The notes below the pieces were generated by a model. That model was given only the letters and a program-made list of their open reading frames with translations, did no database searches and was not told the origin of the DNA. Of a stretch of 64,000 nucleotides of DNA, positions 1-64,000 are shown one piece after another. The translations under genes were made by a program, and so were the position numbers. The stretch covers positions 6,121 through 70,120 of the forward strand of contig CAZIZI010000005.1 in NCBI GenBank assembly GCA_964543765.1. Direction: 5' to 3'. The stretch comes from an uncultured Thermodesulfobacteriota bacterium (lineage in GTDB: Bacteria > Desulfobacterota > B13-G15). Numbering within the stretch: the first letter of the stretch is position 1; every line of letters begins with the position of its first letter.

Positions 1-453
1 GAGGTTAGGGAGCTCATGTCGGAGTTCGGCTTCCCAGGCATGAAAGTCTTACAGTTTGCCTTTGGTGATGATTTTCCTAAAAGTCCATATCTTCCTCATA
101 ACTTTACCCCCAATTGTTTCGCCTATACGGGTACTCATGATAATAATACGCTTCTCGGATGGTTCCGAGAAGAACTGAGTCCTGAAGCCAAAGAAAGGGT
201 TTTTAAATATCTCGGTAAGAGGCCCGATCCCAAGGATCTACCTTTGGAGATGATAAGGCTTCTTATGGCCTCAGTGGCCCAAGGGGTGATAGTGCCGATG
301 CAAGATATTTTGGGACTTCCTTCCTCGGCAAGGCTTAACGTGCCATCGAGCTCCAGGGGCAATTGGCGTTGGCGCCTTAAAGCTTCGGACTTAAGGCCTG
401 ACCTTATGGAAGTGCTTAGGGAGATGAGTTTTCTGTATGGCAGGGCTTTTTAA
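1..453 (+). CDS. malQ: 4-alpha-glucanotransferase (amylomaltase), C-terminal fragment; 5' end lies outside the window
   Basis: ORF runs off the window start. C-terminal motifs YTGTHDNNTLLGW and NVPSSSRGNWRWR are typical of GH77 MalQ. Confidence 0.75.
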   Translation, partial: EVRELMSEFGFPGMKVLQFAFGDDFPKSPYLPHNFTPNCFAYTGTHDNNTLLGWFREELSPEAKERVFKYLGKRPDPKDLPLEMIRLLMASVAQGVIVPMQDILGLPSSARLNVPSSSRGNWRWRLKASDLRPDLMEVLREMSFLYGRAF

Positions 454-459
454 ATTAAG

Positions 460-487
460 TTGACCTCCAACGAGGTTTTATTATAAA
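460..487 (+). promoter_or_regulatory. sigma70-like promoter (TTGACC, 16-nt spacer, TATAAA) upstream of the thiolase gene
   Basis: Consensus-like -35 at 460-465 and -10 at 482-487. AAGGAGG RBS at 508-514 precedes ATG 522. Confidence 0.45.
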
Positions 488-521
488 AAAAGCAAGAGTC
501 ATTTTGATAAGGAGGAAAAAT

Positions 522-1694
522 ATGGGAGGAAGGGTCGCAATCATAGGGGTAGGGCAAAGTGCTTTTGTGAGGGCTTACCCGGGCTCTTTGAGGGAACTTG
601 CCTTTGAGGCTTTTCGGGAGGCAATAGAGGATGCCAAAATAAGCCCGAAGGACATAGAAGCCTCTCTCATCTGTTCGGCGCCAGAATACGATCGTCAGAG
701 GTCACCGGCTGGGGTTATAGCCGAATACTTAGGGCTTATCCCGCAACCAACCTGTTATGTGGAGACCGTATGTTCTTCGTCAACAACTGGGGTGATTATG
801 GCTTATTCGATGATAAAATCCGGGCTTTATCGGACGGTGTGTGTTCTTGGGGTTCAGAAGATGTCCGAATTGAGCTCGATGGAAGTTCAAGAGAGGATGG
901 GAAGAGGAGCTGATATCCAATGGGAGTCACCTTTTGGGACCATGATGCCCGCCTATTATGCCCTTTATGCTCGGGCCTACATGGATAAGTGGGGGTTGAC
1001 CTCCGAGGACTTGGCCCAAGTTAGGATAAAGTCCTCTATTTACGGACAGATAAACGAGAAGGCCGTTTTTCGGAAAGCGGTGACCATGAATGATTTCCTG
1101 AATCCCGAAAGTAAATTCGCCGAACCCGTGGCTTCTCCATTGAGGGTGGGTGACTGCTGTGCTAATGCGGATGGTTCTTCCTGTATAATCTTGGCTTCGG
1201 AAGAAGTGGCTAAGGCAGTTTGCGAAAAGCCCGTGTGGATATTGGGAGTCGGTTCCGCTGCTGAGGCTGTGACAATGACCGGAAGACCTGACCTTACGCA
1301 AGGCCTAAGAGTAGCCCGGGTTGCTGCCGAAAAGGCCTATAGGATGGCGGGCATAACCCCGAAGGATGTAGATGTGGCTGAGGTTCACGATTGTTTTACC
1401 ATAGCGGAAATCATGGCCTATGAGAATTTGGGTTTTGCTAAACCGGGGGAGGGGAAAGAACTTATAAGGGCTAAAGAGACCTATAAGGAGGGTTCAATCC
1501 CGGTTAACGTAGATGGAGGGCTTCTTTCCAAAGGGCATCCGATAGGGGCAACGGGTGGCTCTCAGGTTCGTACGATCGTGCTTCAATTGAGAGGTGAGGC
1601 TGGTCCTATGCAGGTAAAGGACCCCGAAATCGGCTTGGTCCATAACATAGGGGGCGTTGGCCTTTATGGAAATGTGATCATAATGGGGAGGTAA
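522..1694 (+). CDS. thiolase-like protein (DUF35-partnered acetyl-CoA acetyltransferase / SCP-x type)
   Basis: Active-site Cys in ETVCSSSTTG and C-terminal GHPIGATG thiolase signature. The ORF track starts at TTG 504, but ATG 522 with a strong upstream RBS is the more likely start. Confidence 0.8.
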   Translation: MGGRVAIIGVGQSAFVRAYPGSLRELAFEAFREAIEDAKISPKDIEASLICSAPEYDRQRSPAGVIAEYLGLIPQPTCYVETVCSSSTTGVIMAYSMIKSGLYRTVCVLGVQKMSELSSMEVQERMGRGADIQWESPFGTMMPAYYALYARAYMDKWGLTSEDLAQVRIKSSIYGQINEKAVFRKAVTMNDFLNPESKFAEPVASPLRVGDCCANADGSSCIILASEEVAKAVCEKPVWILGVGSAAEAVTMTGRPDLTQGLRVARVAAEKAYRMAGITPKDVDVAEVHDCFTIAEIMAYENLGFAKPGEGKELIRAKETYKEGSIPVNVDGGLLSKGHPIGATGGSQVRTIVLQLRGEAGPMQVKDPEIGLVHNIGGVGLYGNVIIMGR

Positions 1695-1698
1695 GGCC

Positions 1699-2136
1699 AT
1701 GAAGGAAAAAAAGGAACAGGATACCCGTTTTGAGAAGTTTGGGGTTGTGAGTTTTACTGCTATAAGCAAAGTGAACGATTTTATCGATTACTTGGAAAAG
1801 GGCAAATTGGCGGGGACTCGTTGTAAGAAGTGCGGTAAGCTTTATTTCCCTCCTCGGGCGGACTGCTGCGAATGCTTATCGAGCGAGGTAGAGTGGTTTG
1901 AAGTAGAGGGTAAGGGCAAGCTTTTGAGCTTTACGCGCTTGACTTACGCCCCTGTGGGGTTTGAGAAGGTCTTGCCTTACACCTTGGGGCTTTTAGATTT
2001 TGGGCAATACAAGGTTTTCGGTTGGATCTCCAAGGATATCCCTGAAGAAGAGCTTAAGGTCGGTATGGAGATGGTCCCTGAAGTGATAAGGCTTGAAGGG
2101 GATAGATTGCTTTATCACTTCGTCAAGGCTTCATAG
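1699..2136 (+). CDS. DUF35 Zn-ribbon/OB-fold protein (thiolase partner)
   Basis: CKKCGK...CCEC zinc ribbon followed by an OB-fold region. Lies 5 nt downstream of the thiolase gene, the usual pairing. Confidence 0.75.
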   Translation: MKEKKEQDTRFEKFGVVSFTAISKVNDFIDYLEKGKLAGTRCKKCGKLYFPPRADCCECLSSEVEWFEVEGKGKLLSFTRLTYAPVGFEKVLPYTLGLLDFGQYKVFGWISKDIPEEELKVGMEMVPEVIRLEGDRLLYHFVKAS

Positions 2137-3044
2137 TAAAGGCGATGATGGAAAAGGCGAGACCTTATTTTTCCCTTTTTCATAAGCTTTTCGATCAATG
2201 GAAGGATTTCTCCTTCCTCAAAGCCCAGGCTTATCACGAGGTCTTCTAAGGTTTGAGGTCTTGTATCCAGTATCCTAAGGATCCTCTCCTCAAGGTCTTC
2301 ACGAGGGGAGGATCCTTTTTTTTGGTGAGAAGAGGAGATAAGAAAAGCCTTGGGTCCGAGTTCAGAGGCTATGGCTTTAAGCCTTTCTTCCGGTACCGGA
2401 TAGGCGTAATCTTCAGCTCCAGGCCTTGAGACGGTGTGAACGTGAACCAAATCAGGGTCTATTTGATAAATTACCTCATTCAACAACGCTATATCAGGCG
2501 GATTATCGTTTATGCCCCGACAAAGGAGTACCTCAAGCCATATCTTCCCCTTAAAGACCTTCCGAAAGTCCTTAAGGCCTTGAATAATATTTTCGAGCTT
2601 CAGGTCCGGGTGGGGTCTATTGAGGGTCTCAAAAACACTGGGGTTTGCCGTATCAAGGGAGGGTAAGATCACATCCGCAAGAAGAAGCGCCTCTTTTACC
2701 TCATCCATAAATAAAAGGGAGCTATTGGTTATGACCGCCAATGGATAAGGGCTCATTTCCCTTAATTCCTTAAGAAGATCACCTATTCTTGAATGTAAGG
2801 TGGGTTCGCCCGAACCGGAAACGCTTAGAAAATCAAGCCATTTCGGGGGATTCTTCAGGGCTTCTTCTACTTCTCGAAGTATTTCTTCTAAAGGGATGTA
2901 CTCCTCCCTTTTTATGGTCTTATTGGTGGTCCTTCCCACTTGGCAGTAGATACAATCGAAACTACAAGTCTTTTTGGGGACAAGATCGATCCCTAAACTT
3001 ATGCCGAGCCTTCGAGACATGACTGGACCATAAACGTATTTCAT
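2115..3044 (-). CDS. radical SAM protein (COG0731-like, YGPVxSRRLG family)
   Basis: N-terminal YGPVMSRRLGISLGI and CSFDCIYC (CxxxCxxC). Confidence 0.7.
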   Translation of the reverse strand: MKYVYGPVMSRRLGISLGIDLVPKKTCSFDCIYCQVGRTTNKTIKREEYIPLEEILREVEEALKNPPKWLDFLSVSGSGEPTLHSRIGDLLKELREMSPYPLAVITNSSLLFMDEVKEALLLADVILPSLDTANPSVFETLNRPHPDLKLENIIQGLKDFRKVFKGKIWLEVLLCRGINDNPPDIALLNEVIYQIDPDLVHVHTVSRPGAEDYAYPVPEERLKAIASELGPKAFLISSSHQKKGSSPREDLEERILRILDTRPQTLEDLVISLGFEEGEILPLIEKLMKKGKIRSRLFHHRLYYEALTK

Positions 3045-3061
3045 TCACTATCCCTCACCCT

Positions 3062-3619
3062 TTATCTTTCACCAAAAACTTCCTTATATAAGAACTCTCG
3101 AACTTCCTTTCTCTTCCTGGGTTCGGGGATTTCCTCAGGTAGGCCTAAAGGAATAATCACCACCACCTCCCTGTCCTCGGGAACTTTTAGGATCTCCTTT
3201 ACCCTTTTCGCGTCAAAGGCTCCTACAATAACCGTCCCCAATCCCTTTTCCCAAGCCGCAAGACAAAAATTTTGAACTGCAAGCCCCACGTCAAACATAA
3301 GCCAGTCACCTTTGTCAGTAGCGGGTTTTCCTTGAAAATACCCAGCCTTCCCCTTTTGTCCCAAAAACACCAGGACCCAGGGAGCCTTTTTGGTGGCTTC
3401 ATAAGCCGGATTGTGAGGATGGGAACTCAAAAGAGTTTGGGCCAAGCTTTCCTTCGTTTCAGGATTTCCTACAAGTATCACCTCCCAACATTGAGTGTTA
3501 GCCCACGAAGGGGCCCATTTTACGGCCTCAAGTAGCTCCAGGACCGTTTCTTCCGAGATTGGGTCACTTTTCATCTTCCTTATGGATCTTCTCCCCCTTA
3601 TGGCTTCCCAAACTTCCAT
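3062..3619 (-). CDS. nitroreductase family protein
   Basis: RRSIRKM...VLELLEAVKWAPSWANTQCW nitroreductase fold signature. Confidence 0.75.
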   Translation of the reverse strand: MEVWEAIRGRRSIRKMKSDPISEETVLELLEAVKWAPSWANTQCWEVILVGNPETKESLAQTLLSSHPHNPAYEATKKAPWVLVFLGQKGKAGYFQGKPATDKGDWLMFDVGLAVQNFCLAAWEKGLGTVIVGAFDAKRVKEILKVPEDREVVVIIPLGLPEEIPEPRKRKEVREFLYKEVFGER

Positions 3620-3620
3620 T

Positions 3621-4412
3621 CTATCCTCCTTTTAAAAGGATTCTGGCCTTGAGGGTTAAAGGATATCCGGGTTCTTGATTGAGCATTCGGAAGGATCTAT
3701 TCGCCAACCGTTTTAAGGAAGTGCGGAAGGTTTTGCTTCCCTCAAAATATAAGAACCCTCCTTCTTCTTTCGAGGCCAAAAGCAACTCGGGTTCAAATGG
3801 AATCGCCCCAAGGAGCTTAAGCTTTAAGCCCCTTGGTCTGTGCCACGATTCCTTGTTGAGAACTACCCCTATCGGTTTAATCCCTAATTGTCGGAAAAGG
3901 GTGTTAAGCCTTTTCACCTCAAAAACCGCTCCCCTAGAAGAGTCACTCACAAACAACACTTGAGCCTTTCCCTTGAGAAGTTCGCCCAATGTAAGATGCT
4001 CCTCTCCTATTCCAGGAGGCATATCGATTAACAAAAGCTCAAGATCCCCCCATTGGACTTTATTCAAAAAATGCTGTAAAACCCTGTGCCTTATGGGTCC
4101 CCTCCAGCTCACCGGAGTCCATCGTCGTTCCAAAAAGAGACCAAGCGACAAGACCTTTAAGCCTCTTACCTCCAAAGGTTCAATGTCTTCCTTCAAGGTC
4201 TCAATGCCCAAAGGAGGAATCCCCAGATAAAGGGGAATATCGGGTGAGGAGAGATTTGCATCTAAAATTCCAACCCTTTTTCCTTTCTCTAACCACCTCA
4301 GTGCCAAAAGAAGACTCAAGGTAGTTTTACCTACTCCTCCTTTACCTACAACCAAAAGATAATTCTTTATCTCCAATTCTATGCCTCCAAAAATCTTTTT
4401 GTTTCCCTTCAA
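3621..4412 (-). CDS. MinD/ParA/Mrp-superfamily P-loop ATPase
   Basis: Deviant Walker A VVGKGGVGKTT. No CxxC Fe-S carrier motif is seen. Confidence 0.65.
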   Translation of the reverse strand: MKGNKKIFGGIELEIKNYLLVVGKGGVGKTTLSLLLALRWLEKGKRVGILDANLSSPDIPLYLGIPPLGIETLKEDIEPLEVRGLKVLSLGLFLERRWTPVSWRGPIRHRVLQHFLNKVQWGDLELLLIDMPPGIGEEHLTLGELLKGKAQVLFVSDSSRGAVFEVKRLNTLFRQLGIKPIGVVLNKESWHRPRGLKLKLLGAIPFEPELLLASKEEGGFLYFEGSKTFRTSLKRLANRSFRMLNQEPGYPLTLKARILLKGG

Positions 4413-4414
4413 AC

Positions 4415-4873
4415 CTAAACTTGGGCCTCCTCCACCTCCTTTCGTTTTTCCTGTTGATAAGCTTTTACTTTCTCCCTTACTTGAGGATCGTAAAGCCCAA
4501 TGATCTTAGCTGCCGCTAAAGCTGCTTCTTCGGGTTCAAGAATCACCAAGGGGGCTACCCCGGAAGGCATCCTTAAGCTTGAGAAAATGTCAACCCCACC
4601 GAACTTATCACTGGGGACCGGACAGGCGATAACGGGTTTATAGGTTTGTGCATCCACAAGCCCACTTAAGGCATTGCTCCTTCCGGCTACAGTTATGAAA
4701 AGCTCCACCTCTTCTTCGAATTCCCTTACAAGTTGCAGGACCTTTTCTGGAGTCTTATGAGCCGAAGCAACCTTCATGATCACCTCAAGACCGAAAAGCT
4801 CAAGGTTTTTTTTTATCCTTTCACAATGCGAAAGATCCGATTTCGAACCCATAAAAATGGCGACCTTTCTCAT
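4415..4873 (-). CDS. purE: N5-carboxyaminoimidazole ribonucleotide mutase
   Basis: MGSKSD...SAHKTPEK...AGRSNALSGLVDAQTYKPVIACP, the PurE signature. Confidence 0.85.
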   Translation of the reverse strand: MRKVAIFMGSKSDLSHCERIKKNLELFGLEVIMKVASAHKTPEKVLQLVREFEEEVELFITVAGRSNALSGLVDAQTYKPVIACPVPSDKFGGVDIFSSLRMPSGVAPLVILEPEEAALAAAKIIGLYDPQVREKVKAYQQEKRKEVEEAQV

Positions 4874-5265
4874 ATCCCCAACCTCTTATCTATCGCATCC
4901 TTAATCCTCATGGAAGCTGCCTCATCGCCAAAAGTCCCAACCCTAATCCTGATGAGGGTGACCCTTTCCTCTAACTGTTTGGCCTTGATGCTTACCGGAG
5001 TTCCGGTTGCCGTTTTACCTTTAAGTGATCCCGAAAAGGTGTCTCGAGCTCTTTCGGTCACGGAAATTCCCATATCTTTTACTGCCTCTTCTGTGGCGTG
5101 CCAGACTTTTTCCAAGGGATAGGGATATTGAACTCGGAGTTCCCCACTTATGTATTTGTAAGTGACAACTCCTGCCGCCGCTCCCGCTCCTGCCGCTACA
5201 AGGTAAACACATCCGTAACAGCATAAAAGGGACAAAAGCAAAATTAAAGCTAATTTTTTCATCAA
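4870..5265 (-). CDS. small lipoprotein (DUF3568-like), function unknown
   Basis: Signal peptide with Cys-containing lipobox region (LLCCYGC). 131 aa. Confidence 0.45.
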   Translation of the reverse strand: MMKKLALILLLSLLCCYGCVYLVAAGAGAAAGVVTYKYISGELRVQYPYPLEKVWHATEEAVKDMGISVTERARDTFSGSLKGKTATGTPVSIKAKQLEERVTLIRIRVGTFGDEAASMRIKDAIDKRLGI

Positions 5266-5330
5266 ATACCTCCTTCCCGTATTTTAAGGATACCTTAACA
5301 TCCATACCCCTTATCTTTCAATAACAAAAA

Positions 5331-5960
5331 TCAATAAGCCATGATGATCACATCATAACCCAAAAGTCTCAATTTTTCGGCAAATGCGCGAGCTTCTCCT
5401 TCCTTTAGAAAATTCCCTATTCTAACTCGCCAATAAGTTCCGTTTTCCGTCTTAAAGGGCACTATGTAAGGGACAAAGCCTTGGGCTTTTAGCCTATCAT
5501 AAAGGACCTTGGCCTTTTTCTCTTCCGAAAATGCCCCTACTTGAAGGGTATAACCGAAGACCAGAGGCCCTTCCGGAAAACATATCACTTCCACCTTTAC
5601 CCGGGCCACTCCTTCTTCCACCATCCCCAGGGCTTTTGCTGCAGCATAAGACAAATCGATGATCCTTCCCTCCACCAAAGGCCCCCGGTCCTTTATCTTC
5701 ACCAGAACCGACCGGCCGTTCCCCAAATGGGTGACCATCACTAAGGTCCCAAGGGGAAGAAAATTATGAGCGGCACTTAACTCGTTCATGTCAAAGATCT
5801 CACCGCTTGAGGTCGCCCTTCCATGAAAGGCTTCCCCATACCAAGAGGCTAAGCCATACTGGACCTTCTGGATTTGAGGAGGCGGATATATGACCTTTGG
5901 GGCACAAGAGAAACAAAAGAGAAAAACCCAAAAGAGAAAAACCTTAAGAGAGAATCTCAA
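5331..5960 (-). CDS. rlpA: septal ring lytic transglycosylase RlpA (DPBB plus SPOR domains)
   Basis: ASWYGEAFHGRATSSGEIFD...RGPLVEGRIIDLS (DPBB) and a C-terminal SPOR-like domain. Signal peptide present. Confidence 0.8.
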   Translation of the reverse strand: MRFSLKVFLFWVFLFCFSCAPKVIYPPPQIQKVQYGLASWYGEAFHGRATSSGEIFDMNELSAAHNFLPLGTLVMVTHLGNGRSVLVKIKDRGPLVEGRIIDLSYAAAKALGMVEEGVARVKVEVICFPEGPLVFGYTLQVGAFSEEKKAKVLYDRLKAQGFVPYIVPFKTENGTYWRVRIGNFLKEGEARAFAEKLRLLGYDVIIMAY

Positions 5961-6948
5961 CCTTTAAATCTCCCCTGTTTATGGTTTCATCCTTCTGGAA
6001 AACCATCTCGGTCTTTTCAAATAAGGCTTTGAATCTTTTGAAAATCTCGCCTCTGTGGCCATAAAGAAGTGATTCATCCTTGGGGTTTATCCTCACCAAG
6101 GCCCTTTTGGGGTTATCCTGAAGGTAAAGCTTTAACTTATCCAACAAAAGGGCAGATCTCACCAGTTCGCCAAAAGCGGGATGATAGGGACCAACTACGA
6201 GGTTTCTTTCGAGTTCCTCTTCCCTTTGTAAGCCGATCCTTACCACTTGGATTTGAGCCCTTTGAAACTCGTAAAGGGCCTCTTTGGAAAGCTCCACGGC
6301 CTCCCAAAGCTCCAAAGGCTTATAAAGCCCCTCCCGATACCATTTTTCAAGTTCCGTACCTCTTAAGACAAGTGTTGGATAAATCCTGACAAAAGAAGGT
6401 CTCAATTGAATAACCCTTTTCACGGTTTCTTTGAAGGAATAAACCGTTTCTCCTGGAAGTCCTACCATTATCTGGATCCCCAGCTCAAAGCCCCACTCCT
6501 TAATTAGTTCAGAAGCTTTCATGACAGTTTCAACCCCATAGGGTCTTTTACTTAACTTCAACACCTCCGCATCCATAGATTGGACTCCCAATTCTATGGT
6601 CCTTACCTTTCCCCTTTTTAAGAGCTCGAGGATCCTTTCATCGATTAAATCAGGTCTTGTGGAAAGCCTGATAGAATTAATGAGACCCTTTTCAATAAAG
6701 GGATGGACCGAAAAAAGAAGCCTTTCCTGTAAAAAGAAGGGCAACCCCGTAAAGCTTCCACCGAAAAAGGCCACTTGAACTTCTTCCTTTTCTTTAAGTC
6801 TCTCTTTGAGCCATAATTCTATTTCTTCCCTTATCCTCTCAGGAGATGGAACTTGGGGGCTTTTTCCGACGGTTTTTTCCTGGTCACAATAAACACATCG
6901 GATCTTACAACCCAGATTAGGTATGAAGATGGGAATTACCCTTCTCAT
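5944..6948 (-). CDS. radical SAM protein (ELP3/TIGR01212-like, no GNAT domain)
   Basis: IFIPNLGCKIRCVYC contains a CxxxCxxC motif. Confidence 0.6.
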   Translation of the reverse strand: MRRVIPIFIPNLGCKIRCVYCDQEKTVGKSPQVPSPERIREEIELWLKERLKEKEEVQVAFFGGSFTGLPFFLQERLLFSVHPFIEKGLINSIRLSTRPDLIDERILELLKRGKVRTIELGVQSMDAEVLKLSKRPYGVETVMKASELIKEWGFELGIQIMVGLPGETVYSFKETVKRVIQLRPSFVRIYPTLVLRGTELEKWYREGLYKPLELWEAVELSKEALYEFQRAQIQVVRIGLQREEELERNLVVGPYHPAFGELVRSALLLDKLKLYLQDNPKRALVRINPKDESLLYGHRGEIFKRFKALFEKTEMVFQKDETINRGDLKVEILS

Positions 6949-7606
6949 TTAGCTTGGTTAAAGCCTCCTTAGCTGCTTTTTGTTCGGCTTCTTTTTTCGT
7001 TTTTCCTTCGCCTTTCCCCCAAATATGCCCCTTTATACGCACTACAGCCTCAAAGGTCTTTTGGTGATCAGGTCCCTTTTCGGATATGACCTTATAAACG
7101 GGCGTCTCCTTAAAGATTGCCTGGATTAACTCCTGAAGTTGAGTCTTATAATCGGTATGTTTAAGAGAGGGTTCTTTTATAAAATCCTCAAAAAGCCTTC
7201 TTATGATCTTCAAAGCTTCCTCTAAACCTCCATCAAGGTAAATGGCTCCAATTAAGGCCTCAAAGGCACTGGCCAAAACCGAAGGCTTCCCTCTTCCCCC
7301 ATCAAGCTCTTCCCCCTTTCCCAATCTCAAAAACTCAAAAAGCCCAAGTTTATGCGAGATCTCAAAGAGGGTCTCCTCTTTTACCAAATGGGCCCTTCTT
7401 TTGGAGAGTTCCCCCTCCTTGGCATAAGGAAAGGCCTCAAAGAGCAGATGAGTTATACAGACCCCAAGAACCGAATCCCCCAAAAATTCGAGCCTCTCGT
7501 TATGGGGAAAGCCGTAACTCGGATGAGTGAGAGCTTCCCTTAAGAGGGCCTTTTCCTTAAAACTATATCCGAGCCTTTCTTCTAGCTCCTTAAGCTTTTC
7601 GGCCAT
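6917..7606 (-). CDS. rnc: ribonuclease III
   Basis: ERLEFLGDSVLG signature and a C-terminal dsRBD. Confidence 0.9.
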   Translation of the reverse strand: MAEKLKELEERLGYSFKEKALLREALTHPSYGFPHNERLEFLGDSVLGVCITHLLFEAFPYAKEGELSKRRAHLVKEETLFEISHKLGLFEFLRLGKGEELDGGRGKPSVLASAFEALIGAIYLDGGLEEALKIIRRLFEDFIKEPSLKHTDYKTQLQELIQAIFKETPVYKVISEKGPDHQKTFEAVVRIKGHIWGKGEGKTKKEAEQKAAKEALTKLNEKGNSHLHT

Positions 7607-7715
7607 CCGAGTTTAAACTTATAAATTCCGTTACATTAAGTCAAACCGAAAGCCTATCCCCTCACGCTTTACCCTTTGCACTTTAAGTGTTATCTTCAAA
7701 CAAAAGGAGTTGTAA

Positions 7716-8792
7716 ATGAAGAGGGGCGAGGCCCTTTTACCTCTTCATTGGGGTGAGGCTCCCAGGTGGCTTTTCGAAAGGATGGTCAACTTAGGCAGGG
7801 GGATCCTTGAGGTTTTGGTGTTTGAATTTGGTCAAGAAGAGGTTTTGCGGAGGCTTTCGGATCCATTTTGGTTTCAGGCCTTGGGTTGTCTCTTAGGGTT
7901 CGACTGGCATTCAAGCGGATTGACAACGACCGTATGTGGAGCTTTGAAAGAGGCCTTAAAAGGCCGAGAGAAAGAGCTTAGGATTTTTGTAGCAGGTGGA
8001 AAAGGTAAAATGGCTCTTCGGACCCCTGAAGAGATCTCCAGTTATGGAGAAAGGTTTGGAATGGAAGTTAGTGATTTTATAAGGATCAGTCGTCTTGTGG
8101 CCAAGATCGATAATGCGGCTCTTCAGGACGGGTATCACCTTTATCATCACACCTTCTTCTTCACCTCCCAAGGCCACTGGTGTGTGATCCAGCAAGGGAT
8201 GAATCCCGATAATCACTATGCTCGAAGGTACCATTGGTCTTCAGATGAGTTGGAGGATTTTTGTTCCGATCCCCATAAGGCCATATGCTGTGACCAGAGG
8301 ACAAACGCCCTTAACTTGGTAGCTAAAGAAAGTGAAGGGGCAAGAAGGGCTATTGTTGAGATCTGTAACTCTCCTCCTTCTTCAGTTATGAAGGAATTAA
8401 GATCGCTAAAAACCTTGGTGCTTCCTGAGAGACATTATGTCTCTCTTGAAGATCTTTCCGAGGAAAGAATGCAGAAGATCCTTCTTAAGACTTGTGAAAC
8501 TCAACCACAAGGCTTTGAGGAGGTGCTTCTGGTTGAAGGCCTTGGTCCCAAAGCTTTGAGGGCCTTAAGCCTTCTTTCCGAACTTCTTTACGGTGAGCCC
8601 CCGTGTTTTAAGGACCCCGCTCGTTTTAGTTTTGCCCATGGTGGTAAAGATGGAAGGCCTTATCCCGTTAATCGAGTCCTTTACGATATGACCATCGAGG
8701 TCCTAAAGGATTGTCTTTCCCGGGCCAAAATTGGTGACACCGAGAAGCTTAAGGCTTTGAGGAGGCTTGATTCTTGGTATCTCAGATCGTAA
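7716..8792 (+). CDS. DUF763 domain protein (COG1415-like, mostly archaeal family)
   Basis: N-terminal HWGEAPRWLFERMVNLG motif that I recall for DUF763. 358 aa. Confidence 0.55.
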   Translation: MKRGEALLPLHWGEAPRWLFERMVNLGRGILEVLVFEFGQEEVLRRLSDPFWFQALGCLLGFDWHSSGLTTTVCGALKEALKGREKELRIFVAGGKGKMALRTPEEISSYGERFGMEVSDFIRISRLVAKIDNAALQDGYHLYHHTFFFTSQGHWCVIQQGMNPDNHYARRYHWSSDELEDFCSDPHKAICCDQRTNALNLVAKESEGARRAIVEICNSPPSSVMKELRSLKTLVLPERHYVSLEDLSEERMQKILLKTCETQPQGFEEVLLVEGLGPKALRALSLLSELLYGEPPCFKDPARFSFAHGGKDGRPYPVNRVLYDMTIEVLKDCLSRAKIGDTEKLKALRRLDSWYLRS

Positions 8793-8812
8793 GCGAACCC
8801 CTTTCTTGGAGA

Positions 8813-10066
8813 ATGCGTCCTTTGAGTTTTGATGAGTTCGTGGGACAGGAACATCTTTTAGGGGAAAAGGGGCCTTTGAGAAGGATGATAGAGTCCAAAA
8901 GGGTTATTTCGTTTTTGCTTTGGGGGCCTCCCGGCTGTGGGAAGACCACCTTGGGAGAACTTTTTGCCAAGGCCATAAGGGCCCATTTCGTTTACGGAAG
9001 TGCGGTACTTTGGGGTTTGAAAGAAGTAAGAGATGCAATAGTTGAGGCTCAAAAGCGATTAAGAGCCGGACAGAGGACCATACTTTTCCTTGACGAGATC
9101 CATCGGTTTAACCGGGCCCAGCAAGATGCCCTTCTCCCTTGGGTTGAAAAAGGTACCATTATCCTCATAGGTTCAACCATTAATAACCCCTCCTTTGGAA
9201 TTATTCCTTCGCTTTTATCGCGATTAAGGGTTTTTACCCTTCGAGCTTTAAGGGATGATGAGGTTCTTCTTATCTTAAAAAGGGCGCTTTCCGATCCTGA
9301 GAGGGGACTTGGGGCCTTTAAGATTGAACTTGAGGATGGGGTTTTGGAGCTTATTGCCTCTCTTTCTCAGGGTGATGCTCGTTGGGCTTTAAATACGCTG
9401 GAGATGGTTTTCATTTTGGCCGAAGAAAGAAACGGAAAAAAGTTTATAGGGAAAGAAATCGTTCTTCAATCAACTCAGAAACCCCTTCTTTACGATCGGG
9501 AAGGCGAGGAGCATTACAACCTGATAAGCGCCTATCAAAAGTCCATAAGGGGCAGTGATCCCGATGGGGCCATCTACTGGCTTGCGAGAATGCTCGAATC
9601 GGGAGAGGACCCCCTTTATATAGCGAGAAGGATGATCGTATGTGCTGCCGAGGACATAGGCTTGGCCGACCCGATGGCGCTCCTTGTCGCCGTAAGCGCC
9701 CTTCAAGCCTTTCAAATTTTGGGGCAGCCCGAAGGAGAGCTGGCCTTAGCTGAAGCGACCCTTTATCTGGCCACAGCCCCCAAATCCAATTCCGCCATGG
9801 TGGCTCTTGAGAAGGCTCGAGAAGAGGTGAAGGAAAAAGGGGCTATTCCGGTGCCTCTTCATTTGAGAAATGCCCCTACGAAGTTATTAAAGGAATTGGG
9901 CTATGGCAAAGATTACCTTTATCCCCATGATTACAAAGAAGGGTTTGTAGAACAAACATATCTGCCCGAAGGCCTTAAAGGAGGGTATTATCGACCTTCG
10001 GAAAGGGGCTATGAGAAGGAGATTTCTCAGAGGCTTTTAAAGTGGTGGAAGGACAGGTGGAAATGA
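8813..10066 (+). CDS. rarA: replication-associated recombination protein A (AAA+ ATPase RarA/MgsA)
   Basis: WGPPGCGKTTL Walker A, DEIHRFN sensor and MgsA C-terminal domain. Start trimmed to ATG 8813, inside the longer track ORF. Confidence 0.85.
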   Translation: MRPLSFDEFVGQEHLLGEKGPLRRMIESKRVISFLLWGPPGCGKTTLGELFAKAIRAHFVYGSAVLWGLKEVRDAIVEAQKRLRAGQRTILFLDEIHRFNRAQQDALLPWVEKGTIILIGSTINNPSFGIIPSLLSRLRVFTLRALRDDEVLLILKRALSDPERGLGAFKIELEDGVLELIASLSQGDARWALNTLEMVFILAEERNGKKFIGKEIVLQSTQKPLLYDREGEEHYNLISAYQKSIRGSDPDGAIYWLARMLESGEDPLYIARRMIVCAAEDIGLADPMALLVAVSALQAFQILGQPEGELALAEATLYLATAPKSNSAMVALEKAREEVKEKGAIPVPLHLRNAPTKLLKELGYGKDYLYPHDYKEGFVEQTYLPEGLKGGYYRPSERGYEKEISQRLLKWWKDRWK

Positions 10067-11334
10067 GATATTTCCTCTGTGATTTTCACGTTCATAGCTC
10101 CTTCAGTCGGGCCACAAGCCCTGAGATGAACCTAGAAGGTCTTGTTCGGTGGGGAAAGATTAAGGGTTTGAGTATTGTGGGAACGGGTGATTTTACCCAT
10201 CCTTCTTATTTTGCGGAGATTAAGGAAAAGCTTGAGGAAAGCGAACCAGGGATTTATCGTCTTAAAAAGGGAGAACGGTCGGTTGGGCTTATAATTACCG
10301 GAGAGGTTTGCAATATCTTTGATCAAGGTCCTAAGAAAAATCGCCGGGTTCACACTTTAATTTTCGTCCCCAATATTGAGACTGCTGAAAAGATAAATAA
10401 ACTTCTTTCCCATTACGGGGATCTTTCTCAGGACGGAAGGCCCACGTTCACCTTTCCGGTTAAGGACTTGGTGAAGATGGTGCTTGATTGTTCTGAGGAT
10501 TGTCTTATTGTTCCTGCTCATGCCTGGACTCCCTGGTTTTCGGTTTTTGGGGCCAATTCGGGGTTTGATTCGTTGGAAGAATGTTTTGAAGAAGAGGCGA
10601 AATACGTTTATGCCATTGAGACCGGGCTTTCCTCAAACCCTCAGATGAACTGGCGCATTTCAAATCTGGATAGAATTTCCATAATCTCCAACTCCGATGC
10701 CCATTCGCCAAGACATGTAGCTCGGGAGGCTACTGCCTTTTGTTGTGAGCTTTCCTATTACGAGATAGTTAGGGCGATAAAGGAAAAGGATCCGAAAGGG
10801 CTTGCCTTCACGGTCGAGTTTTTCCCTGAAGAAGGCAAATACCATTACGATGGTCATAGGATTTGTGGGGTTTTGTTCTCTCCCAAGGAGACAAAGGCTC
10901 ACAATTACTTATGCCCCAAATGCGGCAAACCTTTAACCGTTGGGGTTATGCACCGAGTGGAGGAGTTGGCCGATAGACCCGAGGGCTTCATTCCACCTGG
11001 GGCCATCCCTGCTATACATATCATTCCTCTTGAGGAGATAATCGCCGAAGCCTTAGGCGTTGGGAAGGGTTCTAAAGCCGTTGATCGGGAGTATTTCCGG
11101 TTGATAGAACAAGGAGAATCGGAATTTAAGGTCCTTCTTGAGCTTCCTCCTGAGGAGCTTCGAAGGATTGCGCCTCCAAAAATATATGAGGGGATCCTCC
11201 GAGTCCGTAAGGGTGAACTTGAGATTGTTCCGGGGTTCGATGGGGTTTATGGTAAAATAAAAATCTTTCCGGATTCTCGGGATGAGACTCCCAGGGACGA
11301 AAAGGTCCCAGAAACCCAGATGAAGCTTTTCTGA
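10063..11334 (+). CDS. endonuclease Q family protein (PHP domain plus Zn ribbon)
   Basis: DFHVHSSFSRA, GTGD, HTLIFVP, PAHAWTPW, NSDAHSP, CPKCGKP and C-terminal VPGFDGVYGKIKI follow the EndoQ motif order as I remember it. ATGA start/stop overlap with rarA. Confidence 0.7.
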   Translation: MRYFLCDFHVHSSFSRATSPEMNLEGLVRWGKIKGLSIVGTGDFTHPSYFAEIKEKLEESEPGIYRLKKGERSVGLIITGEVCNIFDQGPKKNRRVHTLIFVPNIETAEKINKLLSHYGDLSQDGRPTFTFPVKDLVKMVLDCSEDCLIVPAHAWTPWFSVFGANSGFDSLEECFEEEAKYVYAIETGLSSNPQMNWRISNLDRISIISNSDAHSPRHVAREATAFCCELSYYEIVRAIKEKDPKGLAFTVEFFPEEGKYHYDGHRICGVLFSPKETKAHNYLCPKCGKPLTVGVMHRVEELADRPEGFIPPGAIPAIHIIPLEEIIAEALGVGKGSKAVDREYFRLIEQGESEFKVLLELPPEELRRIAPPKIYEGILRVRKGELEIVPGFDGVYGKIKIFPDSRDETPRDEKVPETQMKLF

Positions 11335-12767
11335 TGCCCCAGCTCTCGGAAGAATTCTTGGTTTTTTTGGAAGACCTTTTGGGTGAGGAAAAGGGGGCCT
11401 TTCTTTCCACAATAGGCCTTAAATCACCTCCGTTTTTCAGAATAAATACCCTGAGGACCGATGACGAAAAGGCCTTAAAGCTTTTGGAGGAAGAGGGTTT
11501 TAAAGCCCTTCCTTTAGATGGCCTTCCTCATGCCTATTCGGTCTTAGAGGAACCATTTCCTTTGGGATGTAGCTTTTCCCACTACCTGGGTAACATTTAC
11601 CTTCAAGACCCAAGCTCCATGGTTCCTCCTTTGGTGCTTGAACCAAAAGAAGGGGAGCTTGTTGTTGATGTGGCTTCGGCTCCGGGGTCAAAAACCACCC
11701 AAATGGCCTCTCTTATGGGGAATAAGGGACTTATTCTGGCCAATGAGGTATCGGTTAAGCGATCCAAATCCCTTTCCTACAATTTGATGAAGCTCGGGGT
11801 GATAAATGCGGTAGTAACCCTTCTTGATGGGAATCGTTTGGGGAAGCTTTACTTTGAGACGTTTGATAAGGTGCTCTTGGATCCTCCTTGTAGTGCTCTG
11901 GGAACGCTTAAGACCTCAGTTGAACCCTTAAAATGGTGGAAGATGAAGCGATCGGAAAAGCTCTCCCATTTACAATGGAACCTTCTTGTAAGCGCCATTA
12001 AAGCCTTAAAACCGGGTGGGATTCTGGTTTATTCCACCTGTACGATTGTCCCCTTAGAAAACGAGGCCCTGATCTCACGAGCGGTAAAAGAATACGGGCT
12101 TGAGATCGAGGAGATAAGATGGAATGCCTTCAAGGCAAGAGCTGGTCTTAAGGAGTTTAGAGGTGAAAGATTCGTAGAGGGGATAGAACGCACAATAAGG
12201 ATTTATCAACATGAAGTACCAGGTGAAGGCTTTTTTATCGCCAAATTAAGAAAAGTCCGAGAAAATAAACCTCCTAAAGAACGACCCCCGTTGGAACCTT
12301 TGCCATTAGTTGACAGATGGGACAATAGGGTAAAGAGCTTTTTGGATGTTCTTACCGATCACTTTGGCCTCTCTCAGGATCTCTTTGAAGGGTTTTTGTT
12401 TGAAAGGGCTAAGGAACTTCGCATCTATCCCCTTGAGGCCAAAAACATGTCTTTTTATAAGTACAGTCATCGAGGCCTTCCTCTGGTTAAATTAGAGGGA
12501 AGCTTTCCCATTTTAACTACCTGGGGAGCCCAATTTTTAAGCAAATGGGCCACCAAAAACGTGATCGACCTAAAGGATCCTAAGGAGTTGCTCTTCTTTT
12601 TGAAACATAAACCCATTCCCCTTGAACCAAACCGGAAAGGTCAACAGATAGTGCTTTATAAAGGGCATCCAGTGGGATATGGGATAGCCTCCGGTGGTTA
12701 TTTAAAAAGCCGAGCCAAAGCCAGAAAGGAAGTCAGATGGCCTTTTTGCCTTTTTCCTCCTCCTTAA
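11334..12767 (+). CDS. NOL1/NOP2/Sun-family RNA m5C methyltransferase (RsmF-like, with C-terminal extension)
   Basis: DVASAPGSKTTQ (motif I), LLDPPCSALG (motif IV) and YSTCTIVPLENE. 1-nt TGATG overlap with the preceding gene. Confidence 0.75.
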   Translation: MPQLSEEFLVFLEDLLGEEKGAFLSTIGLKSPPFFRINTLRTDDEKALKLLEEEGFKALPLDGLPHAYSVLEEPFPLGCSFSHYLGNIYLQDPSSMVPPLVLEPKEGELVVDVASAPGSKTTQMASLMGNKGLILANEVSVKRSKSLSYNLMKLGVINAVVTLLDGNRLGKLYFETFDKVLLDPPCSALGTLKTSVEPLKWWKMKRSEKLSHLQWNLLVSAIKALKPGGILVYSTCTIVPLENEALISRAVKEYGLEIEEIRWNAFKARAGLKEFRGERFVEGIERTIRIYQHEVPGEGFFIAKLRKVRENKPPKERPPLEPLPLVDRWDNRVKSFLDVLTDHFGLSQDLFEGFLFERAKELRIYPLEAKNMSFYKYSHRGLPLVKLEGSFPILTTWGAQFLSKWATKNVIDLKDPKELLFFLKHKPIPLEPNRKGQQIVLYKGHPVGYGIASGGYLKSRAKARKEVRWPFCLFPPP

Positions 12768-12770
12768 GTT

Positions 12771-12799
12771 TTGACAATTTTTAAACTTTCTTATAGAGT
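12771..12799 (+). promoter_or_regulatory. sigma70-like promoter (TTGACA, 17-nt spacer, TAGAGT) ending 6 nt before the ATG, implying a leaderless or near-leaderless mRNA
   Basis: Near-consensus hexamers. No SD sequence is present before ATG 12806. Confidence 0.4.
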
Positions 12800-12805
12800 G
12801 CTTCT

Positions 12806-14827
12806 ATGGTGCGGTTGAAGGGGCTAGTGCTTCCTTTTTTAGCCTTTTTGATCCTTTTCTCCTTAAGACTTTATCAAGCCAATTTTATCTTCAAGGAAAA
12901 AGAGTTTTATTTTTGGGGCAAAAACATTCCCCTGCTTTCTTCTTCTGACGGTTATTACTTTTTGCGCCTTGCCCATCTTTTTAAAGAAGGTTCCTATAAA
13001 GGGAAAGCACCTGATCCCTTGAGGAATGCCCCTGATAATCAACTTAACCCTGATTCCGAAAGGGCCGTGAGGTTTCCCTCGATTCCTCCTCTTATTTCGG
13101 TTCTTTTGGCCTTTTTGTCTTATTTGACGGGGGTTTCTCCCGAGAGGGTTTTTGTGGTTTTTCCATTAATCCCCTTTTTGGGCTCTCTTTTAGCCTTTCC
13201 GCTTTATGGAATAGGGAAGAGGCTTTGGGGAGAGCTATGTGGTTTTGGTATGGCTTTAGGGGGTGGGTTATGTCTTGAGTACGTCATAAGGACCGACCTT
13301 TTGAGGATCGATACTGAAGCAATAGCTTTGGTGTTTTTCTTTGCGGTTATTTATTCCATGTTTTTGCTCCTTGAGGATTTCAATCTGAAAAACCTGATCT
13401 TGTTTAGCATTTTCGTTCATCTTTACCAGTGGTGGTACAGCCACCCAGGTTTACTCTTACCCCTTTTGGTGGCTTACGGTTTGACCTTTTTTTTGGTCGA
13501 AAAATTATCCCTTAAGGAATCGGCAAAAAGAACGCTTATTTTAGCCCTTTTTTCAAATCCCTTAATACTTTTCAACGGGATTTTTAACCTTTTGCAGATG
13601 ATAAGTGGCTATATACCTGGGCTTTTGCCCGAACAATTGGGCTTTATACCTCGTTCGGTTTTTGCTCGCTCAGTAAGCGAACTGCAAAGGCTTCCCATTA
13701 AGGTCGTTCTTTCCATGGTTTCAAGTCATTATGTGATTGGCTTCTTAGGTCTTTTTGGCTTTTTGGTTATTTTTCTTAAAACCAGAAGGCCCCTTTTGAT
13801 CTCCCCTCTTTTTATACTTGGCCTAATGAGCCTTTTTGGAGCGAGGCGTTTTATGATATGGCTTGGCCCCTTTGTAGGGCTTGGCCTTGGGGTTTTGCTT
13901 CAATATTGCTTTGAGGTCTTAAAGGGAAGGTTAAAATTTAATCCCGTACTCATAAAGGTGGCTTTATTGATCTTATTGCTTCTTTCAAGCGTTTCCCCTA
14001 AAAGTCTGACTTTTGTTCCCCTTTGCCCCTACGGGAGGCCCCTTTTGGAAGGAATAAAGGAGCTCGAAAGGATAACTCCGGAAGGAAGTTTCGTATGGTC
14101 CTGGTGGGATTACGGTTATGTTATCTCCCTTGTAGCCAAAAGGCCCGTTTATCATGATGGAGGAAGTTGGGGAGGGCCAAAGAGCATTCTTGTGGCAAGG
14201 TCATTGGCCTTAGATGATCCCGAAAAAGCCTATAACATCATTAACGGCACCACCTCCCTTGGAGAAGAGGGGATAAGGGAGCTTCTTGAAAAGGGGGAAA
14301 GTCCTTCTTCCATAATAAGCCAGATAGAGAACGGGCTTTACAATAAGGAGTTGAAAAGTAAGATTTACCTTCTTTTAACGGGTGATGACATAAGTAAATT
14401 TTTTTGGATCTCCTTTTTTGGAACTTGGGATCCCGAAAGGGAAAAGGCAGAACACCTTTTTTACTTTCCCCTTGGTTTATGCAAGATGAATGAGGAAAGG
14501 ATAAGGTGTCAAAATGGGATTTTTGAGCTTAAAAAAGGGATCTTACAATTAAGGGGAGGGGACGTTATAAAGGTAGGAAGGGTCAAGATGGTTGAACTAG
14601 ATGATAGGGATTTTCCTCAAAAAAGGGAAAACCTGAAAGAAGGGGATGGTTTTTTCCTTATTTTAGTGAAAAAGAAAGACCATCTTTTTGGATGGGTGGC
14701 TCATCCCAAGGTCCAAAGCACCATGTTTCAAAGGCTTTTCTTTGAGGAGGGTGAAGTCGGAAACTTCAAGCTCGTTTTTTCAAATTTCCCTTATCTTCGA
14801 GTTTTTGAGGTAACTGAAAGAAGATGA
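12806..14827 (+). CDS. oligosaccharyltransferase, PglB/STT3 family (N-glycosylation catalytic subunit)
   Basis: About 13 TM helices. SSDGYYFLRLA in the first external loop resembles PglB NDGYAFAEGARD. WWDYGY lies at 14102-14119, followed by HDGGSWGGPKS...SLALDDPEKA, which aligns to PglB VDGGKHLGKD...SLSKDEQAA. Confidence 0.75.
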   Translation: MVRLKGLVLPFLAFLILFSLRLYQANFIFKEKEFYFWGKNIPLLSSSDGYYFLRLAHLFKEGSYKGKAPDPLRNAPDNQLNPDSERAVRFPSIPPLISVLLAFLSYLTGVSPERVFVVFPLIPFLGSLLAFPLYGIGKRLWGELCGFGMALGGGLCLEYVIRTDLLRIDTEAIALVFFFAVIYSMFLLLEDFNLKNLILFSIFVHLYQWWYSHPGLLLPLLVAYGLTFFLVEKLSLKESAKRTLILALFSNPLILFNGIFNLLQMISGYIPGLLPEQLGFIPRSVFARSVSELQRLPIKVVLSMVSSHYVIGFLGLFGFLVIFLKTRRPLLISPLFILGLMSLFGARRFMIWLGPFVGLGLGVLLQYCFEVLKGRLKFNPVLIKVALLILLLLSSVSPKSLTFVPLCPYGRPLLEGIKELERITPEGSFVWSWWDYGYVISLVAKRPVYHDGGSWGGPKSILVARSLALDDPEKAYNIINGTTSLGEEGIRELLEKGESPSSIISQIENGLYNKELKSKIYLLLTGDDISKFFWISFFGTWDPEREKAEHLFYFPLGLCKMNEERIRCQNGIFELKKGILQLRGGDVIKVGRVKMVELDDRDFPQKRENLKEGDGFFLILVKKKDHLFGWVAHPKVQSTMFQRLFFEEGEVGNFKLVFSNFPYLRVFEVTERR

Positions 14828-15396
14828 GGGGTCTTTTAATAATTTTCTTAAGTGTTCTTTTTCTTTTCCCTTCTTTGGGCCTTTCACTTGAGGGAAAGGT
14901 CATAGAGGTTTTTGATGGTGATACCATATTGGTTTTAATTGATGGGCAAGAGGTAAAAGTGAGGCTTTATTGTATAGATGCCCCTGAGCTTTTACAACCC
15001 TATGGGAGAACTGCCAAGGATTTCTTATCGAGACTCCTTTTGGAGAAAAACGTTAAGGTAAAAGAGAGAGGAACTGACCAGTATGGGCGGGTTTTGGGAG
15101 AGGTATTTCTTGATGGGGAGATCTCGGTAAATGAGGAGCTCGTAAAAAGCGGGATGGCCTGGGTTTACAGAAAATACTGTAAGATCCCTTCCTATTTTAC
15201 CCTCGAAAAAACGGCAAGGGAAAATAGAGTTGGCTTATGGGAAGATGAAAGCCCCATTCCCCCCTGGGAATACCGTAAAAAAGAAAGGGAGAGAGGAATT
15301 GAGCTGGGGAATACGTATTTTCTTTTAGTCCTTTTACTTTTAGTGCTTTTTCTAAGCCTCAGTTGGAGAAGAAAAGGAAGAAGGAGAAAAAATTAG
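14824..15396 (+). CDS. SNase-like thermonuclease, secreted with a C-terminal membrane anchor
   Basis: VFDGDTILV...VRLYCIDAPE is the staphylococcal nuclease motif. N-terminal signal peptide; C-terminal hydrophobic segment plus RRKGRRRKN tail. ATGA overlap with the OST gene. Confidence 0.75.
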   Translation: MRGLLIIFLSVLFLFPSLGLSLEGKVIEVFDGDTILVLIDGQEVKVRLYCIDAPELLQPYGRTAKDFLSRLLLEKNVKVKERGTDQYGRVLGEVFLDGEISVNEELVKSGMAWVYRKYCKIPSYFTLEKTARENRVGLWEDESPIPPWEYRKKERERGIELGNTYFLLVLLLLVLFLSLSWRRKGRRRKN

Positions 15397-15397
15397 C

Positions 15398-15426
15398 TTG
15401 ACAAACACCTTTTTATGGCATTAAAT
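15398..15426 (+). promoter_or_regulatory. sigma70-like promoter (TTGACA, 17-nt spacer, TTAAAT) for the pilin genes
   Basis: -35 at 15398-15403 and -10 at 15421-15426. AAGGAGGTGGAGG RBS before ATG 15511. Confidence 0.45.
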
Positions 15427-15510
15427 GTATTAGATGAAACAAAGGGATTCTCCAGAAGTTTGAATTGAGTTAAAATTTTTAAAATTTTAAACCTTTAAAG
15501 GAGGTGGAGG

Positions 15511-16008
15511 ATGGAAGTTTTAAGTGTTTTAAAGAAAAGGGTGAAGGCGAAAAAGGGTTTCACGCTGATTGAGTTGATGATCGTTGTTGCCATTTTGGGC
15601 ATTTTGGCCGCCATAGCTATTCCCACCTATATGGATTATACGAAAAGGGCGAAGGTAAGTGAGGCAATAAGCTTGCTTTCGGGAATGGCGAATGCCATAG
15701 CGGAGTATCATACTTCATATGGAAGTATGCCAACTAGCATAGACGATATTGGAGGAGGAAAAACAAGTAGATATGTGACCAGTATGACGTGGGGAGGAAG
15801 AGAGACATACGGCAACAACACTTATTGTTCCATAAATGCAACCCTTGGCAACATTGGAACAGGAGTTGATAGTAAGACGCTTACCCTTTATGTGATTTAT
15901 AGGGCAAATAATGAGACTTATGATAAATGTTGGGAATGGAGCATTGAGGATAAATACGTTCCTACAAGCGTTCGAGAAAAGAGATTTAATACTCCTAACT
16001 GTCCATGA
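15511..16008 (+). CDS. type IV pilin (prepilin with class III signal)
   Basis: KKG|[22 protein letters not shown] has Gly-1, Phe+1 and Glu+5. Three N-x-S/T sequons lie in the C-terminal globular part. Confidence 0.85.
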
Positions 16009-16036
16009 TCTTAAAACTTCTTTCTTAAAATAACCC

Positions 16037-16070
16037 AAGGCCTGGGGCCTTTTGGTTCCAGGCCTTTTAA
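16037..16070 (+). terminator. intrinsic terminator-like hairpin between the two pilin genes
   Basis: AAGGCCTGG (16037-45) pairs with CCAGGCCTT (16058-66). TTTTAAAA follows and abuts ATG 16072. Confidence 0.45.
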
Positions 16071-16071
16071 A

Positions 16072-16509
16072 ATGAAGATGAAGAAGGGTTTGACTTTACT
16101 TGAAGTGATGATTGTGGTTGCCATAATTGGGATTTTGGCAGCGATTGCCATTCCTTCCTATACTAAGTATGTGAAAAGGGCAAAAAGAGCTGAAGCTTTT
16201 AATGCCTTAATGACCATTCATGCGGCTCAAGAGATGTATAAGGCAGAACATGGAGTTTATACCGATAATTGGTCAAAACTTCCTGGGTGTTCCCCGAATA
16301 TGGCCAAGGAGTATACGATTTACCTTAATTTTAGTGATGGCAATTACACCGCCACTGCGGTTCCCTATGGAAGACAAGCAGGGGACTACTGTTTTAGGAT
16401 TTCTTATAACGGAAGTAAGGAGTGTGCCGTTCATTTTCCCACGGGAAACTGTACAGGTGTTCAATGTTGCCAATCTTTCCAAGAGTGTTCCTGGGAAACC
16501 CTTCGTTAA
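16072..16509 (+). CDS. type IV pilin-like protein, Cys-rich, with 4 N-glycosylation sequons
   Basis: MKMKKG|[22 protein letters not shown] (Leu+1, Glu+5). Sequons are NFS, DGNYT, NGS and NCT; 9 Cys in the C-terminal 80 aa. No SD sequence is evident. Confidence 0.75.
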   Translation: MKMKKGLTLLEVMIVVAIIGILAAIAIPSYTKYVKRAKRAEAFNALMTIHAAQEMYKAEHGVYTDNWSKLPGCSPNMAKEYTIYLNFSDGNYTATAVPYGRQAGDYCFRISYNGSKECAVHFPTGNCTGVQCCQSFQECSWETLR

Positions 16510-16529
16510 GGGTTGCCTCCTTCTTTTTT
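16497..16529 (+). terminator. weak terminator-like hairpin overlapping the stop of the second pilin gene
   Basis: AACCCTT-cgtt-AAGGGTT stem-loop (16497-16514) with a T-run at 16521-16529. Stem is GC-poor. Confidence 0.3.
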
Positions 16530-16572
16530 AGGTGCTAACCTTACTTTAGGCTTTTTAAAAAAGAGGTGAGAA

Positions 16573-17907
16573 ATGGTCTTAAGAAATGGTTACCAGGAAA
16601 GGGTGAGAAGGATCTATCGCTTTATAAGCGAAAACTTTTACCTTAATCGACCTGATCTTGAGGTCAAGGGGGAAAAGTATAACTCGGCCCTTCTTTTTGG
16701 GATCTTAACAGCCCTTTATGGTGGAAAGGAGCTTATAATAGGGGAACCGGGTCTTGGTAAGACCACCTCGGCCGAATACATAAGTTGTCTCATTTACGGT
16801 ATACCCCTTGGCGTCATATGGGGAAGCGAGGTCTCGGGGCATCCCGAACAGACTGAAGAAAAGATCGTGGGAAGGCCAGATCTGGGAGCCCTAAACCAGG
16901 GAAAAGAGGTTGTTGTTTGGAGTAATTTTGTTCAGCTTCCGGTTAAAATCGTCGATGAGATAAATAGGCTCCCCGAAACCAAACAATCGATGATTCTTGA
17001 TGGAGTTGATAGGGGTAATTGGGAGTACCTTAACGAGATGATCATAAATGACGAATACGCCCTTTTTGCCACCGCCAACTATCAAGATCGAGGCACTAAC
17101 ACCATAATAGCGCCTTTAGTGGATAGGTTTGACGTGATGGTCGAATCAAGGCATCCAGGGCCCAATCTGGCCTTTTACATAGGAAGAAGATCAAGGTTTG
17201 ATAATCCTTTAAGACACCAGGAGTTTGAGGAAAGGTATCACAAGCTTTTAAGATCTCAGATCCCCTATAAGGAGAAGCTTCAAGGTCTTGAGGAACTTTC
17301 CGAGGTTTTTAGGGATTACCTGAAGGAGAAGGTGGGAATCGAGAGTCTGAGCAAAGAGGAGCGTTTTTCCATAAGGAAAGAGATGGCCCAAATGCCCCTT
17401 GACCTTGATGCCAATGCCTTTCTAAGGATGGTTCTTGCGGAACTTTCCTTCTGTCACCGTTATGGTCAGAAGAGAAGTGTTGAAGGATGCCCCGAGGGGT
17501 GCCATTATACGGGTTATCTCTGTTATCACGTTAAAAACTGCGCCTCAAACAGGCTTCCCATCTCGGTTATAGGGTATTCTCAAGCCTTGGCTTGGTTCCT
17601 TGAGGACGATGAGGTGGACCTTGAGCATGTAAGGACGGTTCTTCCTTTTACTTTGGCTCATAGAATCCAATGGCGCGACTCCTATATATCCAAAAAGGAA
17701 GGGGAGGGGAGAAATGATCCCCTTCAGATCTATCTGGCCAAAGAGGCTACCGAGGAGATCTTCCATCGTTATACTGAACAAAGGGATTATCTTCTTGATG
17801 CTTTGGCTATTGCCTCAAGGGCCTTTGAGGGAGAGGCGGTTGAACCCCTTGATGGGGATCATCCGATTTATGAGGAGATAAAAAAGGAGATAGCGAGTTT
17901 AAGATGA
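16573..17907 (+). CDS. MoxR-like AAA+ ATPase with a Cys/His-rich insertion
   Basis: GEPGLGKTT Walker A; KIVDEINRLPETKQSMILDGV Walker B/sensor as in the MoxR DEINRAxPxTQSALLEAM; ATANYQD...LVDRFD. CHRYG...CPEGCHYTGYLCYHVKNC at 17452-17541. Confidence 0.7.
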   Translation: MVLRNGYQERVRRIYRFISENFYLNRPDLEVKGEKYNSALLFGILTALYGGKELIIGEPGLGKTTSAEYISCLIYGIPLGVIWGSEVSGHPEQTEEKIVGRPDLGALNQGKEVVVWSNFVQLPVKIVDEINRLPETKQSMILDGVDRGNWEYLNEMIINDEYALFATANYQDRGTNTIIAPLVDRFDVMVESRHPGPNLAFYIGRRSRFDNPLRHQEFEERYHKLLRSQIPYKEKLQGLEELSEVFRDYLKEKVGIESLSKEERFSIRKEMAQMPLDLDANAFLRMVLAELSFCHRYGQKRSVEGCPEGCHYTGYLCYHVKNCASNRLPISVIGYSQALAWFLEDDEVDLEHVRTVLPFTLAHRIQWRDSYISKKEGEGRNDPLQIYLAKEATEEIFHRYTEQRDYLLDALAIASRAFEGEAVEPLDGDHPIYEEIKKEIASLR

Positions 17908-18608
17908 AGAATCCGTTTGAAGAGTTTCGCGGGCAGAGTACAAGGTCAAAGGGGAAAGAACTCCCCTTAGATAGGATCCTCAAAGCCAAAGAGGAGACCC
18001 TTAATCAAATCCTCAAAGGATACGAGAACCTTTTGAAAAACGAGGCAAAGGATCTGGTTTGGCTTATGCAATATAGTACGGTTATTAAGGCCTATAGCAT
18101 AGCGGAAGAGGCCATAAAGGGCATAAATTATGCGGCTGAGGACGTCGAGGAGTTTTGTTATGTGCTGGATAAGACCGATCAGGTCCCCTATTTGATCACT
18201 GGACCGGCAGGGGTTTATATCTCGGCCCTTTGCAATAACGCTCAAGAGGAGGAGATCGTTTTAAGGCTTCAGGATGTGGGTATAAAGATAAACCTTCTTG
18301 GTTACCGACTTCCCGAAGGAAAGAGGCTTATCATTGAAGGGAATGTAGGGGATTTTACGGGGATAAGCCTTGAAGGAGGTGAGCTTATAATTGAGGGAAG
18401 CGCCAAAAATTACACCGGGGCAGGGATGAAAAAGGGCAGGATCATAGTCAAGCAGAACGTGGGCTTTAACACGGGCCACGGGATGACCGGCGGTGAGATC
18501 CTTGTGGGTGGCCGGATCAAGGGGCTTGGAAAGGTGGTTGGAGGGAAGATTTACGAGAAAGGGCAGTTGATCTTTCCAAGCGATGACTATCGGCCATATT
18601 ATTTTTAA
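17904..18608 (+). CDS. GXGXG-motif beta-helix domain protein (glutamate synthase domain-3 / FwdC-like), unknown N-terminal domain
   Basis: C-terminal GNVGDFTGISLEGGELIIEGSAKNYTGAGMKKGRIIVKQNVGFNTGHGMTGGEILVGG shows repeated GxxGxxG. ATGA overlap with the ATPase gene. Confidence 0.6.
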   Translation: MKNPFEEFRGQSTRSKGKELPLDRILKAKEETLNQILKGYENLLKNEAKDLVWLMQYSTVIKAYSIAEEAIKGINYAAEDVEEFCYVLDKTDQVPYLITGPAGVYISALCNNAQEEEIVLRLQDVGIKINLLGYRLPEGKRLIIEGNVGDFTGISLEGGELIIEGSAKNYTGAGMKKGRIIVKQNVGFNTGHGMTGGEILVGGRIKGLGKVVGGKIYEKGQLIFPSDDYRPYYF

Positions 18609-18620
18609 ATTTAAAGAAGC

Positions 18621-20177
18621 ATGTTCGAGGAATTTTTGAGAAAGGTCTGGCCTAAGGTAAGGCGTAATCATTTATTTCCTCAGATACCTCCACCCCAACT
18701 TGTGGAATCCGATGAAGAGGTGGCTTTGGAGATTAAAAGCAAACAGATGACGATCAATGTGAATTACCTTCAAGTTTTGACCGAAAAGATGAACCCCGAG
18801 GATGCTTTGCAGGCCCTTCTTGATCACGGGATATCCCATTACATGTATTGTCCGTGGGACTTTAACACCCATCTGATGCTTTATTCCGAAGCAAAAAAGG
18901 TCTTGAGGGATAAAAGGCTTGCCCAAAAGGCCGCTTCCTACTTTATGGATGTAGTGGCCAATACCTATTGTGTGAAAGAACGTGAGACCAAGATCCCCGA
19001 GCTTTATAGGCATCTGCCGAAGGAAGGGATCCAGAGGATTTTAGCCCTCCTTTATCAGGTGATATGGGGTATAGACTTAGGAGCTCAAGGGGAAGAGGAG
19101 AGCATAAAAAGGCTTTCGCGGATCCCTTATCTGGAAAAGCGACTGTGGAAGGAGAGCATCAAGAAGTTTGCCAAAACGTTGGAGGAGTTTCTCCAGAAAG
19201 AGATGGAGAGCGAGCAAAAAAGCTCTAAAAAAGCCCAAAACCCTTTGGGTGAGCATTCCATTGAAAACTATACGCTTGAAGAAATCGATAAGGGGTTAAG
19301 GGACTTCGCCAGTTCTGTGGATGATATAACGGAGTTTAGGGAAACAGTTGAGGACTTAAAGGATGAGCTTGCGGCGATGGGTTATACCGTAGGGGGTATG
19401 GGGCGAGGGGCAGGTAATCCTATAGATGCGGATCTTCTTTATTACATGAAGCTTGCCGAGAATTACACGCTTCCCATTAAGAAACTGCCCATGGAGAAAA
19501 GCGGGGCCCTTCACCCTCATTCGCATTCTCCGTGGGAAGTAGGGAAGCCCGTTCAGGACATAGATCCCTGGACTAGCTTCGGTAAGATAATGCCCGGTTT
19601 AACTCAGACGTGGGTGAGACGCGAAGGCGAAGTCTTCGGCGAGATGGAGAAGATCCCGGATTGTCTTATAATCATAGATTCCTCGGGAAGCATGACCAAT
19701 CCTCGCGAAAGGCTTTCTTATGCGGTTTTGGGTGCGGCCTGTGCCTGTAACGCTTACCTGAAAAACGGCAAGAAGGTGGCGGTTTATAACTTCTCGGATG
19801 CCTTCAGGGGCAATAAGCTGATCCTTGATTTCTGTAAGGAAAAAGAGTCGATTTATTGGGCCATATGTAGATACTTTGGCGGAGGCACGGCCATTGATCT
19901 TAACGATGTGATGTATCTACTTAAGCAGGCGGAGAAACCCGATATCTTCATCATCACCGATATGCAGATAACCAATTTGGAAAAGCTGATCGACTTCTTT
20001 AACTCCATTGAAAATAGGGTCACAGCCGTTCACATAGGAGAGAACATTTACGCCACGAGATTCCGAGAAGGGTTAAAGCAGAAGAATAACGTCTCCCTTT
20101 TCTTGGTGAAGGATAAGGAGGATATCCCCAAGATAGTGCTGGGAAAAGTAAGAGAATATTTCACCTCCCCTTTTTAA
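18621..20177 (+). CDS. von Willebrand factor A (VWA) domain protein with a MIDAS motif; N-terminal 330 aa uncharacterised
   Basis: CLIIIDSSGSMTNP (DxSxS at 19677-19691) followed by a typical VWA fold. No signal peptide. Confidence 0.65.
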   Translation: MFEEFLRKVWPKVRRNHLFPQIPPPQLVESDEEVALEIKSKQMTINVNYLQVLTEKMNPEDALQALLDHGISHYMYCPWDFNTHLMLYSEAKKVLRDKRLAQKAASYFMDVVANTYCVKERETKIPELYRHLPKEGIQRILALLYQVIWGIDLGAQGEEESIKRLSRIPYLEKRLWKESIKKFAKTLEEFLQKEMESEQKSSKKAQNPLGEHSIENYTLEEIDKGLRDFASSVDDITEFRETVEDLKDELAAMGYTVGGMGRGAGNPIDADLLYYMKLAENYTLPIKKLPMEKSGALHPHSHSPWEVGKPVQDIDPWTSFGKIMPGLTQTWVRREGEVFGEMEKIPDCLIIIDSSGSMTNPRERLSYAVLGAACACNAYLKNGKKVAVYNFSDAFRGNKLILDFCKEKESIYWAICRYFGGGTAIDLNDVMYLLKQAEKPDIFIITDMQITNLEKLIDFFNSIENRVTAVHIGENIYATRFREGLKQKNNVSLFLVKDKEDIPKIVLGKVREYFTSPF

Positions 20178-20190
20178 ATCCCTTCAAAAG

Positions 20191-20219
20191 TTGACACCCA
20201 TCTGGATGAAGCTTATTTT
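20191..20219 (+). promoter_or_regulatory. sigma70-like promoter upstream of lon (TTGACA, 17-nt spacer, TATTTT)
   Basis: -35 at 20191-20196. GAGGTGGAGGGAG RBS before ATG 20257. Confidence 0.35.
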
Positions 20220-20256
20220 AAGACCTGAGAAAAATTAAAGGACGAGGTGGAGGGAG

Positions 20257-22614
20257 ATGCTGTTTATACCACGGGAAAAGCGGGAGAAGAGAAATATTCC
20301 GAAGTTTCTGCCCATACTTCCTCTGAGGGGAGCTGTGCTTTTTCCAGAACTGGTCCTGCCCATCATGGTAGGGCGTAAAAAGTCCATTAAGCTCATCGAC
20401 GATGCCATGGAGGGCGAAAGGATCATCGGGGTTTTAACCCAATATAACCCCGAAGACGAGGATCCAAATCCCCAAGAGCTTTATCAGGTAGGGGTGGCCG
20501 CTCACCTCTTAAGGGTGGTGAAGGAGTTGGATGGGACCCAAAGGGTCATAGTCCAAGGGCTTGAGAGGATTAGAGCGAAAAGGTTCCTTCAATCGGATCC
20601 TTACTTTGTGGCTGAAGTGGAAGTCTTGGAGGTTCCTCCTTATGTGAGTGGTTCCGACTTAGAGGTCGAAGCCTTGGTGAGGACCATAAGGTCGCTTTTC
20701 CAAAAGGCAGTAGAACTTGCTTCTTATCTGACCAATGAGCTCAAAAATGCGGTGATGAGCATCCGGGATCCCAATGTGGTGGCTGACTTAATTGCGGCCA
20801 ATTTAAATATAAAGGTCCAAGAGAAACAAGAGGTCCTTGAGACGGTTGACCTGAAGGAAAGGCTAAAAAAAGTTCACTTCCTTTTGGCCAGGGAGGTTCA
20901 GATCCTTGAGCTCGGCAATAAGATCCAATCCCAAGTGAAGGAAGACATAGACAGGGCCCAAAGGGAATACTACCTGAGGGAACAGCTGAAGGCCATAAAA
21001 AGGGAGCTTGGGGAGCTTGATGATCACGCCCAGGAGATAAAGCAGTTGAGGGAAAAAATAGAAGCAGCCCAGATGCCCGAAGAGGCTCGCAAGGCCGCCG
21101 AGAAAGAACTCGAAAGGCTTTCCAAGATGCCCCCCGCCTCAGCCGAATATACGGTGGCAAGGACCTATCTGGATTGGTTGATAGAACTTCCTTGGTCAAA
21201 GTCAACGGAAGATAACCTAGACATAGCTCATGCAAGACAGGTCCTTGATGAGGATCATTATGATCTTGAAAAGGTCAAGAAAAGGATCCTCGAGTACTTA
21301 GCCGTTAGGAAGCTAAAAAACGACATGAAAGGCCCTATACTTTGCTTCGTCGGCCCTCCGGGGGTGGGGAAAACCTCGTTGGGCAAATCCATCGCTAGGG
21401 CAATGGGAAGGAAATTCGTGAGGATTTCGCTTGGTGGCATTCGGGATGAAGCCGAGATAAGGGGTCATCGAAGGACTTATGTAGGGGCTTTGCCTGGTAA
21501 GATAATCCAAGGGATAAAACGAGCAGGGGTTAATAATCCTGTATTTATGCTCGATGAGGTGGACAAGATCGGCATAGACTTCCGAGGGGACCCGGCGGCT
21601 GCGCTTCTGGAGGTTTTAGATCCCGAACAGAACCACGCCTTCAGCGACCATTATATCGATGTTCCCTTTGACCTTTCTAAGGTGCTTTTCATAGCCACTG
21701 CCAATGTGCTTGATACGGTACCTCCTGCCCTTAGGGATCGAATGGAGGTTCTGGAGTTACCGGGTTATACGGACGATGAGAAACTTATGATAGCCAAAAA
21801 CCACCTTATTCCTCGTCAGCTCCAAGAGCATGGGTTAACCGAAGAGGATTTGGAGTTTGAGGACGATGCCATTATCACCATCATTAACTCCTATACTCGA
21901 GAAGCAGGCGTAAGGAACCTGGAAAGGGAGATAGCGGCCATATGTCGTCAGGTGGCAAAGGAAGTTGCCGAAGGTAAAAGGGAAAAGGTGATTGTAAGGA
22001 AGGATAATGTCTACAAATTCCTTGGGCCGGAGAAATTTTATCCTGAAGTGGCCGAAAGGATTACCACCCCAGGTATCGCTACCGGCTTAGCTTGGACCCC
22101 TACCGGTGGAGACATCATCTTTATCGAGGCCACCAGGATGAAAGGCAGAAAAGGCCTGATCCTCACCGGACACCTTGGGGAGGTGATGAAGGAATCGGCT
22201 CAAGCGGCTTTGAGCTATGTGCGGTCTAAGGCTAGGGACTTCGGCATACCCGAGGACTTTTTCTCCAAAAGCGATATCCACATACATGTCCCAGCCGGGG
22301 CTATTCCGAAAGACGGACCTTCGGCCGGGATCGCCATCTTCGTGGCCTTGGTTTCCCTTTTGACCAACAGACCCGTAAAAAGCGATGTGGCAATGACCGG
22401 AGAGATTACCTTGAGGGGACAGGTTCTACCTGTGGGAGGCATAAAGGAGAAGGTATTGGCTGGGAAAAGGGCGGGTATAAAGACCATCATCCTTCCGAAA
22501 CGCAATGAGAAAGACGTGGAGGAACTCCCCGATCACGTGAAACAGGGCTTAAAGTTTCACTTCATCCAAAGGGCGGAGGAAGCTTTGGATGTGGCGCTGG
22601 TGAAGGAGGAGTAA
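20257..22614 (+). CDS. lon: ATP-dependent protease La (Lon)
   Basis: LON N-terminal domain, GPPGVGKTSLGKSIA Walker A and proteolytic DGPSAGIA serine motif. 785 aa. Confidence 0.95.
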   Translation: MLFIPREKREKRNIPKFLPILPLRGAVLFPELVLPIMVGRKKSIKLIDDAMEGERIIGVLTQYNPEDEDPNPQELYQVGVAAHLLRVVKELDGTQRVIVQGLERIRAKRFLQSDPYFVAEVEVLEVPPYVSGSDLEVEALVRTIRSLFQKAVELASYLTNELKNAVMSIRDPNVVADLIAANLNIKVQEKQEVLETVDLKERLKKVHFLLAREVQILELGNKIQSQVKEDIDRAQREYYLREQLKAIKRELGELDDHAQEIKQLREKIEAAQMPEEARKAAEKELERLSKMPPASAEYTVARTYLDWLIELPWSKSTEDNLDIAHARQVLDEDHYDLEKVKKRILEYLAVRKLKNDMKGPILCFVGPPGVGKTSLGKSIARAMGRKFVRISLGGIRDEAEIRGHRRTYVGALPGKIIQGIKRAGVNNPVFMLDEVDKIGIDFRGDPAAALLEVLDPEQNHAFSDHYIDVPFDLSKVLFIATANVLDTVPPALRDRMEVLELPGYTDDEKLMIAKNHLIPRQLQEHGLTEEDLEFEDDAIITIINSYTREAGVRNLEREIAAICRQVAKEVAEGKREKVIVRKDNVYKFLGPEKFYPEVAERITTPGIATGLAWTPTGGDIIFIEATRMKGRKGLILTGHLGEVMKESAQAALSYVRSKARDFGIPEDFFSKSDIHIHVPAGAIPKDGPSAGIAIFVALVSLLTNRPVKSDVAMTGEITLRGQVLPVGGIKEKVLAGKRAGIKTIILPKRNEKDVEELPDHVKQGLKFHFIQRAEEALDVALVKEE

Positions 22615-23807
22615 TGAGGGTTTTGCTTTTCGCTGGGAAAGGAGGAGTTGGTAAGACCAGTATCGCTGCCTCTACCGGTCTTCTGGCCGCAGAGCGCGGA
22701 TATAAGACCATTGTAGTATCCCTGGATACGGCCCATAATCTTTCGGATGTCTTTGAAGTGGGAGAAAACCTCTTTGATGTTAAGGGGGAACCGGTTGAGA
22801 TTTTTCCCAATCTATGGATTCAGGAGATCAACATCCAGGAGGAGATAAGGCGCCATTGGAAAGAGGTTCACGGCTATATTACCGCTCTATTCAGGGCTTC
22901 GGGGGTAAAGGAGATACTGGCCGAGGAGCTTGCGGTTTTGCCGGGCATGGAGGAGGTGAGCGGGCTTCTTTATCTTAACACCTACGCCAAGAAGGGAAGT
23001 TTCGACGTGGTGATTCTTGATTGTGCTCCTACTGGTGAGGCCATAAGGTTTGTGAGTTTACCCACCATCTTCGAGTGGTATATGAAGAAGTTCTTTAACC
23101 TCGAAAGAAAGATCGCTAAAGTTATAGGGCCTTTTGTGGAAAAGTTTTACAATGTCCCCATGCCTGAAGAGAGTTGTTTTGATGCGGTAGAGGAACTCTT
23201 CATGAGGCTCGATGGGGTTGAGAAGCTTTTAAACGATGCGCGGATAACTTCCGTTAGGCTTGTCACCAATCCTGAAAAAATCGTGGTGAAGGAGACCCAA
23301 AGGGCCTTTCTTTACTTCACGCTCTATGGGTTATGTGTGGACGGTGTGGTGGTCAACAAGGTGTTTCCCAAGGAACTGGAGGGTGAGTTTATAAAGGGGT
23401 GGCAGCTCCTTCAGGATAGATACCTGGAGGAGATAGAGACCTACTTTGCCCCTCTTCCGGTCTTTAAGGTTCCCCTTTACGAGGATGAGGTGAGTGGGAT
23501 TGAACGCTTAAAGAGGCTCGGGAAAGACCTTTACGGGGAGAATGACCCGATTCAAGTCTTCCGAAGTGAATCTCCCTTCAATTTCTACAAGGAGGATGGA
23601 CTTTATAAACTTTCGTTGAAAATGCCCTTTGTCACCCGGGATAAGATTCATCTGAGTAAAAGAGGGGACGAGCTCATAATCGAAGTGGGTGTGTTCAAGA
23701 GACACGTGATACTCCCCAAAACGATAGCCTCTTTAAGCCCTCGTAAGGCAAGATTCGAAGGCGATAATTTGGTCATTTCCTTTGAGGAGGGCGAAAATGC
23801 AATATAA
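22614..23807 (+). CDS. ArsA/GET3-family ATPase with a C-terminal Hsp20/CS-like domain
   Basis: AGKGGVGKTS P-loop and DTAHNLSDVF GET3/ArsA signature. C-terminal beta-rich region resembles alpha-crystallin/CS. TAATG overlap with lon. Confidence 0.7.
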   Translation: MRVLLFAGKGGVGKTSIAASTGLLAAERGYKTIVVSLDTAHNLSDVFEVGENLFDVKGEPVEIFPNLWIQEINIQEEIRRHWKEVHGYITALFRASGVKEILAEELAVLPGMEEVSGLLYLNTYAKKGSFDVVILDCAPTGEAIRFVSLPTIFEWYMKKFFNLERKIAKVIGPFVEKFYNVPMPEESCFDAVEELFMRLDGVEKLLNDARITSVRLVTNPEKIVVKETQRAFLYFTLYGLCVDGVVVNKVFPKELEGEFIKGWQLLQDRYLEEIETYFAPLPVFKVPLYEDEVSGIERLKRLGKDLYGENDPIQVFRSESPFNFYKEDGLYKLSLKMPFVTRDKIHLSKRGDELIIEVGVFKRHVILPKTIASLSPRKARFEGDNLVISFEEGENAI

Positions 23808-23988
23808 ATGCCCAATGGCCCAACTGTTTGAGAGGATAGAAAGATTAAGGTCTCCACGTTCCCCTTTTTGGGAACATATGAGAAAGGCGAAAATAGAGGT
23901 TCTGGAAGCCCTTAAGAGCCTTCTCGAGGAGAAGATCTCCAAACTAAAAGAAGAAGGGGAAAAGCTGAAAAAAATAGAAGTGGAATAG
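23797..23988 (+). CDS. small hypothetical protein (63 aa, predicted coiled-coil)
   Basis: ATG at 23797 overlaps the arsA-like gene end by 11 nt. K/E-rich helical sequence. No family recognised. Confidence 0.3.
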   Translation: MQYKCPMAQLFERIERLRSPRSPFWEHMRKAKIEVLEALKSLLEEKISKLKEEGEKLKKIEVE

Positions 23989-23992
23989 GACC

Positions 23993-24712
23993 TTGAAAAA
24001 AGCGGTCATCATTCCCGCAAGGTACGCTTCTTCGCGTCTTCCAGGAAAGCCATTACGCCTTCTAAAAGGAAAACCCCTTGTTCAGTATGCTTATGAAATA
24101 GCCAAAAATACAAGCGCCCATATTGTGCTTGTGGCAACCGATGACAAGAGGATCCTCGAAGCCGTTAAGTCCTTTGGAGGCGAAGCGGTTCTAACATCTT
24201 CGGATCATCCTTCGGGAAGTGATCGGGTGGCAGAAGTAGTTAGAGGTATGGAAGTGGACGTGGTTGTGAATCTTCAGTGCGATGAGCCACTTCTTGACCC
24301 CCAATTGATAGATGCCCTATTTGAGGCCTTTAAAAACCAAAAAGTGGAGATAGCTACCCTAATAGGTCCCCTTTCCCACCAGGAGTGGATCGATCCGAAT
24401 GTGGTCAAGGTGGTGAGAGATAAAGAAGGATTTGCCCTTTACTTTTCCCGTGCCCCCATTCCTTATCCCCGAGACGGAGGGGAAGTAAAGGAAGGACTTT
24501 ACTGGCGACATATAGGCGTATACGCTTATAGGAAAGAAACACTTCTCAAGATAACTTCACTTCCTCCTTCACCTCTTGAACTTGAAGAAAAATTAGAGCA
24601 ATTAAGGTTTCTTGAAAACGGCTTCAAAATATTCACCGTTCCTTCCATTTACAGATCGCCCTCCGTGGATACGGAGGACGATCTGAGGAAGGTAATGGAG
24701 CTTTTGCCCTAA
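23993..24712 (+). CDS. kdsB: 3-deoxy-manno-octulosonate cytidylyltransferase (CMP-KDO synthetase)
   Basis: IIPARYASSRLPGKPL...VATDD...SGSDR...NLQCDEP motifs. Confidence 0.85.
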   Translation: MKKAVIIPARYASSRLPGKPLRLLKGKPLVQYAYEIAKNTSAHIVLVATDDKRILEAVKSFGGEAVLTSSDHPSGSDRVAEVVRGMEVDVVVNLQCDEPLLDPQLIDALFEAFKNQKVEIATLIGPLSHQEWIDPNVVKVVRDKEGFALYFSRAPIPYPRDGGEVKEGLYWRHIGVYAYRKETLLKITSLPPSPLELEEKLEQLRFLENGFKIFTVPSIYRSPSVDTEDDLRKVMELLP

Positions 24713-25494
24713 ACGCCGGTATACCCCAATCTCTGCGAAGCCTTAAGCCCCATTTCCTTGAGGAGGGGCACTATTTCGTTCTCTATCCTCTCATCGGAGA
24801 GTCTGAAACTTGGGGCTTGAAGGGATATCGCTGCAACGACCCTTTTTGTGTAATCCCTTACTGGCACCGCTACACACCTTACTCCCTCTTCGTACTCTTC
24901 ATTATCTATTGCATATCCCTTTTCTCTAATTTCCTCCAGATGTTTCAGGAAACTCTCCTTATTGGTTATCGTATTAGGAGTGAAGGCCTTTACGTTCTTC
25001 CAATCGATGAGCTTTTCCACCTCTGATTGGGACTTATAGGCCAATTGGACCTTTCCGGAAGCCGAAGCATAAGCAGGAATCCGCCACCCGGCCCTACAAG
25101 CCACTTTCACCACCTGATCCGCTTCTATGACGTCAAGATAAACTATCCATTGATCCCTTAGAACTGCAAGCCCAACGTTTTCGTTGGTTTTCTCCACAAT
25201 TTCCTCGAGGATCGGCCTTATTTGTTTTAAAAGATTACTCTGTTTTAAATAATTTTGAGCAAGTTCAACAATCTTAAGCCCCAAGCGATAGTTTTCGGTT
25301 TCCTTGTTTTGTTCCACGTAACCCCGAGTTTCAAGAGTGGCCAAAAGCCGGAAGACGTTGTTCTTATGAAGATTAAGCCTCCGGCTCAATTCGCTTACCC
25401 CAAGTTCATCCCCCTCTTTTCCAAGTTCCTCCAAAACGGCCAAAGCATGAGCCACGGACTTTATGGTATAACTTACTTTCTCACGTCTTCCCAT
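24709..25494 (-). CDS. IclR-family transcriptional regulator
   Basis: N-terminal wHTH (LGVSELSRRLNLHKNNVFRLLATL) and C-terminal IclR effector domain. Confidence 0.8.
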   Translation of the reverse strand: MGRREKVSYTIKSVAHALAVLEELGKEGDELGVSELSRRLNLHKNNVFRLLATLETRGYVEQNKETENYRLGLKIVELAQNYLKQSNLLKQIRPILEEIVEKTNENVGLAVLRDQWIVYLDVIEADQVVKVACRAGWRIPAYASASGKVQLAYKSQSEVEKLIDWKNVKAFTPNTITNKESFLKHLEEIREKGYAIDNEEYEEGVRCVAVPVRDYTKRVVAAISLQAPSFRLSDERIENEIVPLLKEMGLKASQRLGYTGV

Positions 25495-25736
25495 ATCTCC
25501 CTCCTATTAATATAACGTTATACACATTAATTAAAAATATTTATTGTATCCCACTACTTCAAGTAAAATCTTTAAAAAAATCGCCTAACATTGTTTACCA
25601 AGTTTAAAAACCAAACTCTTATTTTTTTGATAATACAAAACTTAATTTTGTGCAATAAGGAGTTTTACCTCTTGGCAAGGGGAAAAAAGTTGTGCTAAAA
25701 AGTAATGGGGTTTTTAAATAAGAATGGAGGGGGCGG
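25495..25736. promoter_or_regulatory. AT-rich divergent promoter region between the IclR gene and the radical SAM operon; perfect 12-bp palindrome TATAACGTTATA at 25511-25522
   Basis: 242-nt intergenic region at about 25% GC. The palindrome lies within an ATTAAT...ATTAAT context, directly upstream of the iclR start. Confidence 0.5.
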
Positions 25737-27164
25737 ATGGAAATTTTAGAGAAGATAAAGGATTATGCCTATCGGAAGGCCATTGAGCAGATCGTTTCGC
25801 TTTTGAGGAAGGTGGATGACCAGAAGATTTTGCAGATGCTTTCCATAGCCAAGATGTTAACCGGGGATCCTGAAGTAAAAAGAGCTATAGAGGGTATAAA
25901 AAAGTTTATTCAAAGCGATCATCCGGCCAAGCAGCTTATTTATCGCATAGTTAACTATCTCTCTTATGAAAACTGCGTGAAAATCTTTTGGACCCTTTTT
26001 AACAACGGTTGGTTTATAGGGGGTAAGAAGAGGGATGCCTTTGAGAAGGAGAACGGCTTCAGGCCTCCTTTTGTTCTTATCTTGAGCCCTACTATGAGGT
26101 GCAATCTGCGTTGTAAGGGTTGTTACACGCTCGGTTATGGCCGCCAGTATGAGCTTGAGTACGAACTGGTGGATAGGATCCTTCGGGAGTGTGAGGACTT
26201 AGGCATTTACTTTGTTACGATCCTTGGAGGAGAGCCCCTTTTGTATCCGCATTTGTTCAGAATGATGGAAGAACATTCAGACATATTTTTCCAGGTTTAT
26301 ACCAATGGGACCTTGGTTAACAAAGAGGTTGCCAAGAGGTTTTCCGAGCTTGGAAACGTGCTTGTGGTGATAAGTGTTGAAGGTGATGAAGAAGAGACGG
26401 ACAGTTGGCGAGGAAAGGGCGTTTACAAGAGGATCCTTCAGGCTTTTGATCACTTGAGGGATGAGAGGGTTCTAATCGGAACTTCTTCGACGGTGACGCG
26501 TTATAATGTGGAGAAGGTCTCCTCTTTCGAATGGGTTGATCAAATGATCGAGCTTGGGTCTTTCTTGCAGAATTATTTCCTATATATTCCCGTTAACGGG
26601 AAAGCTGATTTTAACCTTATGGTCACTCCTGAACAAAGGGATCTTTTGCGAAGAAGGGTGATTGCCATAAGGAACACGAGGCCGATTTTTATCATGGATT
26701 TCTGGAACGATGGTCCGTATGTTGGAGGGTGTATAGCTGCGGGTAGACGTTATTTTCACATTAATGCCAAAGGAGACGTTGAACCGTGTGTTTATACCCA
26801 TATTGCAGTAGATAACATCTGTAACACCACTATAGCTCAGGCTTTAAACAGCAAATTGTTCCGCGCCATAAGGGCAAGACAGCCTCATAATCCCAATCAT
26901 CTTAGGCCTTGTATGATCATAGATAACCCCCACATTTTGCGGGAGATCATAAAGGAAACTAGCCCTTATTTCACCCATCCAGGGGCGGAGGAGATTTATA
27001 CCGAAAAGGCACAGCTTATGGATGAGTATGCGGCCCAATGGGGTAAATATGCGGATAATATATGGGCTACTGAGTATAAGGATGGTAAGCGTATAGTCGA
27101 TTATCTGCCTGAAGGAGAAAACGTTCGTCCCTCTTTTTGTGCCCAAGTTGGCGCTATTCAGTGA
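25737..27164 (+). CDS. radical SAM protein with a C-terminal SPASM/twitch-like auxiliary cluster domain and an N-terminal helical extension of about 100 aa
   Basis: TMRCNLRCKGCY (CxxxCxxC); C-terminal GGCIAAGRRYFHINAKGDVEPC...C...C. Confidence 0.7.
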   Translation: MEILEKIKDYAYRKAIEQIVSLLRKVDDQKILQMLSIAKMLTGDPEVKRAIEGIKKFIQSDHPAKQLIYRIVNYLSYENCVKIFWTLFNNGWFIGGKKRDAFEKENGFRPPFVLILSPTMRCNLRCKGCYTLGYGRQYELEYELVDRILRECEDLGIYFVTILGGEPLLYPHLFRMMEEHSDIFFQVYTNGTLVNKEVAKRFSELGNVLVVISVEGDEEETDSWRGKGVYKRILQAFDHLRDERVLIGTSSTVTRYNVEKVSSFEWVDQMIELGSFLQNYFLYIPVNGKADFNLMVTPEQRDLLRRRVIAIRNTRPIFIMDFWNDGPYVGGCIAAGRRYFHINAKGDVEPCVYTHIAVDNICNTTIAQALNSKLFRAIRARQPHNPNHLRPCMIIDNPHILREIIKETSPYFTHPGAEEIYTEKAQLMDEYAAQWGKYADNIWATEYKDGKRIVDYLPEGENVRPSFCAQVGAIQ

Positions 27165-28570
27165 AAGTCCTCTTAATCCATCCTCACTCAAAGGCTTTGG
27201 GGTTCGGGGATATGATAAGGGCCGAACCCCTGGGTCTTGAATCGATTGCCGGTAATTTAAGAGGGCATTTGGTAAAGATACTTGACTTAAGGATAGAAGG
27301 AAGAAGAGGGCTTGAGAAGGCGCTTTCTTCTTTTAGGCCGGAGGTGGTGGGTATAAGTTGCCTTTGGACCTGTGATCACGTGAAGGTTCAGGAGTTAGCC
27401 CTTTTTATTAAAAAGAAATTACCCAAAAGTTTCCTCCTAATAGGAGGAATCCATGCTTCTCTTTGCTACGAGCAATTTAAAGAACCAATAGATGCTGTAA
27501 TCGTAGGGGAGGGGGAAGAGACCCTTAGGGAGCTTCTCGAGGCTATCGAATCGGGTAAGGACGGGCCTTTGCCCGGAGTATTTAGACCATCTGATCCAAA
27601 AAAATTCCGCTCAAGGAGATTCATAGAGAACCTCGACGGTTTACCTTTTCCCTTAAGGGTCAGATACAAAGGAGTAGGCTATCACCTTGGATTTCAACGG
27701 CCTTTAGGCCTTGTTGAAACATCAAGAGGGTGCCCATTTCGGTGTTCCTTTTGTGCAGTTTGGCCATTTTTCAATGGCACTTACAGGGAAAAAAGCCCCG
27801 AAAGGGTTGTAGAAGAGCTTTTAATCCTTAGCGATCCCTTCGTGCTCTTTGTGGATGATAATTTTTTGGCCGATCCTGAAAGGAGTATGGAGATCGCTTC
27901 TTTGATTAAAAGGAAAGGCCTTAAAAAGTATTATACCTTTCAAGCGAGAAGCGATTCTATTGTGAAGTATAAGGATCTGCTAAAACTGTGGAAGGAGATA
28001 GGACTTAAAGCGGTCTTTGTGGGATTTGAAGGCATAAGCGATGAGGAACTGTTAAGGCTTAATAAACGATTACGGGTTTCTACAAATGATCAAGCAATAA
28101 AGGTCCTCGAGGAACTTGGGATAGAACTTTGGGCCTCCTTTATAGTGGAGCCCTCTTTTAATCTTGAAGAATTTAAAAACCTTAGGACCTACGTAAAGTC
28201 TCGATCGATAAAAAACGCCTCTTTCTCGGTCCTAACCCCTCTTCCGGGCACAAGGCTTTTTGAAGAACTGAAGGATAAGATTATTTCGAATAATTACGAA
28301 CTGTTTGACATTGCCCATTCCGTATTGCCCACTGCCCTTCCCCTAGAGAAGTTTTACGAGGAGTTCTGTTTCCTTTATCAAGAGGTTTATTCGGCAGGAG
28401 AGTTGATAAAAGAGGGTTTTAGGGCGTGGATCCAAGGGTTTCCCCTCAAAGGGCTTTTAAAGATGCTCCTTTCAGCGAAAAGGCTTTCATCCCCTTCTTT
28501 TTACCTTAAGGCTTACGACCTTAATACTCTTCGATCACTATCTTTTCTTTCGCCAGATCGAGCCTCTTAA
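27161..28570 (+). CDS. B12-binding (cobalamin-dependent) radical SAM protein
   Basis: N-terminal VKVLLIHP B12-binding domain; SRGCPFRCSFCAV radical SAM motif. GTGA start/stop overlap with the upstream rSAM gene; the track ORF starts earlier, in the overlap. Confidence 0.7.
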   Translation: MKVLLIHPHSKALGFGDMIRAEPLGLESIAGNLRGHLVKILDLRIEGRRGLEKALSSFRPEVVGISCLWTCDHVKVQELALFIKKKLPKSFLLIGGIHASLCYEQFKEPIDAVIVGEGEETLRELLEAIESGKDGPLPGVFRPSDPKKFRSRRFIENLDGLPFPLRVRYKGVGYHLGFQRPLGLVETSRGCPFRCSFCAVWPFFNGTYREKSPERVVEELLILSDPFVLFVDDNFLADPERSMEIASLIKRKGLKKYYTFQARSDSIVKYKDLLKLWKEIGLKAVFVGFEGISDEELLRLNKRLRVSTNDQAIKVLEELGIELWASFIVEPSFNLEEFKNLRTYVKSRSIKNASFSVLTPLPGTRLFEELKDKIISNNYELFDIAHSVLPTALPLEKFYEEFCFLYQEVYSAGELIKEGFRAWIQGFPLKGLLKMLLSAKRLSSPSFYLKAYDLNTLRSLSFLSPDRAS

Positions 28571-28709
28571 AGCGCCCTTTTACGGTTCTTTGTTCGCCGA
28601 AAATATTGACCATAAAGATCTTCCCATTTTCGGGTTTTATCAAGTAAACGGATTCAAGTACCAGTTCTTCCTTTCCGTCCTTTTCAACGTAAACGTTTGC
28701 TTCACACAT
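28521..28709 (-). CDS. CooT-family nickel-binding protein
   Basis: 62 aa starting MC (Cys2 is the Ni ligand). MCEANVYVEKDGKEEL...DLAKEKIVIEE parallels R. rubrum CooT MCMAKVVLTKADG...DLRSGVISLIEE. Confidence 0.6.
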   Translation of the reverse strand: MCEANVYVEKDGKEELVLESVYLIKPENGKIFMVNIFGEQRTVKGRFKRLDLAKEKIVIEEY

Positions 28710-29127
28710 TTACGATCTCCTTGAGCATTTGTAATAACTCTTCCACATAATGTGGAAGAGGTTCTTTTCTCAATCCCACAAGGAATACCTTTTCTTGGGT
28801 TAATGGAAGCAACAACTTAATGGCCCCGCAGGAGGCTATAGCCTCGGCCATCCTTGGGGTCACTTCCCCTAACATGGAATTGGCAAGTACTATGCTTAAA
28901 GGGCCTATTACTATGTCGGCCTCTTTCACCGTATGAATGATCGCATTCTCTCCCGTTGCTCCCTTGTTAGCCCTGGCTTTCATCATGGCCATTGTGGCGA
29001 CCGCGTTTGTACCAAGAGCCACTATCTCTATCTTTTCTTCAAAATTTTCCCTTAACTTCTTCACGATAAGACTTCCTATCCCTCCTCCCTGGCCATCGAT
29101 TACGCAGATCCTTGGCCTTTCCTTCAC
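28702..29127 (-). CDS. DUF3842-like protein, commonly adjacent to cooT
   Basis: 141 aa; ICVIDGQGGGIGS N-terminal motif. Family assignment is from memory. Confidence 0.45.
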   Translation of the reverse strand: MKERPRICVIDGQGGGIGSLIVKKLRENFEEKIEIVALGTNAVATMAMMKARANKGATGENAIIHTVKEADIVIGPLSIVLANSMLGEVTPRMAEAIASCGAIKLLLPLTQEKVFLVGLRKEPLPHYVEELLQMLKEIVNV

Positions 29128-29128
29128 C

Positions 29129-29803
29129 TCACGACCTCCTTTTTTGAATCACACCTCTCATGGGCACGAAAACCACCCCTCCAAGGTCTTCCACTTCAAA
29201 CTCTTTTCCCTTCTTCTTTACCAGGATTAGGTCTTGATGATAAGGCATTTCCCCTAAGGGGAGGACCATTCTTCCTCCATCTTTCAGTTGATCGATTAAT
29301 GGTTCAGGTATCCGAGGGGCAGCACAAGTTATAATTATCCGATCAAAGGGGGCCTCTTCGGGTAACCCGAAGAACCCATCCCCTATCTTTATGTGGATGT
29401 TATTGTAACCCAGTTCTTCCAACAACTTCCTAGCCCTTTCAGCCAGACTTTTTTCAAGCTCTATTGAGAAGACCTCCTTGGCCAACTCCCCTAAAATGGC
29501 CGCTTGATAGCCGGATCCAGTCCCTACCTCAAGCACCTTTTCGTCGCCTTTTAAATCCAAAGCTTGAGTCATCAAGGCGATTATATAAGGTTGAGAAATT
29601 GTCTGACCTTCTCCTATTGGGAGGGGACGATCTTCGTATGAGAACTCTCGGTATTCTAAAGGCACAAACAAATGCCTTGGTACTTTCCTCATCGCTTCAA
29701 GGACCCTCGGGTCTTTTATACCACGGGCCTCGATTTGATACCTTACCATGGCCTCTCTTTCTTCACGAAATTGGTCATTTTTAGGGTCAAACCTTAAAGG
29801 CAT
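29129..29803 (-). CDS. pcm: protein-L-isoaspartate O-methyltransferase
   Basis: TISQPYIIALM and LEVGTGSGYQAAIL SAM-binding motifs. Confidence 0.85.
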   Translation of the reverse strand: MPLRFDPKNDQFREEREAMVRYQIEARGIKDPRVLEAMRKVPRHLFVPLEYREFSYEDRPLPIGEGQTISQPYIIALMTQALDLKGDEKVLEVGTGSGYQAAILGELAKEVFSIELEKSLAERARKLLEELGYNNIHIKIGDGFFGLPEEAPFDRIIITCAAPRIPEPLIDQLKDGGRMVLPLGEMPYHQDLILVKKKGKEFEVEDLGGVVFVPMRGVIQKRRS

Positions 29804-30546
29804 TCTTTCCTTCCGTTCGTTTTTGGTAATAGATACTCCAAATTCACATTTGATAAAGCATGAAAGGCGTTACCTTTAGTGGAAGGATCCTTTTTGAAGA
29901 TTTGATTAAGCCACTCTTTAATTTGAGCTCTCTTCGTACGGCCTCGGGTAGGGCAAGGATCAGGGATCACGGGAAGACGGTACAATCGAGAGAAGACTTC
30001 AATTTTTTCCTCATCCACCAGGCACAAAGGCCTTATAATGGTGAGCTTTCCTTTGAATAATTCCTGCTTTGGGACCATGGTGCTTATCTCACCAGAATAA
30101 AGTACATTGAGGAAGAAAGTTACCAACAAATCGTCCTTATTATGTCCCAAGGCGATTTTGTTGCAACCCAACTCCGAAGCAGTTTCAAAAAGGACTTTTC
30201 GTCTCATCCGGGAACATAAAAAACAAGGAGTTTCGTTTGAACTGGAATTGTGGCTTTTAGGGCCGATTTGTGTCCTTTTGATAAGTAATTTTAAGCCTAA
30301 GGACTCCACGAAAGCTTTAAGTTCCTCCTCAGGAAATGGGCCGAAACCGAGGTCCACTAATAAGGTAAAGAGTTCGTATTTTATAGGCACCATCTTTTCT
30401 CTTTCGGCTAAAATTTTTAACATGGTCAAGCTGTCCTTCCCTCCGGAAACCCCTACCAAGACCCTATCTCCATCTTGAAGCAGGCCATATTCACAGATGG
30501 CTTTACCCACAAGCCTTCTCACTCTTTTCTCTATAAGGTTCTTCAT
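29794..30546 (-). CDS. ttcA: tRNA 2-thiocytidine(32) synthetase TtcA (PP-loop ATPase)
   Basis: VGVSGGKDS PP-loop, CxxC motifs and a GHNKDD-type motif. Confidence 0.8.
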   Translation of the reverse strand: MKNLIEKRVRRLVGKAICEYGLLQDGDRVLVGVSGGKDSLTMLKILAEREKMVPIKYELFTLLVDLGFGPFPEEELKAFVESLGLKLLIKRTQIGPKSHNSSSNETPCFLCSRMRRKVLFETASELGCNKIALGHNKDDLLVTFFLNVLYSGEISTMVPKQELFKGKLTIIRPLCLVDEEKIEVFSRLYRLPVIPDPCPTRGRTKRAQIKEWLNQIFKKDPSTKGNAFHALSNVNLEYLLPKTNGRKECL

Positions 30547-31210
30547 CTTTCTTTAGCCCCTTTAAAGGACACACCTCACATTTAGGAATTGGTCTGCAAT
30601 AATTTTTTCCTAATGCCACCAAAAGGGCATGATATTCCTTGAAAAGTTCCACGTCATGAGGCAAAGCGTCCATAAAAAGGCGCTGAAGGTTATGATAATT
30701 GGCTCTCTCTTCCACAAGTCCATGTCTCGAAAGAATTCTCCTCGTGTAAGCATCTACTACAAAGATGGCCTTATCGCAGGCGTAAAGCAAGATGCTATCG
30801 CATGTCTCAGGTCCGATCCCATTTATGGATAAGAGCTTAGGCCTCAATTCTTCGAGCGTTAACTCCTTCATCCGATCAATACTCCCTGAGAATTCCTGGA
30901 TTAAAAACAGGCTTGCTTCTTTTAACCTTTTGGCCTTCTGTTTGAAGAATCCAGCAGGCTTTATGAGTTCCTGAAGCTTTTCTTCGGAAAGTGAGGCTAT
31001 CACAAAAGGATGAAGCGCTCCACACTTCTTGAGGTTTTCGATGGCCTTTTCGACGTTTTTCCAAGCGGTATTTTGAGTCAAAATGGCTCCCACAAATACC
31101 TCAAAAGGACTCTCCGCAGGCCACCACCGTTGAGGGCCAAAACGTTCGAAAAGCCTCTGAAAGACCTCCTCAAGAATCACTTTAAGGTTCACGCTTTTTA
31201 AAACTACCAT
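30503..31210 (-). CDS. HhH-GPD superfamily DNA glycosylase (EndoIII/MagIII-like)
   Basis: LLSINGIGPETCDSILLYA helix-hairpin-helix with a GPD region and a C-terminal Cys cluster CRPIPKCEVCP. Confidence 0.65.
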   Translation of the reverse strand: MVVLKSVNLKVILEEVFQRLFERFGPQRWWPAESPFEVFVGAILTQNTAWKNVEKAIENLKKCGALHPFVIASLSEEKLQELIKPAGFFKQKAKRLKEASLFLIQEFSGSIDRMKELTLEELRPKLLSINGIGPETCDSILLYACDKAIFVVDAYTRRILSRHGLVEERANYHNLQRLFMDALPHDVELFKEYHALLVALGKNYCRPIPKCEVCPLKGLKKDEEPYREKSEKACG

Positions 31211-31272
31211 AAGGGAGGGTGATTTTTCTATCCGACAAAAAGGATTAAGATAAGGACCAAGGAGGAAACGAA

Positions 31273-33288
31273 ATGGTTCATTTAAGCTTTTGTAGGCTTT
31301 GTGATGGTAGATGTGGCCTAAAGGTCGAAGTTGAAGGTGGAAAGGTCAAAGGGGTTAAGCCTGATCCTCAAGCCCCTTTTGGAAGGGGAGGGGCTTGTAA
31401 AAAGGCGAAGGCTTGGCCTTGGATCAATAATCATCCTAATAGGCTAAAAAAGCCCTTAGTTAGAAAAGGCGAAAGAGGCGAAGGTAAATGGAGTGAGGCT
31501 TCGTGGGGAGAAGCCCTTGATTTAATCGTCGAAAAACTCCTAGATCTTAAAAATCGTTTTGGTCCACAAAGTATAAGCCTTTGCGTGGGGCATCCCAAAG
31601 GGCTTGAAGGAGCTATGAGTCAAAGGTTTGCCCGAGCTTTTGGGACGCCGAATGTGGTAAGTTCAAGTCACATATGTCATTTTCCTGGGGATACGGCCTC
31701 AAGGTTGGTATTAGGAGGAATCCTCATAGTTGATCCCCAAGGGCTTCCAAAGACCATTGTGTTTTGGGGTAACAACTTTTTGGAGACAAGATATGGGTCT
31801 TTAAGTTATCCGCAACTTACTAAAGCCCTCAAAGAAGGGGCTAAACTTGTGGTCATCGATCCACGGGAAAATGGCCTTTCAAAGAGGGCAGATCTTTGGA
31901 TAAGGGTCAGGCCCGGTGGCGATTGGGCTCTTGTTTTGGGGGTTCTTAAAGTAATTGTGGAAGAGAAGCTTTATGATGAAAATTTTGTTCGTTTGTGGAC
32001 AAACGGCTTTGATGAACTCCGAGCCTTTCTCGAAGCGAAGACTTATGAGGAACTTTGCCAGCTGAGTTGGGTTCAAGAAGAGGAGATGAGGACCTTAGGA
32101 AGGCTCTGCGCTCAAAGCCCTACAGTCATTCAGTGGGGAAACGCTTTGGATCATACCCCTTCAAGCTTATCCCTCTTTCAGGCCCTGGTGGTCCTTAAGG
32201 TCATCTTGGGTAACATAGACCAAAAAGGTGGAGAGTTCGTAACCTGGGAGAAACCGCCCTTAAAGCCTTTTAGCGAATTTGCGCTTTTGGACTTAAAACT
32301 TCCCCCTAAGGTCGACAGTGAGTTTTACTTATTGAGAAGAAACATCGCAAGACAGTCCTTCCTTAAAGCCGTCCTTCAAGAAGATCCTTACCCTATCAAG
32401 GGGGCTCTTATATTTGGCTCAAACCCCCTTTTGACTTATCCTGATGCTAAAAGGGCGAAATTGGCTTTGGAAAAGCTCCAATTCCTGGTAGTGGCTGATT
32501 TGTTTCTGACGCCTTCGGCTGCCTTGGCGGATGTGGTTTTGCCCGTTACGGCCAATTTTGAGTTCGAAGAAATAGCCCCTTATCCCCCTTATGATGGGTA
32601 CAGTTTGGCTTATCCCAAATTGGTTGAACCTCAAGGGGAGGCTTGGCCTGATTACAAAATATTGAACGAGCTTGGGAAAAGGTTAAACCCGCAGATGTTT
32701 TTTGAGAATGAGAGAGCCCTTTTAAATCACTTGCTTGAACCGAGTGGGTTGACCTTTGAAGAGTTCGTAAAAATAAGGGGATTTCAAATAAAAGTGGAAG
32801 AAAAAGGTTATGAAAAGAGAGGTTTTGCCACCGCTTCAGGCAAAGCCGAAATAAGCCCTAAAAATTGGTCCTTTTTTGAACCCTTATTTCCTTCCGAAGG
32901 TTTTCCGCTACTTATGACAAGCAAAAAAGAATTTCCTTATCTTCACTCGGAAGGAAGACAGACAAAGCCCCTGCGAGAGCTTTCCCCTTGGCCTGAAGTG
33001 GAAATCCATCCCGAGACCGCAAGAAGCCTTGATCTTAAAGAGGGCGAATGGGTTTGGGTGGAGACGCCCCAAGGACGGATAAAGCAGAAATTGCGTTTTA
33101 ATAATTCCCTTGACCCTAGGGTCATTTACGTGGCTTATGGATGGTGGTTTCCCGAAAGGAGCGAGACCGAACTTTACGGTTGGGATGAGTCAAACCTCAA
33201 TTGCCTTACCTCTTCGAGCCCCCCTTACGAACCCACTTTGGGGTCGCTTACTTTGAGGGGAATTCCTTGTAAGGTCTATAAGGCCTGA
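31273..33288 (+). CDS. molybdopterin-dependent oxidoreductase catalytic subunit (Fdh/DMSOR superfamily), orphan
   Basis: N-terminal CRLCDGRCG 4Fe-4S motif, MopB domains and a C-terminal MoCo-binding beta-barrel. No twin-arginine signal; no adjacent Fe-S or membrane partner. Confidence 0.7.
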   Translation: MVHLSFCRLCDGRCGLKVEVEGGKVKGVKPDPQAPFGRGGACKKAKAWPWINNHPNRLKKPLVRKGERGEGKWSEASWGEALDLIVEKLLDLKNRFGPQSISLCVGHPKGLEGAMSQRFARAFGTPNVVSSSHICHFPGDTASRLVLGGILIVDPQGLPKTIVFWGNNFLETRYGSLSYPQLTKALKEGAKLVVIDPRENGLSKRADLWIRVRPGGDWALVLGVLKVIVEEKLYDENFVRLWTNGFDELRAFLEAKTYEELCQLSWVQEEEMRTLGRLCAQSPTVIQWGNALDHTPSSLSLFQALVVLKVILGNIDQKGGEFVTWEKPPLKPFSEFALLDLKLPPKVDSEFYLLRRNIARQSFLKAVLQEDPYPIKGALIFGSNPLLTYPDAKRAKLALEKLQFLVVADLFLTPSAALADVVLPVTANFEFEEIAPYPPYDGYSLAYPKLVEPQGEAWPDYKILNELGKRLNPQMFFENERALLNHLLEPSGLTFEEFVKIRGFQIKVEEKGYEKRGFATASGKAEISPKNWSFFEPLFPSEGFPLLMTSKKEFPYLHSEGRQTKPLRELSPWPEVEIHPETARSLDLKEGEWVWVETPQGRIKQKLRFNNSLDPRVIYVAYGWWFPERSETELYGWDESNLNCLTSSSPPYEPTLGSLTLRGIPCKVYKA

Positions 33289-33290
33289 GG

Positions 33291-33318
33291 TTGACTTTTG
33301 GGGATTTAGGGTTATAGT
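33291..33318 (+). promoter_or_regulatory. sigma70-like promoter (TTGACT, 16-nt spacer, TATAGT) ending 7 nt before the ATG, candidate leaderless transcript
   Basis: Near-perfect consensus; only AAAAAAA lies between the -10 element and ATG 33326. Confidence 0.45.
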
Positions 33319-33325
33319 AAAAAAA

Positions 33326-33781
33326 ATGGCCGTTGTTGATGAAATCAAGCAACAGATGACAAAGGCCTTAAAGGAAGGCCAAAGAGAGAGGGTTTCTATT
33401 TTAAGATTTGCTCTTTCGGTCCTTTATAACAAGGAGAAGGAACTCGGAAGGCCGTTAAAGGATGAAGAGGCTTACAGTGTAATTCGGGGCTTAATAAAAA
33501 AGGGGAAAGAAGCAGCTGAGCAGTTTCGGCAAGGTAAAAGGGAGGATCTGGCTCAAAAGGAAGAGGAGGAGATCAGGATTCTGGAGGCCTTTTTGCCCAA
33601 GCCCTTAAGCGAAGAGGAGCTGGAGAGGATGATCCTTGAGGCTGTAAAGGAAGTGGGGGCAAAAGGGCCTAAGGATCACGGGAAAATCATGAAGCTTATG
33701 GTAGCTCGTGTTGCGGGGAGAATAGAAAGCGAGGTTTTAAACCATAAGGTTCGAAAGATTTTAGAAAGCCTTTCATCTTAA
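33326..33781 (+). CDS. GatB/YqeY domain protein
   Basis: About 150 aa with the typical YqeY layout (ALKxGxxxRxxxLRxxLSxL). Confidence 0.7.
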   Translation: MAVVDEIKQQMTKALKEGQRERVSILRFALSVLYNKEKELGRPLKDEEAYSVIRGLIKKGKEAAEQFRQGKREDLAQKEEEEIRILEAFLPKPLSEEELERMILEAVKEVGAKGPKDHGKIMKLMVARVAGRIESEVLNHKVRKILESLSS

Positions 33782-33792
33782 AGCCTTGTCCA

Positions 33793-36117
33793 ATGGACGA
33801 AAAGACCCTTCAAGTCCTCCAATATGATGAGGTGTTAAGGATTTTGCAATCCCTGGTGACAAGTCCTCTTGGGCAGGAGGCAGTCCAAGAGCTTAAGCCC
33901 TCGGACGATCCCCGATTGATAGAAGAGCTTTTAGAAGAGACTTCCGAGATGAAGGCCTTCATTGAAGAAAAGGGAGGTCTTCCCCTGGGATTTCCCGACA
34001 TCGGTTCGATCCTTCTTAAGGCCCAAAGAGGGTCGATCCTTGAGGGAAACGAACTAAGGCTTGTTTCAGAATCCATAAAGGCCTCCCGATCCCTCAAAGA
34101 GGCTTTTTCAAAGCTTGATCATAGGTTTAACAAACTCAAATTCCTTTCAGAGCGTTTGAAAGTTTCCCTTGTGGTGGAAAAAGAGATAGATAAGGCCATA
34201 AATTCAAAAGGAGAGATAAGGGATGATGCTTCAGAGGCTTTGGTTGAGATTCGTTCTAGGATCTCGAAGGCTCGGAAAAAACTTCTCGATGGCCTTAAGA
34301 TCTGGGTTGAAAAGGGGATAAGGGAAGGGGTTTTGGGATCCGATATTATAACCGAGAGAAACGGACGGTATGTGGTGCTTTTGCGTTCATCCCATAGGGG
34401 AAAAGCCAAAGGTATAGTTCATGGGGTATCCGGTTCAGGAGCAAGCCTTTATTTTGAGCCTTTTGAGATTGTGGAATTTAACAACGAACTGGAGATTTTG
34501 AAGCAACAGGAAGAGGAGGAGATAGAGAGGATTTTGCGAAGGTTAAGTCTTTTAGTGGGAGAACACGCTAAAGCTTTGGAGGAGGATCTTCAGGTTCAGA
34601 AGAAGATAGATCTCCTTTACGGAAAGGCTCGGCTTTCCATTTTACTTAAAGGCATAAAGCCGGAGATAAATCCTAAAGGAGGAGTGAGGCTTCTGGGGGC
34701 AAGACATCCCCTTTTGGAGCTAAGAGGGAAGAAAGTAGTTCCAGTGGACCTTTTACTCGAGCCTACACGGAAGATTCTCATTTTGAGTGGAGCTAACGCC
34801 GGTGGTAAAACGGTGGCCTTGAAGACCCTTGGGTTATTGACCTTGATGGTCCAATCGGGGGTACTTATCCCGGTTAAGGAAGGGAGTTACATTCCAATTT
34901 TCAAAAAGGTTTTCGCTTATATAGGTGATGAACAAGACCTATCGCAGGATTTAAGCACCTTTTCCTCTTTTCTCAATTGGTTAAAGGGAGTTCTTCCCGA
35001 GACAGATGCTGAAACCCTTTTACTTATTGACGAGATGGGTTCAGGAACGGATCAAGCGGAGGGTCCATCATTTTCCATGGCCATTTTGGACGAAATAAGG
35101 CGGAAAGGAGGGTATGCCCTTGTTACGACCCATCTTGACCCTCTGAAGGCTTACGGTTTTGTGACCCCAGGGGTGAGAAACGCCTCTGTTGGTTTTGATG
35201 AAAAAAACCTTACTCCCACCTATCAGATCCTTTACGATACCGTAGGACGTAGCTTTACTTTTTCCATTGCTCGAAAGTGGGATCTGCCCACAAAGTTATT
35301 GGAAGATGCAGAATTTTACAAAAAGAATCTCGAAGGGTGGGGTAAGGGGATTTTGGAGGAGCTAAGCCGTTTAAAAGAGCAATTTTCCCTTGAGCTTCAA
35401 AAGGCAGAAGAGCTTCGGGAGGAACTGGAAAAGGAGAAGATGAATTTAAAGGAGCTGTGGGGGTTTTTGAAGGCTCAAAGAAGGGAGATTTTAAGAAGGG
35501 TGGAAGAACGGGGTAGAAGGCTTCTTTTTGAGCTTGAAGAAAAGATCAAGGAGATGAGAAAGGAGTTGGAAACAGCTGATAAGAAAAAGGTCTTTGAGCT
35601 TTCTCAGGAGTTGAAAAAACTGAAAGAGAAAACGACGCAGCTTGCTCCCAAGGAGGCTTTAAGAAAGAGGGATTTCCCCCAAGATTTAAAAGAGGGCGAT
35701 TGGGCCTTGATAAAAAGCCTTGGGGCGAAAGGGCAGGTTTTAAAAATAAATGGGGAAAGTGCGGAACTCATAGTGGGGGGAATGAGGGTTAAGGCCTCTT
35801 TAGAAGATCTTTTACGAATGAAGGTGGAAGAGGAGGTTAAGCTGGAGGGGGTTTCAATTGAAGCTCAGACTTATGGAATTCCTGAGATTAACGTAAGGGG
35901 CTTGAGGGTGGAAGAAGCCTTAAAGAAAGTGGAGAAGCTTCTTGATGAGGCCCTTATAAGGGGGTGGGATCATATCGAGATAATCCATGGGATAGGAACT
36001 GGTGCCTTAAGGCGGGCCATAAGGGATTACTTCAGGGGTATGCCTTTTGTTAAGGCTATAAAGTCTGCTCCTCGGGAAAAGGGCGGAGAAGGTGTGACGA
36101 TTGTGGAGTTGAGATGA
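33793..36117 (+). CDS. mutS2: endonuclease MutS2 (MutS domain plus Smr)
   Basis: SGANAGGKTVALKTLG Walker A, DEMGSGTD and C-terminal Smr domain (IIHGIGTGALRRAI). Confidence 0.9.
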   Translation: MDEKTLQVLQYDEVLRILQSLVTSPLGQEAVQELKPSDDPRLIEELLEETSEMKAFIEEKGGLPLGFPDIGSILLKAQRGSILEGNELRLVSESIKASRSLKEAFSKLDHRFNKLKFLSERLKVSLVVEKEIDKAINSKGEIRDDASEALVEIRSRISKARKKLLDGLKIWVEKGIREGVLGSDIITERNGRYVVLLRSSHRGKAKGIVHGVSGSGASLYFEPFEIVEFNNELEILKQQEEEEIERILRRLSLLVGEHAKALEEDLQVQKKIDLLYGKARLSILLKGIKPEINPKGGVRLLGARHPLLELRGKKVVPVDLLLEPTRKILILSGANAGGKTVALKTLGLLTLMVQSGVLIPVKEGSYIPIFKKVFAYIGDEQDLSQDLSTFSSFLNWLKGVLPETDAETLLLIDEMGSGTDQAEGPSFSMAILDEIRRKGGYALVTTHLDPLKAYGFVTPGVRNASVGFDEKNLTPTYQILYDTVGRSFTFSIARKWDLPTKLLEDAEFYKKNLEGWGKGILEELSRLKEQFSLELQKAEELREELEKEKMNLKELWGFLKAQRREILRRVEERGRRLLFELEEKIKEMRKELETADKKKVFELSQELKKLKEKTTQLAPKEALRKRDFPQDLKEGDWALIKSLGAKGQVLKINGESAELIVGGMRVKASLEDLLRMKVEEEVKLEGVSIEAQTYGIPEINVRGLRVEEALKKVEKLLDEALIRGWDHIEIIHGIGTGALRRAIRDYFRGMPFVKAIKSAPREKGGEGVTIVELR

Positions 36118-37829
36118 TAAAGCGGGAGATAATCGAAAAGGTCAGGGAAAGGGCGGATATAGTGGAGGTCATTTCCAGTTATATTCCCCTCAAACCCGCA
36201 GGTAAAAATTACCGGGCCCTCTGCCCCTTTCACAAAGAGAAGACGCCTTCCTTTATGGTCAGCCCGGAGAAAGGGCTTTTCCATTGTTTCGGTTGTGGGG
36301 CCGGAGGGAATGTCTTCACCTTTTTAATGCGATACGAAGGGATAAGTTTTTATGAGGCCGTTAAAAGCTTAGCCGAGCGGTATGGAATCCCTATAGAGGA
36401 AGTAGAAGGGGTTGAGGGAAAATTGGAACCCTATTTTGAGATTAACCGAGTGGCCAATGAGATATTCAGGATGAAATTGCTTCATCCCCGAGAGGGAAAA
36501 ATTGCAAGAGATTACCTGTTGAGAAGGGGTGTTCTTCCTAACACGTGGGAACTTTACGGTCTTGGGTATGCTCCTGATCAATGGGATCTTTTAAGCAGAT
36601 TTTTCGAACAAAAAGGAAAGGATCTCCTTTTAGTGGAAGAATTGGGATTGATCATAAGAGGAACCAAAACTTATTACGACCGTTTTAGAAATAGGATAAT
36701 TTTCCCTATCGAAGACACAAGGAGCAGGATCCTCGGTTTTGGGGGAAGGATCCTCGGGGAAGGAGAACCCAAGTACCTTAATTCACCCGATTCTCCTATC
36801 TTCAAGAAAGGGGAGTGCCTATATGGTTTGAAACAAGCCAGAGATCACATCATCGCAAAAGGGGAGGCAGTTATAGTAGAGGGGTACTTTGACGTGATTT
36901 CCTTGGCTCAGAGCGGTCTGAGAAACGTGGTATCCCCTCTGGGAACCGCTCTCACGGAACCCCAACTTCGGATGTTAAAGCCCTTGGTGAAGAAAGTCCT
37001 TTTGCTTTTTGATGGCGATCAGGCTGGAAGAAAGGCGGCGATGAGGGGGGTTGAGCTTTTGGTCCAAGAGGGGATGGAAGGCGATATAGTGATTCTTCCC
37101 GAAAATGAGGATCCCGATACTTTCATCAAAAGCCATTCGGTGGAGGATTTGTTAAGGTTAAGAAAAGGCGGGCTTGAATTTTATTGCGAACAGGTAATAA
37201 ATAATTACGAAATTAAAAAGCCAGAGGGCAAATTTAAAGCGGCTCAAGCCTTTTTGGAATTTTTAAACAAGGTTGAAGATCCATTGAAGAGAAAGATTTA
37301 CGGAGAATATATTTCTTCCCTTTTGGGAATCGAACCAGATCTGCTTTTAGTGAGGTTGAAAACTAGTATGAACCGAAATTCGGAAAGAAGAAGGGGGTTC
37401 CTTTCCGCCGAAGAGGTTATTGTGGCTTTGGCCATGCAGTACGAAGAGGTCCTTAAGTGGCTTGAAGAGGAGGACATCTTGGAGGAGTTTTCATCTGAGA
37501 TTTTAAGGGATATTTTAAAAGAAGCCATCGAGGCGAAAAAAAGAGGAGGAGACCCCTCAGTGGAAATACCTGTTATGCTTCAAGAAAGAGCGGTGGGAGG
37601 TGGCATTTTTTCCTTTCTCCTGAGTGAAGGGCCTGAGGATCCTCAAAAAATTTTCCGGGATTGCGTTAAGCGCATAAGGCTTAGGGCCTTGAGGAAAAGG
37701 AGAGAGCGTCTTTTGGAGGAGATAGTGGAAGCGGAAAGAAGAGGCGACGAGGAAAAGCTTAAGATGCTCCTTTTGGAGCAACAGGCCTTTCTCAAACAAG
37801 AGCGGGCCCTTCTTGAAAGTTTGAAATAA
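36114..37829 (+). CDS. dnaG: DNA primase
   Basis: Zinc ribbon CPFHKEKTPSF...HCFGCGAGGNVFTF and TOPRIM domain (EGYFDVISL). ATGA overlap with mutS2. Confidence 0.9.
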   Translation: MIKREIIEKVRERADIVEVISSYIPLKPAGKNYRALCPFHKEKTPSFMVSPEKGLFHCFGCGAGGNVFTFLMRYEGISFYEAVKSLAERYGIPIEEVEGVEGKLEPYFEINRVANEIFRMKLLHPREGKIARDYLLRRGVLPNTWELYGLGYAPDQWDLLSRFFEQKGKDLLLVEELGLIIRGTKTYYDRFRNRIIFPIEDTRSRILGFGGRILGEGEPKYLNSPDSPIFKKGECLYGLKQARDHIIAKGEAVIVEGYFDVISLAQSGLRNVVSPLGTALTEPQLRMLKPLVKKVLLLFDGDQAGRKAAMRGVELLVQEGMEGDIVILPENEDPDTFIKSHSVEDLLRLRKGGLEFYCEQVINNYEIKKPEGKFKAAQAFLEFLNKVEDPLKRKIYGEYISSLLGIEPDLLLVRLKTSMNRNSERRRGFLSAEEVIVALAMQYEEVLKWLEEEDILEEFSSEILRDILKEAIEAKKRGGDPSVEIPVMLQERAVGGGIFSFLLSEGPEDPQKIFRDCVKRIRLRALRKRRERLLEEIVEAERRGDEEKLKMLLLEQQAFLKQERALLESLK

Positions 37830-37853
37830 ATCCATAGGAGGAGGCTGGGATAA

Positions 37854-39464
37854 ATGGTAGACGAAGAATATACGGTGGAGAAGAAAATAGACAGCCTTGA
37901 AGATGTGCTTTCGGCACTTGAAGAGGTGGATGTGCTTGAGGAAAGGTTTATCGAGACCAAACAATCCTTAGAAGAGCCTCTCACGGGTCATTTAGAAGAA
38001 ACGGAATTTGTCCATTCAAGTGACCCTCTAAGGCTTTACCTTAAAGAGATGGGCAAGGTCTCCCTTTTGACGCGGGAAGGAGAGGTGATGCTTGCCAAGC
38101 AGATTGAGGAGGGTAAAAGGGAGATCTTGCGGGTTATCTTGAATTGTCCTTTGACCGTTGATGAGGTCCTCAAACTGGGGGATGCGTTGAGAGAGAACCG
38201 GATGAGTGTAAAGGATATTTCAAACGCTCTGGATGAAGATGACTTCACTGAGGAAGAGGAGGTTTATAAGGAAAGGATCCTGAAGATCATTGATAAGATA
38301 AAGGAACTTAAGGAAGAAATAGCACACCTTCGGGCTCAAAGTGAAATTCCACAAGAGGAGCTGAAGAGAAAAGAAGAAGAAATGGTCTCACTTTTGTCAC
38401 AGGTAAACCTCAAGGAATCACAGATTCAAGCAATGGTAGGCAAACTAAGGGAACTCTTGGATAAGATCGAACAGATGGAGGCCGAGATAGAAAAGATAAG
38501 CGAAAGGTTAGGCACCAATCCCCAAGAGCTTGAGGCTTTTTTTACCTTCATAAAAAAACACCCGGCTAAAAAGAAAGCCCTTTTCCTCGACCGGAACTTA
38601 AATGAGGAGGAATTTTTACAATTAGAAAAGACATATAAACTGCTTTCGGCACGTATCGAGAAGTTTTTGTCTCAACATTTCATCACCGCTGAAGAACTGA
38701 GAAAGGCCATAGAAAACATAGAAAAAGGAGAAAAGAAAGCGAAAGAAGCAAAGGATCAACTTATTAAGGCTAATTTGAGATTAGTGGTGAGTATTGCTAA
38801 GAAGTACATTAATAGGGGGCTCGGGTTTTTGGATCTGATTCAAGAAGGTAATATCGGACTTATGAAAGCAGTTGATAAATTCGAATATAGCCGCGGTTAC
38901 AAGTTTTCCACCTATGCCACCTGGTGGATCCGACAGGCTATAACGAGAGCCATCGCCGATCAGGCTCGTACAATAAGGATTCCGGTTCACATGATAGAAA
39001 CGATAAATAAACTGGTAAGAACCACAAGACAATTGGTTCAGGAACTTGGAAGAGAACCTACGCCAGAGGAGATAGCCTCCAAAATGGAGATTCCCGTGGA
39101 GAAGGTGATTAGGATATTAAAGATCGCGAAAGAACCCATATCGCTTGAGACCCCATTAGGAGACGATGAAGATACCCGTTTAAGAGATTTCATCGAGGAT
39201 AAGAAGACCCTTGGTCCGCTTGATGCGGTTATTTACAAGAGCATGAGCGAACAGATTAGGCAAGTCCTTTCCACCTTGACCGAAAGGGAAGAGAAGGTTT
39301 TGAGGATGAGGTTTGGCATAGAGGAAAAGTACGACCATACCCTTGAAGAGGTAGGGAAGGTATTTAAGGTAACCAGGGAAAGGATAAGACAGATAGAGGC
39401 CAAAGCCTTAAAGAAACTTCGTCACCCTTCGCGGGCTAAAAAGCTTAAGAGTTTTTTGGAATAA
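37854..39464 (+). CDS. rpoD: RNA polymerase sigma factor RpoD (sigma-70)
   Basis: Region 2 [54 protein letters not shown], and a region 4 HTH. Confidence 0.95.
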
Positions 39465-40710
39465 TTTCTTTAAGCTTTTCTACAGCTTCGGAGAGGGGTA
39501 TCTCCTGTTGAGTTCCTTTTTTCATATCTCTAAGGATGAGCTTTCCTTGTTTAAGCTCATCCTCACCTAAGATCAACACAAATGGTATGGATAATTTATC
39601 GGCCCGCCTTAACTGAGCCTTTAAACTCTTATCTTCGTACTCCATCCAAACCGATATGTCTTCTTTTTTTAATTTCCATCCTAAATGAAAGGCGACTTTT
39701 CTTGGTTCCTCTCCAAGTGAAGCGACGAAAAGCTTTACTGGGGAGTCAAGCTCTTTGCGAGGGACAAGAAGAAGCAATCTCTCCATCCCTATGGCAAAAC
39801 CTATTCCCGGTATGTCCGGCCCACCGAGCTCCTTTACCAAGCCGTCGTATCTTCCACCTGCTGCTACCGCATTTTGTGCTCCAAGTCCCTGGGCGATGAC
39901 CTCAAATACAGTTCGGGTGTAATAATCAAGACCTCTGACCAAAAACCGATTTACCTGATAAGGGACTTTTATCTCTTCCAATAATTCCATCACCTTCTCA
40001 AAGTGAGATTTACAACTTTCGCAAAGAAAACCTTCAAGGATTGGGGCTTCCTTTAGAAGCTCTTTGCAAGTCTGAACCTTACAATCGAAAACCCTTAAAG
40101 GGTTAAGCTCCATACGCCTTTGACAATCGGGACAAAGTTTATCCTCATTTTGCCGGAGGAATTTTTGTACTTCTTCTTTAAAGGGAACCCTACACCCCGG
40201 ACAACCCAAACTATTCAATTCTAACCTGAGATCTTCAAGTCCCACTCTCTTTAACAATTCCATCAATAGCCCGATTATTTCCGCATCCACCATCGGATGA
40301 TCAGGGCCTAAGACTTCGGCGTCTATCTGATGGAATTGCCTAAGTCTTCCCTTTTGTGGTCTTTCATAGCGGAACATGGGGCCTATAAAATAAAGCCTTG
40401 CTTCCGGATCTTTTGCCCACAACCGATTCTCCACGTAAGCCCTTACAATGGAAGCAGTAGCTTCAGGCCTTAAAGTCACCCATTGGCCGCTTTTGTCTTG
40501 AAAGGTGTACATTTCCTTTTGAACCACATCAGTGCTTTCTCCGATGCTCCTTACAAAAAGCTCGGTCCTTTCAAGCGTGGGGATCCTTATTTCTTGAAAC
40601 CCAAAACCTTCAAGCGTTCTTCTGGCTTCTTCCTCTATGAAGCGCCAAGTTGGGGTCTCTTCGGGAAGGATGTCCGAAAAACCTCTTATGGCTTTTATTT
40701 CCTTCTCCAT
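39445..40710 (-). CDS. hisS: histidine--tRNA ligase
   Basis: Class II aaRS motifs ([33 protein letters not shown]). Confidence 0.9.
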
Positions 40711-40721
40711 TTTTACCTATT

Positions 40722-41738
40722 TTACCCATAAAGGGTTTTTTTTAAAAACTCCCAAAAGGCCTCCTCCATTTCCATGTTCAATTTTACCCTATAAACCGGA
40801 ACCTCTAAGGGAGGGAACTTCACGAAATCCTTCTCGGTTGTGACTATTGCCTCTACGCCTTTCAATTCCCTTTCTATTTCCTCTTTACTCCACTTGTGAT
40901 GATCTTGTCGGATCAAGGTCTTATAGACGGAGAGTCCTTCGGTCTCCAAAAAATTTAACAACCGATAAGGGTTTCCTATTCCCAAACACAAAAGAAGCCT
41001 TTTCCCTTTCAATTGAGAGAAGGGAATGAGACTTTCCCCTTCCAGAAGTCCCTCATAAAGGGGGTTGGCCAGAAAAATGGGCTTCCCAAAGGCTTTGAGC
41101 CTTTCCAAAAGTTTAAAGCCTTTCTCGGAGCCTTCCCAGTAAGTTAGAAGGAGTAAATGGGCCCTTTTTATCGAAGAAAGGCCCTCTCTAAAGGGACCAG
41201 AGGGAAGAAGCCTTATTTTAGTTATCTCCATGTCAGAAGGGATGCAAAGGATCTCCAAATCCTTTTTAAGCTTAAGGTATTGAAACCCATCATCAAGAAC
41301 TACTGCTTGAAGTCCATGAAGCTCACACAAAAGCTTCCCCAATTTAAACCTGTCTATCCCTACTGCCTGTGGTATATGGGGGAGGCTTTTGGCTAATAAG
41401 TAAGGCTCATCTCCTATGAGCTCCGGTCCCAAAAGAAGGTTTTTCCCCTCTGAGACGATTGTACCCCTTTTGGCCATTTTGCCCTTATAACCCCGGCTTA
41501 AAATCCCCACCTTTACGCCTTTTTCTTTTAACCATTGGGCCATTTTCATCACCACTGGCGTTTTTCCACTTCCCCCTACCGTAAGATTACCTACCGATAT
41601 GACCTTTGTCGGGAGTTCTTTCGGTTTTAAAAGATCGAGTTTATAAAGGAAGCTTCTTCCTTTTAATGCGAGAAGGTAAAGGTAAGAAAGAGGAAGAAGC
41701 ACGTCACTTAAAAAAGGATATTCCCAAGGTGGTTTCAT
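40722..41738 (-). CDS. lpxK: tetraacyldisaccharide 4'-kinase
   Basis: VISVGNLTVGGSGKTP P-loop typical of LpxK. Confidence 0.85.
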   Translation of the reverse strand: MKPPWEYPFLSDVLLPLSYLYLLALKGRSFLYKLDLLKPKELPTKVISVGNLTVGGSGKTPVVMKMAQWLKEKGVKVGILSRGYKGKMAKRGTIVSEGKNLLLGPELIGDEPYLLAKSLPHIPQAVGIDRFKLGKLLCELHGLQAVVLDDGFQYLKLKKDLEILCIPSDMEITKIRLLPSGPFREGLSSIKRAHLLLLTYWEGSEKGFKLLERLKAFGKPIFLANPLYEGLLEGESLIPFSQLKGKRLLLCLGIGNPYRLLNFLETEGLSVYKTLIRQDHHKWSKEEIERELKGVEAIVTTEKDFVKFPPLEVPVYRVKLNMEMEEAFWEFLKKTLYG

Positions 41739-42937
41739 TTAATAAAAATCCCCGCTATTGCTTCTACTGTTTCCTTTAGGGCTCTTCTGCCCTCTTTAAA
41801 AAGGAGTTCCGCTCTTTTGGCCCTTTCACGTGAAGAAGCGGGATCCTTCAAAAGTGAGACTAAAACTTCCCCAAGTTCCTTCGGGTCTTTTACTTGATGA
41901 GCTGCACCGATGGCCTTAAGCCTCTCAGAAAGTTCTTTAAAATTCTGAACAAAAGGCCCATAAACGGTAGGAACCCCCCAGACTAAGGGTTCAAGCAGAT
42001 TGTGACCCCCGATTTTTTTCACAAATGTACCTCCCACCACCGCCACATCCCCAAGGCCATAGAATTTCCAAAGTTCCCCTACCGTATCAAGGACCATCAC
42101 TTCCCAACCGGTTTGTTGCTGGGTTCTTAAACTTGCCTGGAAGCCATAATTTTCAGCTAACTCTTTCATCTCATGGGCCCTTTCTATATGTCGAGGGGCG
42201 ATGATCAATTTAAGAACCGGAAATTCCCCTTTGAGATCCTTAAAAAGACGAAAAAGCAAATCCTCCTCTCCCTTATGGGTACTTCCGGCCACGATCATCT
42301 TATGCCCTTTTAATTCAAGTTCCCTCTTGAGGTCTTCGATTATTCCTTCAAGGGGCTCAAAGGGCTTAAGAAATTTAAGATCACCTGTGACCCTTATCTT
42401 ATCCTCGGAGACCCCAAGCCTTAAAAAACGCTCCCCATCCTCTTCAGACCTTACTAGTAAAAGCGTAAACGCCTCAAAGGCCTTTTTGAAGAAAAACTTA
42501 AAAGGATAAAACCTTCGGAAAGACCGTGCGGAAAGCCTTCCATTAAAAAGTATTACGGGAACCCCTCTTTTCTTTGCCTCTTTTAAAACAGACGGCCAGA
42601 TCTCAGTTTCGCTAACCAGCAGTCCCCGAGGTTTTACTACGTCAAAGAACCTTTGAACCGGGGGGCCAAAGGGTATGGGGAATGGAAGGACTTGATCGAC
42701 TTTACCTTCACCTATTTGTAAGCCCTGAGGGGTCATGGAGGTGAGGAGGAAAGGCAAATTTATAAGAGGCTTGAGCTCTTTTAAAAGCAATAATGTAAGC
42801 CTTACTTCTCCTACCGAAGCTCCATGGGCCCACAAAAAAGGGGCCTTTGAGAGGATATTCCCTTTTAGCCTATGATCCCATAATCCGAGTCTTTCCTTAA
42901 ATCTGTAACTTAAGACTTTAAGAGGCCTTAAAATCAC
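41735..42937 (-). CDS. waaA: 3-deoxy-D-manno-octulosonic acid (Kdo) transferase
   Basis: LWAHGASVGEV...TSMTPQG parallels E. coli WaaA HSVSVGE...TTMTPTG. Confidence 0.85.
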   Translation of the reverse strand: MILRPLKVLSYRFKERLGLWDHRLKGNILSKAPFLWAHGASVGEVRLTLLLLKELKPLINLPFLLTSMTPQGLQIGEGKVDQVLPFPIPFGPPVQRFFDVVKPRGLLVSETEIWPSVLKEAKKRGVPVILFNGRLSARSFRRFYPFKFFFKKAFEAFTLLLVRSEEDGERFLRLGVSEDKIRVTGDLKFLKPFEPLEGIIEDLKRELELKGHKMIVAGSTHKGEEDLLFRLFKDLKGEFPVLKLIIAPRHIERAHEMKELAENYGFQASLRTQQQTGWEVMVLDTVGELWKFYGLGDVAVVGGTFVKKIGGHNLLEPLVWGVPTVYGPFVQNFKELSERLKAIGAAHQVKDPKELGEVLVSLLKDPASSRERAKRAELLFKEGRRALKETVEAIAGIFIK

Positions 42938-44682
42938 ATTCCTTCCAAAAAGGGATGACTTTGAAGTTCATAAAGGCGCCTATATTCTTCGTTTCTTGCC
43001 ATAAGCTCTTCATGGGTGCCTTCATCGATGGTCCTTCCTTCTGAAAGAAGCAGGATCCTCGAGGCGTTTCTTATAGTGGAAAGCCGATGGGAGATTATGA
43101 TGACGGTTCTTGATTCCATTAACCTTTCGAGCGCTTCTTGAATCTCCTTTTCGGATTCGGCGTCAACCGAAGAGGTGGCCTCATCGAGAATGAGTATAGG
43201 CGCATTTTTAACCAAGGCCCTTGCGATGGTGATCCTCTGTCGTTGCCCTCCAGAAAGTTTCACGCCTTGTTCTCCAATCACGGTATCATAACCGTTGGGT
43301 AGTTCCATGATAAATTGATGGGCATTAGCTGCCTTTGAGGCCTCTATGATCTCCTCATCACTCACATCAGGCCTTCCATAGGCTATGTTGTTTTTGACCG
43401 TATCGTTAAACAGTATTATTTCCTGCGTCACTATGGCGATCTGATTGCGTAACGACTTAAGGGTAACTTTTCTTATGTCAATCCCATCTATATAAATTGC
43501 CCCTTCAGTTACATCGTAAAACCTCAAAAGCAAATTGACCAACGTGGTTTTTCCCGCTCCTGAAGCCCCTACTATGGCTACCTTTTCCCCCTTTTTTATC
43601 CTAAAGCTTACATTTCTCAATACCCAGTCACCATCATAGCGAAAGGACACTCTGTCAAAGACAATTTCGTTTTGGAAAGGCGGAAGATCTATTGCATCAG
43701 GGGCCTCTTTTACTTCAGGTTTTTCCTCGAAAAGTTCAAAGACCCTTTTTGCAGCAGCAAGCCCCTCTTGTATCTGAGCGTTAACCTTACTTAGCCCCCT
43801 CAAAGGGTCATAGAGCATGGCCAGAGCCGTCATAAAGGAGAAAAATTCCCCGGGAGTCATCCTGCCCTTTATGACGCTTAACCCACCCAGGAAGATAAAA
43901 CCGGCTATTCCCAAATAACCGAGCGCTTCTATAAGAGGGGTGGATAGAGCCCTTACCCTCAGCCTTTTCATGATATATCGGAAGTATTGATCATTGGCCT
44001 TTTTGAAGCGCTCGATTTCGTAATCCTCCATGCAGAAGGCCTTTACGATTCTTTGTCCCACTATGGTTTCTTGAAGGAAAGCGCTTAAAAATCCCATGCT
44101 TTCCAAGGATTTCCGGCTCGTCCTTCTCATCCTTTTACTTAAATCAACGAAAATCCACCCTATGAAAGGGAAAAGCGAAAGGGCCAAAAGGCCCATCCAA
44201 AAATCCCGATATAGAACCACTCCTATAAGGCCCACCGCAGTGAAAGTATCTTTTATAAAACTTGTAACCGCATAAGAGACGGCCCCTTGCATAGTGTTAA
44301 CGTCATTGGTCAAACGGGACATCAAACTACCGGTGGGATTTCGATGGAAATAAGAAATGGAGAGCATTTGAAGGTGTTGGTAGAGTTTAGCTCTGATATC
44401 GGCTACAACCCTTTGTCCCACGTAGTTCATAAGGTAACTTTGGTAATAATCCAAAAACCCTTTGATGATTCCTAAACCCAAAACAGTTGGAGGGAGTATC
44501 TTTAACATAAAAAGGTCTTTTTTGATGAATATGTCATCAAGCACATTCTTGGTGAGAAATGCCAAAAGGGCCGTGATAGCGGAAACACCTACCATGGCCA
44601 ATCCAGCTACAAGGAGGCGTTTCCAATAAGGTTTAACGAAACCTAAAAGCCTTTTGTATAGGACGAAAGACGTATGTTTCAT
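42934..44682 (-). CDS. msbA: lipid A export ABC transporter (fused permease/ATPase)
   Basis: 6-TM domain plus NBD (GASGAGKTT, LSGGQRQRITIARAL). Lies within the lipid A cluster. Confidence 0.85.
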   Translation of the reverse strand: MKHTSFVLYKRLLGFVKPYWKRLLVAGLAMVGVSAITALLAFLTKNVLDDIFIKKDLFMLKILPPTVLGLGIIKGFLDYYQSYLMNYVGQRVVADIRAKLYQHLQMLSISYFHRNPTGSLMSRLTNDVNTMQGAVSYAVTSFIKDTFTAVGLIGVVLYRDFWMGLLALSLFPFIGWIFVDLSKRMRRTSRKSLESMGFLSAFLQETIVGQRIVKAFCMEDYEIERFKKANDQYFRYIMKRLRVRALSTPLIEALGYLGIAGFIFLGGLSVIKGRMTPGEFFSFMTALAMLYDPLRGLSKVNAQIQEGLAAAKRVFELFEEKPEVKEAPDAIDLPPFQNEIVFDRVSFRYDGDWVLRNVSFRIKKGEKVAIVGASGAGKTTLVNLLLRFYDVTEGAIYIDGIDIRKVTLKSLRNQIAIVTQEIILFNDTVKNNIAYGRPDVSDEEIIEASKAANAHQFIMELPNGYDTVIGEQGVKLSGGQRQRITIARALVKNAPILILDEATSSVDAESEKEIQEALERLMESRTVIIISHRLSTIRNASRILLLSEGRTIDEGTHEELMARNEEYRRLYELQSHPFLEGM

Positions 44683-45797
44683 CTCATCAACTCTAAAGCT
44701 ATCTGTGCAACCCTTTCAGGTGCACCCCTTGGTAAAAGCTCCCTCAAGCGTTCCGAAACAAATTCCATCTCTCCTTTTTTATTTTCGTCCAAAAGCAAAT
44801 TTTTGGCTACTTCGGCTAACTGGGAAGGAGTCGCTTCTCTTTGGATCAGTTCGGGAAAGACCAACTTTCCCAAAAGGAGATTTGGCAAAGCTATAAAGGG
44901 AACCTTTACCAAGGCCTTAGCAAAAAAATAAGAAAGCGGATTTACCTTGTAAATTACCACCATTCTCTTTCCCATAAGGGCTCCTTGTAAAGTGACGGTA
45001 CCAGAAGCTGCTATCACAAGATCAGATGCAGCCATAACCCGAAGAGGGTCGTTCTTTATGATCTTTATTCCCTCTTTTATTTCAAAAAAATCGTCGCTTA
45101 AACCAGGTACAAGGGCTAAAAGCGCTTTGAGGTTTGAAAATTCCCTTTTTAAAAGCTTAACCGTTTCAACCATTACCTTCAGGTGCCTCTTAACCTCTCC
45201 CTTTCTTGAGCCTGGGAAAAGCCCGATGACCTTTTCCTCGGACGTGATTCCTAAAGAGATTCTGGCTTCTTCGGCTGAAGGGGCCTTTTCGATTATTTCC
45301 CTTTGAGGATGTCCCACAAAATGAGCTTCTATGCCGTACTTTTTAAAGAATTCGTCTTCAAAAGGCAAAATCACCGCAAGACGATCCACATACCCCTTTA
45401 ACTTTTTGGCTCTACTTGGCCACCAGGCCCAGATTTGGGGACTAACATAATAAAGTATGGGGATCCCCCATTTCTTTAATTTTTTGGCCAAATGGAGGTT
45501 AAAACCTGGGAAATCTATCAGAATAGAGAGGTTAACTTGAAGGGTTTTTATTTCTTTCTCTATTAACCTTAAGGCCCTCCACAATTTTGGTATTTTCGGA
45601 AAGACCTCAAATAATCCCACCACTGAAAGCTCTTCCATTCTGCATAGGCTTCTTAAACCAGCCTTCCTTAATTCGGGGCCTCCTATTCCAAAGAAATCAA
45701 ATTCGGGGTGTTTTTCCTTAAGGAAGAATACCAGTTGGGCACCGTAAAGATCGCCTGAGGCTTCACCAGCCACGATCAATATGTGTTTTTTCTTCAT
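44679..45797 (-). CDS. lpxB: lipid-A-disaccharide synthase
   Basis: ILIVAGEASGDLYGAQL N-terminal signature. Confidence 0.9.
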   Translation of the reverse strand: MKKKHILIVAGEASGDLYGAQLVFFLKEKHPEFDFFGIGGPELRKAGLRSLCRMEELSVVGLFEVFPKIPKLWRALRLIEKEIKTLQVNLSILIDFPGFNLHLAKKLKKWGIPILYYVSPQIWAWWPSRAKKLKGYVDRLAVILPFEDEFFKKYGIEAHFVGHPQREIIEKAPSAEEARISLGITSEEKVIGLFPGSRKGEVKRHLKVMVETVKLLKREFSNLKALLALVPGLSDDFFEIKEGIKIIKNDPLRVMAASDLVIAASGTVTLQGALMGKRMVVIYKVNPLSYFFAKALVKVPFIALPNLLLGKLVFPELIQREATPSQLAEVAKNLLLDENKKGEMEFVSERLRELLPRGAPERVAQIALELMR

Positions 45798-46699
45798 CCA
45801 GATAAGGCAAGCTTAGAAATCTCTAAAGCCAATTGAAGGGCCTTAAGGCCTTCTTTGGCAGTAACAGGAGGTGATGATCCCTCTTGGATGCTTCTCACAA
45901 ACGCCTCTATTTCCTCTTTTAATGCATCCTTTTTTTTACCCCCTTTTTTGATAAGTCCATTCTCTTTAAAAACGAAGCTATGGTTTAAAAGATCCAAAGT
46001 TAACTCACCTTGTTCCTTTATAAAATGGATGTTCCTCACTTTTTGTTGAGCTACCCTGCTTGAGGAAAGCCTTATCTCCACCCCTTCTTCCGTTTCGATG
46101 ATCGCCTGGGCTTCGTCAATAAAAGGAGTTTTCACCCTTTTACCCCATGCCTTAAGTCTTTTAGGCTTTACTCCCACTAGATACTCCAAAAGATCAAGAT
46201 CATGGATCATTAGGTCCAATATCACATCTATGTCGAAATTCCTCTCTGTCCAAGGCGAATGCCTTATCACCTCCACCCTTTTTATGTCCTTTAAGAAGTC
46301 CCAAATGCCTTCCAATGCCCCATTGAACCTTTCAAGATGACCTATTTGTAGTATCAAATTACGGCTTTTTGAGATCTCCTCAAGATGCAGGGCCTCTTCA
46401 AGATTTGAAGTCATGGGTTTCTCTAAAAGTACATGCGTCCCATTGAGGAGGAAATCCTTGGCTATTTTATAGTGAACGGAAGTGGGAGTGGCAATACTTA
46501 CGGCCTCCACCTCCCCCAAAAGTTCTCGGTAATCAAAAAATGGCCTACTTCCTACCTTCCGAGCCACCTCTTGGGCCCTTTCGGGCAAAATATCCACAAC
46601 TCCTACCAGCTCCACTTGGGGCATGGAAGCAAACTTTTGAGCATGAAGTTCTCCCCATCTTCCTACCCCAATTACCGCTATCTTTAGCTTTTCCTTCAT
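45794..46699 (-). CDS. Gfo/Idh/MocA-family NAD-dependent oxidoreductase (candidate UDP-GlcNAc 3-dehydrogenase GnnA)
   Basis: KIAVIGVGRWG Rossmann motif and EKP motif. Embedded between lpxB and fabZ-lpxA. Confidence 0.6.
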   Translation of the reverse strand: MKEKLKIAVIGVGRWGELHAQKFASMPQVELVGVVDILPERAQEVARKVGSRPFFDYRELLGEVEAVSIATPTSVHYKIAKDFLLNGTHVLLEKPMTSNLEEALHLEEISKSRNLILQIGHLERFNGALEGIWDFLKDIKRVEVIRHSPWTERNFDIDVILDLMIHDLDLLEYLVGVKPKRLKAWGKRVKTPFIDEAQAIIETEEGVEIRLSSSRVAQQKVRNIHFIKEQGELTLDLLNHSFVFKENGLIKKGGKKKDALKEEIEAFVRSIQEGSSPPVTAKEGLKALQLALEISKLALSG

Positions 46700-47916
46700 C
46701 GAGTAATTCCCCTTTTGCTACCTTCGAGAAACTCCACCAGATCCTTAACCTCAGGATAGGTGAAAAGCTCGCTATTTTTGATTTCCTCTATACACCCTTT
46801 TAAAGGCTTTGAAGAACGGAAAAGTATCTTATAGGCTTTTCGAAGGGCCCTTATGACCTCATCGGAAAAGCCGTTCCTTTTGAGATTGGTCACGTTAATA
46901 CCATATAATTTAGCCCTTATGCCTGAAGCTGTAACATAAGGAGGTATGTCCTTGGGTACTGCTGTGGCACCCCCTATGAAGGCGAATTTCCCTATTCTCA
47001 CGAATTGATGTACCGCTGCCACCCCTCCTATTATAGCATGATCCCCCACCGTTACATGACCTGCAAGTTGCGCTGCGTTTGCCATTATGACGAAATCGCC
47101 AAGTTGGCAGTCATGAGCCACATGGGCATAGGCCATGATGAAGTTATTATTCCCTACTTTTGTTAAACCGCCTCCAAAACTTGTACCTCGATGAATGGTC
47201 ACAAACTCCCGAATCACCGAATTGTCACCGATTATGACACTGGTCTTTTCACCTTGATAACGGATGTGTTGAGGAGGTGTACCTATGGATGCATGGTGGA
47301 AAATCTGACAATTTTTACCTATGACAGTTCCTTGATCTATTACCACATGGGATCCAATCCAAGTGTTCTCACCGATTTTAACGTCTTCTCCAATAATGGA
47401 ATAGGGTCCTATCTCAACCCCTTCGGCTAATTCACAGGAGGGATGAACTATTGCGGTAGGGTGTATTTGGGGGGATTTGGATTTATTTTCTCGAATCATA
47501 GCCATTATCTCGGCCTCAGCCACAATTTGTCCATTTGCCTTGGCTTTTCCTCGGAAAACCCATATGTTCCCCCTTCTTTTCACCGTCTCCATTTCCAAAA
47601 GCAACTGATCACCGGGTAAAACCGGCCTTCTGAATTTGGCTTCCCTTAGGGCCATGAGGTAAACCCCCTTGCCCTCGGCCTCCTCTCCCATGGCCTTATA
47701 CGCCAAAATCCCCGCTGTTTGAGCCATGGCTTCGATTATCAACATACCGGGCATCAATGGGTCACCCGGAAAATGGCCCGGGAAAAAGGCCTCGTTGTAA
47801 GTGATGCTTTTCAACCCCACAATTCTACGGGGAACTTCTATCTCAATCACTCGATCTACAAGCAGAAAGGGAAAGGCATGAGGTAAAATTTGCATGATCT
47901 CTTTAATGTCCATCAT
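46696..47916 (-). CDS. lpxA: fused 3-hydroxyacyl-ACP dehydratase FabZ / UDP-GlcNAc O-acyltransferase LpxA
   Basis: Residues 1-145 form a FabZ hot-dog fold (LPHAFPFLLVDRV, HFPGDPLMPG). Residues 150-406 show LpxA hexapeptide repeats and its C-terminal helical domain. Confidence 0.85.
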   Translation of the reverse strand: MMDIKEIMQILPHAFPFLLVDRVIEIEVPRRIVGLKSITYNEAFFPGHFPGDPLMPGMLIIEAMAQTAGILAYKAMGEEAEGKGVYLMALREAKFRRPVLPGDQLLLEMETVKRRGNIWVFRGKAKANGQIVAEAEIMAMIRENKSKSPQIHPTAIVHPSCELAEGVEIGPYSIIGEDVKIGENTWIGSHVVIDQGTVIGKNCQIFHHASIGTPPQHIRYQGEKTSVIIGDNSVIREFVTIHRGTSFGGGLTKVGNNNFIMAYAHVAHDCQLGDFVIMANAAQLAGHVTVGDHAIIGGVAAVHQFVRIGKFAFIGGATAVPKDIPPYVTASGIRAKLYGINVTNLKRNGFSDEVIRALRKAYKILFRSSKPLKGCIEEIKNSELFTYPEVKDLVEFLEGSKRGITR

Positions 47917-48953
47917 CTGGATTCCCCTTTTAATTTTTCTTCAATAAGGCTTATTCTTTCCTCAAGCTCTTTTAGGGATTTCCTCAACTCTGGAAGCTTA
48001 ACCAATTCAGCTGCCACCCTCATCCATCTCCCATGCGGCATCTGAGGCACACCGCCCACCTTTTCGTTGGGTTCCACATCCCTGAATATCCCCGCTTTGC
48101 CCGATACCTTGACTTCATCCCCAATTTTAACGTGATCCGATATTCCCACCTGACCCCCTATAATGACACCCCTCCCAATGACCGTACTTCCTCCTATTCC
48201 AACTTGAGCCACAATGAGGCAATTCTCCCCTATGGAGACGTTATGCCCTACTTGGACGAGATTATCTATTTTGGTTCCTCTTCCTATTTTGGTCCAACCA
48301 AAGGTGGCCCTGTCTATTGTACAGTTGGCCCCAATCTCCACATTATCCTCGATCTTAACCCCCCCTATTTGAGGGATTTTAAAGACGGCATCTCCCTCTT
48401 TAAGATACCCAAACCCATCAGAACCTATGACAGTTCCCGCGTGAATTATAACCCTTTTGCCTATGATTGTTCCTTCGTAAAGGACAACGTTAGGATAAAG
48501 GATGCTCTCTTCTCCGATTTTTACCCTTGAACCCACATAAACACCCGGATAAAGGATGACTCGATTGCCAATCTCCGCTTCATCCCCTACGTAAACAAAT
48601 GGACCTATATAAACGTCTTGGCCAATCTTAGCCGAAGGACTGATCCAACAATGGGGGGAGATGGAAGGGGAAGGAAGCTTTGTAGGATAAAACTTTTCCA
48701 TAAGCTTCACGATTCCCAAGTAAGGATTGGGAAGGATTATCAAAGGTATAGGCGAGTCCACTTCTTTAAAAACTATAGCCGCCGAAGCCCGGGTGGAAAA
48801 AAGGAACTTCAAGTACTTTTCTGAGCCCACAAACGTCAAATCGCCTTCCTCAGCTTCCTCAATACCCTTAATGCCCCTCACCTTAATTGAAGGGTCCCCA
48901 ATTAACCTCCCTCCCAAAATCTGGGCGATCTCCCCTAAGGTCAGTTCCCTCAT
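47913..48953 (-). CDS. lpxD: UDP-3-O-acylglucosamine N-acyltransferase
   Basis: LpxD N-terminal domain plus left-handed beta-helix hexapeptide repeats. Confidence 0.9.
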   Translation of the reverse strand: MRELTLGEIAQILGGRLIGDPSIKVRGIKGIEEAEEGDLTFVGSEKYLKFLFSTRASAAIVFKEVDSPIPLIILPNPYLGIVKLMEKFYPTKLPSPSISPHCWISPSAKIGQDVYIGPFVYVGDEAEIGNRVILYPGVYVGSRVKIGEESILYPNVVLYEGTIIGKRVIIHAGTVIGSDGFGYLKEGDAVFKIPQIGGVKIEDNVEIGANCTIDRATFGWTKIGRGTKIDNLVQVGHNVSIGENCLIVAQVGIGGSTVIGRGVIIGGQVGISDHVKIGDEVKVSGKAGIFRDVEPNEKVGGVPQMPHGRWMRVAAELVKLPELRKSLKELEERISLIEEKLKGESR

Positions 48954-49471
48954 GGCTTCTTGGCGTCAAGGGCCTTTATGACTTCATTGGTCAAATCGAT
49001 CTCCGGAGGAGCATAAAGGATGAAGCTTCTTTGCTTTTCCAATATGAGGGTATAGCCCTTACTTTTGCCGATATTTGCTATTATACCCTCTATTTCCTTT
49101 AGTATTTCAGCCACTGCTTTACGTTCCATTTCTTGAAGTTCTTGTTGCGAATCGCTAACAAACTGTTCAAGTTGCCTTCTTTTTTGATCGAATTGCTTTT
49201 GTTTTTCCTTTAAAACAGTTTCACTCATCAAAGAACCTTTCTTTTCTATTTCGTCCCTTAAAACGTTTAATTCTTGTTGCATCTGTTGAAATTGCCGATC
49301 AAGTTCTTTGCCTCTCGCTTCTATTTTCGCCTTTGCTTCTTGCCCCTTTTTGGATTCACTTAACACCCGTTGTACATCCACATAACCGATTTTAAGCTGT
49401 TGAGCGAAACTCAGAGAACATAGAGATAAAACGGAGAAAGCCACTACCCATTTTACCAATCTCATTTCCAT
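48950..49471 (-). CDS. skp: periplasmic chaperone Skp (OmpH)
   Basis: Signal peptide, KIGYVDVQRVL and long coiled-coil region. Positioned between bamA and lpxD. Confidence 0.85.
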   Translation of the reverse strand: MEMRLVKWVVAFSVLSLCSLSFAQQLKIGYVDVQRVLSESKKGQEAKAKIEARGKELDRQFQQMQQELNVLRDEIEKKGSLMSETVLKEKQKQFDQKRRQLEQFVSDSQQELQEMERKAVAEILKEIEGIIANIGKSKGYTLILEKQRSFILYAPPEIDLTNEVIKALDAKKP

Positions 49472-49501
49472 CCTCCTTTTAGGATTTGTTTTTTTCCAAT
49501 T

Positions 49502-51748
49502 TTAGTACATTATACCCACTGCGAAATCCCATACCCCCCTCTTCTCCCCCTTTTTGGGGAAGAGATTATATCCCCAGTCTATCCTTATTGGCCCTAAAGG
49601 TGAATACCATCTTATTCCCGCTCCTACCGCGTGCTTTAAAGGTGTAATGTCCTTCCATTCGTCAAATCCCTTACCCACATCGTAAAACAAGGCGAGCTTG
49701 AGTCCAAGCTCTTTGCTTAAGGGATAAAGGAATTCGAAGTTAAACACCACCATCTTTAAAGCCCCTATAGGTTCCTTATTCTCATCCACTGGTCCTGCCA
49801 TGCCGTACTCGAAGCCTCTTATAGTCCTTAAACCTCCCACGTAAAACTTTTCGCCAAGGGGTATCTTTTTTCCCCCGTACTCCTCTATGATCCCGAGTTT
49901 ACTCCGGAAGTTAAAGACTAAGTCTCCTTTTATGGGTTTGAAATAACTTATTGAAAGACTCGCCCTAAGAAAATCCACATCACCCCCAAGAAACCTTCCC
50001 GCGTTGGTTAAGGTGAAATCGTTGTCCCATCCTAGGGTAGGACTGAAAGGATCATCTAATGTCCAGTAGCTAAAACTCAAGGTGGCTTTACTTGTGGTGC
50101 TTACTCCTTGGTAGGATTTAATGTACTCCGAAGCATCTTCGCTTACGTTGAAGACCTTTTGTCTTTCATAACGGTAAGAAAGGCTAACGCTTAAGCGATC
50201 CGTTAACTCCTTGCCAATTACTACGTCTCCTCCCCTTATACGATAATCATAAGTGGTATACTTATAAGTTTCATTGAAGAGGTCGAAACCTATTGAATAA
50301 GAGGAATCCAAAAACCTTGGGTCACTAAAGCCGAGGGAAAATTCGTTCATCTTCCCTCCGAGGGTGGCCTTTAAGTAGCCTCGATAGGCCCTTCCAAAGA
50401 GGTTCTTTTCGGATACTGAGATCATTCCCACCAAACCGTGGACCGAGCTATAACCGCCTCCGAATTGAAAGGCACCTGTTGGCATCTCTTCTACCTTCAC
50501 ATCCAAATCAAGCACATTGGGCCTTGCCCCTGGTACGGGATTAAAAGTCACTTCTTTAAATATGCCTAATCTTTTGATCCTCTTTTGGCTCTCCCTCATT
50601 TTAACGGCGCTATAGGTCTCACCTTCTGAAAGCTTTATCTCCCGCCTTATGACCTTGTCGTGGGTTTTGGTGTTTCCATGGATGTGGACGCGGCCAAGGT
50701 ATACCTTTTCTCCTGGTTCTACTTGGAAAACCACTTTTACGAGGCCTTTCTCTGGTTCCCGAAAACTAAGAGGCCGAACCTCTACAAAGGCATACCCTTT
50801 ATCCGCATAATAATCCACTAATTTTGAAACATCCCTTTCCACCTGGGAGATGCGATAAACCTTATTTGGTTTGGTCTCGAGCTTGACCTTCTTGAGGATT
50901 TTTTCCTTAGTCTCAATGAGTTCACCTTGAAGGTCTACAGTTCCCACCTTATAAGGGATTCCTTCCTCGATTTTTATTTCGATAAAAAGGTACTTACCAT
51001 CTCGTGAGGAGTTTATTTTGGGTTCATCGATTTTGACATCAAGGTACCCATTGTCCTGATAAAAATACCTTATACGTTGAAGGTCAACTTGTAAGATCTC
51101 TTTATTAAAAGTTCCCGATTTGGTTAACCAGCTTAGCCAATCCTTCTCCTTGGTTTGCATCAATTTTTTTAGGGTTCGAGAGCTAAAACTCCTGTTTCCC
51201 ACAAACCTTATCTCCCTTATAGCCCCCTTGGGCCCCTCATATATGTCTATGAAGACCCTTACTTCGTTATCGGGAAGTTCTTCCACTTCACTCTCAATGG
51301 AGGCCGTATAAAACCCCTTAGAAGCGTAAAGATTTTTCAAAGCCTCTTCGGTTTCTCGGAGCAACTCTTCTTCGAAAAACTCGCCTTTTTTTATCCTTGA
51401 AACCCCTTCGATCTCTTCCCGTTTCAACCTTTGGTAACCTGAGATGATTAAATCTTTGACCTTTGGCTTTTCTTGAACGATATAAGTTAAAATCACCCCG
51501 TCTTCTTTTTCCTCCAAATGGACCCTTATGTCGCGAAAATATCCGAGTGCGTAAAGAGCCTTTACGTCGTCAGAGACCACCTCTTTATCGAACGGTTCAT
51601 TTTCTTTGCTTTTTATCGTCCTTAGGATTACTTCCTTTTCTATTTTCACATTCCCCACAATTCTTATTTCCTTTATTGGCTTTTCACAAAGGCCCAAAGT
51701 CGGAAGAAGCGTCATAAGAAGGATTAACCAGGCCATTTTATTTACCAT
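49502..51748 (-). CDS. bamA: outer membrane protein assembly factor BamA
   Basis: 748 aa with signal peptide, POTRA repeats, C-terminal beta-barrel and terminal aromatic residue. Confidence 0.9.
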   Translation of the reverse strand: MVNKMAWLILLMTLLPTLGLCEKPIKEIRIVGNVKIEKEVILRTIKSKENEPFDKEVVSDDVKALYALGYFRDIRVHLEEKEDGVILTYIVQEKPKVKDLIISGYQRLKREEIEGVSRIKKGEFFEEELLRETEEALKNLYASKGFYTASIESEVEELPDNEVRVFIDIYEGPKGAIREIRFVGNRSFSSRTLKKLMQTKEKDWLSWLTKSGTFNKEILQVDLQRIRYFYQDNGYLDVKIDEPKINSSRDGKYLFIEIKIEEGIPYKVGTVDLQGELIETKEKILKKVKLETKPNKVYRISQVERDVSKLVDYYADKGYAFVEVRPLSFREPEKGLVKVVFQVEPGEKVYLGRVHIHGNTKTHDKVIRREIKLSEGETYSAVKMRESQKRIKRLGIFKEVTFNPVPGARPNVLDLDVKVEEMPTGAFQFGGGYSSVHGLVGMISVSEKNLFGRAYRGYLKATLGGKMNEFSLGFSDPRFLDSSYSIGFDLFNETYKYTTYDYRIRGGDVVIGKELTDRLSVSLSYRYERQKVFNVSEDASEYIKSYQGVSTTSKATLSFSYWTLDDPFSPTLGWDNDFTLTNAGRFLGGDVDFLRASLSISYFKPIKGDLVFNFRSKLGIIEEYGGKKIPLGEKFYVGGLRTIRGFEYGMAGPVDENKEPIGALKMVVFNFEFLYPLSKELGLKLALFYDVGKGFDEWKDITPLKHAVGAGIRWYSPLGPIRIDWGYNLFPKKGEKRGVWDFAVGIMY

Positions 51749-51760
51749 TTTTAACCTCCT

Positions 51761-52450
51761 TTAGCTCCTTTCCTCCTTGATTAACAGACCATCAGCCATA
51801 TAAAGCCTTCTGGGAAAGAAGAAAGCCAATTCCAAATTGTGAGTCACTACTACCACCGTTGTCCCGTAAGAGCGATTAAAGTCCTGTAAGATCGCTATTA
51901 GTTTTTTGCCCGTTTTGGAATCCAAATTTCCCGTGGGTTCATCGGCAAGAACTATCTTAGGGTTCATCACTAAGGCTCGAGCTAAAGCCACTCTTTGTTG
52001 TTCCCCTCCGGAGAGCTCTCCAGGTCGGTGTTTAAGCCTAGAGCCTAAATCCAGTCTTTCCAAAATTTCTTTAGCCCGTTTAACAGATTCTTGGTAAGAA
52101 AGACCCGCCAAAAGACAGGGGACCATCACGTTTTCTAAAGCGTTGAGGTCAGGAAGAAGGTAATGAAATTGAAAGAGAAACCCCATTTCCTTGTTTCTCA
52201 ATGAAGAGAGTTCCTCCTCCCTTAAATCCTCTACAGCTCGTCCTCGGTACTTAACGGATCCAGAGGTGGGCCTTTCCAAAGTCCCGAGAATATGTAAAAG
52301 CGTGCTTTTCCCCGCCCCTGAGGCTCCCAGTATGGCTATCATCTCGCCTTCTTTTATACTCAGATCGATCCCCTTAAGGGCCCATATCTCTTCAGATCCA
52401 AGTCGGAATACCTTCGTAACGCGAGATGCTATAAGTAACTCCTCACTCAT
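51761..52450 (-). CDS. lolD: lipoprotein-releasing ABC transporter ATP-binding protein
   Basis: [25 protein letters not shown]; paired with an FtsX-type permease gene. Confidence 0.8.
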
Positions 52451-53675
52451 ACCTTAAGACCTCTACTGGATCTAGATTTGATGCTTTCCAAGCTGGGTAA
52501 AGCGATGAGAGAAGGCTTAATGAAAGGGCCAAGATCACAATAGCTACTGTATCCGTTAAATCCAGCTTTGATGGGACTTCCGTGATGTAATAGACATCTG
52601 GAGGCAGGAATTTAAGTCCGAATAAAGTTTCAAGCATATTGGCGATTCTCGAAATATTTAAAGACAGAATAATACCACCAAGGGTTCCGATAAAGGTTCC
52701 TATGGTGCCTATCAAAAGGCCTTGATAGAGGAATATCTTCAGGATGGTCTTCTTTTGAGCTCCCATCGACCTTAGGATGGCTATTTCTCGTCTTCTCTCC
52801 ATAACACTCATCATAAGGACGCCAATTATGTTGAAGGCTCCGACCGCCACAATTAGCGAGAGCAGGATAAACATCACCCTTCTTTCCATCCTTAAAGCGT
52901 AAAACAAGTTCTTGTTCATCTCCATCCAATCCCGGGTGAAAAAGAAACCTCCCAAAAGCCTTTGGATCTGTTTTGACACCCTATGGGCTTGATAAATATC
53001 CTTCACCCTTATGGCAAGATGGGTGACCTTATTATTCAAAGAGAGAAAACTTTGAACATCCTCAAGGGGAGCTAAGATTAAAGCCACATCGTAATCGTAC
53101 ATACCTGCTTGAAAGATGCCGCTTATTACTACGTCTTTTACTCTCGGGATCATGCCAAAAGGATGAAACCTTCCCGAAGGTGAGACTAACCTCAACCGAT
53201 CCCCAACCCTTACGCCCAGAATTTTTGAAAGCTCAACTCCTACCCAAACTTCACCGCTTTTTAAGTTCCTTTCGCCATCCAAAAGTTTTTCCTGAAGATA
53301 TGAAAGTTCCGGGGCCTCACGGGTTATCCCTCTTAAAACCGCACCGGAACTCGCGTAGTCCGAACTTACTATAATTTGGGTCAAAACCATGGGGCTTAAA
53401 GAACTTATTTCTTTTAAACCCTTGAGCTTTTTGCTCGCTTCCTCAGGTAAAAAGGGGCCTTGGTGATTTAATACTAACACATGGGCCGAAAGGGCCAAGA
53501 TTTTCTCCTTTATTGCCTCTTGGAAGCCGTTCATAACCGATAAGACTACTATGAGGGCTATTACGCCAAGACTCACCCCTAACAGGCATATGAAGGTTGC
53601 TATTGATATGAAACGTTCCCTTTTTTTCGACTTCAGATGCCTCAGTGACAAAAAAAGCTCGAAAGAAGGCCTCAA
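52443..53675 (-). CDS. lolC: lipoprotein-releasing system permease (LolC/LolE, FtsX family)
   Basis: 410 aa, 4 TM helices with a large periplasmic loop and FtsX C-terminal domain. Confidence 0.75.
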   Translation of the reverse strand: MRPSFELFLSLRHLKSKKRERFISIATFICLLGVSLGVIALIVVLSVMNGFQEAIKEKILALSAHVLVLNHQGPFLPEEASKKLKGLKEISSLSPMVLTQIIVSSDYASSGAVLRGITREAPELSYLQEKLLDGERNLKSGEVWVGVELSKILGVRVGDRLRLVSPSGRFHPFGMIPRVKDVVISGIFQAGMYDYDVALILAPLEDVQSFLSLNNKVTHLAIRVKDIYQAHRVSKQIQRLLGGFFFTRDWMEMNKNLFYALRMERRVMFILLSLIVAVGAFNIIGVLMMSVMERRREIAILRSMGAQKKTILKIFLYQGLLIGTIGTFIGTLGGIILSLNISRIANMLETLFGLKFLPPDVYYITEVPSKLDLTDTVAIVILALSLSLLSSLYPAWKASNLDPVEVLRYE

Positions 53676-55144
53676 GGTTTTTTCCTCATGTGGGGAAAGA
53701 GAATTACATCCCTTATAGAGGGAGAATCGGTAAAAAGCATGACCAAACGATCGATGCCTATTCCTTCGCCAGCTGTGGGAGGAAGCCCATATTCCAAGGC
53801 CAAAAGGAAATCCTCATCTATCAACCCCTCCCATTCCTCCAAGTTCCTCTTTTTCAACTGTTCTATAAACCTTTGCCTTTGGTCTTCGGGATCGTTCAAT
53901 TCGGTAAAACCGTTGGCTATCTCCTTTCCTAAGATGAAAAGCTCAAACCTCTCTACGAACCTTGGGTCATCGGTCTTTCTCCTGGCAAGTGGGGAAACTT
54001 CAACGGGATAATCGATTATGAAGGTGGGTTGGATCAAATGAGGTTGAACCAATTCTTCGAAAAGCAGATTGATCAACTCCCCGTGGGACTCATCGCCCTC
54101 TAATTTTAGTCCTAAACCCTTACAAGTCTCCAAAGCCTTGAGAGGGTCTCTTACCTCTTCATCTAAGCCCCTTTGAATTAAGGCTTGGACCATGGGGATC
54201 TTGGGCCAGGGTGGAGTGAGGTCAATTTCGATTCCCTGATAACTTATTTTGAGGGATCCGTTTGTCTTTTGGGCTATTTCACAGAACAATTCTTCCGTAA
54301 GATGCATTAAATCTTCATAATTGCTGTAAGCCTGGTAAAACTCGATCATCGTGAACTCGGGGTTATGAAGGCTTGAAACCCCTTCGTTCCGAAAGTTTTT
54401 CCCTATCTCAAAGACCTTTTCAAACCCTCCAACTACAAGCCTTTTAAGATAAAGTTCTGGTGCGATCCTCAAATAGAGCTCCATTTCCAGGACATTATGA
54501 TAGGTCTTAAAGGGTTTGGCCCGGGCTCCTCCGGGTATAGTTTGAAGGATAGGAGTTTCTACCTCGAGGAAGCCCCTTTTTATGAAAAATTCCCTTATCA
54601 TTTGGATGATAAGGGTACGCTTTCGAAAGGTCTCCCTTACGTGAGGATTTACGATTAGATCAAGGTATCTTTGACGATAACGGATCTCCACATCCTTTAA
54701 AGCATGCCATTTTTCGGGTAAGGGCCTTAGTGACTTACACAGAAGTTTAAACCAATGGACCTCCAGGGTTAACTCACCTGTTCGAGTCTTAAAGGGTTTG
54801 CCTCGGACGGCTATTATGTCTCCTATATCGAGCTTTTTGAAGAACTTTAGGACCTCTTCACCAAGGGTGTTTTTCCCAAGATAGATTTGGATGCGCCCTT
54901 CTTGGTCCTGAATATGAGAAAAAACAGCTCCTCCAAAATCCCTTATGCTCATTATCCTTCCGGCAATTAGATATTCTTCCTTTAAGTCTTGAAGTTCCGA
55001 TGTCGATAAATGGCCGTAGCGATCTTTAAGGTCTTTGGAACTACAATCGACTTTGAACCCTCTCGGATAAAGCTCTATACCCTCTTCTTTTAGCCTCTGC
55101 GCTTTTTCCTTCCTCTGTTTTAAAAGCTGGCTCTCCTCCATCAT
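53672..55144 (-). CDS. lysS: lysine--tRNA ligase (class II)
   Basis: N-terminal OB-fold followed by a class II catalytic core. Confidence 0.9.
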   Translation of the reverse strand: MMEESQLLKQRKEKAQRLKEEGIELYPRGFKVDCSSKDLKDRYGHLSTSELQDLKEEYLIAGRIMSIRDFGGAVFSHIQDQEGRIQIYLGKNTLGEEVLKFFKKLDIGDIIAVRGKPFKTRTGELTLEVHWFKLLCKSLRPLPEKWHALKDVEIRYRQRYLDLIVNPHVRETFRKRTLIIQMIREFFIKRGFLEVETPILQTIPGGARAKPFKTYHNVLEMELYLRIAPELYLKRLVVGGFEKVFEIGKNFRNEGVSSLHNPEFTMIEFYQAYSNYEDLMHLTEELFCEIAQKTNGSLKISYQGIEIDLTPPWPKIPMVQALIQRGLDEEVRDPLKALETCKGLGLKLEGDESHGELINLLFEELVQPHLIQPTFIIDYPVEVSPLARRKTDDPRFVERFELFILGKEIANGFTELNDPEDQRQRFIEQLKKRNLEEWEGLIDEDFLLALEYGLPPTAGEGIGIDRLVMLFTDSPSIRDVILFPHMRKKP

Positions 55145-55177
55145 AGACCCTAAAACTAACCCATTTTTGTGAGGTTA

Positions 55178-55501
55178 TCAACCTTCTTTAGTGAGTTCTT
55201 CTTCGAGCCATTTTATATAGGAGGGGTTTCCCATCAAGATAGGAAGGGCGATGATCTCGGGTACTTCGTAGGAATGTTCTTTAATCAGCAAGGCCTCAAC
55301 TTCTTTATATAACTCGGAGGAGGTCTTCATTAAGCATAGCCATTCTTCTGATTCTTCCTCTTTTCCTTTCCAAAGGTAAACGCTCTTGATGGGACCTACG
55401 ATTTGGATACAAGCGCAAAGCCTTTTTTGAAGGAGGAGTCTAGATATCCTTTCAGCTTCTTCCCTTTTTCCAAAGGTGCAAAGAACCACAAGATGTGTCA
55501 T
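55178..55501 (-). CDS. cutA: divalent-cation tolerance protein CutA
   Basis: 107 aa with CutA1 family motifs (VVLCTFGKREEAERIS...ELLSSAI-like). Confidence 0.75.
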   Translation of the reverse strand: MTHLVVLCTFGKREEAERISRLLLQKRLCACIQIVGPIKSVYLWKGKEEESEEWLCLMKTSSELYKEVEALLIKEHSYEVPEIIALPILMGNPSYIKWLEEELTKEG

Positions 55502-56283
55502 CTTGTTACCTCCTTTATGAAGTTTACAAGAATCTTAAGTTTCTCAATCATCCCCTCTTCAGTTTCGGGCAACTCTTTTGGGGTAATTTCGACAGTGATA
55601 AGTTCACGGTAATTTAAATGTTTTAAAAGATTGAGAAACCTCATCATGGGTAAATTCCCTTTACCTGGAAATAGATGTTGATCGGGAAATTTAAAGTCGC
55701 TCAGGTGGATGTTTTTAACGAGCCCTTCTTCGTAAAGGGAAAGGAAGAAAGGTATAAGATTGCTGTTTCTTGTTGCCATATGGGTTATATCGAGGGTTAA
55801 AGCGAGGCCTTTTTTCTTAGCGAATGCCTTTAAGCTCAAAGGATCGTTCCAGAAATAACCGGAAAATTTACTTTTTGGGTTTTCAACTGGCATTATCTCA
55901 ATAGAAAGATCCACCAAGCCTCCTGTTTCTTCCTTAAAATTTTTCACCCGGAACATCCACAACCAGAACAGGAACTCGAAATTTAACCAATTGGGAGGAT
56001 GAAAAGTTACAACCGAAGCCCCAAGAACCCTTGCCCACGTGATGGCTTTTTTAAAAGAGGAGACTTTTCCCCACCACCCACTAAACCTAAAAAAGGGCAC
56101 ATGAATTCCCTTAACGGGTAGGATTTCCCACGAAAGCCTTAATGCTTCTTCCAAATCATAAGGTTTAGATATGCGGGGACAGATGAGTATTTCCAGACCT
56201 TCAAACCCAGCTTCTTTTGCTATGTGAAAGATTTTGGCCAAGTGGAGTTTAAACAAACTGCCTGTTGAAAGACAAATTTTCAT
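55498..56283 (-). CDS. sugar phosphate isomerase/epimerase (xylose isomerase-like TIM barrel)
   Basis: AP-endonuclease-2/TIM-barrel pattern, 261 aa. Confidence 0.55.
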   Translation of the reverse strand: MKICLSTGSLFKLHLAKIFHIAKEAGFEGLEILICPRISKPYDLEEALRLSWEILPVKGIHVPFFRFSGWWGKVSSFKKAITWARVLGASVVTFHPPNWLNFEFLFWLWMFRVKNFKEETGGLVDLSIEIMPVENPKSKFSGYFWNDPLSLKAFAKKKGLALTLDITHMATRNSNLIPFFLSLYEEGLVKNIHLSDFKFPDQHLFPGKGNLPMMRFLNLLKHLNYRELITVEITPKELPETEEGMIEKLKILVNFIKEVTR

Positions 56284-56354
56284 CCTTGTAATTTCGTCTT
56301 TAATTCTATAAAAATTGATCTAATAAAAAAACACCTAAAAGGAGGATTCTGGGA

Positions 56355-57512
56355 ATGGAATATGCTGACCGCATCAAAGCCATTCCTCCTTATCTTTTTG
56401 CGGAGTTGGACAAAAGAAAGCAACAATTAAAACAAAAGGGCTTAGATCTCATCGACTTAAGTATCGGTGATCCCGATTTGGAAACCCCTCAACCTATTGT
56501 CCAAAAAATGTATGAGGAATTACAAAACCCCATAAATCATCATTACCCCGATTATGAAGGGCTTTTTGAATTCCGCGAAGCCGTGGCATTGTGGTATGAA
56601 AGACGTTTTGGAGTGAGCCTTGATCCTTCGCGGGAAGTCATGGCCCTTATTGGTTCGAAGGAAGGAATTGCTCATTTTCCCCTTGCCTTCGTCAATCCGG
56701 GGGATTATGTGCTCGTTCCCGATCCTGGATACCCCGTTTACCGAGCTTCAACCATCTTGGCGGGGGGCATTCCTTATTTTATGCCTTTAAAGGAAGAAAA
56801 CTTTTTTTTACCCGATCTGAGGGACATTCCAAGTGAAATAGCCAAAAGGGCTAAACTGATGTTCCTCAATTACCCGAATAACCCCACCGGGGCAACGGCT
56901 ACAAGGAAGTTCTTTCGTGAGGTCGTGGCCTTTGCCGAAGATTATGGGCTTATCGTAGCCCATGACTTGGCTTACAGTGAACTTTACTTCGATGAGCCAC
57001 CGACAAGCTTTTTGGCCGTAGAGGGAGCCAAAGAGATCGGAATCGAATTCCATTCGCTTTCCAAGACCTTTCGCATGACGGGATGGAGAATCGGGTTTGC
57101 GGTAGGCAATGCTCATTTGATCCAAGGGCTTGGAAAGGTTAAGACCAATGTGGACTCGGGGGTCTTTTGTGCCATTCAAAGGACCGCCATTTGGGCCCTC
57201 CAGGGCAATGTGGATGAGGAAGTTCAAAAATGGCAGATGATCTTAAAGAGAAGAAGGGATTTGATGGTAAATGGCCTCAAAGAATTGGGATTTAGCCCCT
57301 TTGTCCCTCAAGCCACCTTTTACCTATGGCTTAAGGTTCCCGAAGGTTATACTTCGGTTTCTTTTGCTAATAAACTTTTAGAGGTTGGCATTGTAGTTAC
57401 TCCTGGAAGTGGTTTCGGTCAAAACGGTGAAGGCTATATAAGAATAGCCCTCACGGTTTCAGAAGATCGCTTAAAGGAAGCCTTAAACCGGTTGAAGAAC
57501 TTAAGATCTTGA
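56355..57512 (+). CDS. class I/II PLP-dependent aminotransferase (LL-diaminopimelate aminotransferase-like)
   Basis: N-terminal RIKAIPPYLFAELD typical of DapL; NPTG motif; SKT PLP-lysine region. Confidence 0.65.
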   Translation: MEYADRIKAIPPYLFAELDKRKQQLKQKGLDLIDLSIGDPDLETPQPIVQKMYEELQNPINHHYPDYEGLFEFREAVALWYERRFGVSLDPSREVMALIGSKEGIAHFPLAFVNPGDYVLVPDPGYPVYRASTILAGGIPYFMPLKEENFFLPDLRDIPSEIAKRAKLMFLNYPNNPTGATATRKFFREVVAFAEDYGLIVAHDLAYSELYFDEPPTSFLAVEGAKEIGIEFHSLSKTFRMTGWRIGFAVGNAHLIQGLGKVKTNVDSGVFCAIQRTAIWALQGNVDEEVQKWQMILKRRRDLMVNGLKELGFSPFVPQATFYLWLKVPEGYTSVSFANKLLEVGIVVTPGSGFGQNGEGYIRIALTVSEDRLKEALNRLKNLRS

Positions 57513-57722
57513 CCATTCAAGTTCCATCTCACCCTTAAGCCTTTCGAGAAAATCTAAGAAGTCTTTTTCAAGCTCTTCTGGCACGTAAACTTCTAAAATC
57601 CCCTCTTTGGGGTCAATTGTTCGAGAAATGCCTAACCCCTCGTAAGATTCGAGCAGGAAGTTGAAGAAAGCTATTTTCTTTTTGGGTACCTTTACCATGA
57701 AGGTTTTAGTGTTACGGAACAT
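57501..57722 (-). CDS. DUF4911-like small protein
   Basis: 73 aa; FNFLLESYEGLGISRTIDPKEG resembles the DUF4911 pattern as I recall it. Confidence 0.45.
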   Translation of the reverse strand: MFRNTKTFMVKVPKKKIAFFNFLLESYEGLGISRTIDPKEGILEVYVPEELEKDFLDFLERLKGEMELEWSRS

Positions 57723-57758
57723 GAAAAAATGATATAAAACTCCTGAAAACTACAAAAG

Positions 57759-58283
57759 ATGAGAAAGGGGAAGGTCGTCCTTATTACTGGAGGGGTAAGA
57801 AGTGGGAAAAACCGCTTTGCCCAACAATTGGCCCTCAAATGGCCTCCTCCGGTTATTTACGTGGCTACGGCTTCAGCTGAAGATGAGGAGATGGAAATAA
57901 GGATAAAAAAACATCAACAATCAAGGCCAAAGGACTGGAGAACCGTAGAGGAGAAAAGTGACCTTATAGGGGTTCTCGGTTCCCTTAAAGAGGTCTCAAC
58001 GGTGATTGTAGACTGTCTGACCTTATGGATTTCGAATTTGATCTTTCTGGGCTTAAACGATGAAGAGATACTCGCAAGAGCTCAGGAGCTTAAAGAGTCT
58101 CTTTCCGTTTCGGATCATCGGGTGATTCTCATCACCAATGAGGTAGGGTGGGGGATAGTTCCGGCTTCAAAGCTCGGTAGACGCTTTCGCGATCTTCAGG
58201 GGATGGTGAACCAGATAATGGCCGAGGGTGCCGATGAGGTCTATCTTATGGTCTCTGGCCTCCCTTTAAGGATAAAACCATGA
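57759..58283 (+). CDS. cobU: adenosylcobinamide kinase / adenosylcobinamide-phosphate guanylyltransferase
   Basis: VLITGGVRSGKNRFAQ P-loop; 174 aa. Confidence 0.85.
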   Translation: MRKGKVVLITGGVRSGKNRFAQQLALKWPPPVIYVATASAEDEEMEIRIKKHQQSRPKDWRTVEEKSDLIGVLGSLKEVSTVIVDCLTLWISNLIFLGLNDEEILARAQELKESLSVSDHRVILITNEVGWGIVPASKLGRRFRDLQGMVNQIMAEGADEVYLMVSGLPLRIKP

Positions 58284-58984
58284 AAGCCCTCTTTACAGCT
58301 TTAAGCTTCCTCACGATCTTTCCATTTCCGCCCTTAGGGGATTTTAAAAAGGCTCCCGGCTTCTTCCCTTTGGTGGGCCTTTTTTTAGGAGCTGTATTGT
58401 GGGGTATTTCGATCCTCGTAGGGAAATTGCCCTCTTATCTTGTGGCTTTTCTCATAGTTCTCTCCTTGATCATTTTGACAAGGGGGCTTCATCTTGATGG
58501 CCTTTCCGATGCGTGTGACGCCTTAATGGGAGGGTTTACCCGAGAGGAGGTTTTAAGGATAATGCGGGATCCGCATACCGGTGCCTTTGGGGTAATGTCC
58601 ATTCAGACCGTAATAGCGGGAAAGGTCCTTTTTTTAATACCCCTTCTTCCTCAGAAAGGGGTTCTTTTTTTGTTTCCCATGTGGGGAAGAACGGGGGTGC
58701 TTTTACCCATGCTTTTTCTTCCTTATTTGAGAGAACAAGGAAAGGTAAGCCCCTTTTATCCTCCAAAAAGGGGGATGACGGTTTTTGGGTTAGTTTTAAG
58801 CGGTTCGGTGAGTTTTTTCCTTTTAGGAATTCGGGGGCTCCTTGGGTTCGGAATTTCTCTCCTATATGGCTTTATGGTTTCCTTTTATTACCGAAGAAGA
58901 CTCGGAGGTTATACGGGGGATCTTCTGGGGGCTTTAATCGAAACCACGGAGTTGGTGGGGCTTTTATGTCTGAACTTTTTTTGA
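58280..58984 (+). CDS. cobS: adenosylcobinamide-GDP ribazoletransferase (cobalamin synthase)
   Basis: Polytopic membrane protein with LSFLTIFPFP N-terminus. ATGA overlap with cobU. Confidence 0.85.
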   Translation: MKALFTALSFLTIFPFPPLGDFKKAPGFFPLVGLFLGAVLWGISILVGKLPSYLVAFLIVLSLIILTRGLHLDGLSDACDALMGGFTREEVLRIMRDPHTGAFGVMSIQTVIAGKVLFLIPLLPQKGVLFLFPMWGRTGVLLPMLFLPYLREQGKVSPFYPPKRGMTVFGLVLSGSVSFFLLGIRGLLGFGISLLYGFMVSFYYRRRLGGYTGDLLGALIETTELVGLLCLNFF

Positions 58985-60018
58985 AAGGCCATGGTGGGAA
59001 AGTCTTTTTGGCCTCGGAATTAACGGGACGGCCTCCTTGGGATCTTCTCGATTTTTCTTCCAATATAAATTGCTTCTTTGACCTCAAAAGGGTAAAGGAG
59101 ATCCTTATGGAAAATATCGACCTTCTCGCCTTTTACCCGGATCTTAACAGGGCTAAGCGAAGTCTCTCCAATTTTTTAAACCTTCCCAAAGAGAACCTAT
59201 TTTTGGGAAACGGCTCAGCGGAGCTGATTTTCCTGACCTTGCGGGTCTTAAAGCCTAAAAAGGTTCTTCTTCCAGTTCCTACATTTTCGGAATACGAAAG
59301 GGCAGCGATCGGTGTAGGGGCTCAAATTAAGTTCTTGGTTCTTGAAGAACAAAATGGTTTCCATATCCCAGAAGAGAGACTTATTAACTCCTTTAAGGAG
59401 GCGGATCTCTTAATTCTTTGTAATCCCAATAACCCCACTGGAAATCTTCTTAATGAGGAAATCCTCAAAGAATGTGCTCGTATTTCAAAAGGATGGCTTT
59501 TAATCGATGAAGCCTTTTTGGAGTTCGTACCGTTCGAAAAAAAACCAGACCTAACGGAAGAGATTTTCAAAAATAAGGTGATTCTCCTTCGTTCCCTTAC
59601 CAAAGTCTTTTCAATACCGGGAATAAGGGTAGGGTATTTGATCGGACCAAGCTTTTTTATAGAAAAGCTCAAAGAATTAGCCCCTCCTTGGGGCATAAAT
59701 GTGATGGCTCAGATAGTGTTTGAGCATCTTGAAACCTTATATTCCCTTTTTCTTAAGGGTTTTGAAGAGTTTTTAAAAGAAAAGGAAATTTTTCAAAAAG
59801 AGCTTTCTCAATTTTTTAAAGTTTTTCCCTCTCAAGCCAATTTCTTCATGTTTAAAGCTCCTAAAGAAGACCTTTTTCAAAGACTCCTTGAGAAAGGTTT
59901 TATAATAAGGGATCTTCAGGAACTTAGAGGGCTTGGGCCCGGCTTTTATAGGGTTTGTGTGAGGCGATCGGAAGAAAATAAGAAACTTATTCAAACCTTA
60001 AAGGAGGTTTTGGGATGA
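58966..60018 (+). CDS. cobD: threonine-phosphate decarboxylase (class I/II aminotransferase fold)
   Basis: HGG...LLDFSSNIN N-terminus as in Salmonella CobD; NPNNPTG; SLTKVFSIPGIRVGY. Start trimmed to ATG 58966. Confidence 0.75.
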   Translation: MSELFLKGHGGKVFLASELTGRPPWDLLDFSSNINCFFDLKRVKEILMENIDLLAFYPDLNRAKRSLSNFLNLPKENLFLGNGSAELIFLTLRVLKPKKVLLPVPTFSEYERAAIGVGAQIKFLVLEEQNGFHIPEERLINSFKEADLLILCNPNNPTGNLLNEEILKECARISKGWLLIDEAFLEFVPFEKKPDLTEEIFKNKVILLRSLTKVFSIPGIRVGYLIGPSFFIEKLKELAPPWGINVMAQIVFEHLETLYSLFLKGFEEFLKEKEIFQKELSQFFKVFPSQANFFMFKAPKEDLFQRLLEKGFIIRDLQELRGLGPGFYRVCVRRSEENKKLIQTLKEVLG

Positions 60019-61082
60019 ACCTTAGGGAGATACTCTCGGGAATTTCGCCTTTTGACCAAGAGGCCCACGAAAAAGCAAAAAGACGAACCGAAGACCTCCT
60101 GATGCCTTATCTTGCCTTGGGAAGGCTTCATGAGATCTCCTGGCAAGTTGCGGGGATAACGGGGAGATTTCCCGAAGGTCTTCCTCACAAGGCCATTATG
60201 GTCGGTGCGGGTGATCATGGGGTAGTGGAAGAAGGGGTAAGTCTCTTTCCGCAGGAGGTGACAAGGCAGATGATCTTTTCCTTTCTCAAAGGATGGGCAG
60301 CTATTAACGTATTGGCCGATCACGTGGGAGCGAGAGTCATAGTGGTTGACTTCGGTATAAAAGGACCGCTTGATCCCGTATGGCTTGAGGCGAAAGACCG
60401 CTTTTACCCCATGAAAGTAAGAGAAGGGACAAACAACATCACCAAAGGCCCTGCAATGAGTCCAGATGAGGCCGAGAAGACCATCCTAAGGGGTTTTGAG
60501 GTCTTCCAAAAAGAGTTCGAAAAAGGACTTGATATGATTGGTACAGGTGATATGGGGATAGGTAATACCACTGCAAGTGCCTGTGTCATATGTGCCATAA
60601 CCGGGTTTGATCCAGAGGAGATCGTGGGAAGAGGGACCGGCTTAAGTGATGAGGCCTTAAAAAGAAAAATTCAAGTGGTTCAAAGGGCCCTTGAAATAAA
60701 CAAACCCGATCCCGAGGACCCGATCGATGTGCTCCATAAGGTCGGAGGACTCGAGATAGGGGGCCTTACGGGTTGGATTCTCGGCGGGGCCAGGGCAAGG
60801 ATTCCGGTCGTAATTGACGGTTTCATATCCACGGCTTCGGCACTTTTGGCAGCAAAAATGGAACCTAAGGTAAAAGATTACCTTATAGCTGGACACCTTT
60901 CGGCCGAAAGGGGGCATAAAAAAGCCCTTGAATACCTCGGTTTAAAACCACTTCTGGACCTTCAAATGAGACTCGGAGAAGGCACTGGAGCCTGTTTGGC
61001 TTTTGAAATTGTTGAGGCGGCGGTCAAGATACTTTCAAAGATGCCAAGCTTTGAGGAGGCAGGGGTAAGTAGGGCAAAATAG
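60015..61082 (+). CDS. cobT: nicotinate-nucleotide--dimethylbenzimidazole phosphoribosyltransferase
   Basis: GTGDMGIGNTTASA signature. ATGA overlap with cobD. Confidence 0.85.
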   Translation: MNLREILSGISPFDQEAHEKAKRRTEDLLMPYLALGRLHEISWQVAGITGRFPEGLPHKAIMVGAGDHGVVEEGVSLFPQEVTRQMIFSFLKGWAAINVLADHVGARVIVVDFGIKGPLDPVWLEAKDRFYPMKVREGTNNITKGPAMSPDEAEKTILRGFEVFQKEFEKGLDMIGTGDMGIGNTTASACVICAITGFDPEEIVGRGTGLSDEALKRKIQVVQRALEINKPDPEDPIDVLHKVGGLEIGGLTGWILGGARARIPVVIDGFISTASALLAAKMEPKVKDYLIAGHLSAERGHKKALEYLGLKPLLDLQMRLGEGTGACLAFEIVEAAVKILSKMPSFEEAGVSRAK

Positions 61083-62009
61083 AAGCAGGAATAAGATTCC
61101 TATTGCTAAAAACAAAAGGCTTGTCCCATAACATAGCCTTACGGCTTTAGGGATATCCTCAAGGGTGGGGCTTCTGCCTTCTCCGATAAGGGGGAGATTT
61201 TGAAGTTGACCCATATACCTGGTTGGACCTCCTAATTTTAGGTTCAAGGCTCCAGCAAAAGCCGATTCGGGATAACCCGAGTTAGGGCTTTTTGTTTTAC
61301 CATGGTCCCTTATCATGGTAAAAAGGGCATTTTTTGCGTCCATCTTCAACAAAAGGGCTGCCAGAGGGGCTAAAAGGCCGGTGATTCTCGCCGGGATGAA
61401 GTTAAAGAGGTCATCCATTAAGGCAGAAAAACGACCAAAAAGTATATATTGACTCGATTTGTAACCTACCATGGAATCAAGGGTGTTTACAGCTTTGAAG
61501 GCCATCGCTAAAGGAGTTCCTCCCAAAAAGGTATAAAACAAAGGAGAGATAACCCCATCGGTTGTATTCTCCGCCACCGATTCTATAACCCCTCGGGCTA
61601 TATCTTCCTCAGAAAGATCTTGGGTATCCCTGGAAACCATAAAGGAAAGTCTTTTTCTTGATCCTTCAAGATCCCCACTTTTTAGAGCCAAAAACACCCT
61701 TAGAGCATGATCTTTCAAGTCCTTAAGTGAAATGGTGGTCCACAAAAGAAAAACCTCAACCACTCTCCCAACCCAAACCGAAAGACCATAAGCCAACTCC
61801 AGAACCAAAATGCTTATTCCAAAACTCAACCCCACCACTATAAACCATAAAACCACCCCTCCCCAAAAAGGAGGAAATATATTTCTCAAAATTCCTTCCA
61901 AACTCCTTATCAACCACCCCATCCCCTTTACCGGATGAGGAACCCCCCTGGGATCTCCTAAAACCAGATCCAATCCTACTGCAAAAAGGACCAACAAGGC
62001 TCCTTCCAT
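61035..62009 (-). CDS. cbiB: adenosylcobinamide-phosphate synthase (CbiB/CobD)
   Basis: Membrane protein with LDLVLGDPRGVPHPVKGMGWLI. Start placed at internal Met (MEGALLVL); the track ORF extends 33 codons further upstream. Confidence 0.75.
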   Translation of the reverse strand: MEGALLVLFAVGLDLVLGDPRGVPHPVKGMGWLIRSLEGILRNIFPPFWGGVVLWFIVVGLSFGISILVLELAYGLSVWVGRVVEVFLLWTTISLKDLKDHALRVFLALKSGDLEGSRKRLSFMVSRDTQDLSEEDIARGVIESVAENTTDGVISPLFYTFLGGTPLAMAFKAVNTLDSMVGYKSSQYILFGRFSALMDDLFNFIPARITGLLAPLAALLLKMDAKNALFTMIRDHGKTKSPNSGYPESAFAGALNLKLGGPTRYMGQLQNLPLIGEGRSPTLEDIPKAVRLCYGTSLLFLAIGILFLLLFCPTYPCLLKAWHL

Positions 62010-62059
62010 TTTTATTACCCTAAGTTTGACAAACGTGATTTTTTTGATAAATTCTAAAC

Positions 62060-62641
62060 ATGATGCGCCTTGGGATAAAATTAAATAATATCCTTTTATC
62101 CTCAGCATTAAAAGAGTTTATCAAGTCCTTTCTACCCTCCGAGGTTTCAATCGTTGAATTTTCTCAAGAAACTCCTTTGGAGGAGGTTGATCTTTTAATT
62201 TTGGATTACAAAACTCTTTTATCAATTGCTCGGTTTCCCGAGACGAAGGTTTTGCTTTTGGACACGGGTTTAAGCACTTCGGAAAAAAGGACGGCTTTTT
62301 TGCTCTATAATGTCAATGGGATCCTTCAATTGGATGCTTCTCCTGAGTTGTTATTAAAAGCCATTGAGAAACTCACAAGCGGTGAGCTATGGATGGATCA
62401 AGGAACCCTTAGGGAGATCGTGAATTACTCAAAGAACGGACGTGCGGTTTCTGTTTCCTTAACTCCTAGGGAAAAGGAGGTTTTAAGCTTGATATGTAAG
62501 GGGTATTCCAATAAAGAAATAGCCAAGAAGCTTTCCATAAGCCTTTCTACTGTTAAGAACATCCTTCGGAGTCTTTATCGCAAGTTGAACGTCTCAACTC
62601 GTTCAAGCTTACAGGCCCTTTTTATAGAAGGGGAGCCTTAA
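62060..62641 (+). CDS. LuxR/FixJ-family regulator with a degenerate receiver-like N-terminal domain (CsgD-like)
   Basis: C-terminal LTPREKEVLSLICKGYSNKEIAKKLSISLSTVKNIL HTH. The N-terminal domain lacks the canonical acidic pocket. Confidence 0.65.
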   Translation: MMRLGIKLNNILLSSALKEFIKSFLPSEVSIVEFSQETPLEEVDLLILDYKTLLSIARFPETKVLLLDTGLSTSEKRTAFLLYNVNGILQLDASPELLLKAIEKLTSGELWMDQGTLREIVNYSKNGRAVSVSLTPREKEVLSLICKGYSNKEIAKKLSISLSTVKNILRSLYRKLNVSTRSSLQALFIEGEP

Positions 62642-63555
62642 GACTCCTCTTTAAACTCATCCTTTCGTTCCCTAAGTTTCTTTAAGGCTTCTTCCTTTTC
62701 CCTTTCGTACTTTTCTATTATCCCTTTGAAAGCCTCAGGATCAGCGGGTTTCCACATCCCGATTTTAACCCCTTCGATTATTAGATCGTACACGGCCTTT
62801 TCTATCGCTTCCTGAAGGGCCATCTCCACGGGTTCATTTGCCGCAAACCCCGCTTCTGCTTCGAGCAGATGATTTAACCTTACGAACCGGAAGAACCCAG
62901 CCGAAAGCTGTTGAGATAAAACGACCTTGGTGGCCTGCACAGTTTTTAAAACGGCCCCGTTTTTAACCGAGACGGCTCTTACGTAAACGGTGATCCTATC
63001 GACCCGGTATTGAGCAGAACCGCCAGCTACAAAGTACCTGGCCCCTATACCTCCTGATACTATGTTTGTGTCATATCCTATAACACCACCTTCTAATAAG
63101 ACCCCAGCGTAAATCAGGGGCTGAAGGATCTGGCTTATGGCGCTTTTCAAATTTTCATCGGCATACTGACTCCCCATTTGTTGGATGATTTTCCGTTCCT
63201 GAAGCAGATTGCTTAAGCTCTCCCTTTCCACCGGGATGAACCAACCGCTGTCCTCAAGGGCTTTAATAAGGATAGAAGTAGCCCCTTGAGTCACCGCTGT
63301 GGAGAAGTTGGTGGAGGTGGTGGGGGGTTTGTACTGGCCCGTTTGATCCCGGAACTTATAAACCGCTACTGGTACCCTCTTTTCGGGTCTTGGCAATGAG
63401 ACAAGATCCTTATGGATGCTCGTTATGTATTCGGGGCCGCTTATGGCCTTCTCATAAAAGGGGTAGTGTAAAGGACCAGCGCATCCTAAAATAAGAAGTA
63501 TCCCTCCTAAAAAGACGTATTTTTCTTTAATTCCCTTCATGGTCTCCCCTCTCAA
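62638..63555 (-). CDS. csgG: curli production assembly/transport lipoprotein CsgG family
   Basis: Lipobox LILGCAG, PVAVYKFRDQTGQ and GGVIGYDTNIVSGGIGARYF match CsgG signature regions. Confidence 0.75.
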   Translation of the reverse strand: MRGETMKGIKEKYVFLGGILLILGCAGPLHYPFYEKAISGPEYITSIHKDLVSLPRPEKRVPVAVYKFRDQTGQYKPPTTSTNFSTAVTQGATSILIKALEDSGWFIPVERESLSNLLQERKIIQQMGSQYADENLKSAISQILQPLIYAGVLLEGGVIGYDTNIVSGGIGARYFVAGGSAQYRVDRITVYVRAVSVKNGAVLKTVQATKVVLSQQLSAGFFRFVRLNHLLEAEAGFAANEPVEMALQEAIEKAVYDLIIEGVKIGMWKPADPEAFKGIIEKYEREKEEALKKLRERKDEFKEES

Positions 63556-63983
63556 AGGTATTTTGGCATTTCAAGGCGTGTGCTTTCGCCTGTGGAAAGA
63601 TCATATATCTCAAAAATGTAATTATCCCCTGTTGGATCAAAAGTTATCCGAAAGTTCCCAATGGTATAAGTGGCTGGTTCCTCTGGCAATTGATTATTCT
63701 CCCCGAAGATTTGATCGAGCATGATGTCGGCCATTCGGTATATGAGTTGGTTGGTGAAACTTTCGGAGAATCTCTCAAGTAATGATTTGGGTTTGTAAAA
63801 TGAGGTCGATTTTTCTTTGAAGGTATTTTGTAGCTGGGCTTCTTGTAAAAGAAAACTTCCATAAAGGGGATCACCGCCAAAAGAAGGATTAAGGAACTTA
63901 AAGGTAAGTTCCGATGAAAAGCTCCGAAAACTCAAAATAAGGGAGACCAAAAACAAAAAAACAATCAATTTTACATATTTCAT
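63552..63983 (-). CDS. csgF: curli assembly protein CsgF family
   Basis: LTFKFLNPSFGGDPLYGSFLLQEAQLQN closely parallels E. coli CsgF [27 protein letters not shown]. Signal peptide present. Confidence 0.7.
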   Translation of the reverse strand: MKYVKLIVFLFLVSLILSFRSFSSELTFKFLNPSFGGDPLYGSFLLQEAQLQNTFKEKSTSFYKPKSLLERFSESFTNQLIYRMADIMLDQIFGENNQLPEEPATYTIGNFRITFDPTGDNYIFEIYDLSTGESTRLEMPKYL

Positions 63984-64000
63984 TTTAACTTCCTCCTTTC

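Follow-up and report, generated by a model that had tools for sequence, protein, structure and literature searches.

Two pilin genes standing in tandem, each with several Asn-X-Ser/Thr sequons, raise the question of whether a bacterium can N-glycosylate its own type IV pili and, if so, which enzyme would do it. The locus lies in the genome of an uncultured Thermodesulfobacteriota lineage, and we examined it within a 64-kb window, by which we mean the whole stretch of DNA analysed (64,000 nucleotides). An earlier note on this DNA had proposed that the pilins are N-glycosylated. We find that proposal plausible on the strength of an adjacent and conserved oligosaccharyltransferase (OST) gene, sequon enrichment, a bias towards Thr in the sequons and a conserved site: this hot-environment bacterium probably N-glycosylates its pili, and we consider it reasonably likely that the genes form a pilin-linked N-glycosylation module in the lineage. 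The features that carry the argument are the following:

12771-12799, plus strand: sigma-70-like promoter match TTGACA-17-TAGAGT, just 5' of the OST gene (consensus scan, 10/12 matches; a pattern match only)
12806-14827, plus strand: STT3/PglB-superfamily OST, 673 aa (Pfam STT3, STT3-PglB_core)
14824-15396, plus strand: secreted staphylococcal-type nuclease (Pfam SNase, 4.9e-27)
15398-15426, plus strand: inferred sigma-70-type promoter of pilin 1, with TTGACA (15398-15403), a 17-nt spacer and TTAAAT (15421-15426) (sequence and upstream comparison)
15500-15504, plus strand: strong Shine-Dalgarno sequence AAAGGAGG, 6 nt 5' of the pilin 1 start and kept in orthologues
15511-16008, plus strand: pilin 1, type IVa major-pilin-like prepilin, 165 aa (Pfam Pilin, N_methyl)
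16037-16068, plus strand: terminator-like hairpin with a short U run, ending 5 nt 5' of the pilin 2 start (RNA fold)
16072-16509, plus strand: pilin 2, PilE/ComP_DUS-family minor-type prepilin, 145 aa (Pfam ComP_DUS 8e-17, N_methyl)

Profile searches and predicted folds identify both proteins as genuine type IVa pilins, pilin 1 as a PilE/PilA-like major pilin and pilin 2 as a minor pilin of the PilE/ComP_DUS family. The earlier reading of both frames as type IV pilins is thus upheld: the prepilin N-methylation motif exceeds curated cut-offs in both (Pfam N_methyl, 38 bits for pilin 1 and 32 bits for pilin 2, cut-off 21.2; TIGR02532 likewise above its cut-off), pilin 1 also passes the cut-off of Pfam Pilin, and pilin 2 matches ComP_DUS (PF16732) with 62.3 bits (cut-off 27.3). 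Cleavage is predicted between G16 and F17 of pilin 1 (KKG/FTLIELM) and between G6 and L7 of pilin 2 (KKG/LTLLEVM), for which an alternative start at 16078, giving MKKG..., is the one annotated in relatives. AF2 models comprise a helix and four strands in each case (pilin 1, pLDDT 86.4, helix 19-70; pilin 2, pLDDT 83.9, helix 9-60, a small type IVa minor-pilin fold). Foldseek matched the two folds to PilE, PAK, PilX, ComP and PilV; the best match of pilin 1 was gonococcal PilE (TM 0.63), in line with a sequence match to N. meningitidis PilE in the PDB (1e-18), while gonococcal pilin, PilX, ComP and PilV all matched pilin 2 with TM about 0.5.

The two pilins vary to very different degrees. The globular domain of pilin 1 is hypervariable, its alleles dropping to 57-78% identity where the sequence around them is 98-100% identical (the allele break against locus L013 falls at about 15650), and pilin 2 keeps 88-99% identity across relatives. 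Pilin 1 has three cysteines (106, 140 and 164). For pilin 2 the earlier note had counted nine; there are seven (73, 107, 118, 127, 132, 133 and 139), five of them within the C-terminal 28 residues, and this Cys-rich tail is restricted to the closest clade (6-7 Cys), members of the 53% clade having 3-4. One relative, P0131, has lost Cys127 and kept the sequon there (NCT to NFT). The Leu at position +1 of mature pilin 2, which the note had singled out, is present but does not set the protein apart, since 17 of 120 family members share it (52 have F, 34 I, 12 V, one M and four are unassigned).

A candidate enzyme is encoded two genes upstream of pilin 1 and was overlooked in the first reading. 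The window carries an N-OST-type gene at 12806-14827, then the SNase gene at 14824-15396, then pilin 1 and pilin 2; the OST gene has RsmF, SNase, both pilins and AAA/VWA genes as its neighbours. Its product matches Pfam STT3 with 39 bits (cut-off 24.5) and STT3-PglB_core with 37 bits (cut-off 23). Campylobacter lari PglB (3rce) is the best solved relative, found by phmmer at 1e-12 and by the family profile at E = 2.4e-46 over nearly the full length; similarity to AglB structures is weak (E = 1e-5 to 1e-6). Hydropathy divides the protein into a hydrophobic multi-TM region (1-403) and a soluble domain, which contains WWDYGY at 433-438. The PglB equivalog model NF050801 of NCBIfam gives 74.3 bits, far below its cut-off of 1300, and by its homology we class the protein as a member of the STT3/AglB/PglB superfamily, not PglB sensu stricto, with putative activity and acceptor.

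Roles have been defined for D56, DXD/E, WWD and DK/MXXI in this superfamily (review, PMC7226087), and the corresponding residues are in place here. D48, D169-T-E171 and E292 (the last in SVSE) align with PglB D56, D154-T-D156 and E319, and R348 completes the catalytic-type set. All ten family members compared are invariant at D48, D169/T170, E292, R348, W434/D435/G437 and D451/G452. D528-I-S-K531 aligns column-for-column with PglB M-L-R-I and so is a DK-type motif; DxxK occurs in 9 of the 10 members and is absent from the most distant one, P0009. Met304 stands at the position of PglB Arg331, in an alignment that is ungapped after E292 but runs through a variable EL5 loop.

The nuclease gene between OST and pilins is an accessory one. 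Its first 4 nt coincide with the end of the OST gene, and its product combines an N-terminal signal peptide with a C-terminal hydrophobic anchor and a basic tail, matches the NCBIfam EcnA/NucI-like family below cut-off and contains zero sequons. The gene is found in L001, L003 and L010-12, that is, in the closest clade only, and is missing from L002, L005 and L017 and from the 53% clade, where both pilins are kept. No glycosyltransferase gene lies within 10 kb of the OST gene, and the 64-kb window encodes no glycan-assembly (lipid-linked oligosaccharide) or flippase genes and no pilus-assembly genes, including PilD and an assembly ATPase or platform protein; there is no tRNA in the whole window.

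Comparison across relatives revealed that the linkage of OST and pilins is conserved. OST followed by pilin genes was observed in the window and in L001, L002, L003, L005, L007, L010-12 and L013-L017; pilin genes follow in all OST relatives at least 45% identical that have sufficient flank. These pilin-linked loci, with OST identities of 45-100%, all come from one clade. Among about 18 loci with distant OSTs (22-31% identity; counted where at least 700 bp of flank was present on one side), none has a pilin-like ORF. The pilin-linked OSTs occur in three different upstream contexts (RsmF, an FAD-oxidase and hisH/hisF), and one OST of 45% identity has a non-orthologous pilin 3' of it. The AAA-GXGXG-VWA-Lon block 3' of the pilins is conserved along with them. 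Part of the OST-pilin adjacency could therefore be general synteny in one narrow lineage, which would weigh against a module, because the downstream block is co-conserved and every positive locus comes from one clade.

The pilins themselves are the two most sequon-dense of the 60 genes in the window, with densities of 3.45 (rank 1) and 1.82 (rank 2) per 100 aa, the figure for the 60 window genes being 0.29. The sequons listed in the earlier note (NNT, NAT and NET in pilin 1; NFS, DGNYT, NGS and NCT in pilin 2) are all there, and the list had left out a fifth in pilin 2, NWS at N66. Pilin 1 carries its three at N102 (b1-b2 turn), N109 (b2) and N134 (b3-b4 turn, in a conserved NET-YDKC), and pilin 2 its five at N66, N86, N91, N113 and N126; the AF2 models place sequons in turns and loops. 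Where shuffling of its residues predicts 0.97 sequons, pilin 2 has 5 (p = 5e-4), and its orthologues together have 23 against 5.6. For pilin 1 of the window the difference is not significant (3 against 1.9, p = 0.29), and the 22 pilin-1 orthologues have 79 against 36.6 expected (obs/exp 2.16). Orthologues are related by descent, so that these pooled counts are non-independent. The 98 other pilins used as background, mostly gammaproteobacterial and non-thermophilic, hold 123 against 121.9 (obs/exp 1.01).

Thr outnumbers Ser at +2 by 65:14 in the pilin-1 orthologues (82% Thr), as against a composition of 266:253, and N134 is kept in 18 of the 22. The sequons of these orthologues are spread over 24 alignment columns, which implies repeated gains. 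Taken at the level of sequence, these counts show selection for sequons in the pilins, whatever other substrates the OST may have. An acidic residue at -2 accompanies just 4% of the pilin-1 orthologue sequons, and the OST has Met304 for Arg331 and DxxK for MxxI; the weight that the note gave to DGNYT as a PglB-type extended sequon is not supported. Specificity of the PglB type, D/E-x-N-x-S/T, was considered as a candidate and rejected on account of the rare -2 acids and the Arg331-to-Met change.

How far these observations point to pilins as dedicated substrates depends on what else could produce them. The OST might N-glycosylate periplasmic proteins in general, the pilins being at most two of its many substrates or none of them, and the adjacency inherited synteny within a narrow clade. 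Known N-OSTs (PglB, AglB) are indeed general enzymes, the pilin-linked OSTs form a single clade that also shares an AAA-GXGXG-VWA-Lon-ArsA block, and a promoter-like site of its own stands before each of OST and pilin 1; yet the OST has stayed attached to the pilins through three switches of upstream context, the 45%-identical OST precedes a pilin that is not orthologous, and the sequon excess, the Thr bias and the conserved site show selection for sequons in the pilins, whatever else the OST may modify. We regard this explanation as unlikely, though deserving of weight. A different objection is that the sequons go unused, as by-products of N/S/T-rich composition and turn motifs in hypervariable loops, with an OST homologue that is inactive or has another target. 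Pilins are generally N/S/T-rich, with 1.26 sequons on average in each of the 98 controls, a conserved NYT motif gives the wider PilE-like family a mild (1.5x) excess, and pilin 1 of the window does not stand out from its own shuffles. Against it, control pilins sit at expectation and the orthologues at about twice that, pilin 2 exceeds its shuffles, Thr prevails over Ser where composition is 1:1, and all catalytic motifs of the OST are intact and invariant; we judge this account improbable.

The locus might also serve DNA uptake, with pilin 2 as a ComP-like DNA receptor of a competence pilus, the membrane-anchored nuclease processing incoming DNA and glycosylation incidental. The above-cut-off ComP_DUS match, the secreted SNase gene immediately 5' of the pilins and the ComP structures among the Foldseek matches speak for it. 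PF16732 is a broad family, however, that also takes in ordinary PilE minor pilins (many of the 120 pilin 2 relatives listed are named PilE by JGI), and PilE, PilX and PilV match the fold equally well. The pI of mature pilin 2, 7.7, is not that of a strongly basic protein, the 64 kb show no over-represented 10-12-mer (at most nine copies of a 10-mer and four of a 12-mer), and the nuclease is missing from the 53% clade that keeps both pilins; a competence role of this kind seems very remote. The fullest version of pilin glycosylation, to which we give a little less than an even chance, is that of a bacterial STT3-family OST dedicated to type IVa pilins, PglB-like in its overall sequence and with the DK motif and minimal N-X-S/T specificity that are typical of enzymes from archaea and eukaryotes. 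It would glycosylate both the hypervariable major and the minor pilin on Asn; no bacterial type IV pilus before it would have been N-glycosylated, and the enzyme would be convergent with the pilin-specific O-OTase TfpO.

The arrangement of expression signals differs between the two pilin genes. For pilin 1, the sigma-70 reading TTGACA-17-TTAAAT seems the better fit; the TGGCATTAAAT block at this promoter is kept in 5 of 5 orthologous loci compared, and the automatic promoter scan passed over it because of how it treats position 2 in the -10 hexamer. A sigma-54 promoter, suggested by a conserved TGGCAT, was rejected, the -12 GC element being absent or variable (TG/TA). Between the pilins lies a hairpin with a 13-bp G+C-rich stem (16037-16049 paired with 16054-16066); the 81-nt segment 16005-16085 that includes it folds at -29.6 kcal/mol (z = -4.4), and none of 200 shuffles folds equally well. 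After it come UUAAA and the AUG at 16072. The earlier claim of a hairpin with a U-tract at the pilin 2 start thus stands as to the hairpin and needs tempering as to the tract, which is just four U, two of them paired within the stem, with A next. The scan of the plus strand for terminator consensus did not call the hairpin, and no Rfam family matches it. L014, L010, L016 and L003 all preserve the stem, their inner-stem differences being compensatory. In L005 the stem is weak, L002 and L017 lack it, and since the 53% clade is without it, attenuation would be no universal feature of the module.

No Shine-Dalgarno sequence precedes pilin 2, as the note had stated, in contrast to the AAAGGAGG before pilin 1. 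Its further suggestion of a minor pilin made at low level fits the PilE/ComP_DUS family membership, the 88-99% conservation beside pilin 1 alleles that fall to 64-75% in near-identical backgrounds, the conserved hairpin and the missing Shine-Dalgarno sequence. That pilin 2 has a promoter of its own, leaderless or internal, was discarded as a reading, the sole -10-like hexamer abutting the ATG. Downstream of pilin 2 there is no terminator-like fold (16500-16580 folds no better than shuffles, z = -0.34), and pilin 2 may therefore be co-transcribed with the AAA gene.

We propose the following mechanism. The OST would act as a single-subunit STT3-superfamily enzyme in the inner membrane, in which the N-terminal helix would anchor both prepilins, their globular domains facing the periplasm. 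The putatively active enzyme would move a pre-assembled lipid-linked glycan onto Asn of plain N-X-S/T sequons, mainly in beta-turns and loops and with no need of an acid at -2; the prepilin peptidase would then cleave the subunits, and these would assemble into a type IVa pilus. Pilin 1, with its strong promoter-like site and strong Shine-Dalgarno sequence, would be the abundant, hypervariable major subunit. The hairpin after it would end most transcripts and also bury the pilin 2 start, itself lacking a Shine-Dalgarno sequence, and in this proposal pilin 2 would for both reasons be made at a low level. The glycan coat would probably mask or stabilise the exposed pilus surface against phages, predators and/or heat.

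Our literature search found no report of N-glycosylated bacterial type IV pilins and none of OSTs in Thermodesulfobacteria. If the reading is true, it would extend to bacterial pili a modification so far regarded, for pilins, as an archaeal trait. It would also supply an enzyme together with its natural substrate in compact form, specific for plain N-X-S/T and probably thermostable, which is attractive for glyco-engineering, where the D/E-X-N-X-S/T requirement of PglB is limiting, and a natural system in which to study how sequon gain and loss follow pilin hypervariability (glycan shielding against phages; heat stabilisation).

Campylobacter PglB (PDB 3RCE/5OGL/6GXC) is similar to the OST in layout, with a multi-TM N-terminal region and a periplasmic domain, and its D56, DxD/E, EL5 Glu, R375, WWDYG and DGG all have conserved equivalents here. 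The differences are DxxK, SVSE and Met in place of MxxI, TIxE and Arg331, a position beside pilin genes and outside any pgl glycan-assembly cluster, and neighbouring pilin sequons that lack the -2 acid of D/E-X-N-X-S/T; to our knowledge, Campylobacter has no type IV pili. PglB homologues of the Desulfovibrio type belong to the same broad phylum-level group and have been reported to work without a -2 acid, and we know of no pilin linkage reported for them.

Archaeal AglB systems offer a further likeness: type IV pilin-like subunits with Asn-linked glycans (here proposed) at plain N-X-S/T sequons, and a DK-type motif in the OST. Multiple sequons per subunit, as here, are known in archaeal pilins and archaellins (PMC4371748, Table 1), pilin N-glycosylation "appears to be limited to the archaea" and bacterial pilins are O-glycosylated (PMC4371748). 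Unlike those systems, the present one has a bacterial host and classical type IVa pilins (GFTLIELM, PilE-like fold). With the minor pilins Neisseria ComP and Pseudomonas PilE (PF16732), pilin 2 shares family and minor-pilin fold; it differs from ComP in that the 64-kb window has no over-represented uptake sequence and the pI gives no sign of a basic DNA-binding surface, and from ComP and PilE minor pilins in the Cys-rich tail (6-7 Cys) peculiar to its closest clade. A parallel in gene arrangement is P. aeruginosa TfpO (PilO), an O-OST whose gene adjoins the major pilin gene. TfpO and Neisseria PglL/PglO act on a hypervariable pilin exposed to the periplasm, to which they transfer en bloc a lipid-linked glycan whose synthesis is encoded elsewhere in the genome; their family is that of the O-antigen ligases (Wzy_C), and their targets are Ser/Thr. 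Unlike TfpO and PglL/PglO, the enzyme here is of the STT3 family with WWDYG, and it is Asn-X-Ser/Thr that is conserved in the pilins.

We identified a gene for an STT3/PglB-superfamily oligosaccharyltransferase (OST) two genes upstream of pilin 1, which the earlier note had overlooked. The genes considered here are:

7716-11334, + strand: DUF763 protein (358 aa), MgsA/WRNIP-type AAA+ ATPase (430 aa), and TIGR00375/MJ0043_C-family protein (430 aa), upstream of RsmF
12806-14827: OST (673 aa), with Pfam STT3 and STT3/PglB/AglB core domain matches
14824-15396, + strand: staphylococcal-type nuclease; it carries a signal peptide and, unusually, a hydrophobic anchor and poly-basic tail at the C-terminus (LLVLLLLVLFLSLSWRRKGRRRKN)
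15511-16008, + strand: pilin 1 (165-aa ORF)
16072-16509, + strand: pilin 2 (145-aa ORF)
16573-20177, + strand: AAA_5/MoxR-like ATPase (444 aa), GXGXG-motif protein (234 aa), and VWA-domain protein (518 aa), downstream of the pilins
25737-28570, + strand: radical-SAM/SPASM protein (475 aa) and B12-binding radical-SAM protein (477 aa), adjacent genes

Both pilin ORFs proposed in the earlier note were recovered at these positions and strand, and they are real type IVa pilins, pilin 1 of the major-pilin type and pilin 2 of a PilE-like minor type, since family cut-offs, solved relatives, models, and structural matches agree. Pilin 1 passes the Pfam Pilin and N_methyl cut-offs, its closest solved relatives by sequence search are Neisseria PilE major pilins (E = 1e-18), and its AlphaFold model (pLDDT 86.4; a long alpha-1 helix and four strands) best matches gonococcal PilE (TM 0.63), with P. 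aeruginosa PilA next. Pilin 2 passes the N_methyl and ComP_DUS cut-offs, and PF16732 is present in all 120 relatives listed, many named PilE by JGI; its model (pLDDT 83.9) shows the same small pilin fold and matches gonococcal pilin, PilX, ComP, and PilV almost equally (TM about 0.5). The Leu+1 of pilin 2 is real and kept in all its orthologues, but the significance once given to it is not supported, as the residue is ordinary among the 120 family members (F 52, I 34, L 17, V 12, M 1, unassigned 4). Pilin 2 contains seven Cys rather than the nine previously counted, and its Cys-rich tail is restricted to the closest clade (6-7 Cys), with 3-4 Cys in the 53%-identity clade.

A profile built from ten members of the OST family aligns with C. 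lari PglB near full length (E = 2.4e-46), equating PglB D56, D154/D156, E319, R375, and WWD with OST D48, D169/E171, E292, R348, and W433-D435 (the roles of these residues are summarised in PMC7226087). D48, D169, E292, R348, and W434/D435/G437 are invariant across the family, and position 171 varies between E and D; hydrophobic segments reach residue 403, and the WWDYGY motif at 433 lies beyond them. Judged by its score and motifs, the enzyme is not a Campylobacter-type PglB, because it scores 74 bits against an equivalog cut-off of 1300, carries D528-x-x-K531, the DK motif of archaeal/eukaryotic enzymes, exactly at the PglB M-x-x-I position, replaces TIxE with SVSE, and has Met304 in place of Arg331, the PglB reader of the -2 acid in the extended bacterial sequon. 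Its clade is tiny: a word-indexed search of 5.8 billion proteins gave nine matches at any level (E <= 1e-5), and just one other 50%-cluster representative among 1.84 billion exceeds 35% identity. Beyond it lies a wider OST-like family, whose members at 25-35% identity (E <= 1e-30) number about 144 cluster representatives, many marine-metagenomic; P0008 (26% identity), the single distant member that was aligned, likewise has DxxK, and 0 of the sampled distant loci are pilin-linked.

The window belongs to an uncultured Thermodesulfobacteriota lineage. Pilin genes follow the OST in every relative at least 45% identical with enough flank (L001, L002, L003, L005, L007, L010-12, and L013-L017), and this adjacency was kept through three changes of the context upstream of the OST (RsmF, an inserted FAD-oxidase gene, hisH/hisF), with the caveat that a downstream AAA-GXGXG-VWA-Lon block is also conserved and that all pilin-linked loci come from a single lineage. 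Beside the 45%-identical OST of L007, the pilin is non-orthologous to pilin 1 yet sequon-bearing; this 148-aa protein (L007 2507-2953; 6 Cys) begins after a 257-nt gap and carries DYNGT and TQNCT. Among loci whose OSTs are 22-31% identical, about 18 offer 700 bp or more of flanking sequence on one side, and a pilin-like ORF was found in none of these. The nuclease and OST genes share 4 nt at the OST stop, an arrangement suggestive of translational coupling; the nuclease is confined to the clade whose OSTs are at least 82% identical and is missing from the 53% clade, with no copy in L002, L005, or L017. Among the other neighbours, the AAA_5/MoxR-GXGXG-VWA trio, whose GXGXG member resembles formylmethanofuran dehydrogenase subunit C, directly follows the pilins in all long related loci; the DUF763-MgsA/WRNIP-TIGR00375 order is common to the window and L003; and the radical-SAM genes, adjoined by an IclR regulator gene on the opposite strand, may form a peptide- or cofactor-maturation pair.

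The N-X-S/T sequons listed previously (NNT, NAT, and NET in pilin 1; NFS, DGNYT, NGS, and NCT in pilin 2) are all present, together with a fifth in pilin 2, N66 (NWS), that had been missed. Sequon density across the 60 non-overlapping window genes is 0.29 per 100 aa, and the highest values belong to pilin 2 (3.45) and then pilin 1 (1.82). When the globular residues of each protein are shuffled, 0.97 sequons are expected in pilin 2, which holds 5 (p = 5e-4), and 1.9 in pilin 1, which by itself holds 3 (p = 0.29). We regard the comparative sequence data on this excess as decisive: the 22 pilin-1 orthologues hold 79 sequons versus 36.6 expected (2.16x; mean 3.6, minimum one each) and the pilin-2 orthologues 23 versus 5.6, against 123 versus 121.9 (1.01x; mean 1.26) in 98 other pilins from the same search. 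The +2 residue in pilin-1 orthologue sequons is T in 65 and S in 14, against a T:S composition of 266:253 and a ratio of 73:49 in control pilin sequons; preference for N-X-T is a recognised OST property.

Sequons of pilin-1 orthologues are spread over 24 alignment columns, implying repeated gain and loss, and 18 of the 22 share N134 (N-E-T-Y-D-K-C, in the beta3-beta4 turn ahead of the D-region Cys); one pilin-2 orthologue has lost Cys127 and retained the sequon (NCT to NFT). In the models, N102 and N134 of pilin 1 and N113 of pilin 2 occupy beta-turns, N91 a beta-turn edge, and N66 and N126 of pilin 2 the alpha-beta loop and the C-terminal tail, positions of a kind accessible to post-translocational bacterial OSTs. 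The proposal that DGNYT is a PglB-type extended sequon is not supported, as D or E stands at -2 in just 4% of pilin-1 orthologue sequons; this rarity agrees with an OST lacking Arg331, and the match is thus coincidental. Many pilin 2 relatives from other contigs (P0137-P0151, 45-55% identity) share (G/S/N/D)-N-Y-T after the PGCS Cys, and PilE-like proteins of this type show a mild sequon excess (146 where 97.5 are expected); a PilE-like minor pilin may be N-glycosylated in other lineages too, or the NYT motif may be structural.

Over the OST, nuclease, and pilin 1 promoter and N-terminus, the window and the metagenomic contig L013 share 98-100% identity, which drops abruptly to 57-78% from about 15650, so that the pilin 1 globular domain (~15650-16008) looks like an allelic cassette exchanged by recombination in a near-clonal background. 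Pilin 2 alleles are 88-99% identical, even beside a 64%-identical pilin 1 allele; the related proteins P0130 and P0026 are probably neighbours, because for both the longest contig listed is a 55,727-bp JGI one. Read from these alleles, the pair follows the classic pattern in which the major pilin is hypervariable and the minor pilin conserved.

The hairpin between the pilin genes is borne out (16037-16066, 13-bp stem, ending 5 nt before the pilin 2 AUG), and the 81-nt stretch containing it (16005-16085) folds at -29.6 kcal/mol (z = -4.4), but the U-tract that would make it terminator-like is short, with four U, two of them paired. Pilin 2 indeed lacks a Shine-Dalgarno (SD) sequence, in contrast to pilin 1, which has the consensus AAAGGAGG and, in our reading, a conserved sigma-70-like promoter (TTGACA-17-TTAAAT), with a putative -10 block shared by five loci. 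The close clade keeps the hairpin, with an invariant outer stem (AAGGCCTGG/CCAGGCCTT) and compensatory changes in the inner stem; L005 has a weak form, and L002/L017, with 17 nt between the pilin genes, have none. No terminator was found between pilin 2 and the AAA ATPase gene (fold z = -0.34). It is reasonable to suppose that partial termination and an occluded, SD-less start would keep pilin 2 scarce, and its suggested minor-pilin status is plausible given its PilE-like family and its conservation against the hypervariable pilin 1.

Building on the observed gene identities, catalytic motifs, linkage, selection signatures, and hairpin conservation, we infer computationally that the neighbouring OST probably N-glycosylates the pilins, which leaves pilin N-glycosylation, as proposed earlier, plausible, though not its PglB-type sequon. 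The OST would sit in the inner membrane and move a lipid-linked glycan, whose synthesis genes lie beyond the window, onto the Asn of N-X-S/T in the globular domains that membrane-anchored prepilins or pilins expose to the periplasm; glycosylated subunits would then be built into pili, where the glycan coat may mask or stabilise a surface under diversifying selection.

A general OST whose synteny with pilins is simply inherited would fit the co-conserved AAA-GXGXG-VWA-Lon block and the single lineage of the positive loci, but it leaves standing the evidence that pilins are selected for sequons, and we consider it unlikely. That the pilin sequons go unused is more doubtful still, being contradicted by the control-pilin comparison (2.16x versus 1.01x) and the Thr bias. 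Least probable is a competence module centred on the nuclease and a ComP-like receptor: a DUS-like repeat was not found in the 64-kb window, the pI of pilin 2 is neutral, and the nuclease is not conserved among related loci.

Full-text literature searches turned up no account of bacterial type IV pilins carrying N-linked glycans, and a review states that N-glycosylation of pilins appears confined to archaea (PMC4371748). The proposed OST-pilin module would work like archaeal AglB-dependent N-glycosylation of pilins and archaellins, and its gene arrangement is similar to that of P. aeruginosa TfpO, an O-OTase encoded next to the pilin; here, a divergent bacterial member of the STT3 family, bearing a DK motif, would act on type IVa pilins of the classical bacterial kind.

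Follow-up and report, generated by a model that had tools for sequence, protein, structure and literature searches.

Three adjacent genes in the window, the whole 64,000-nt stretch of DNA analysed here, encode an AAA+ ATPase, a beta-helix protein of the GXGXG family and a VWA protein, which have roughly an even chance of working together in the cytoplasm as a single housekeeping machine for ATP-driven remodelling, of the MoxR-AAA+/VWA type but with one more dedicated subunit. On the best reading, the triad would be likened to RavA/ViaA or NorQ/NorD, and the beta-helix protein would be a subunit that is stably bound and serves as adaptor. The searched literature yielded no paper that brings GXGXG together with MoxR, AAA+ or VWA, in line with an earlier sequence-only reading of this DNA, which knew of no described triad of this kind.

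The three open reading frames lie on the + strand, which carries all features given below, at 16573-17907 (AAA+ protein, 444 amino acids), 17904-18608 (GXGXG protein, 234 amino acids) and 18621-20177 (VWA protein, 518 amino acids). The AAA+ gene start is preceded by the Shine-Dalgarno sequence GAGGTGA (16563-16569), and its TGA stop codon (17905-17907) overlaps the ATG start codon of the GXGXG gene (17904-17906) in an ATGA junction (17904-17907), ahead of which lies a GGAG at 17886-17889. The GXGXG gene ends with TAA (18606-18608) and is followed by the 12-nt spacer ATTTAAAGAAGC (18609-18620), directly after which the VWA gene starts with ATG at 18621. Through the ATGA overlap and the short spacer the three genes are translationally coupled. 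Neither transmembrane segments nor signal peptides were found in the triad proteins. The source of the DNA is described as an uncultured bacterium of the sulfate-reducer type.

Judged by its ORF, Pfam matches, orthologues and profile comparison with the PDB, the first protein appears to be a divergent MoxR/chelatase-type AAA+ ATPase with intact catalytic motifs. It matches AAA_5 with 24.2 bits (Pfam cutoff 22) and, at residues 329-367 (17557-17673), AAA_lid_2 with 26.4 bits (cutoff 22.7); the Pfam domain assignments of the triad are real but weak. The best match of its profile among solved structures is 2r44, a MoxR structure from Cytophaga, at an E-value of only 0.046 and with the motifs in register, so that the designation MoxR-like reflects motif patterns and marginal scores. 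The Walker A motif GEPGLGKT (residues 57-64, 16741-16764), the MoxR-typical Walker B motif DEINR (residues 128-132, 16954-16968), sensor 1 ATAN (residues 166-169), the Arg-finger motif DRF (residues 184-186) and a sensor-2-like SNR (residues 325-327) preceding AAA_lid_2 are all invariant among the homologues in alignment A4. The second to fourth of these motifs align to DEVNR, ATQN and DRF of 2r44, and SNR to its GASTRA. Between Walker A and Walker B lies the invariant stretch GHPEQTEEKIVGRP (residues 89-102, 16837-16878; columns G89-P102 of alignment A4), which, from its position and the role of H2i in NorQ, may correspond to the MoxR helix-2 insert or pore region. An insertion in the lid region (17452-17541) carries the Cys/His cluster C294-x11-C306-x3-C310-H311-x5-C317-x5-C323, a candidate metal or Fe-S site whose five cysteines and H311 are all invariant in alignment A4.

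The second protein matches PF01493 (GXGXG) with 26.0 bits (E 7.5e-6), below the Pfam cutoff of 32.5. NCBIfam FwdC models match it at E 3e-12, where its 46 bits are far below the FwdC equivalog cutoffs of 130 and 340, and solved FwdC chains match it at E 1e-11 to 1e-12 (best 3.5e-12). A literal G-x-G-x-G string was not found in its sequence, which carries the G-rich coil repeats of the family, about 20 residues each. Residues 117-224 (18252-18575) are predicted with pLDDT >90 to form a right-handed beta-helix of the GXGXG/FwdC/GltS type, with GltS 1ofd and FwdC 5t61 as the top structural matches. FwdC/FhcC and the C-terminal domain of glutamate synthase (PF01493) share this fold and the repeats, and known GXGXG domains are non-catalytic scaffolds packed on catalytic subunits. 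In contrast to them, the triad protein is partnered with AAA+/VWA proteins and adds a four-helix N-terminal domain (residues 21-111, 17964-18236; structure model mde52cbc4cb79) and the N-terminal peptide MKNPFEEF (17904-17927); no fwd or glt genes were found near the triad. N3, P4, F5 and F8 of this peptide are invariant within the close family, and in relatives at 25-45% identity F5 is invariant and F8 is kept in at least 90%. Residues 1-20 are predicted to be flexible (pLDDT about 50).

The third protein, assigned as the VWA partner from its ORF, Pfam and structure prediction, matches VWA_2 with 27.0 bits, exactly at the cutoff. Its VWA domain (residues 348-515, 19662-20165) contains a complete and invariant MIDAS site formed by DSSGS (residues 353-357, 19677-19691), T423 and D447, and the nearest folds in the structure search were the VWA domains of Rpn10 and NorD. 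The domain is preceded by a linker (residues 258-344, 19392-19652), which was modelled with low confidence and has many invariant residues (P299, H302, W305, D315, W317, S319, G321, K322, P325 and W331). The N-terminal domain (residues 1-255, 18621-19385; pLDDT about 90) consists, in the prediction, mainly of helices plus three short strands, and it gave no Pfam match in 28 + 5 members and no PDB sequence match. This domain contains the motif H69-x3-H73-x3-C77-P-W-D80-x3-H84 (18825-18872), with H69, H73, C77, P78 and W79 invariant down to 39% identity and D80 and H84 near-invariant, which on motif grounds is a candidate metal site. In the 'HPHSH' stretch, just one His is kept in distant members. 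Thus, the sequence-only identification of a MoxR-like ATPase, a GXGXG beta-helix protein and a VWA (MIDAS) protein encoded by three coupled genes was borne out, including the positions of both junctions.

The order of elements in the modelled N-domain (short strands, a helix with H69-x3-H73 and a helix with H84/E90) resembles the zincin layout, and MoxR genes often adjoin 'putative metallopeptidase + VWA-like' proteins. The triad might accordingly be read as an ATP-dependent regulatory protease or processing system, in which a zincin-like N-domain (HxxxH...E) would act on the beta-helix protein or a client in connection with lon, the gene downstream of the triad in 38 of 117 loci. We consider this highly improbable, as the catalytic Glu of HExxH is replaced by an invariant Gly (G70), no peptidase family matched the 33 members even at E<=5, and fold searches gave VWA matches only. 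Furthermore, the adjacency to lon is confined to one clade, and a promoter-like site (TTGACA-17-TATTTT, 20191-20219) lies ahead of lon.

With an N-domain followed by an acidic linker and a C-terminal VWA, the third protein also resembles ChlD/CobT in layout. A class-I-chelatase-like enzyme would insert metal into a small cofactor, with the AAA+ protein corresponding to ChlI/CobS, the VWA protein to ChlD/CobT and the beta-helix protein to a miniature substrate-binding subunit. Like ChlI/ChlD/ChlH and CobS/CobT/CobN, the triad combines an AAA+ protein of the AAA_lid_2 type, common to chelatases, with a C-terminal VWA/MIDAS partner and a third subunit; His/Cys motifs are present, and the weak best matches of the ATPase include ChlI (PDB 8osf, E 0.21) and the lid regions of cobaltochelatase/BchI. 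However, the middle gene encodes a 234-aa beta-helix protein instead of a CobN/ChlH-type subunit, the N-domain of the VWA protein is not AAA-like (no Pfam match, predicted mostly helical), and DEINR together with the 2r44 profile match indicates MoxR rather than ChlI. Tetrapyrrole or cofactor biosynthesis genes are not recurrent nearby, and a chelatase appears improbable.

The triad is co-conserved far beyond chance, and the sequence-only reading thus holds outside the window. The AAA+/GXGXG/VWA arrangement fits all 28 genome loci, and among the 80 metagenome loci examined the AAA+ gene was present in 65/65 and the GXGXG gene in 72/72 loci with room, the absence of a partner being scored only where the contig had room. 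The AAA+ orthologues, found at every such locus, are 58-95% identical. In two lineages (L032/33 and L037), GXGXG and VWA genes occur without an adjacent AAA+ gene; the ATPase may be dispensable at times, or encoded in trans. Distant triads (40-65% identity) sit among unrelated flanking genes, and the flanks change completely across loci while the triad stays constant. Pilin genes are near the triad in some loci only, and the placement between pilins and lon, which had seemed notable from the window, is clade-specific synteny. The neighbourhoods of the 117 loci contain no pointers to a client and no recurrent fourth gene; because no fourth gene recurs, the client would be encoded elsewhere, unlinked to the triad.

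MoxR, vWA and a third component also make up the ternary conflict architecture (Kaur et al. 2020, PMC7159879), and a defence role had been thought conceivable. Archaeal beta-helix arrays look diversifying, and a gene with a Pfam match to AbiEii breaks up one of them; from this one might suspect that the triad serves in conflict or against phages and that its beta-helix protein is the sensor or the effector. The described ternary systems are mobile and diversifying, with VMAP or iSTAND as the third component and variable C-terminal vWA effectors, and their main survey makes no mention of a beta-helix third component (PMC7159879). In contrast, the third component of the triad is a beta-helix, no VMAP or iSTAND component was found, the vWA domain stands at the C-terminus, the VWA proteins were found to carry no effector domains, and the architectural variability that defines ternary systems was not seen. 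PADLOC gave no match for any of the three proteins, and no relatives of the VWA protein were found in 72,556 plasmids and 50,697 phages. The triad is vertically inherited and highly constrained, uniformly present across its clade with strict synteny, and occurs as one copy in surroundings that belong to the core genome (lon, kdsB and others). Its dN/dS is about 0.03 (0.032 for GXGXG and 0.027 for VWA, against 0.023 for lon and 0.024 for arsA), that is, purifying selection is as strong as on lon. Defence is unlikely as the role of the triad, and a beta-helix sensor or effector of the ternary kind has little probability.

In one lineage (L042), known from one 3-kb contig, the AAA+ and beta-helix proteins are fused in-frame as a single ORF whose junction holds neither a stop nor a start codon; the beta-helix lies at the ATPase C-terminus, and the VWA gene comes next. 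The fusion protein (P0251) keeps the Cys/His cluster. This fusion and the gene order suggest that the triad proteins interact physically. Because of the fusion and a constraint on the beta-helix equal to that on lon, an adaptor or integral subunit is favoured, which narrows the earlier 'client or adaptor' towards its second half.

The other half, in which beta-helix proteins would be the substrate or product and the AAA+/VWA pair would read an N-terminal tag and then assemble, disassemble or deliver them (for example, as a polymer or scaffold of end-to-end stacked beta-helices), is unlikely. Like a recognition tag, the N-terminal peptide combines flexibility with invariance, and in DPANN archaea a VWA homologue lies upstream of 12 beta-helix paralogues, each with a common array-specific N-terminal peptide and a C-terminal GKIYHKGxLI strand, an array that suits 'many substrates' better than 'one adaptor'. 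Arrays of 13-22 paralogues (L036, L038 and L039) and tandem-duplicated two-module proteins (P0254, P0257 and P0259) point the same way. However, the window's lineage has exactly one GXGXG copy in a 1:1:1 gene order, covalent fusion at the ATPase C-terminus is unusual for substrates, the entire surface of the beta-helix protein is conserved with dN below that of its VWA partner, and near many of the archaeal paralogue clusters AAA+ and VWA genes are both lacking.

An adaptor finds a close parallel in RavA-ViaA of E. coli, where a MoxR-type AAA+ gene likewise adjoins the gene of a soluble VWA/MIDAS partner. In RavA, the AAA+ core is followed on its C-terminal side by LARA, a module dedicated to target binding; the fusion in L042 places the beta-helix protein at this position. 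Unlike RavA-ViaA, the triad would use a separate GXGXG beta-helix protein as its target-binding module, its ATPase has the five-Cys lid insertion and its VWA partner an unrelated N-domain; the triad proteins showed no significant similarity in sequence to either RavA or ViaA. RavA-ViaA is also cytoplasmic and chaperone-like with clients encoded elsewhere, and MoxR ATPases are maturation chaperones for specific complexes (PMC3893208). NorQ-NorD and CbbQ-CbbO, MoxR/VWA activases of the CGN subfamily, are two-component systems located beside their client (nor, cbb), whereas the triad has a third obligatory subunit, no linked client and an ATPase about 170 residues longer; no NorQ or CbbQ chains were among the ATPase sequence matches at E<=1. 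The modelled N-domain/linker/VWA layout matches the NorD architecture (PMC13036017), but neither model nor alignment shows a finger-like insertion in the bacterial VWA domain, and a NorD-type 'finger-in-pore' contact may differ or be absent.

By analogy with NorQ/NorD, CbbQ/CbbO and RavA/ViaA, the AAA+ protein would form a hexamer with the invariant loop of residues 89-102 lining the pore, and the VWA protein would engage the ring, using two grips, the MIDAS site and the N-domain. The beta-helix protein would be stably bound to the ATPase at its lid, on the C-terminal side, standing in for the built-in LARA domain of RavA, and we found no earlier account of such a subunit with a MoxR-type motor in the searched literature. 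Its NPFEEF peptide, a putative docking motif, would be the likely docking element for the ring or the MIDAS site, and the rigid beta-helix would dock onto the real client, encoded away from the triad, much as FwdABCD and glutamate synthase use this fold for docking onto catalytic subunits. The least secure step concerns the task of the machine, which would most likely be the maturation or metal-centre loading of an enzyme, because of two features, the conserved His/Cys/Asp motif in the N-domain of the VWA protein and the insertion with five cysteines in the lid of the ATPase.

Three co-directional ORFs on the forward strand of the window, at 16573-17907, 17904-18608 and 18621-20177, encode an AAA+ ATPase (444 aa), a GXGXG beta-helix protein (234 aa) and a VWA/MIDAS protein (518 aa), in the positions proposed by the sequence-only reading. 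Direct reading of the junctions bore out the suggested translational coupling: the TGA stop of the ATPase gene (17905-17907) overlaps the ATG of the beta-helix gene (17904-17906) as ATGA, with a GGAG 15 nt upstream of the overlap, and a 12-nt gap separates the beta-helix TAA (18606-18608) from the VWA ATG at 18621. A strong GAGGTGA precedes the ATPase gene, no convincing terminator was found within the three-gene block, and a promoter-like TTGACA-17-TATTTT lies between the VWA gene and lon. Because promoter and terminator sites in the window were no commoner than in shuffled sequence, the operon boundaries were drawn from gene spacing only. The triad is single copy within the window, and all three of its proteins lack hydrophobic segments, which places the system in the cytoplasm.

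The first gene had been read as a MoxR-like AAA+ ATPase; its motif pattern agrees with this, and its scores are marginal at the sequence level. The protein narrowly passed AAA_5 (24.2 bits, cutoff 22) and AAA_lid_2 (26.4 bits, cutoff 22.7) and scored 15.6 bits against AAA_3, the MoxR-proper model, under its cutoff of 27; orthologues reached 26-31 bits. By single sequence, the best solved relative was ChlI (E 0.21). A search of the PDB with an orthologue profile gave 2r44 as the top match at only E 0.046; this entry is named as an uncharacterised protein, and we take it to be a Cytophaga MoxR structure. In this profile, DEINR..QS..ATAN..DRF and the sensor-2 region align in register with the 2r44 motifs. 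The AAA+ core motifs (Walker A, Walker B, sensor 1, Arg finger and sensor 2) are all intact and invariant in the orthologues, with GEPGLGKT at residues 57-64, DEINR at 128-132, ATAN at 166-169, DRF at 184-186 and SNR at 325-327. A 14-residue stretch at residues 89-102 (GHPEQTEEKIVGRP) is absolutely invariant; it sits where one would expect the MoxR helix-2 insert, which together with a pre-sensor-1 beta-hairpin characterises the H2-insert clade. As is typical for MoxR proteins, the ATPase is paired with a VWA/MIDAS protein, encoded two genes downstream in every locus with room for it. Seven MoxR subfamilies have been described: MRP, APE0892, RavA, CGN, APE2220, PA2707 and YehL (PMC3893208). 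Low scores against all solved MoxR structures suggest that this ATPase lies outside these subfamilies or at their edge.

The ATPase lid contains an inserted Cys/His cluster, C294-x11-C306-x3-C310-H311-x5-C317-x5-C323 (residues 294-323, window 17452-17541). Its five Cys and one His are invariant down to 58% identity and are kept in the fusion protein P0251. Judging from the residue pattern, the Cys cluster might bind Zn or an Fe-S centre, or act as a redox switch; for NorQ, recent work showed redox regulation via a disulphide at the ATP site (PMC13036017).

The GXGXG beta-helix assignment of the middle gene also stands, although it is weak in sequence. Against PF01493 the protein scored 26.0 bits, under the gathering threshold of 32.5, with precomputed matches to this family on some orthologues (P0093, P0101 and P0392). 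It was matched by NCBIfam FwdC models (E 3e-12) and by six solved FwdC/FhcC chains (E 3.5e-12 to 1e-6). In the AlphaFold model (overall pLDDT 83.7), a flexible N-terminus is followed by four helices (residues 21-111) and a beta-helix (residues 117-224, pLDDT >90), and the closest folds are glutamate synthase (GltS) and FwdC. Thus, given the sub-cutoff PF01493 score, the FwdC matches and the modelled fold, the middle protein is a divergent member of the GXGXG beta-helix superfamily and not an orthologue of FwdC or GltS. FwdC proper was rejected at 46 bits versus equivalog cutoffs of 130.65 and 340, and no fwd genes were found in the window flanks or among the recurrent neighbours of the triad. 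Some JGI homologues are named "formylmethanofuran dehydrogenase subunit C" or "glutamate synthase domain 3"; both names were rejected as over-annotations. The whole surface of the beta-helix protein is conserved in the window's lineage, and its N-terminal peptide NPFEEF is invariant, flexible and acidic; among relatives at only 25-45% identity, F5 is invariant and F8 is present in at least 90%. Three homologues (P0254, P0257 and P0259, 493-542 aa) are tandem duplications of the whole helical-domain and beta-helix module in one protein, each half beginning with a KPEEEK-type peptide as in an archaeal gene array (L038).

The third gene product had been proposed as the VWA/MIDAS partner, again correctly despite a weak sequence match: its VWA_2 score is exactly at the cutoff, and the MIDAS motif DxSxS...T...D is complete (D353-S-S355-G-S357, T423 and D447) and invariant, an archaeal homologue included. 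The predicted structure comprises a confident N-domain (residues 1-255), a low-confidence linker (residues 258-344) and a VWA fold (residues 348-515). Neither the N-domain nor the linker matched Pfam or NCBIfam in 33 diverse members, and sequence and profile searches of the PDB likewise returned nothing for the N-domain. The N-domain is predicted to be mostly helical, has no AAA match and contains a conserved motif, H69-x3-H73-x3-C77-P-W-D80-x3-H84. The linker sequence HPHSH was rejected as a general His-rich metal motif, only H302 being kept in distant members.

In the proposed neighbourhood check, the three genes were found together and in the same order in 28 species-representative genomes, with gaps only at contig ends. 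These genomes are all MAGs of uncultured Thermodesulfobacteriota, "Deltaproteobacteria" or Syntrophobacterales, and every triad carrier is uncultured; the loci closest to that of the window are from MAGs labelled Guaymas and from metagenome contigs of subsurface or sediment type. In loci L029-31 and L034/35, the triad proteins are only 40-65% identical to those of the window and the flanks are entirely different. Scanning metagenomes with the VWA alignment A6 as seed yielded 80 loci; among those with room, the AAA+ gene was present in 65 of 65 and the beta-helix gene in 72 of 72. When flanking ORFs were clustered across 117 loci, the triad genes occurred in 114, 96 and 92 of them. The next commonest neighbour was lon, in 38 loci of one clade only, followed by further clade-specific genes, some of which resemble, by eye, genes for a small secreted protein, a PilZ-like protein, Gmk and YicC; no universal fourth gene was found among the 117 loci. 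The triad is therefore a unit in its own right. Its placement after the pilin genes and before lon, which the sequence-only reading had singled out, reflects lineage synteny rather than function, since there is no universal fourth gene and the neighbours are clade-specific; a functional link to pilins or lon was rejected on these grounds. One MAG (L014, CP070817.1, 1,094,362 bp, labelled "chromosome") keeps the triad adjoining lon. If this genome is truly complete and reduced, retention of the triad would point to an important housekeeping role.

Directly upstream of the triad, four co-directional genes (12806-16509) encode an STT3/PglB-type oligosaccharyltransferase with a WWDYG motif (OST, 12806-14827), a secreted staphylococcal-nuclease homologue (14824-15396, overlapping the OST gene by 4 nt), a type IV pilin (15511-16008) and a ComP_DUS-type minor pilin of the DNA-uptake-receptor family (16072-16509). 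The side-by-side occurrence of an N-glycosylation enzyme, a nuclease and DNA-binding pilins suggests glycosylated pili for competence or DNA scavenging. In loci L003, L043 and L046, the OST and the two pilins likewise lie upstream, with the nuclease detected in L043 only. On the other side (20257-23807), lon ends at 22614, where arsA starts, an overlap of one base; the arsA product is an ArsA/Get3-type ATPase with a C-terminal HSP20-like domain. This adjacency is kept in the closer relatives (L001, L003-L006 and L028), and the two genes could form a proteostasis pair. Further downstream, two adjacent ORFs of ~475 aa (25737-27164 and 27137-28570) follow a divergent IclR-type regulator; in the first of them there is a CxxxCxxC motif (MRCNLRCKGCY) of the kind usual for radical SAM enzymes, and loci L001 and L014 have a homologue at the same relative position.

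Evidence on the arrangement of the subunits came from a profile search of 1.8 billion cluster representatives, which gave 57 clusters at E<=1e-30. In one of these, P0251, the N-terminal half corresponds to the C-terminal half of the ATPase and the C-terminal half to the beta-helix protein. In the corresponding contig (L042), the ATPase reading frame is open at the contig edge and continues via '...GDHPVYEEIRRDIEEGIGWVNLFEDF...' into the beta-helix protein with neither a stop nor a start codon at the junction, and the VWA gene lies 82 nt after the fusion ORF. Observed on a single short contig, this Rosetta-stone fusion speaks for the beta-helix protein being a subunit on the C-terminal (lid) side of the ATPase. 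Two bacterial lineages (L032/33 and L037) have the GXGXG-VWA pair without an adjacent AAA+ gene, and since only this pair is kept there, the beta-helix and VWA proteins are the most tightly paired. In L032 (8001-11056), the pair is followed by metallophosphoesterase and acetyltransferase genes; in the high-GC locus L037 (6979-9521), the beta-helix gene apparently lacks the N-terminal peptide and overlaps a Pyr_redox_2 ORF.

The main rival explanation is that the beta-helix protein is a substrate or product rather than a subunit, a reading prompted by DPANN archaea. In L038, 12 beta-helix paralogues lie after a VWA homologue (E 4e-24) that is truncated at the contig end. These paralogues have in common an N-terminal peptide specific to the array and a C-terminal GKIYHKGxLI strand resembling the GKIYEKGQLIFP of the window; further archaeal MAGs contain arrays of 13-22 paralogues. 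However, some archaeal paralogue clusters have no AAA+ or VWA gene nearby, and for the window's lineage a subunit fits better than a substrate, given the 1:1:1 gene arrangement, the fusion and the conservation over the whole surface.

The archaeal arrays are co-directional series of 13-22 distant beta-helix paralogues with overlapping stops and starts (L036 1-14996, L038 1084-10367 and L039 1-14696), and the L038 array has the VWA homologue directly 5' of it. The hosts are DPANN-type MAGs, including an Altiarchaeota MAG and "Ca. ainarchaeum", and such arrays are striking in genomes so small. All copies within an array share an N-terminal peptide (e.g. MTGTKVVKLKLEGGG..LPKLK, or MAGALAKRE..PALAMAKGFKGYKPEEE) and the C-terminal strand, and vary in the middle. 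A two-gene insert breaks the L039 array (10613-12080); its first gene has no family match on record, and the second matches Pfam AbiEii, an abortive-infection toxin family. We regard as improbable a wider reading in which ATP-driven machines for tag-bearing GXGXG beta-helix proteins form an unrecognised class, widespread in uncultured lineages, with the triad as its single-copy bacterial form. Here a VWA/MIDAS protein, usually with a MoxR-like motor, would recognise the conserved N-terminal peptide on helical-domain and beta-helix proteins and then load, assemble or exchange them; in DPANN archaea this scheme would have expanded to a VWA gene ahead of arrays of a dozen or more interchangeable paralogues. 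If true, the implication would be either an intracellular structure built of beta-helical modules or a recognition repertoire that has diversified, without described counterpart.

The sequence-only reading had also raised a conflict or defence role. Selection on the triad was estimated against a 97-99% identical relative (L018), dS being saturated in relatives at 80-86% identity, which were unusable. The dN/dS values were 0.032 for the beta-helix gene and 0.027 for the VWA gene, compared with 0.023 for lon, 0.024 for arsA and 0.083 for kdsB; at greater distances, the dN of the triad is bracketed by lon on one side and by arsA and kdsB on the other. No PADLOC model matched any of the three proteins, and no relatives of the VWA protein were found in 72,556 plasmids or 50,697 phage records. 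In the described MoxR-vWA ternary conflict systems, the third component is VMAP or iSTAND, and the vWA protein carries variable C-terminal effectors, with high architectural turnover, mobility and diversification (Kaur et al. 2020, PMC7159879). The terms "beta-helix", "helix repeat", "glutamate synthase" and "GXGXG" do not occur in that paper. In contrast to these systems, the third component of the triad is a GXGXG beta-helix, its vWA protein ends in the vWA domain, and more than 100 loci show one constant architecture. Given the low dN/dS, the single copy, the lack of mobile-element and PADLOC matches and the missing Kaur-type features, a defence role in this lineage is unlikely.

The best-defined MoxR/VWA mechanism is that of NorQ/NorD, in which NorD consists of an N-domain, a linker and a VWA domain, the VWA finger enters the pore and touches the helix-2 inserts, and, as the N-domain and MIDAS site hold the client, rotation driven by ATP extends the linker (PMC13036017). 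The VWA protein of the triad has the same tripartite layout, and the ATPase has an invariant loop at the H2-insert position. In activases of the NorQD and CbbQO type, a finger-like extension of the VWA domain enters the AAA+ pore. The bacterial VWA domain of the triad is minimal (~170 aa) and without a long insertion, and the conserved disordered linker (residues 258-344) could substitute for such a finger. Unlike these activases, the triad has no adjoining client enzyme genes, and no recurrent enzyme neighbour was found in the 117 loci; its client is not encoded nearby. Class I chelatases (I/D/H or S/T/N) differ as well, since no large CobN/ChlH porphyrin-binding subunit occurs in the triad or its recurrent flanks and the VWA-protein N-domain, mostly helical by prediction, is not AAA-like as in the D subunit. 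The chelatase-like, protease-like and defence readings each fell short on defining features that were tested.

RavA has a LARA domain that supplies client recognition, and in FwdABCD, FhcABCD and GltS the beta-helix fold packs as a rigid scaffold against catalytic subunits. By analogy, the triad may be a three-subunit remodelling machine in which the beta-helix protein would act, as LARA does in RavA, as the adaptor for client recognition, using this scaffold fold. The NPFEEF peptide would be the obvious candidate docking element, either to the pore or as an acidic MIDAS ligand. From their sequences, the His/Cys/Asp motif of the VWA N-domain and the five-Cys insertion of the ATPase lid suggest metal handling or redox control.

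As proposed, the triad appears not to have been described previously: full-text searches gave no paper joining GXGXG with MoxR, AAA+ or VWA, no NCBIfam model covers the three families, and database names are limited to "hypothetical", the generic "VWA domain-containing protein" and mis-transferred FwdC/GltB3 labels. Few bacterial chaperone systems are as widespread, or as poorly understood, as the MoxR-AAA+/VWA pairs; to our knowledge, clients are known for only a few of them (NOR, Rubisco, CO dehydrogenase and LdcI/Nuo/Frd), and we know of the fold of the third subunit hitherto only as a passive scaffold in FwdABCD/FhcABCD and glutamate synthase. Since the motor and MIDAS logic is familiar, the triad is not categorically new. 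What is new is the obligatory third subunit on a MoxR/VWA machine, the N-domain of the VWA partner and the Cys-cluster lid. Reconstitution and cryo-EM are feasible, given that the three proteins are soluble and none is large. The triad puts the beta-helix scaffold fold in a new context, would represent a natural "split RavA" design with a separate, occasionally fused target-binding part, and ties in with the DPANN paralogue arrays. It is strictly conserved, as a single copy under strong constraint, across a large group of uncultured Thermodesulfobacteriota and other bacteria, and a role in a core process of these anaerobes is therefore probable.

Follow-up and report, generated by a model that had tools for sequence, protein, structure and literature searches.

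The window, the 64-kb stretch of DNA from an uncultured Thermodesulfobacteriota bacterium that was analysed here, contains an operon of two radical SAM genes and a divergently oriented gene for a transcriptional regulator. The locus comprises the following features:

24709–25494, minus strand: iclR, IclR-family transcriptional regulator of 261 aa (Pfam IclR_C 172 bits, HTH_IclR 55 bits)
25495–25736, no strand: divergent control region of 242 nt, AT-rich, identified from the sequence
25511–25522, no strand: perfect 12-bp palindrome TATAACGTTATA, candidate IclR operator, identified in the intergenic alignment
25672–25699, plus strand: promoter-like block TTGGCA-16 nt-GCTAAA, with TGT before it, identified in the intergenic alignment
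25726–25733: ribosome-binding site of gene 1, GGAGGGGG
25737–27164, plus strand: gene 1, Mss-like radical SAM enzyme of 475 aa
25737–26060, plus strand: N-terminal five-helix domain of gene 1, approximately residues 1–108, from the AlphaFold2 model
26100–26123, plus strand: radical SAM motif C122-N-L-R-C126-K-G-C129 of gene 1, which fits CNxxCxGC and is invariant in the alignment
26730–26912, plus strand: twitch-type auxiliary-cluster region of gene 1, C332-X13-G346-X4-C351 (DVEPC) ... RPC392, from Pfam SPASM and the alignment
27161–27164, plus strand: GTGA overlap of the gene 2 start and gene 1 stop codons (translational coupling), identified from the sequence
27161–28570, plus strand: gene 2, class-B (cobalamin-binding) radical SAM enzyme, HpnR-like, 469 aa, GTG start
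27224–27538, plus strand: B12 domain of gene 2, residues 22–126 (Pfam B12-binding 62 bits)
27731–27754, plus strand: motif C191-X3-C195-X2-C198 of gene 2, formed by invariant columns

The arrangement described in the initial annotation, with a divergent iclR gene facing a 242-nt AT-rich region and two operon genes overlapping by GTGA, is present in the sequence. The iclR stop codon overlaps the end of kdsB (23993–24712), and the IclR protein scores under all NCBIfam equivalog cut-offs in a profile search. Two conserved blocks were identified in the control region by aligning ten related intergenic regions. The palindrome is located 17 nt from the iclR start codon; it is exact in loci L001, L006, and L010, near-exact in L009 and L011, and its flanks diverge. 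Its conservation, together with the position of iclR, suggests that IclR may control the operon by binding to this site. The promoter-like block lies approximately 40 nt 5′ of the gene 1 ATG and is kept in L001, L006, and L009–L012, where the −10 element reads GATAAA or GCTAAA; a consensus promoter scan made no call at this block. The same GTGA junction occurs in L010, L011, L013, and L014. The synteny of the IclR gene with gene 1 is limited to the small clade to which the window belongs. In other Thermodesulfobacteriota, 18 of 19 loci have a sigma-54 element between an NtrC-type regulator and the gene 1 orthologue, and the accompanying kinase contains HisKA_7TM and GAF domains. The control region of the window contains no sigma-54 GG-N10-GC element.

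Genes 1 and 2 have more than 3,500 and 1,600 database relatives, respectively, at E≤1e-10, and therefore are not chance open reading frames. The gene 1 protein matches the Pfam families Radical_SAM (83 bits, residues 117–246) and SPASM (32 bits, residues 332–388). Its structure was predicted using AlphaFold2 with a pLDDT of 84.6 and a pTM of 0.87. As the initial annotation proposed, the radical SAM core is preceded by a helical extension of about 100 residues; in the model it comprises approximately 108 residues folded into five helices (2–22, 28–41, 45–59, 63–74, and 77–106), all located before the first strand of the core. The N-terminal domain matched no Pfam family, and its conserved aromatic and hydrophobic positions are F84, L87, F88, W92, and F93. 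The CX3CX2C motif was found in 100 of the 108 full-length family representatives, nearly all of which have an extension of about 90–160 residues before it. The pattern CN..C.GC is present in each of 120 gene 1 orthologues and 157 proteins of a sister clade. Beyond the core motif, the only cysteines conserved among 111 aligned family sequences are C332 (111/111), C351 (109/111), and C392 (109/111). The gene 1 protein therefore has a twitch-type single auxiliary site and not a seven-cysteine SPASM domain, so that of the SPASM/twitch assignment made earlier, the C-terminal cysteine cluster is retained in its twitch-like form and the full SPASM domain is not.

The assignment of gene 2 as a cobalamin-dependent radical SAM enzyme is borne out by its B12-binding and Radical_SAM (70 bits) domains. 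HpnR, the hopanoid C-3 methylase (TIGR04367), is by far its best NCBIfam match (290.6 bits, E=1.8e-86, residues 1–403), followed by BchE with 154 bits; ApyD and TIGR03975 are weak matches. The two proteins share the B12-binding and radical SAM architecture, and the HpnR substrate is a lipid with an unactivated carbon. However, the HpnR score is far under the family cut-off of 650 bits, C-terminal model positions 407–490 are unmatched by gene 2, and the neighbours are not hpn genes but Mss-like ones. The likeness to HpnR thus holds at the superfamily level, and the identification of gene 2 as HpnR itself was rejected. There are no hopanoid genes in the window.

Enzymes of the bacterial Mss family join two lipid tails to form membrane-spanning lipids. 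The motifs CNxxC and G-x4-C with V-x-PC are widespread in SPASM/twitch enzymes generally. Mss function has been proven for proteins from Thermoanaerobacter ethanolicus (WP_129545148.1) and Thermotoga maritima (Tmari_0825, WP_004080829.1) (Sahonero-Canavesi et al., Sci Adv 2022), and the conserved sequence blocks of the family are described in a preprint supplement (10.1101/2022.04.21.487849). All of the described blocks find a counterpart in gene 1, in a comparison that used this verbal description, taxonomy, and proxy homologues and not the two proven sequences. The CNxxCxGC of block I corresponds to CNLRCKGC, the GGE block is found in gene 1, and the block of Asn or Ser with Gly-rich residues and Arg corresponds to GNVLVVISVEG...WRGKG. 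Furthermore, the P-Q-R block corresponds to TPEQR, the Asp next to Phe to DFW, the Tyr, His, or Asn among glycines to GRRYFHINAKG, VEPC to DVEPC, and the three prolines with a cysteine to QPHNPNHLRPCMIIDNP.

The sister clade aligns with gene 1 over approximately residues 4–455 with 37–45% identity (median 40%) and E≤5e-105 in 157 of 157 full-length proteins. The BLAST alignments with the Firmicutes clade begin at about residues 4–9, inside the N-terminal domain. The sister clade includes Moorella, Thermanaeromonas, Desulfofundulus, Halothermothrix, Koleobacter, Atribacterota, and Cloacimonas, and the Mss papers list homologues in these orders and phyla, as well as in deltaproteobacteria, Spirochaetes, and candidate phyla, using the criteria E≤1e-50, at least 30% identity, and at least 400 aa. 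The proven Mss of T. ethanolicus is annotated as ‘radical SAM protein’, as are the sister-clade proteins. Gene 1 most likely encodes a member of the Mss family or of a close sister family. Probably, then, it is not an enzyme of unknown kind, as the initial annotation had it; the orthology to a characterised enzyme that would argue against that view is in part indicated by the Mss blocks, the taxa, and the proxy homologues.

The neighbourhoods of gene 1 were read in 80 Thermodesulfobacteriota loci, in most of which an orthologue with 58–66% identity stands alone; about 77 loci carry an orthologue. Most of the neighbourhoods are variable and uninformative. In Halothermothrix orenii, two HGD-D genes and a BcrAD_BadFG activase gene come after the Mss-like gene. 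L026 and L033 have a homologous trio (30–55% identical) next to their gene 1 orthologues, and L033 also has a second Mss-like paralogue. The PlsA and Ger ether-lipid enzymes belong to the HGD-D/activase superfamily, a placement based in part on an account in which Ger is a modified form of PlsA. A DAGK-type lipid kinase gene adjoins gene 1 in three loci. The 64-kb window itself contains no Ger/PlsA-like, HGD-D, or other ether-lipid genes.

Genes 1 and 2 do not form an obligate pair. Gene 2 and iclR are confined to the small clade of the window among the 80 loci, and the order gene 1–gene 2 is kept in nine clade loci from the genome scan and two clade contigs from the metagenome scan. It is conceivable, although unlikely, that the adjacency is incidental, with gene 1 encoding a conserved stand-alone enzyme, whether Mss-like or not, and gene 2 a mobile accessory methylase that became inserted beside it in this clade and has an unrelated substrate. 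Most of the approximately 77 loci, as well as the syntenic L012 and L020, have gene 1 but no gene 2, and gene 2 evolves much faster, as the L010 proteins are 67% (gene 2) and 88% (gene 1) identical to those of the window. In addition, the gene 2 homologues of L091/L092, L093, L096, and L100 (43–48% identical) have no gene-1-like neighbour, nor do most of the HpnR-like relatives under 43% identity have an Mss-like one. However, the translational coupling through GTGA is kept in several members of the clade, and the nearest non-clade relatives of gene 2 (44–45% identical), found in three further metagenome contig types (L089/L090, L097, and L101), each adjoin Mss-like paralogues (33–50% identical), in differing gene orders. 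In L022, a different B12 radical SAM gene is located 76 bp downstream of the gene 1 orthologue. The adjacency of HpnR-like and Mss-like families is recurrent, and chance is therefore an unlikely explanation.

A role in cofactor or tetrapyrrole synthesis is more doubtful still. The gene 1 protein would act like NirJ, AhbC, or AhbD on a siroheme- or heme-type intermediate, and the gene 2 protein would modify a tetrapyrrole or cobamide as BchE or BzaD does. The top NCBIfam matches of gene 1 are NirJ2, NirJ, NirJ1, and AhbD (68–81 bits), but these scores are six to eight times under the cut-offs of 500–650 bits and reflect the generic radical SAM core, and gene 1 lacks the seven-cysteine SPASM domain of the Ahb and NirJ enzymes. 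BchE is the second-best family for gene 2, although the HpnR score is almost twice as high. HemL genes adjoin gene 1 orthologues in four loci, three of which (L029, L031, and L048) have a siroheme-decarboxylase-like AhbA/B gene; however, these neighbours are convergent and occur in few of the approximately 77 loci. Eight loci encode a small NifX-like protein (Nitro_FeMo-Co) just before gene 1, and the cobamide assembly genes CobT and CobD-like are present in the window. Motifs, taxa, and HGD-D genes weigh in favour of Mss instead.

It is very unlikely that the gene 1 protein bridges chains mid-chain in the manner of archaeal Gms, producing an H-shaped lipid that the gene 2 protein would methylate as Gmm does. 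In both systems, a radical SAM enzyme that is extended at its N-terminus by about 100 aa is encoded beside a B12 radical SAM methylase, and in a Black Sea study, 84 of 262 Desulfobacterota MAGs were listed as having ‘Gms homologues’. However, Gms is 36% identical to AhbD (E=7e-79), whereas the AhbD model gives gene 1 a score of only 68 bits, and Gms has 7–8 SPASM cysteines as compared to the three C-terminal cysteines of gene 1. Moreover, bridging by Gms starts from a spanning lipid that a Tes or Mss enzyme has already made, and no other such enzyme was observed in the window.

RiPP clusters often contain B12 radical SAM C-methylases. Nevertheless, the cross-linking of a peptide or protein by gene 1 in the sactipeptide, ranthipeptide, or SuiB manner, with C-methylation by gene 2, is most improbable: the closest solved structures and sequences to gene 1 are those of the RiPP maturases SkfB, SuiB, CteB, and anSME, but the likeness is that of the generic core (14–22% identity), the weak ApyD and TIGR03975 matches of gene 2 notwithstanding; the N-terminal domain is all-helical and not a PqqD-like RRE; no protease or transporter gene is nearby; and gene 1 is single-copy with at least 58% identity across the phylum, unlike RiPP maturases. 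None of the small open reading frames in or around the operon is a plausible precursor peptide, as noted previously, and there is no conserved small neighbour that could serve as one across the approximately 77 gene 1 loci. The evidence now favours lipid tailoring over RiPP synthesis, as the initial annotation did.

In our assessment, there is an even chance that the locus encodes a regulated C–C coupling of lipid tails followed by B12-dependent C-methylation. The analysis established the anatomy of the genes, their family relationships, the matching motifs, statistics on gene neighbourhoods, and the conserved blocks of non-coding DNA; the substrate, the chemistries of both enzymes, and the action of IclR are inferred. 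The operon would carry out a two-step radical modification of the hydrocarbon chains of membrane lipids. The gene 1 enzyme would combine a radical SAM core with one auxiliary Fe-S site on three cysteines, and its helical domain with conserved aromatic residues would accommodate the acyl or alkyl tails. In analogy to Mss, the enzyme would remove hydrogen from two fatty chains at their tail ends and form a C(sp3)–C(sp3) bond between them, giving a membrane-spanning lipid of the diabolic-acid type. The gene 2 enzyme, translationally coupled to gene 1, may be an accessory HpnR-like cobalamin radical SAM methylase that introduces methyl branches at unactivated carbons in the chains of these lipids, comparable to the action of Gmm on the Gms product in archaea. 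Expression would be conditional: in the clade of the window the divergent IclR probably acts via the conserved palindrome, and in other Thermodesulfobacteriota the gene 1 orthologue would be expressed from a sigma-54 promoter that an NtrC-type regulator and a 7TM-GAF histidine kinase control. The operon is thus a plausible candidate for making and methylating membrane-spanning lipids in an uncultured relative of heat-loving sulfate reducers.

Among known systems, gene 1 resembles Mss as a radical SAM enzyme of approximately 450–480 aa with a hydrophobic N-terminal region and all six of the blocks described, CNxxCxGC and VEPC among them, encoded by a stand-alone gene in anaerobes of the same phylum spread, and its relatives sometimes adjoin HGD-D/activase genes. 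It differs in that the Thermodesulfobacteriota clade forms a branch of its own, with about 40% identity to the Firmicutes clade, in its sigma-54 or putative IclR control, and in that its operon here includes a B12 radical SAM methylase gene, an arrangement of which a literature search found no description for Mss. Tes, or GDGT-MAS, also couples lipid tails via an auxiliary cluster, in a reaction of the type proposed for Mss. However, gene 1 has neither the rubredoxin domain nor the second auxiliary cluster, and the comparison with Tes raised in the initial annotation yielded no specific similarity: sequence searches gave no match to gene 1, not even when a family profile was used at E≤1, and Tes (PDB: 7TOM) ranked 45th in a Foldseek search with the gene 1 model (TM 0.38, 14% identity). 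The identification of gene 1 as Tes was therefore rejected. The Gms–Gmm pair (Garcia et al., PNAS 2024; Li et al. 2024) follows the same two-gene logic, in which a SPASM/twitch-class radical SAM enzyme that forms lipid C–C bonds is encoded adjacent to a cobalamin radical SAM chain methylase. Gms is AhbD-like with two auxiliary clusters, whereas gene 1 has one three-cysteine site; Gmm is MoeK5-like, whereas gene 2 is HpnR-like; and the substrates of the operon described here would be fatty-acid-based and not isoprenoid.

The anatomy proposed in the initial annotation, a divergent IclR gene facing a two-gene operon, is borne out by the ORF map and the translations:

24709-25494, minus strand: IclR-family gene (Pfam IclR_C 172 bits, HTH_IclR 55 bits)
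IclR-gene 1 gap: 242 nt, AT-rich, separating the divergent genes
25737-27164: gene 1, radical SAM gene, 475 aa (Pfam Radical_SAM and weak SPASM, 32 bits)
27161-28570: gene 2, B12-binding radical SAM gene, 469 aa (Pfam B12-binding and Radical_SAM)

The IclR protein contains both the HTH_IclR domain and the IclR_C effector domain, which places it in the IclR family, and it reaches no NCBIfam equivalog cut-off. The GTG start of gene 2 overlaps the TGA stop of gene 1, confirming the GTGA overlap in the sequence. Both operon proteins have thousands of database relatives, and the genes are therefore real. Identical copies of gene 1 occur on JGI metagenome contigs, a relative with 94% identity is located on a 1.6-Mb contig, and among genome records the nearest are MAGs of hot-spring and Guaymas-type samples. 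The window belongs to an uncultured lineage of Thermodesulfobacteriota. The operon is surrounded by housekeeping genes (upstream Lon, ArsA, and KdsB; downstream CooT-like, DUF3842, and PCMT), and 40.7-51.7 kb of the window is occupied by a large cluster of lipid A and outer-membrane genes. Other features of the window are:

28521-28709, minus strand: 62-aa CooT-like ORF (Pfam CooT, contig annotation), convergent with gene 2 and sharing 50 nt with its 3' end; all loci of the window's clade, two without gene 2 among them, retain the synteny of this ORF with DUF3842 (28702-29127) and PCMT (29129-29803)
23782-23988, plus strand: ORF of 63-68 aa between the ArsA-like ATPase gene and kdsB, Pfam AF_1253 (metagenome contig annotation), conserved in all close relatives
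46696-47916, minus strand: single 406-aa ORF joining a FabA/FabZ-like dehydratase domain to an LpxA-type acyltransferase, within the 40722-51748 cluster of LpxK, KdtA, MsbA, LpxB, GFO/IDH oxidoreductase, LpxD, and BamA
12806-14827, plus strand: STT3/PglB-like oligosaccharyltransferase, 673 aa, which suggests a capacity for protein N-glycosylation in this bacterium
2115-3044, 3621-4412, and 5944-6948, all minus strand: two radical SAM genes (one with Radical_SAM_C) and an Mrp/NUBPL-type Fe-S transfer ATPase, 19-23 kb upstream and with no obvious link to the operon

Searches of gene 1 against known families by sequence and fold returned generic matches only. The NCBIfam matches to NirJ, AhbD, and mycofactocin-type models are weak (at most 81 bits; cut-offs 265-650), sequence searches of the PDB found SkfB, SuiB, and CteB at low scores, and the Foldseek matches are generic SPASM/twitch enzymes. 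The comparison with the archaeal tetraether synthase Tes/GDGT-MAS, which the initial annotation had called for, gave no PDB sequence match with either a single sequence or a profile, and the likeness is limited to a generic fold similarity (Foldseek TM 0.38, rank 45); this family was rejected for gene 1. The solved GDGT-MAS enzyme (PDB: 7TOM) has two auxiliary clusters and a rubredoxin domain. In the AlphaFold2 model of gene 1 (pLDDT 84.6, pTM 0.87), five helices formed by residues 2-106 precede the first core strand. This N-terminal domain, which is outside Pfam coverage throughout the family, contains the conserved residues F84, L87, F88, W92, and F93.

Large and uniform, the gene 1 family comprises 575 clusters at 50% identity at E<=1e-30, and the scored candidates include more than 3,500 clusters at 90% identity. 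No cluster in the library of 50%-identity representatives is more than 48% identical to gene 1, and this search was used for the distant family structure only. Thousands of relatives with 60-94% identity to gene 1 are present in another database, and gene 1's own cluster is seemingly missing from the representative library. The family was described from an alignment that combines gene 1 and two paralogues with 108 full-length representatives. Where the core motif was found (100 representatives), the extension before it nearly always has approximately 90-160 residues.

Gene 1 probably encodes a member of the Mss family of bacterial membrane-spanning lipid synthases, as indicated by a verbal description of the Mss motifs, by the taxa, and by proxy homologues. 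The supplement of the Mss preprint (10.1101/2022.04.21.487849) describes six conserved blocks, all of which gene 1 contains in order, as matched to the verbal description and not to an alignment; part of the motif elements are generic to SPASM/twitch enzymes.

Elements of the described Mss blocks and the corresponding segments of gene 1
CNxxCxGC: CNLRCKGC
GGE: present
N/S plus Gly-rich with Arg: GNVLVVISVEG...WRGKG
P-Q-R: TPEQR
Asp next to Phe: DFW
Y/H/N among glycines: GRRYFHINAKG
VEPC: DVEPC
three Pro plus Cys: QPHNPNHLRPCMIIDNP

The segment C122-N-L-R-C-K-G-C129, which has the CNxxCxGC form of Mss block I, is invariant in the gene 1 alignment. The same supplement places a hydrophobic N-terminal region of Mss near the active site, and the helical domain of gene 1 with its residues F84 to F93 fits this description.

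The decisive lead for the identity of gene 1 is a tight sister clade, which was found by a search seeded with a Firmicutes relative. All 157 full-length members are 37-45% identical to gene 1 over residues ~4-455 (E<=5e-105), and the CNxxCxGC-type motif is present in each of them, as well as in 120 of 120 gene 1 orthologues. The clade includes Moorella/Neomoorella (humiferrea, sulfitireducens), Thermanaeromonas toyohensis, Desulfofundulus spp., Desulfotomaculum copahuensis, Halothermothrix orenii, Koleobacter (Thermosediminibacterales), Thermoanaerobacterales MAGs, Halanaerobiales, Atribacterota, and Cloacimonas. The coupling of fatty-acid tails by Mss was shown in both Thermoanaerobacter ethanolicus and Thermotoga maritima, and Mss homologues were reported from the sister-clade groups as well as from deltaproteobacteria, Spirochaetes, and candidate phyla. 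The taxa of the sister clade thus match those reported for Mss. The published definition of a homologue is E<=1e-50, at least 30% identity, and at least 400 aa relative to WP_129545148.1 or Tmari_0825, for which the sister-clade proteins served here as a proxy in place of the two proven enzymes. On this proxy evidence, membership of gene 1 in the Mss family is probable rather than demonstrated. Mss-family enzymes are of a known kind, and deltaproteobacterial homologues had been noted before. The anatomy given in the initial annotation was real and correct, whereas its "unknown pathway" can be sharpened, for gene 1, to the probable Mss family on the evidence of motifs and taxa.

Gene 2 encodes a class B cobalamin-dependent radical SAM enzyme, with matches to PF02310 (62 bits, residues 22-126) and PF04055 (70 bits), and an invariant CX3CX2C motif (C191, C195, and C198). 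Among NCBIfam families, it scores best with the hopanoid C-3 methylase HpnR (290.6 bits, E=1.8e-86), followed by BchE at 154 bits and all others below 106. The HpnR score is far below the equivalog cut-off of 650 bits, so gene 2 is not HpnR, and the HpnR/HpnP membership considered initially was rejected on score. The matches of gene 2 to solved structures (OxsB, TokK, and CysS) are remote. The most economical reading is that gene 2 is a predicted C-methylase of an unactivated carbon in a hydrophobic substrate, which it would share with its Mss-like partner. Its cofactor is plausibly available, because the window contains genes for cobamide lower-ligand attachment, with which a cobalamin supply for gene 2 is consistent:

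58681-61082, plus strand: CobD-like aminotransferase gene and CobT (DBI_PRT, 440 bits)

Eighty genome loci encoding gene 1 relatives were searched for the genes of the window. Orthologues of gene 1 with 58-66% identity are widespread in Thermodesulfobacteriota MAGs, whereas gene 2 is located directly 3' of gene 1 only in the window's clade (L009-L011 and L013-L017), to which the IclR gene is likewise confined. Two loci, L012 and L020, lack gene 2, yet retain the synteny KdsB-IclR-gene 1-CooT-DUF3842-PCMT. Gene 2 also diverges faster than gene 1 (67% versus 88% identity in L010, and 55% versus 71% in L016). Gene 1 being widespread, and gene 2 clade-limited and faster-diverging, the core that is conserved is gene 1, with gene 2 as an accessory.

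Such a distribution might be expected if the two genes were neighbours by chance, and among gene 2 homologues below 43% identity in the scanned metagenome contigs, many of them short, no gene-1-like neighbour was found. However, the closest homologues of gene 2 from outside the clade adjoin gene-1-like paralogues, in L097 (45%), L101 (44%), and L089/L090 (45%). These paralogues are 33-50% identical to gene 1 and contain the same motifs. The gene orders differ: L089 starts with the methylase and L101 with the synthase, and in L097 the methylase is flanked on both sides. The loci have no other genes in common. In L022, a different B12 radical SAM gene is positioned 76 bp downstream of the gene 1 orthologue. 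The adjacency is not a one-off, and we consider it unlikely to be incidental. The B12 radical SAM genes in L082 (BzaD, 5 kb from gene 1), L074 (near gene 1), and L019 were judged unrelated or uninformative; in L019 (5787-9522, minus strand), the gene is located inside an LPS heptosyltransferase cluster between two heptosyltransferase genes, an association with LPS core genes 1.7 kb from a gene 1 orthologue.

The clustering of approximately 77 gene 1 neighbourhoods revealed no single conserved pathway context. Some of the neighbourhoods include lipid-related genes: next to gene 1 are a DAGK-type lipid kinase in three loci and long-chain acyl-CoA-ligase-like genes in two, and Mss-like genes are accompanied by a trio of two HGD-D proteins and a BcrAD_BadFG activase in the following loci:

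H. orenii CP001098 (L175, cultured Halanaerobiales), 7001-11866: Mss-like gene, then two HGD-D proteins and the activase
L033 (uncultured MAG), 2324-8692: gene 1 orthologue, the trio, and a second Mss-like paralogue
L026 (uncultured MAG), 93-3871: gene 1 orthologue and the trio

In L026 and L033, the trio adjoins the gene 1 orthologue in divergent orientation and is homologous to that of H. orenii (HGD-D 38% and 30%, activase 55% identity), and it has no NCBIfam assignment to a characterised dehydratase or reductase. By domain composition, the plasmalogen/ether-lipid enzymes PlsA and Ger are members of the HGD-D/activase superfamily. Ger was described as a modified PlsA in the Mss paper. These loci are a possible conserved cluster for lipid coupling and ether formation. 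The 64-kb window contains no HGD-D or activase gene and no Ger/PlsA-type lipid gene. Counter to a lipid context, most gene 1 neighbourhoods consist of unrelated housekeeping genes, and HemL adjoins gene 1 in four loci, three of which also contain an AhbA/B-like gene. A role of the operon in cofactor or tetrapyrrole chemistry, to which these four loci could point, is nevertheless improbable given the motifs and taxa that gene 1 shares with Mss.

Bridging of the kind catalysed by the archaeal GMGT synthase Gms is very improbable. The helical extension of gene 1 has approximately 108 aa in the AlphaFold2 model and that of Gms, of COG4001 type, approximately 100 aa, a comparison that covers their lengths. 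Tg-Gms is 36% identical to AhbD (E=7e-79), whereas gene 1 matches the AhbD model TIGR04545 with only 68 bits (cut-off 500) over residues 119-291. Gms has seven to eight C-terminal SPASM cysteines for two auxiliary clusters, whereas C332, C351, and C392 are the only cysteines beyond the core motif conserved among the 111 aligned gene 1 sequences. The first half of the SPASM/twitch signature is represented by the segment C332-X13-G-X4-C351. The three conserved C-terminal cysteines thus predict one auxiliary site with three Cys ligands, which rules out Gms; this family was rejected on the cysteine count and on the distance from AhbD. A single three-Cys auxiliary site in the family would constrain the C-C coupling mechanism proposed for Mss.

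The maturation of a RiPP or another protein, as catalysed by some SPASM enzymes, is highly improbable, since none of the small ORFs in or near the operon is precursor-like, in agreement with the initial annotation, gene 1 has no PqqD match as evidence of a leader-recognition (RRE/PqqD-like) domain, and its N-terminal domain is all-helical in the AlphaFold2 model. Across the approximately 77 loci, no precursor-like conserved small neighbour stands out, and the sole recurrent one is a ~100-aa Nitro_FeMo-Co protein. The idea of a split NifB, prompted by this NifX-like neighbour, was dropped, as no NifB model is among the NCBIfam matches of gene 1.

A sigma-54-dependent NtrC-type regulator is encoded near the gene 1 orthologue in approximately 26 loci, mostly directly upstream on the same strand, and often together with a HisKA_7TM-GAF histidine kinase and the 100-aa Nitro_FeMo-Co protein (examples upstream of gene 1 orthologues, within L019-L079, are L065 4486-6603, L051 12126-13487, and L040 9653-9949). 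Of 19 loci examined, 18 have a GG-N10-GC element between the regulator and gene 1. In the window's clade this element is missing and the divergent IclR gene is present instead; a sigma-54 promoter was looked for in the window and is absent. Alignment of ten intergenic regions identified two conserved blocks:

25511-25522: perfect palindrome TATAACGTTATA, adjoining the iclR start
25672-25699: TTGGCA-16 nt-G(C/A)TAAA block, upstream of gene 1

A consensus scan of promoters and terminators performed no better than on shuffled sequences. From these regulators and elements, gene 1 appears to be regulated rather than constitutive in all lineages, and we infer a role of the IclR protein in control of the operon. 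The regulators of Mss-like genes could reveal the environmental signal that drives remodelling.

Taken together, homology and gene context suggest tail coupling followed by chain methylation, a reading for which we see about an even chance. Gene 1 would couple the tails of fatty chains to diabolic or iso-diabolic acids, as Mss does, and gene 2 would methylate the chains after coupling. Bacterial membrane-spanning lipids, with their methylated forms (brGDGTs), serve widely as proxies of temperature and pH, and extra methyl branching is seen in brGDGT-type lipids from anoxic settings, namely the penta- and hexamethylated and the "overly branched" ones. The producers in such settings and the enzymes that set the methylation are poorly known. 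In the literature searched, Mss (coupling) and Ger (ether-forming) are the only bacterial spanning-lipid enzymes identified and no chain methylase is described; neither did we find a description of an Mss-like gene in an operon with an HpnR-like B12 methylase under IclR control. The compact operon, in which an Mss-like gene is translationally coupled to the gene of a B12 methylase, recurs in several lineages and is a directly testable candidate for the missing methylation step. A bolder proposal, which we regard as rather doubtful, is that the HpnR-like enzymes adjoining Mss-type genes (gene 2 and those of L089, L097, and L101) are the missing C-methylases that add extra methyl branches to bacterial membrane-spanning lipids. 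If true, the operon would give genetic access to the methylation signal on which brGDGT palaeothermometry rests, and to the way in which IclR or a sigma-54 two-component system controls it according to conditions.

The proposed roles of genes 1 and 2 parallel those of the archaeal pair of Gms and the GMGT methylase Gmm, in which a C-C-forming enzyme is combined with a chain methylase whose preferred substrate is the product of that enzyme.
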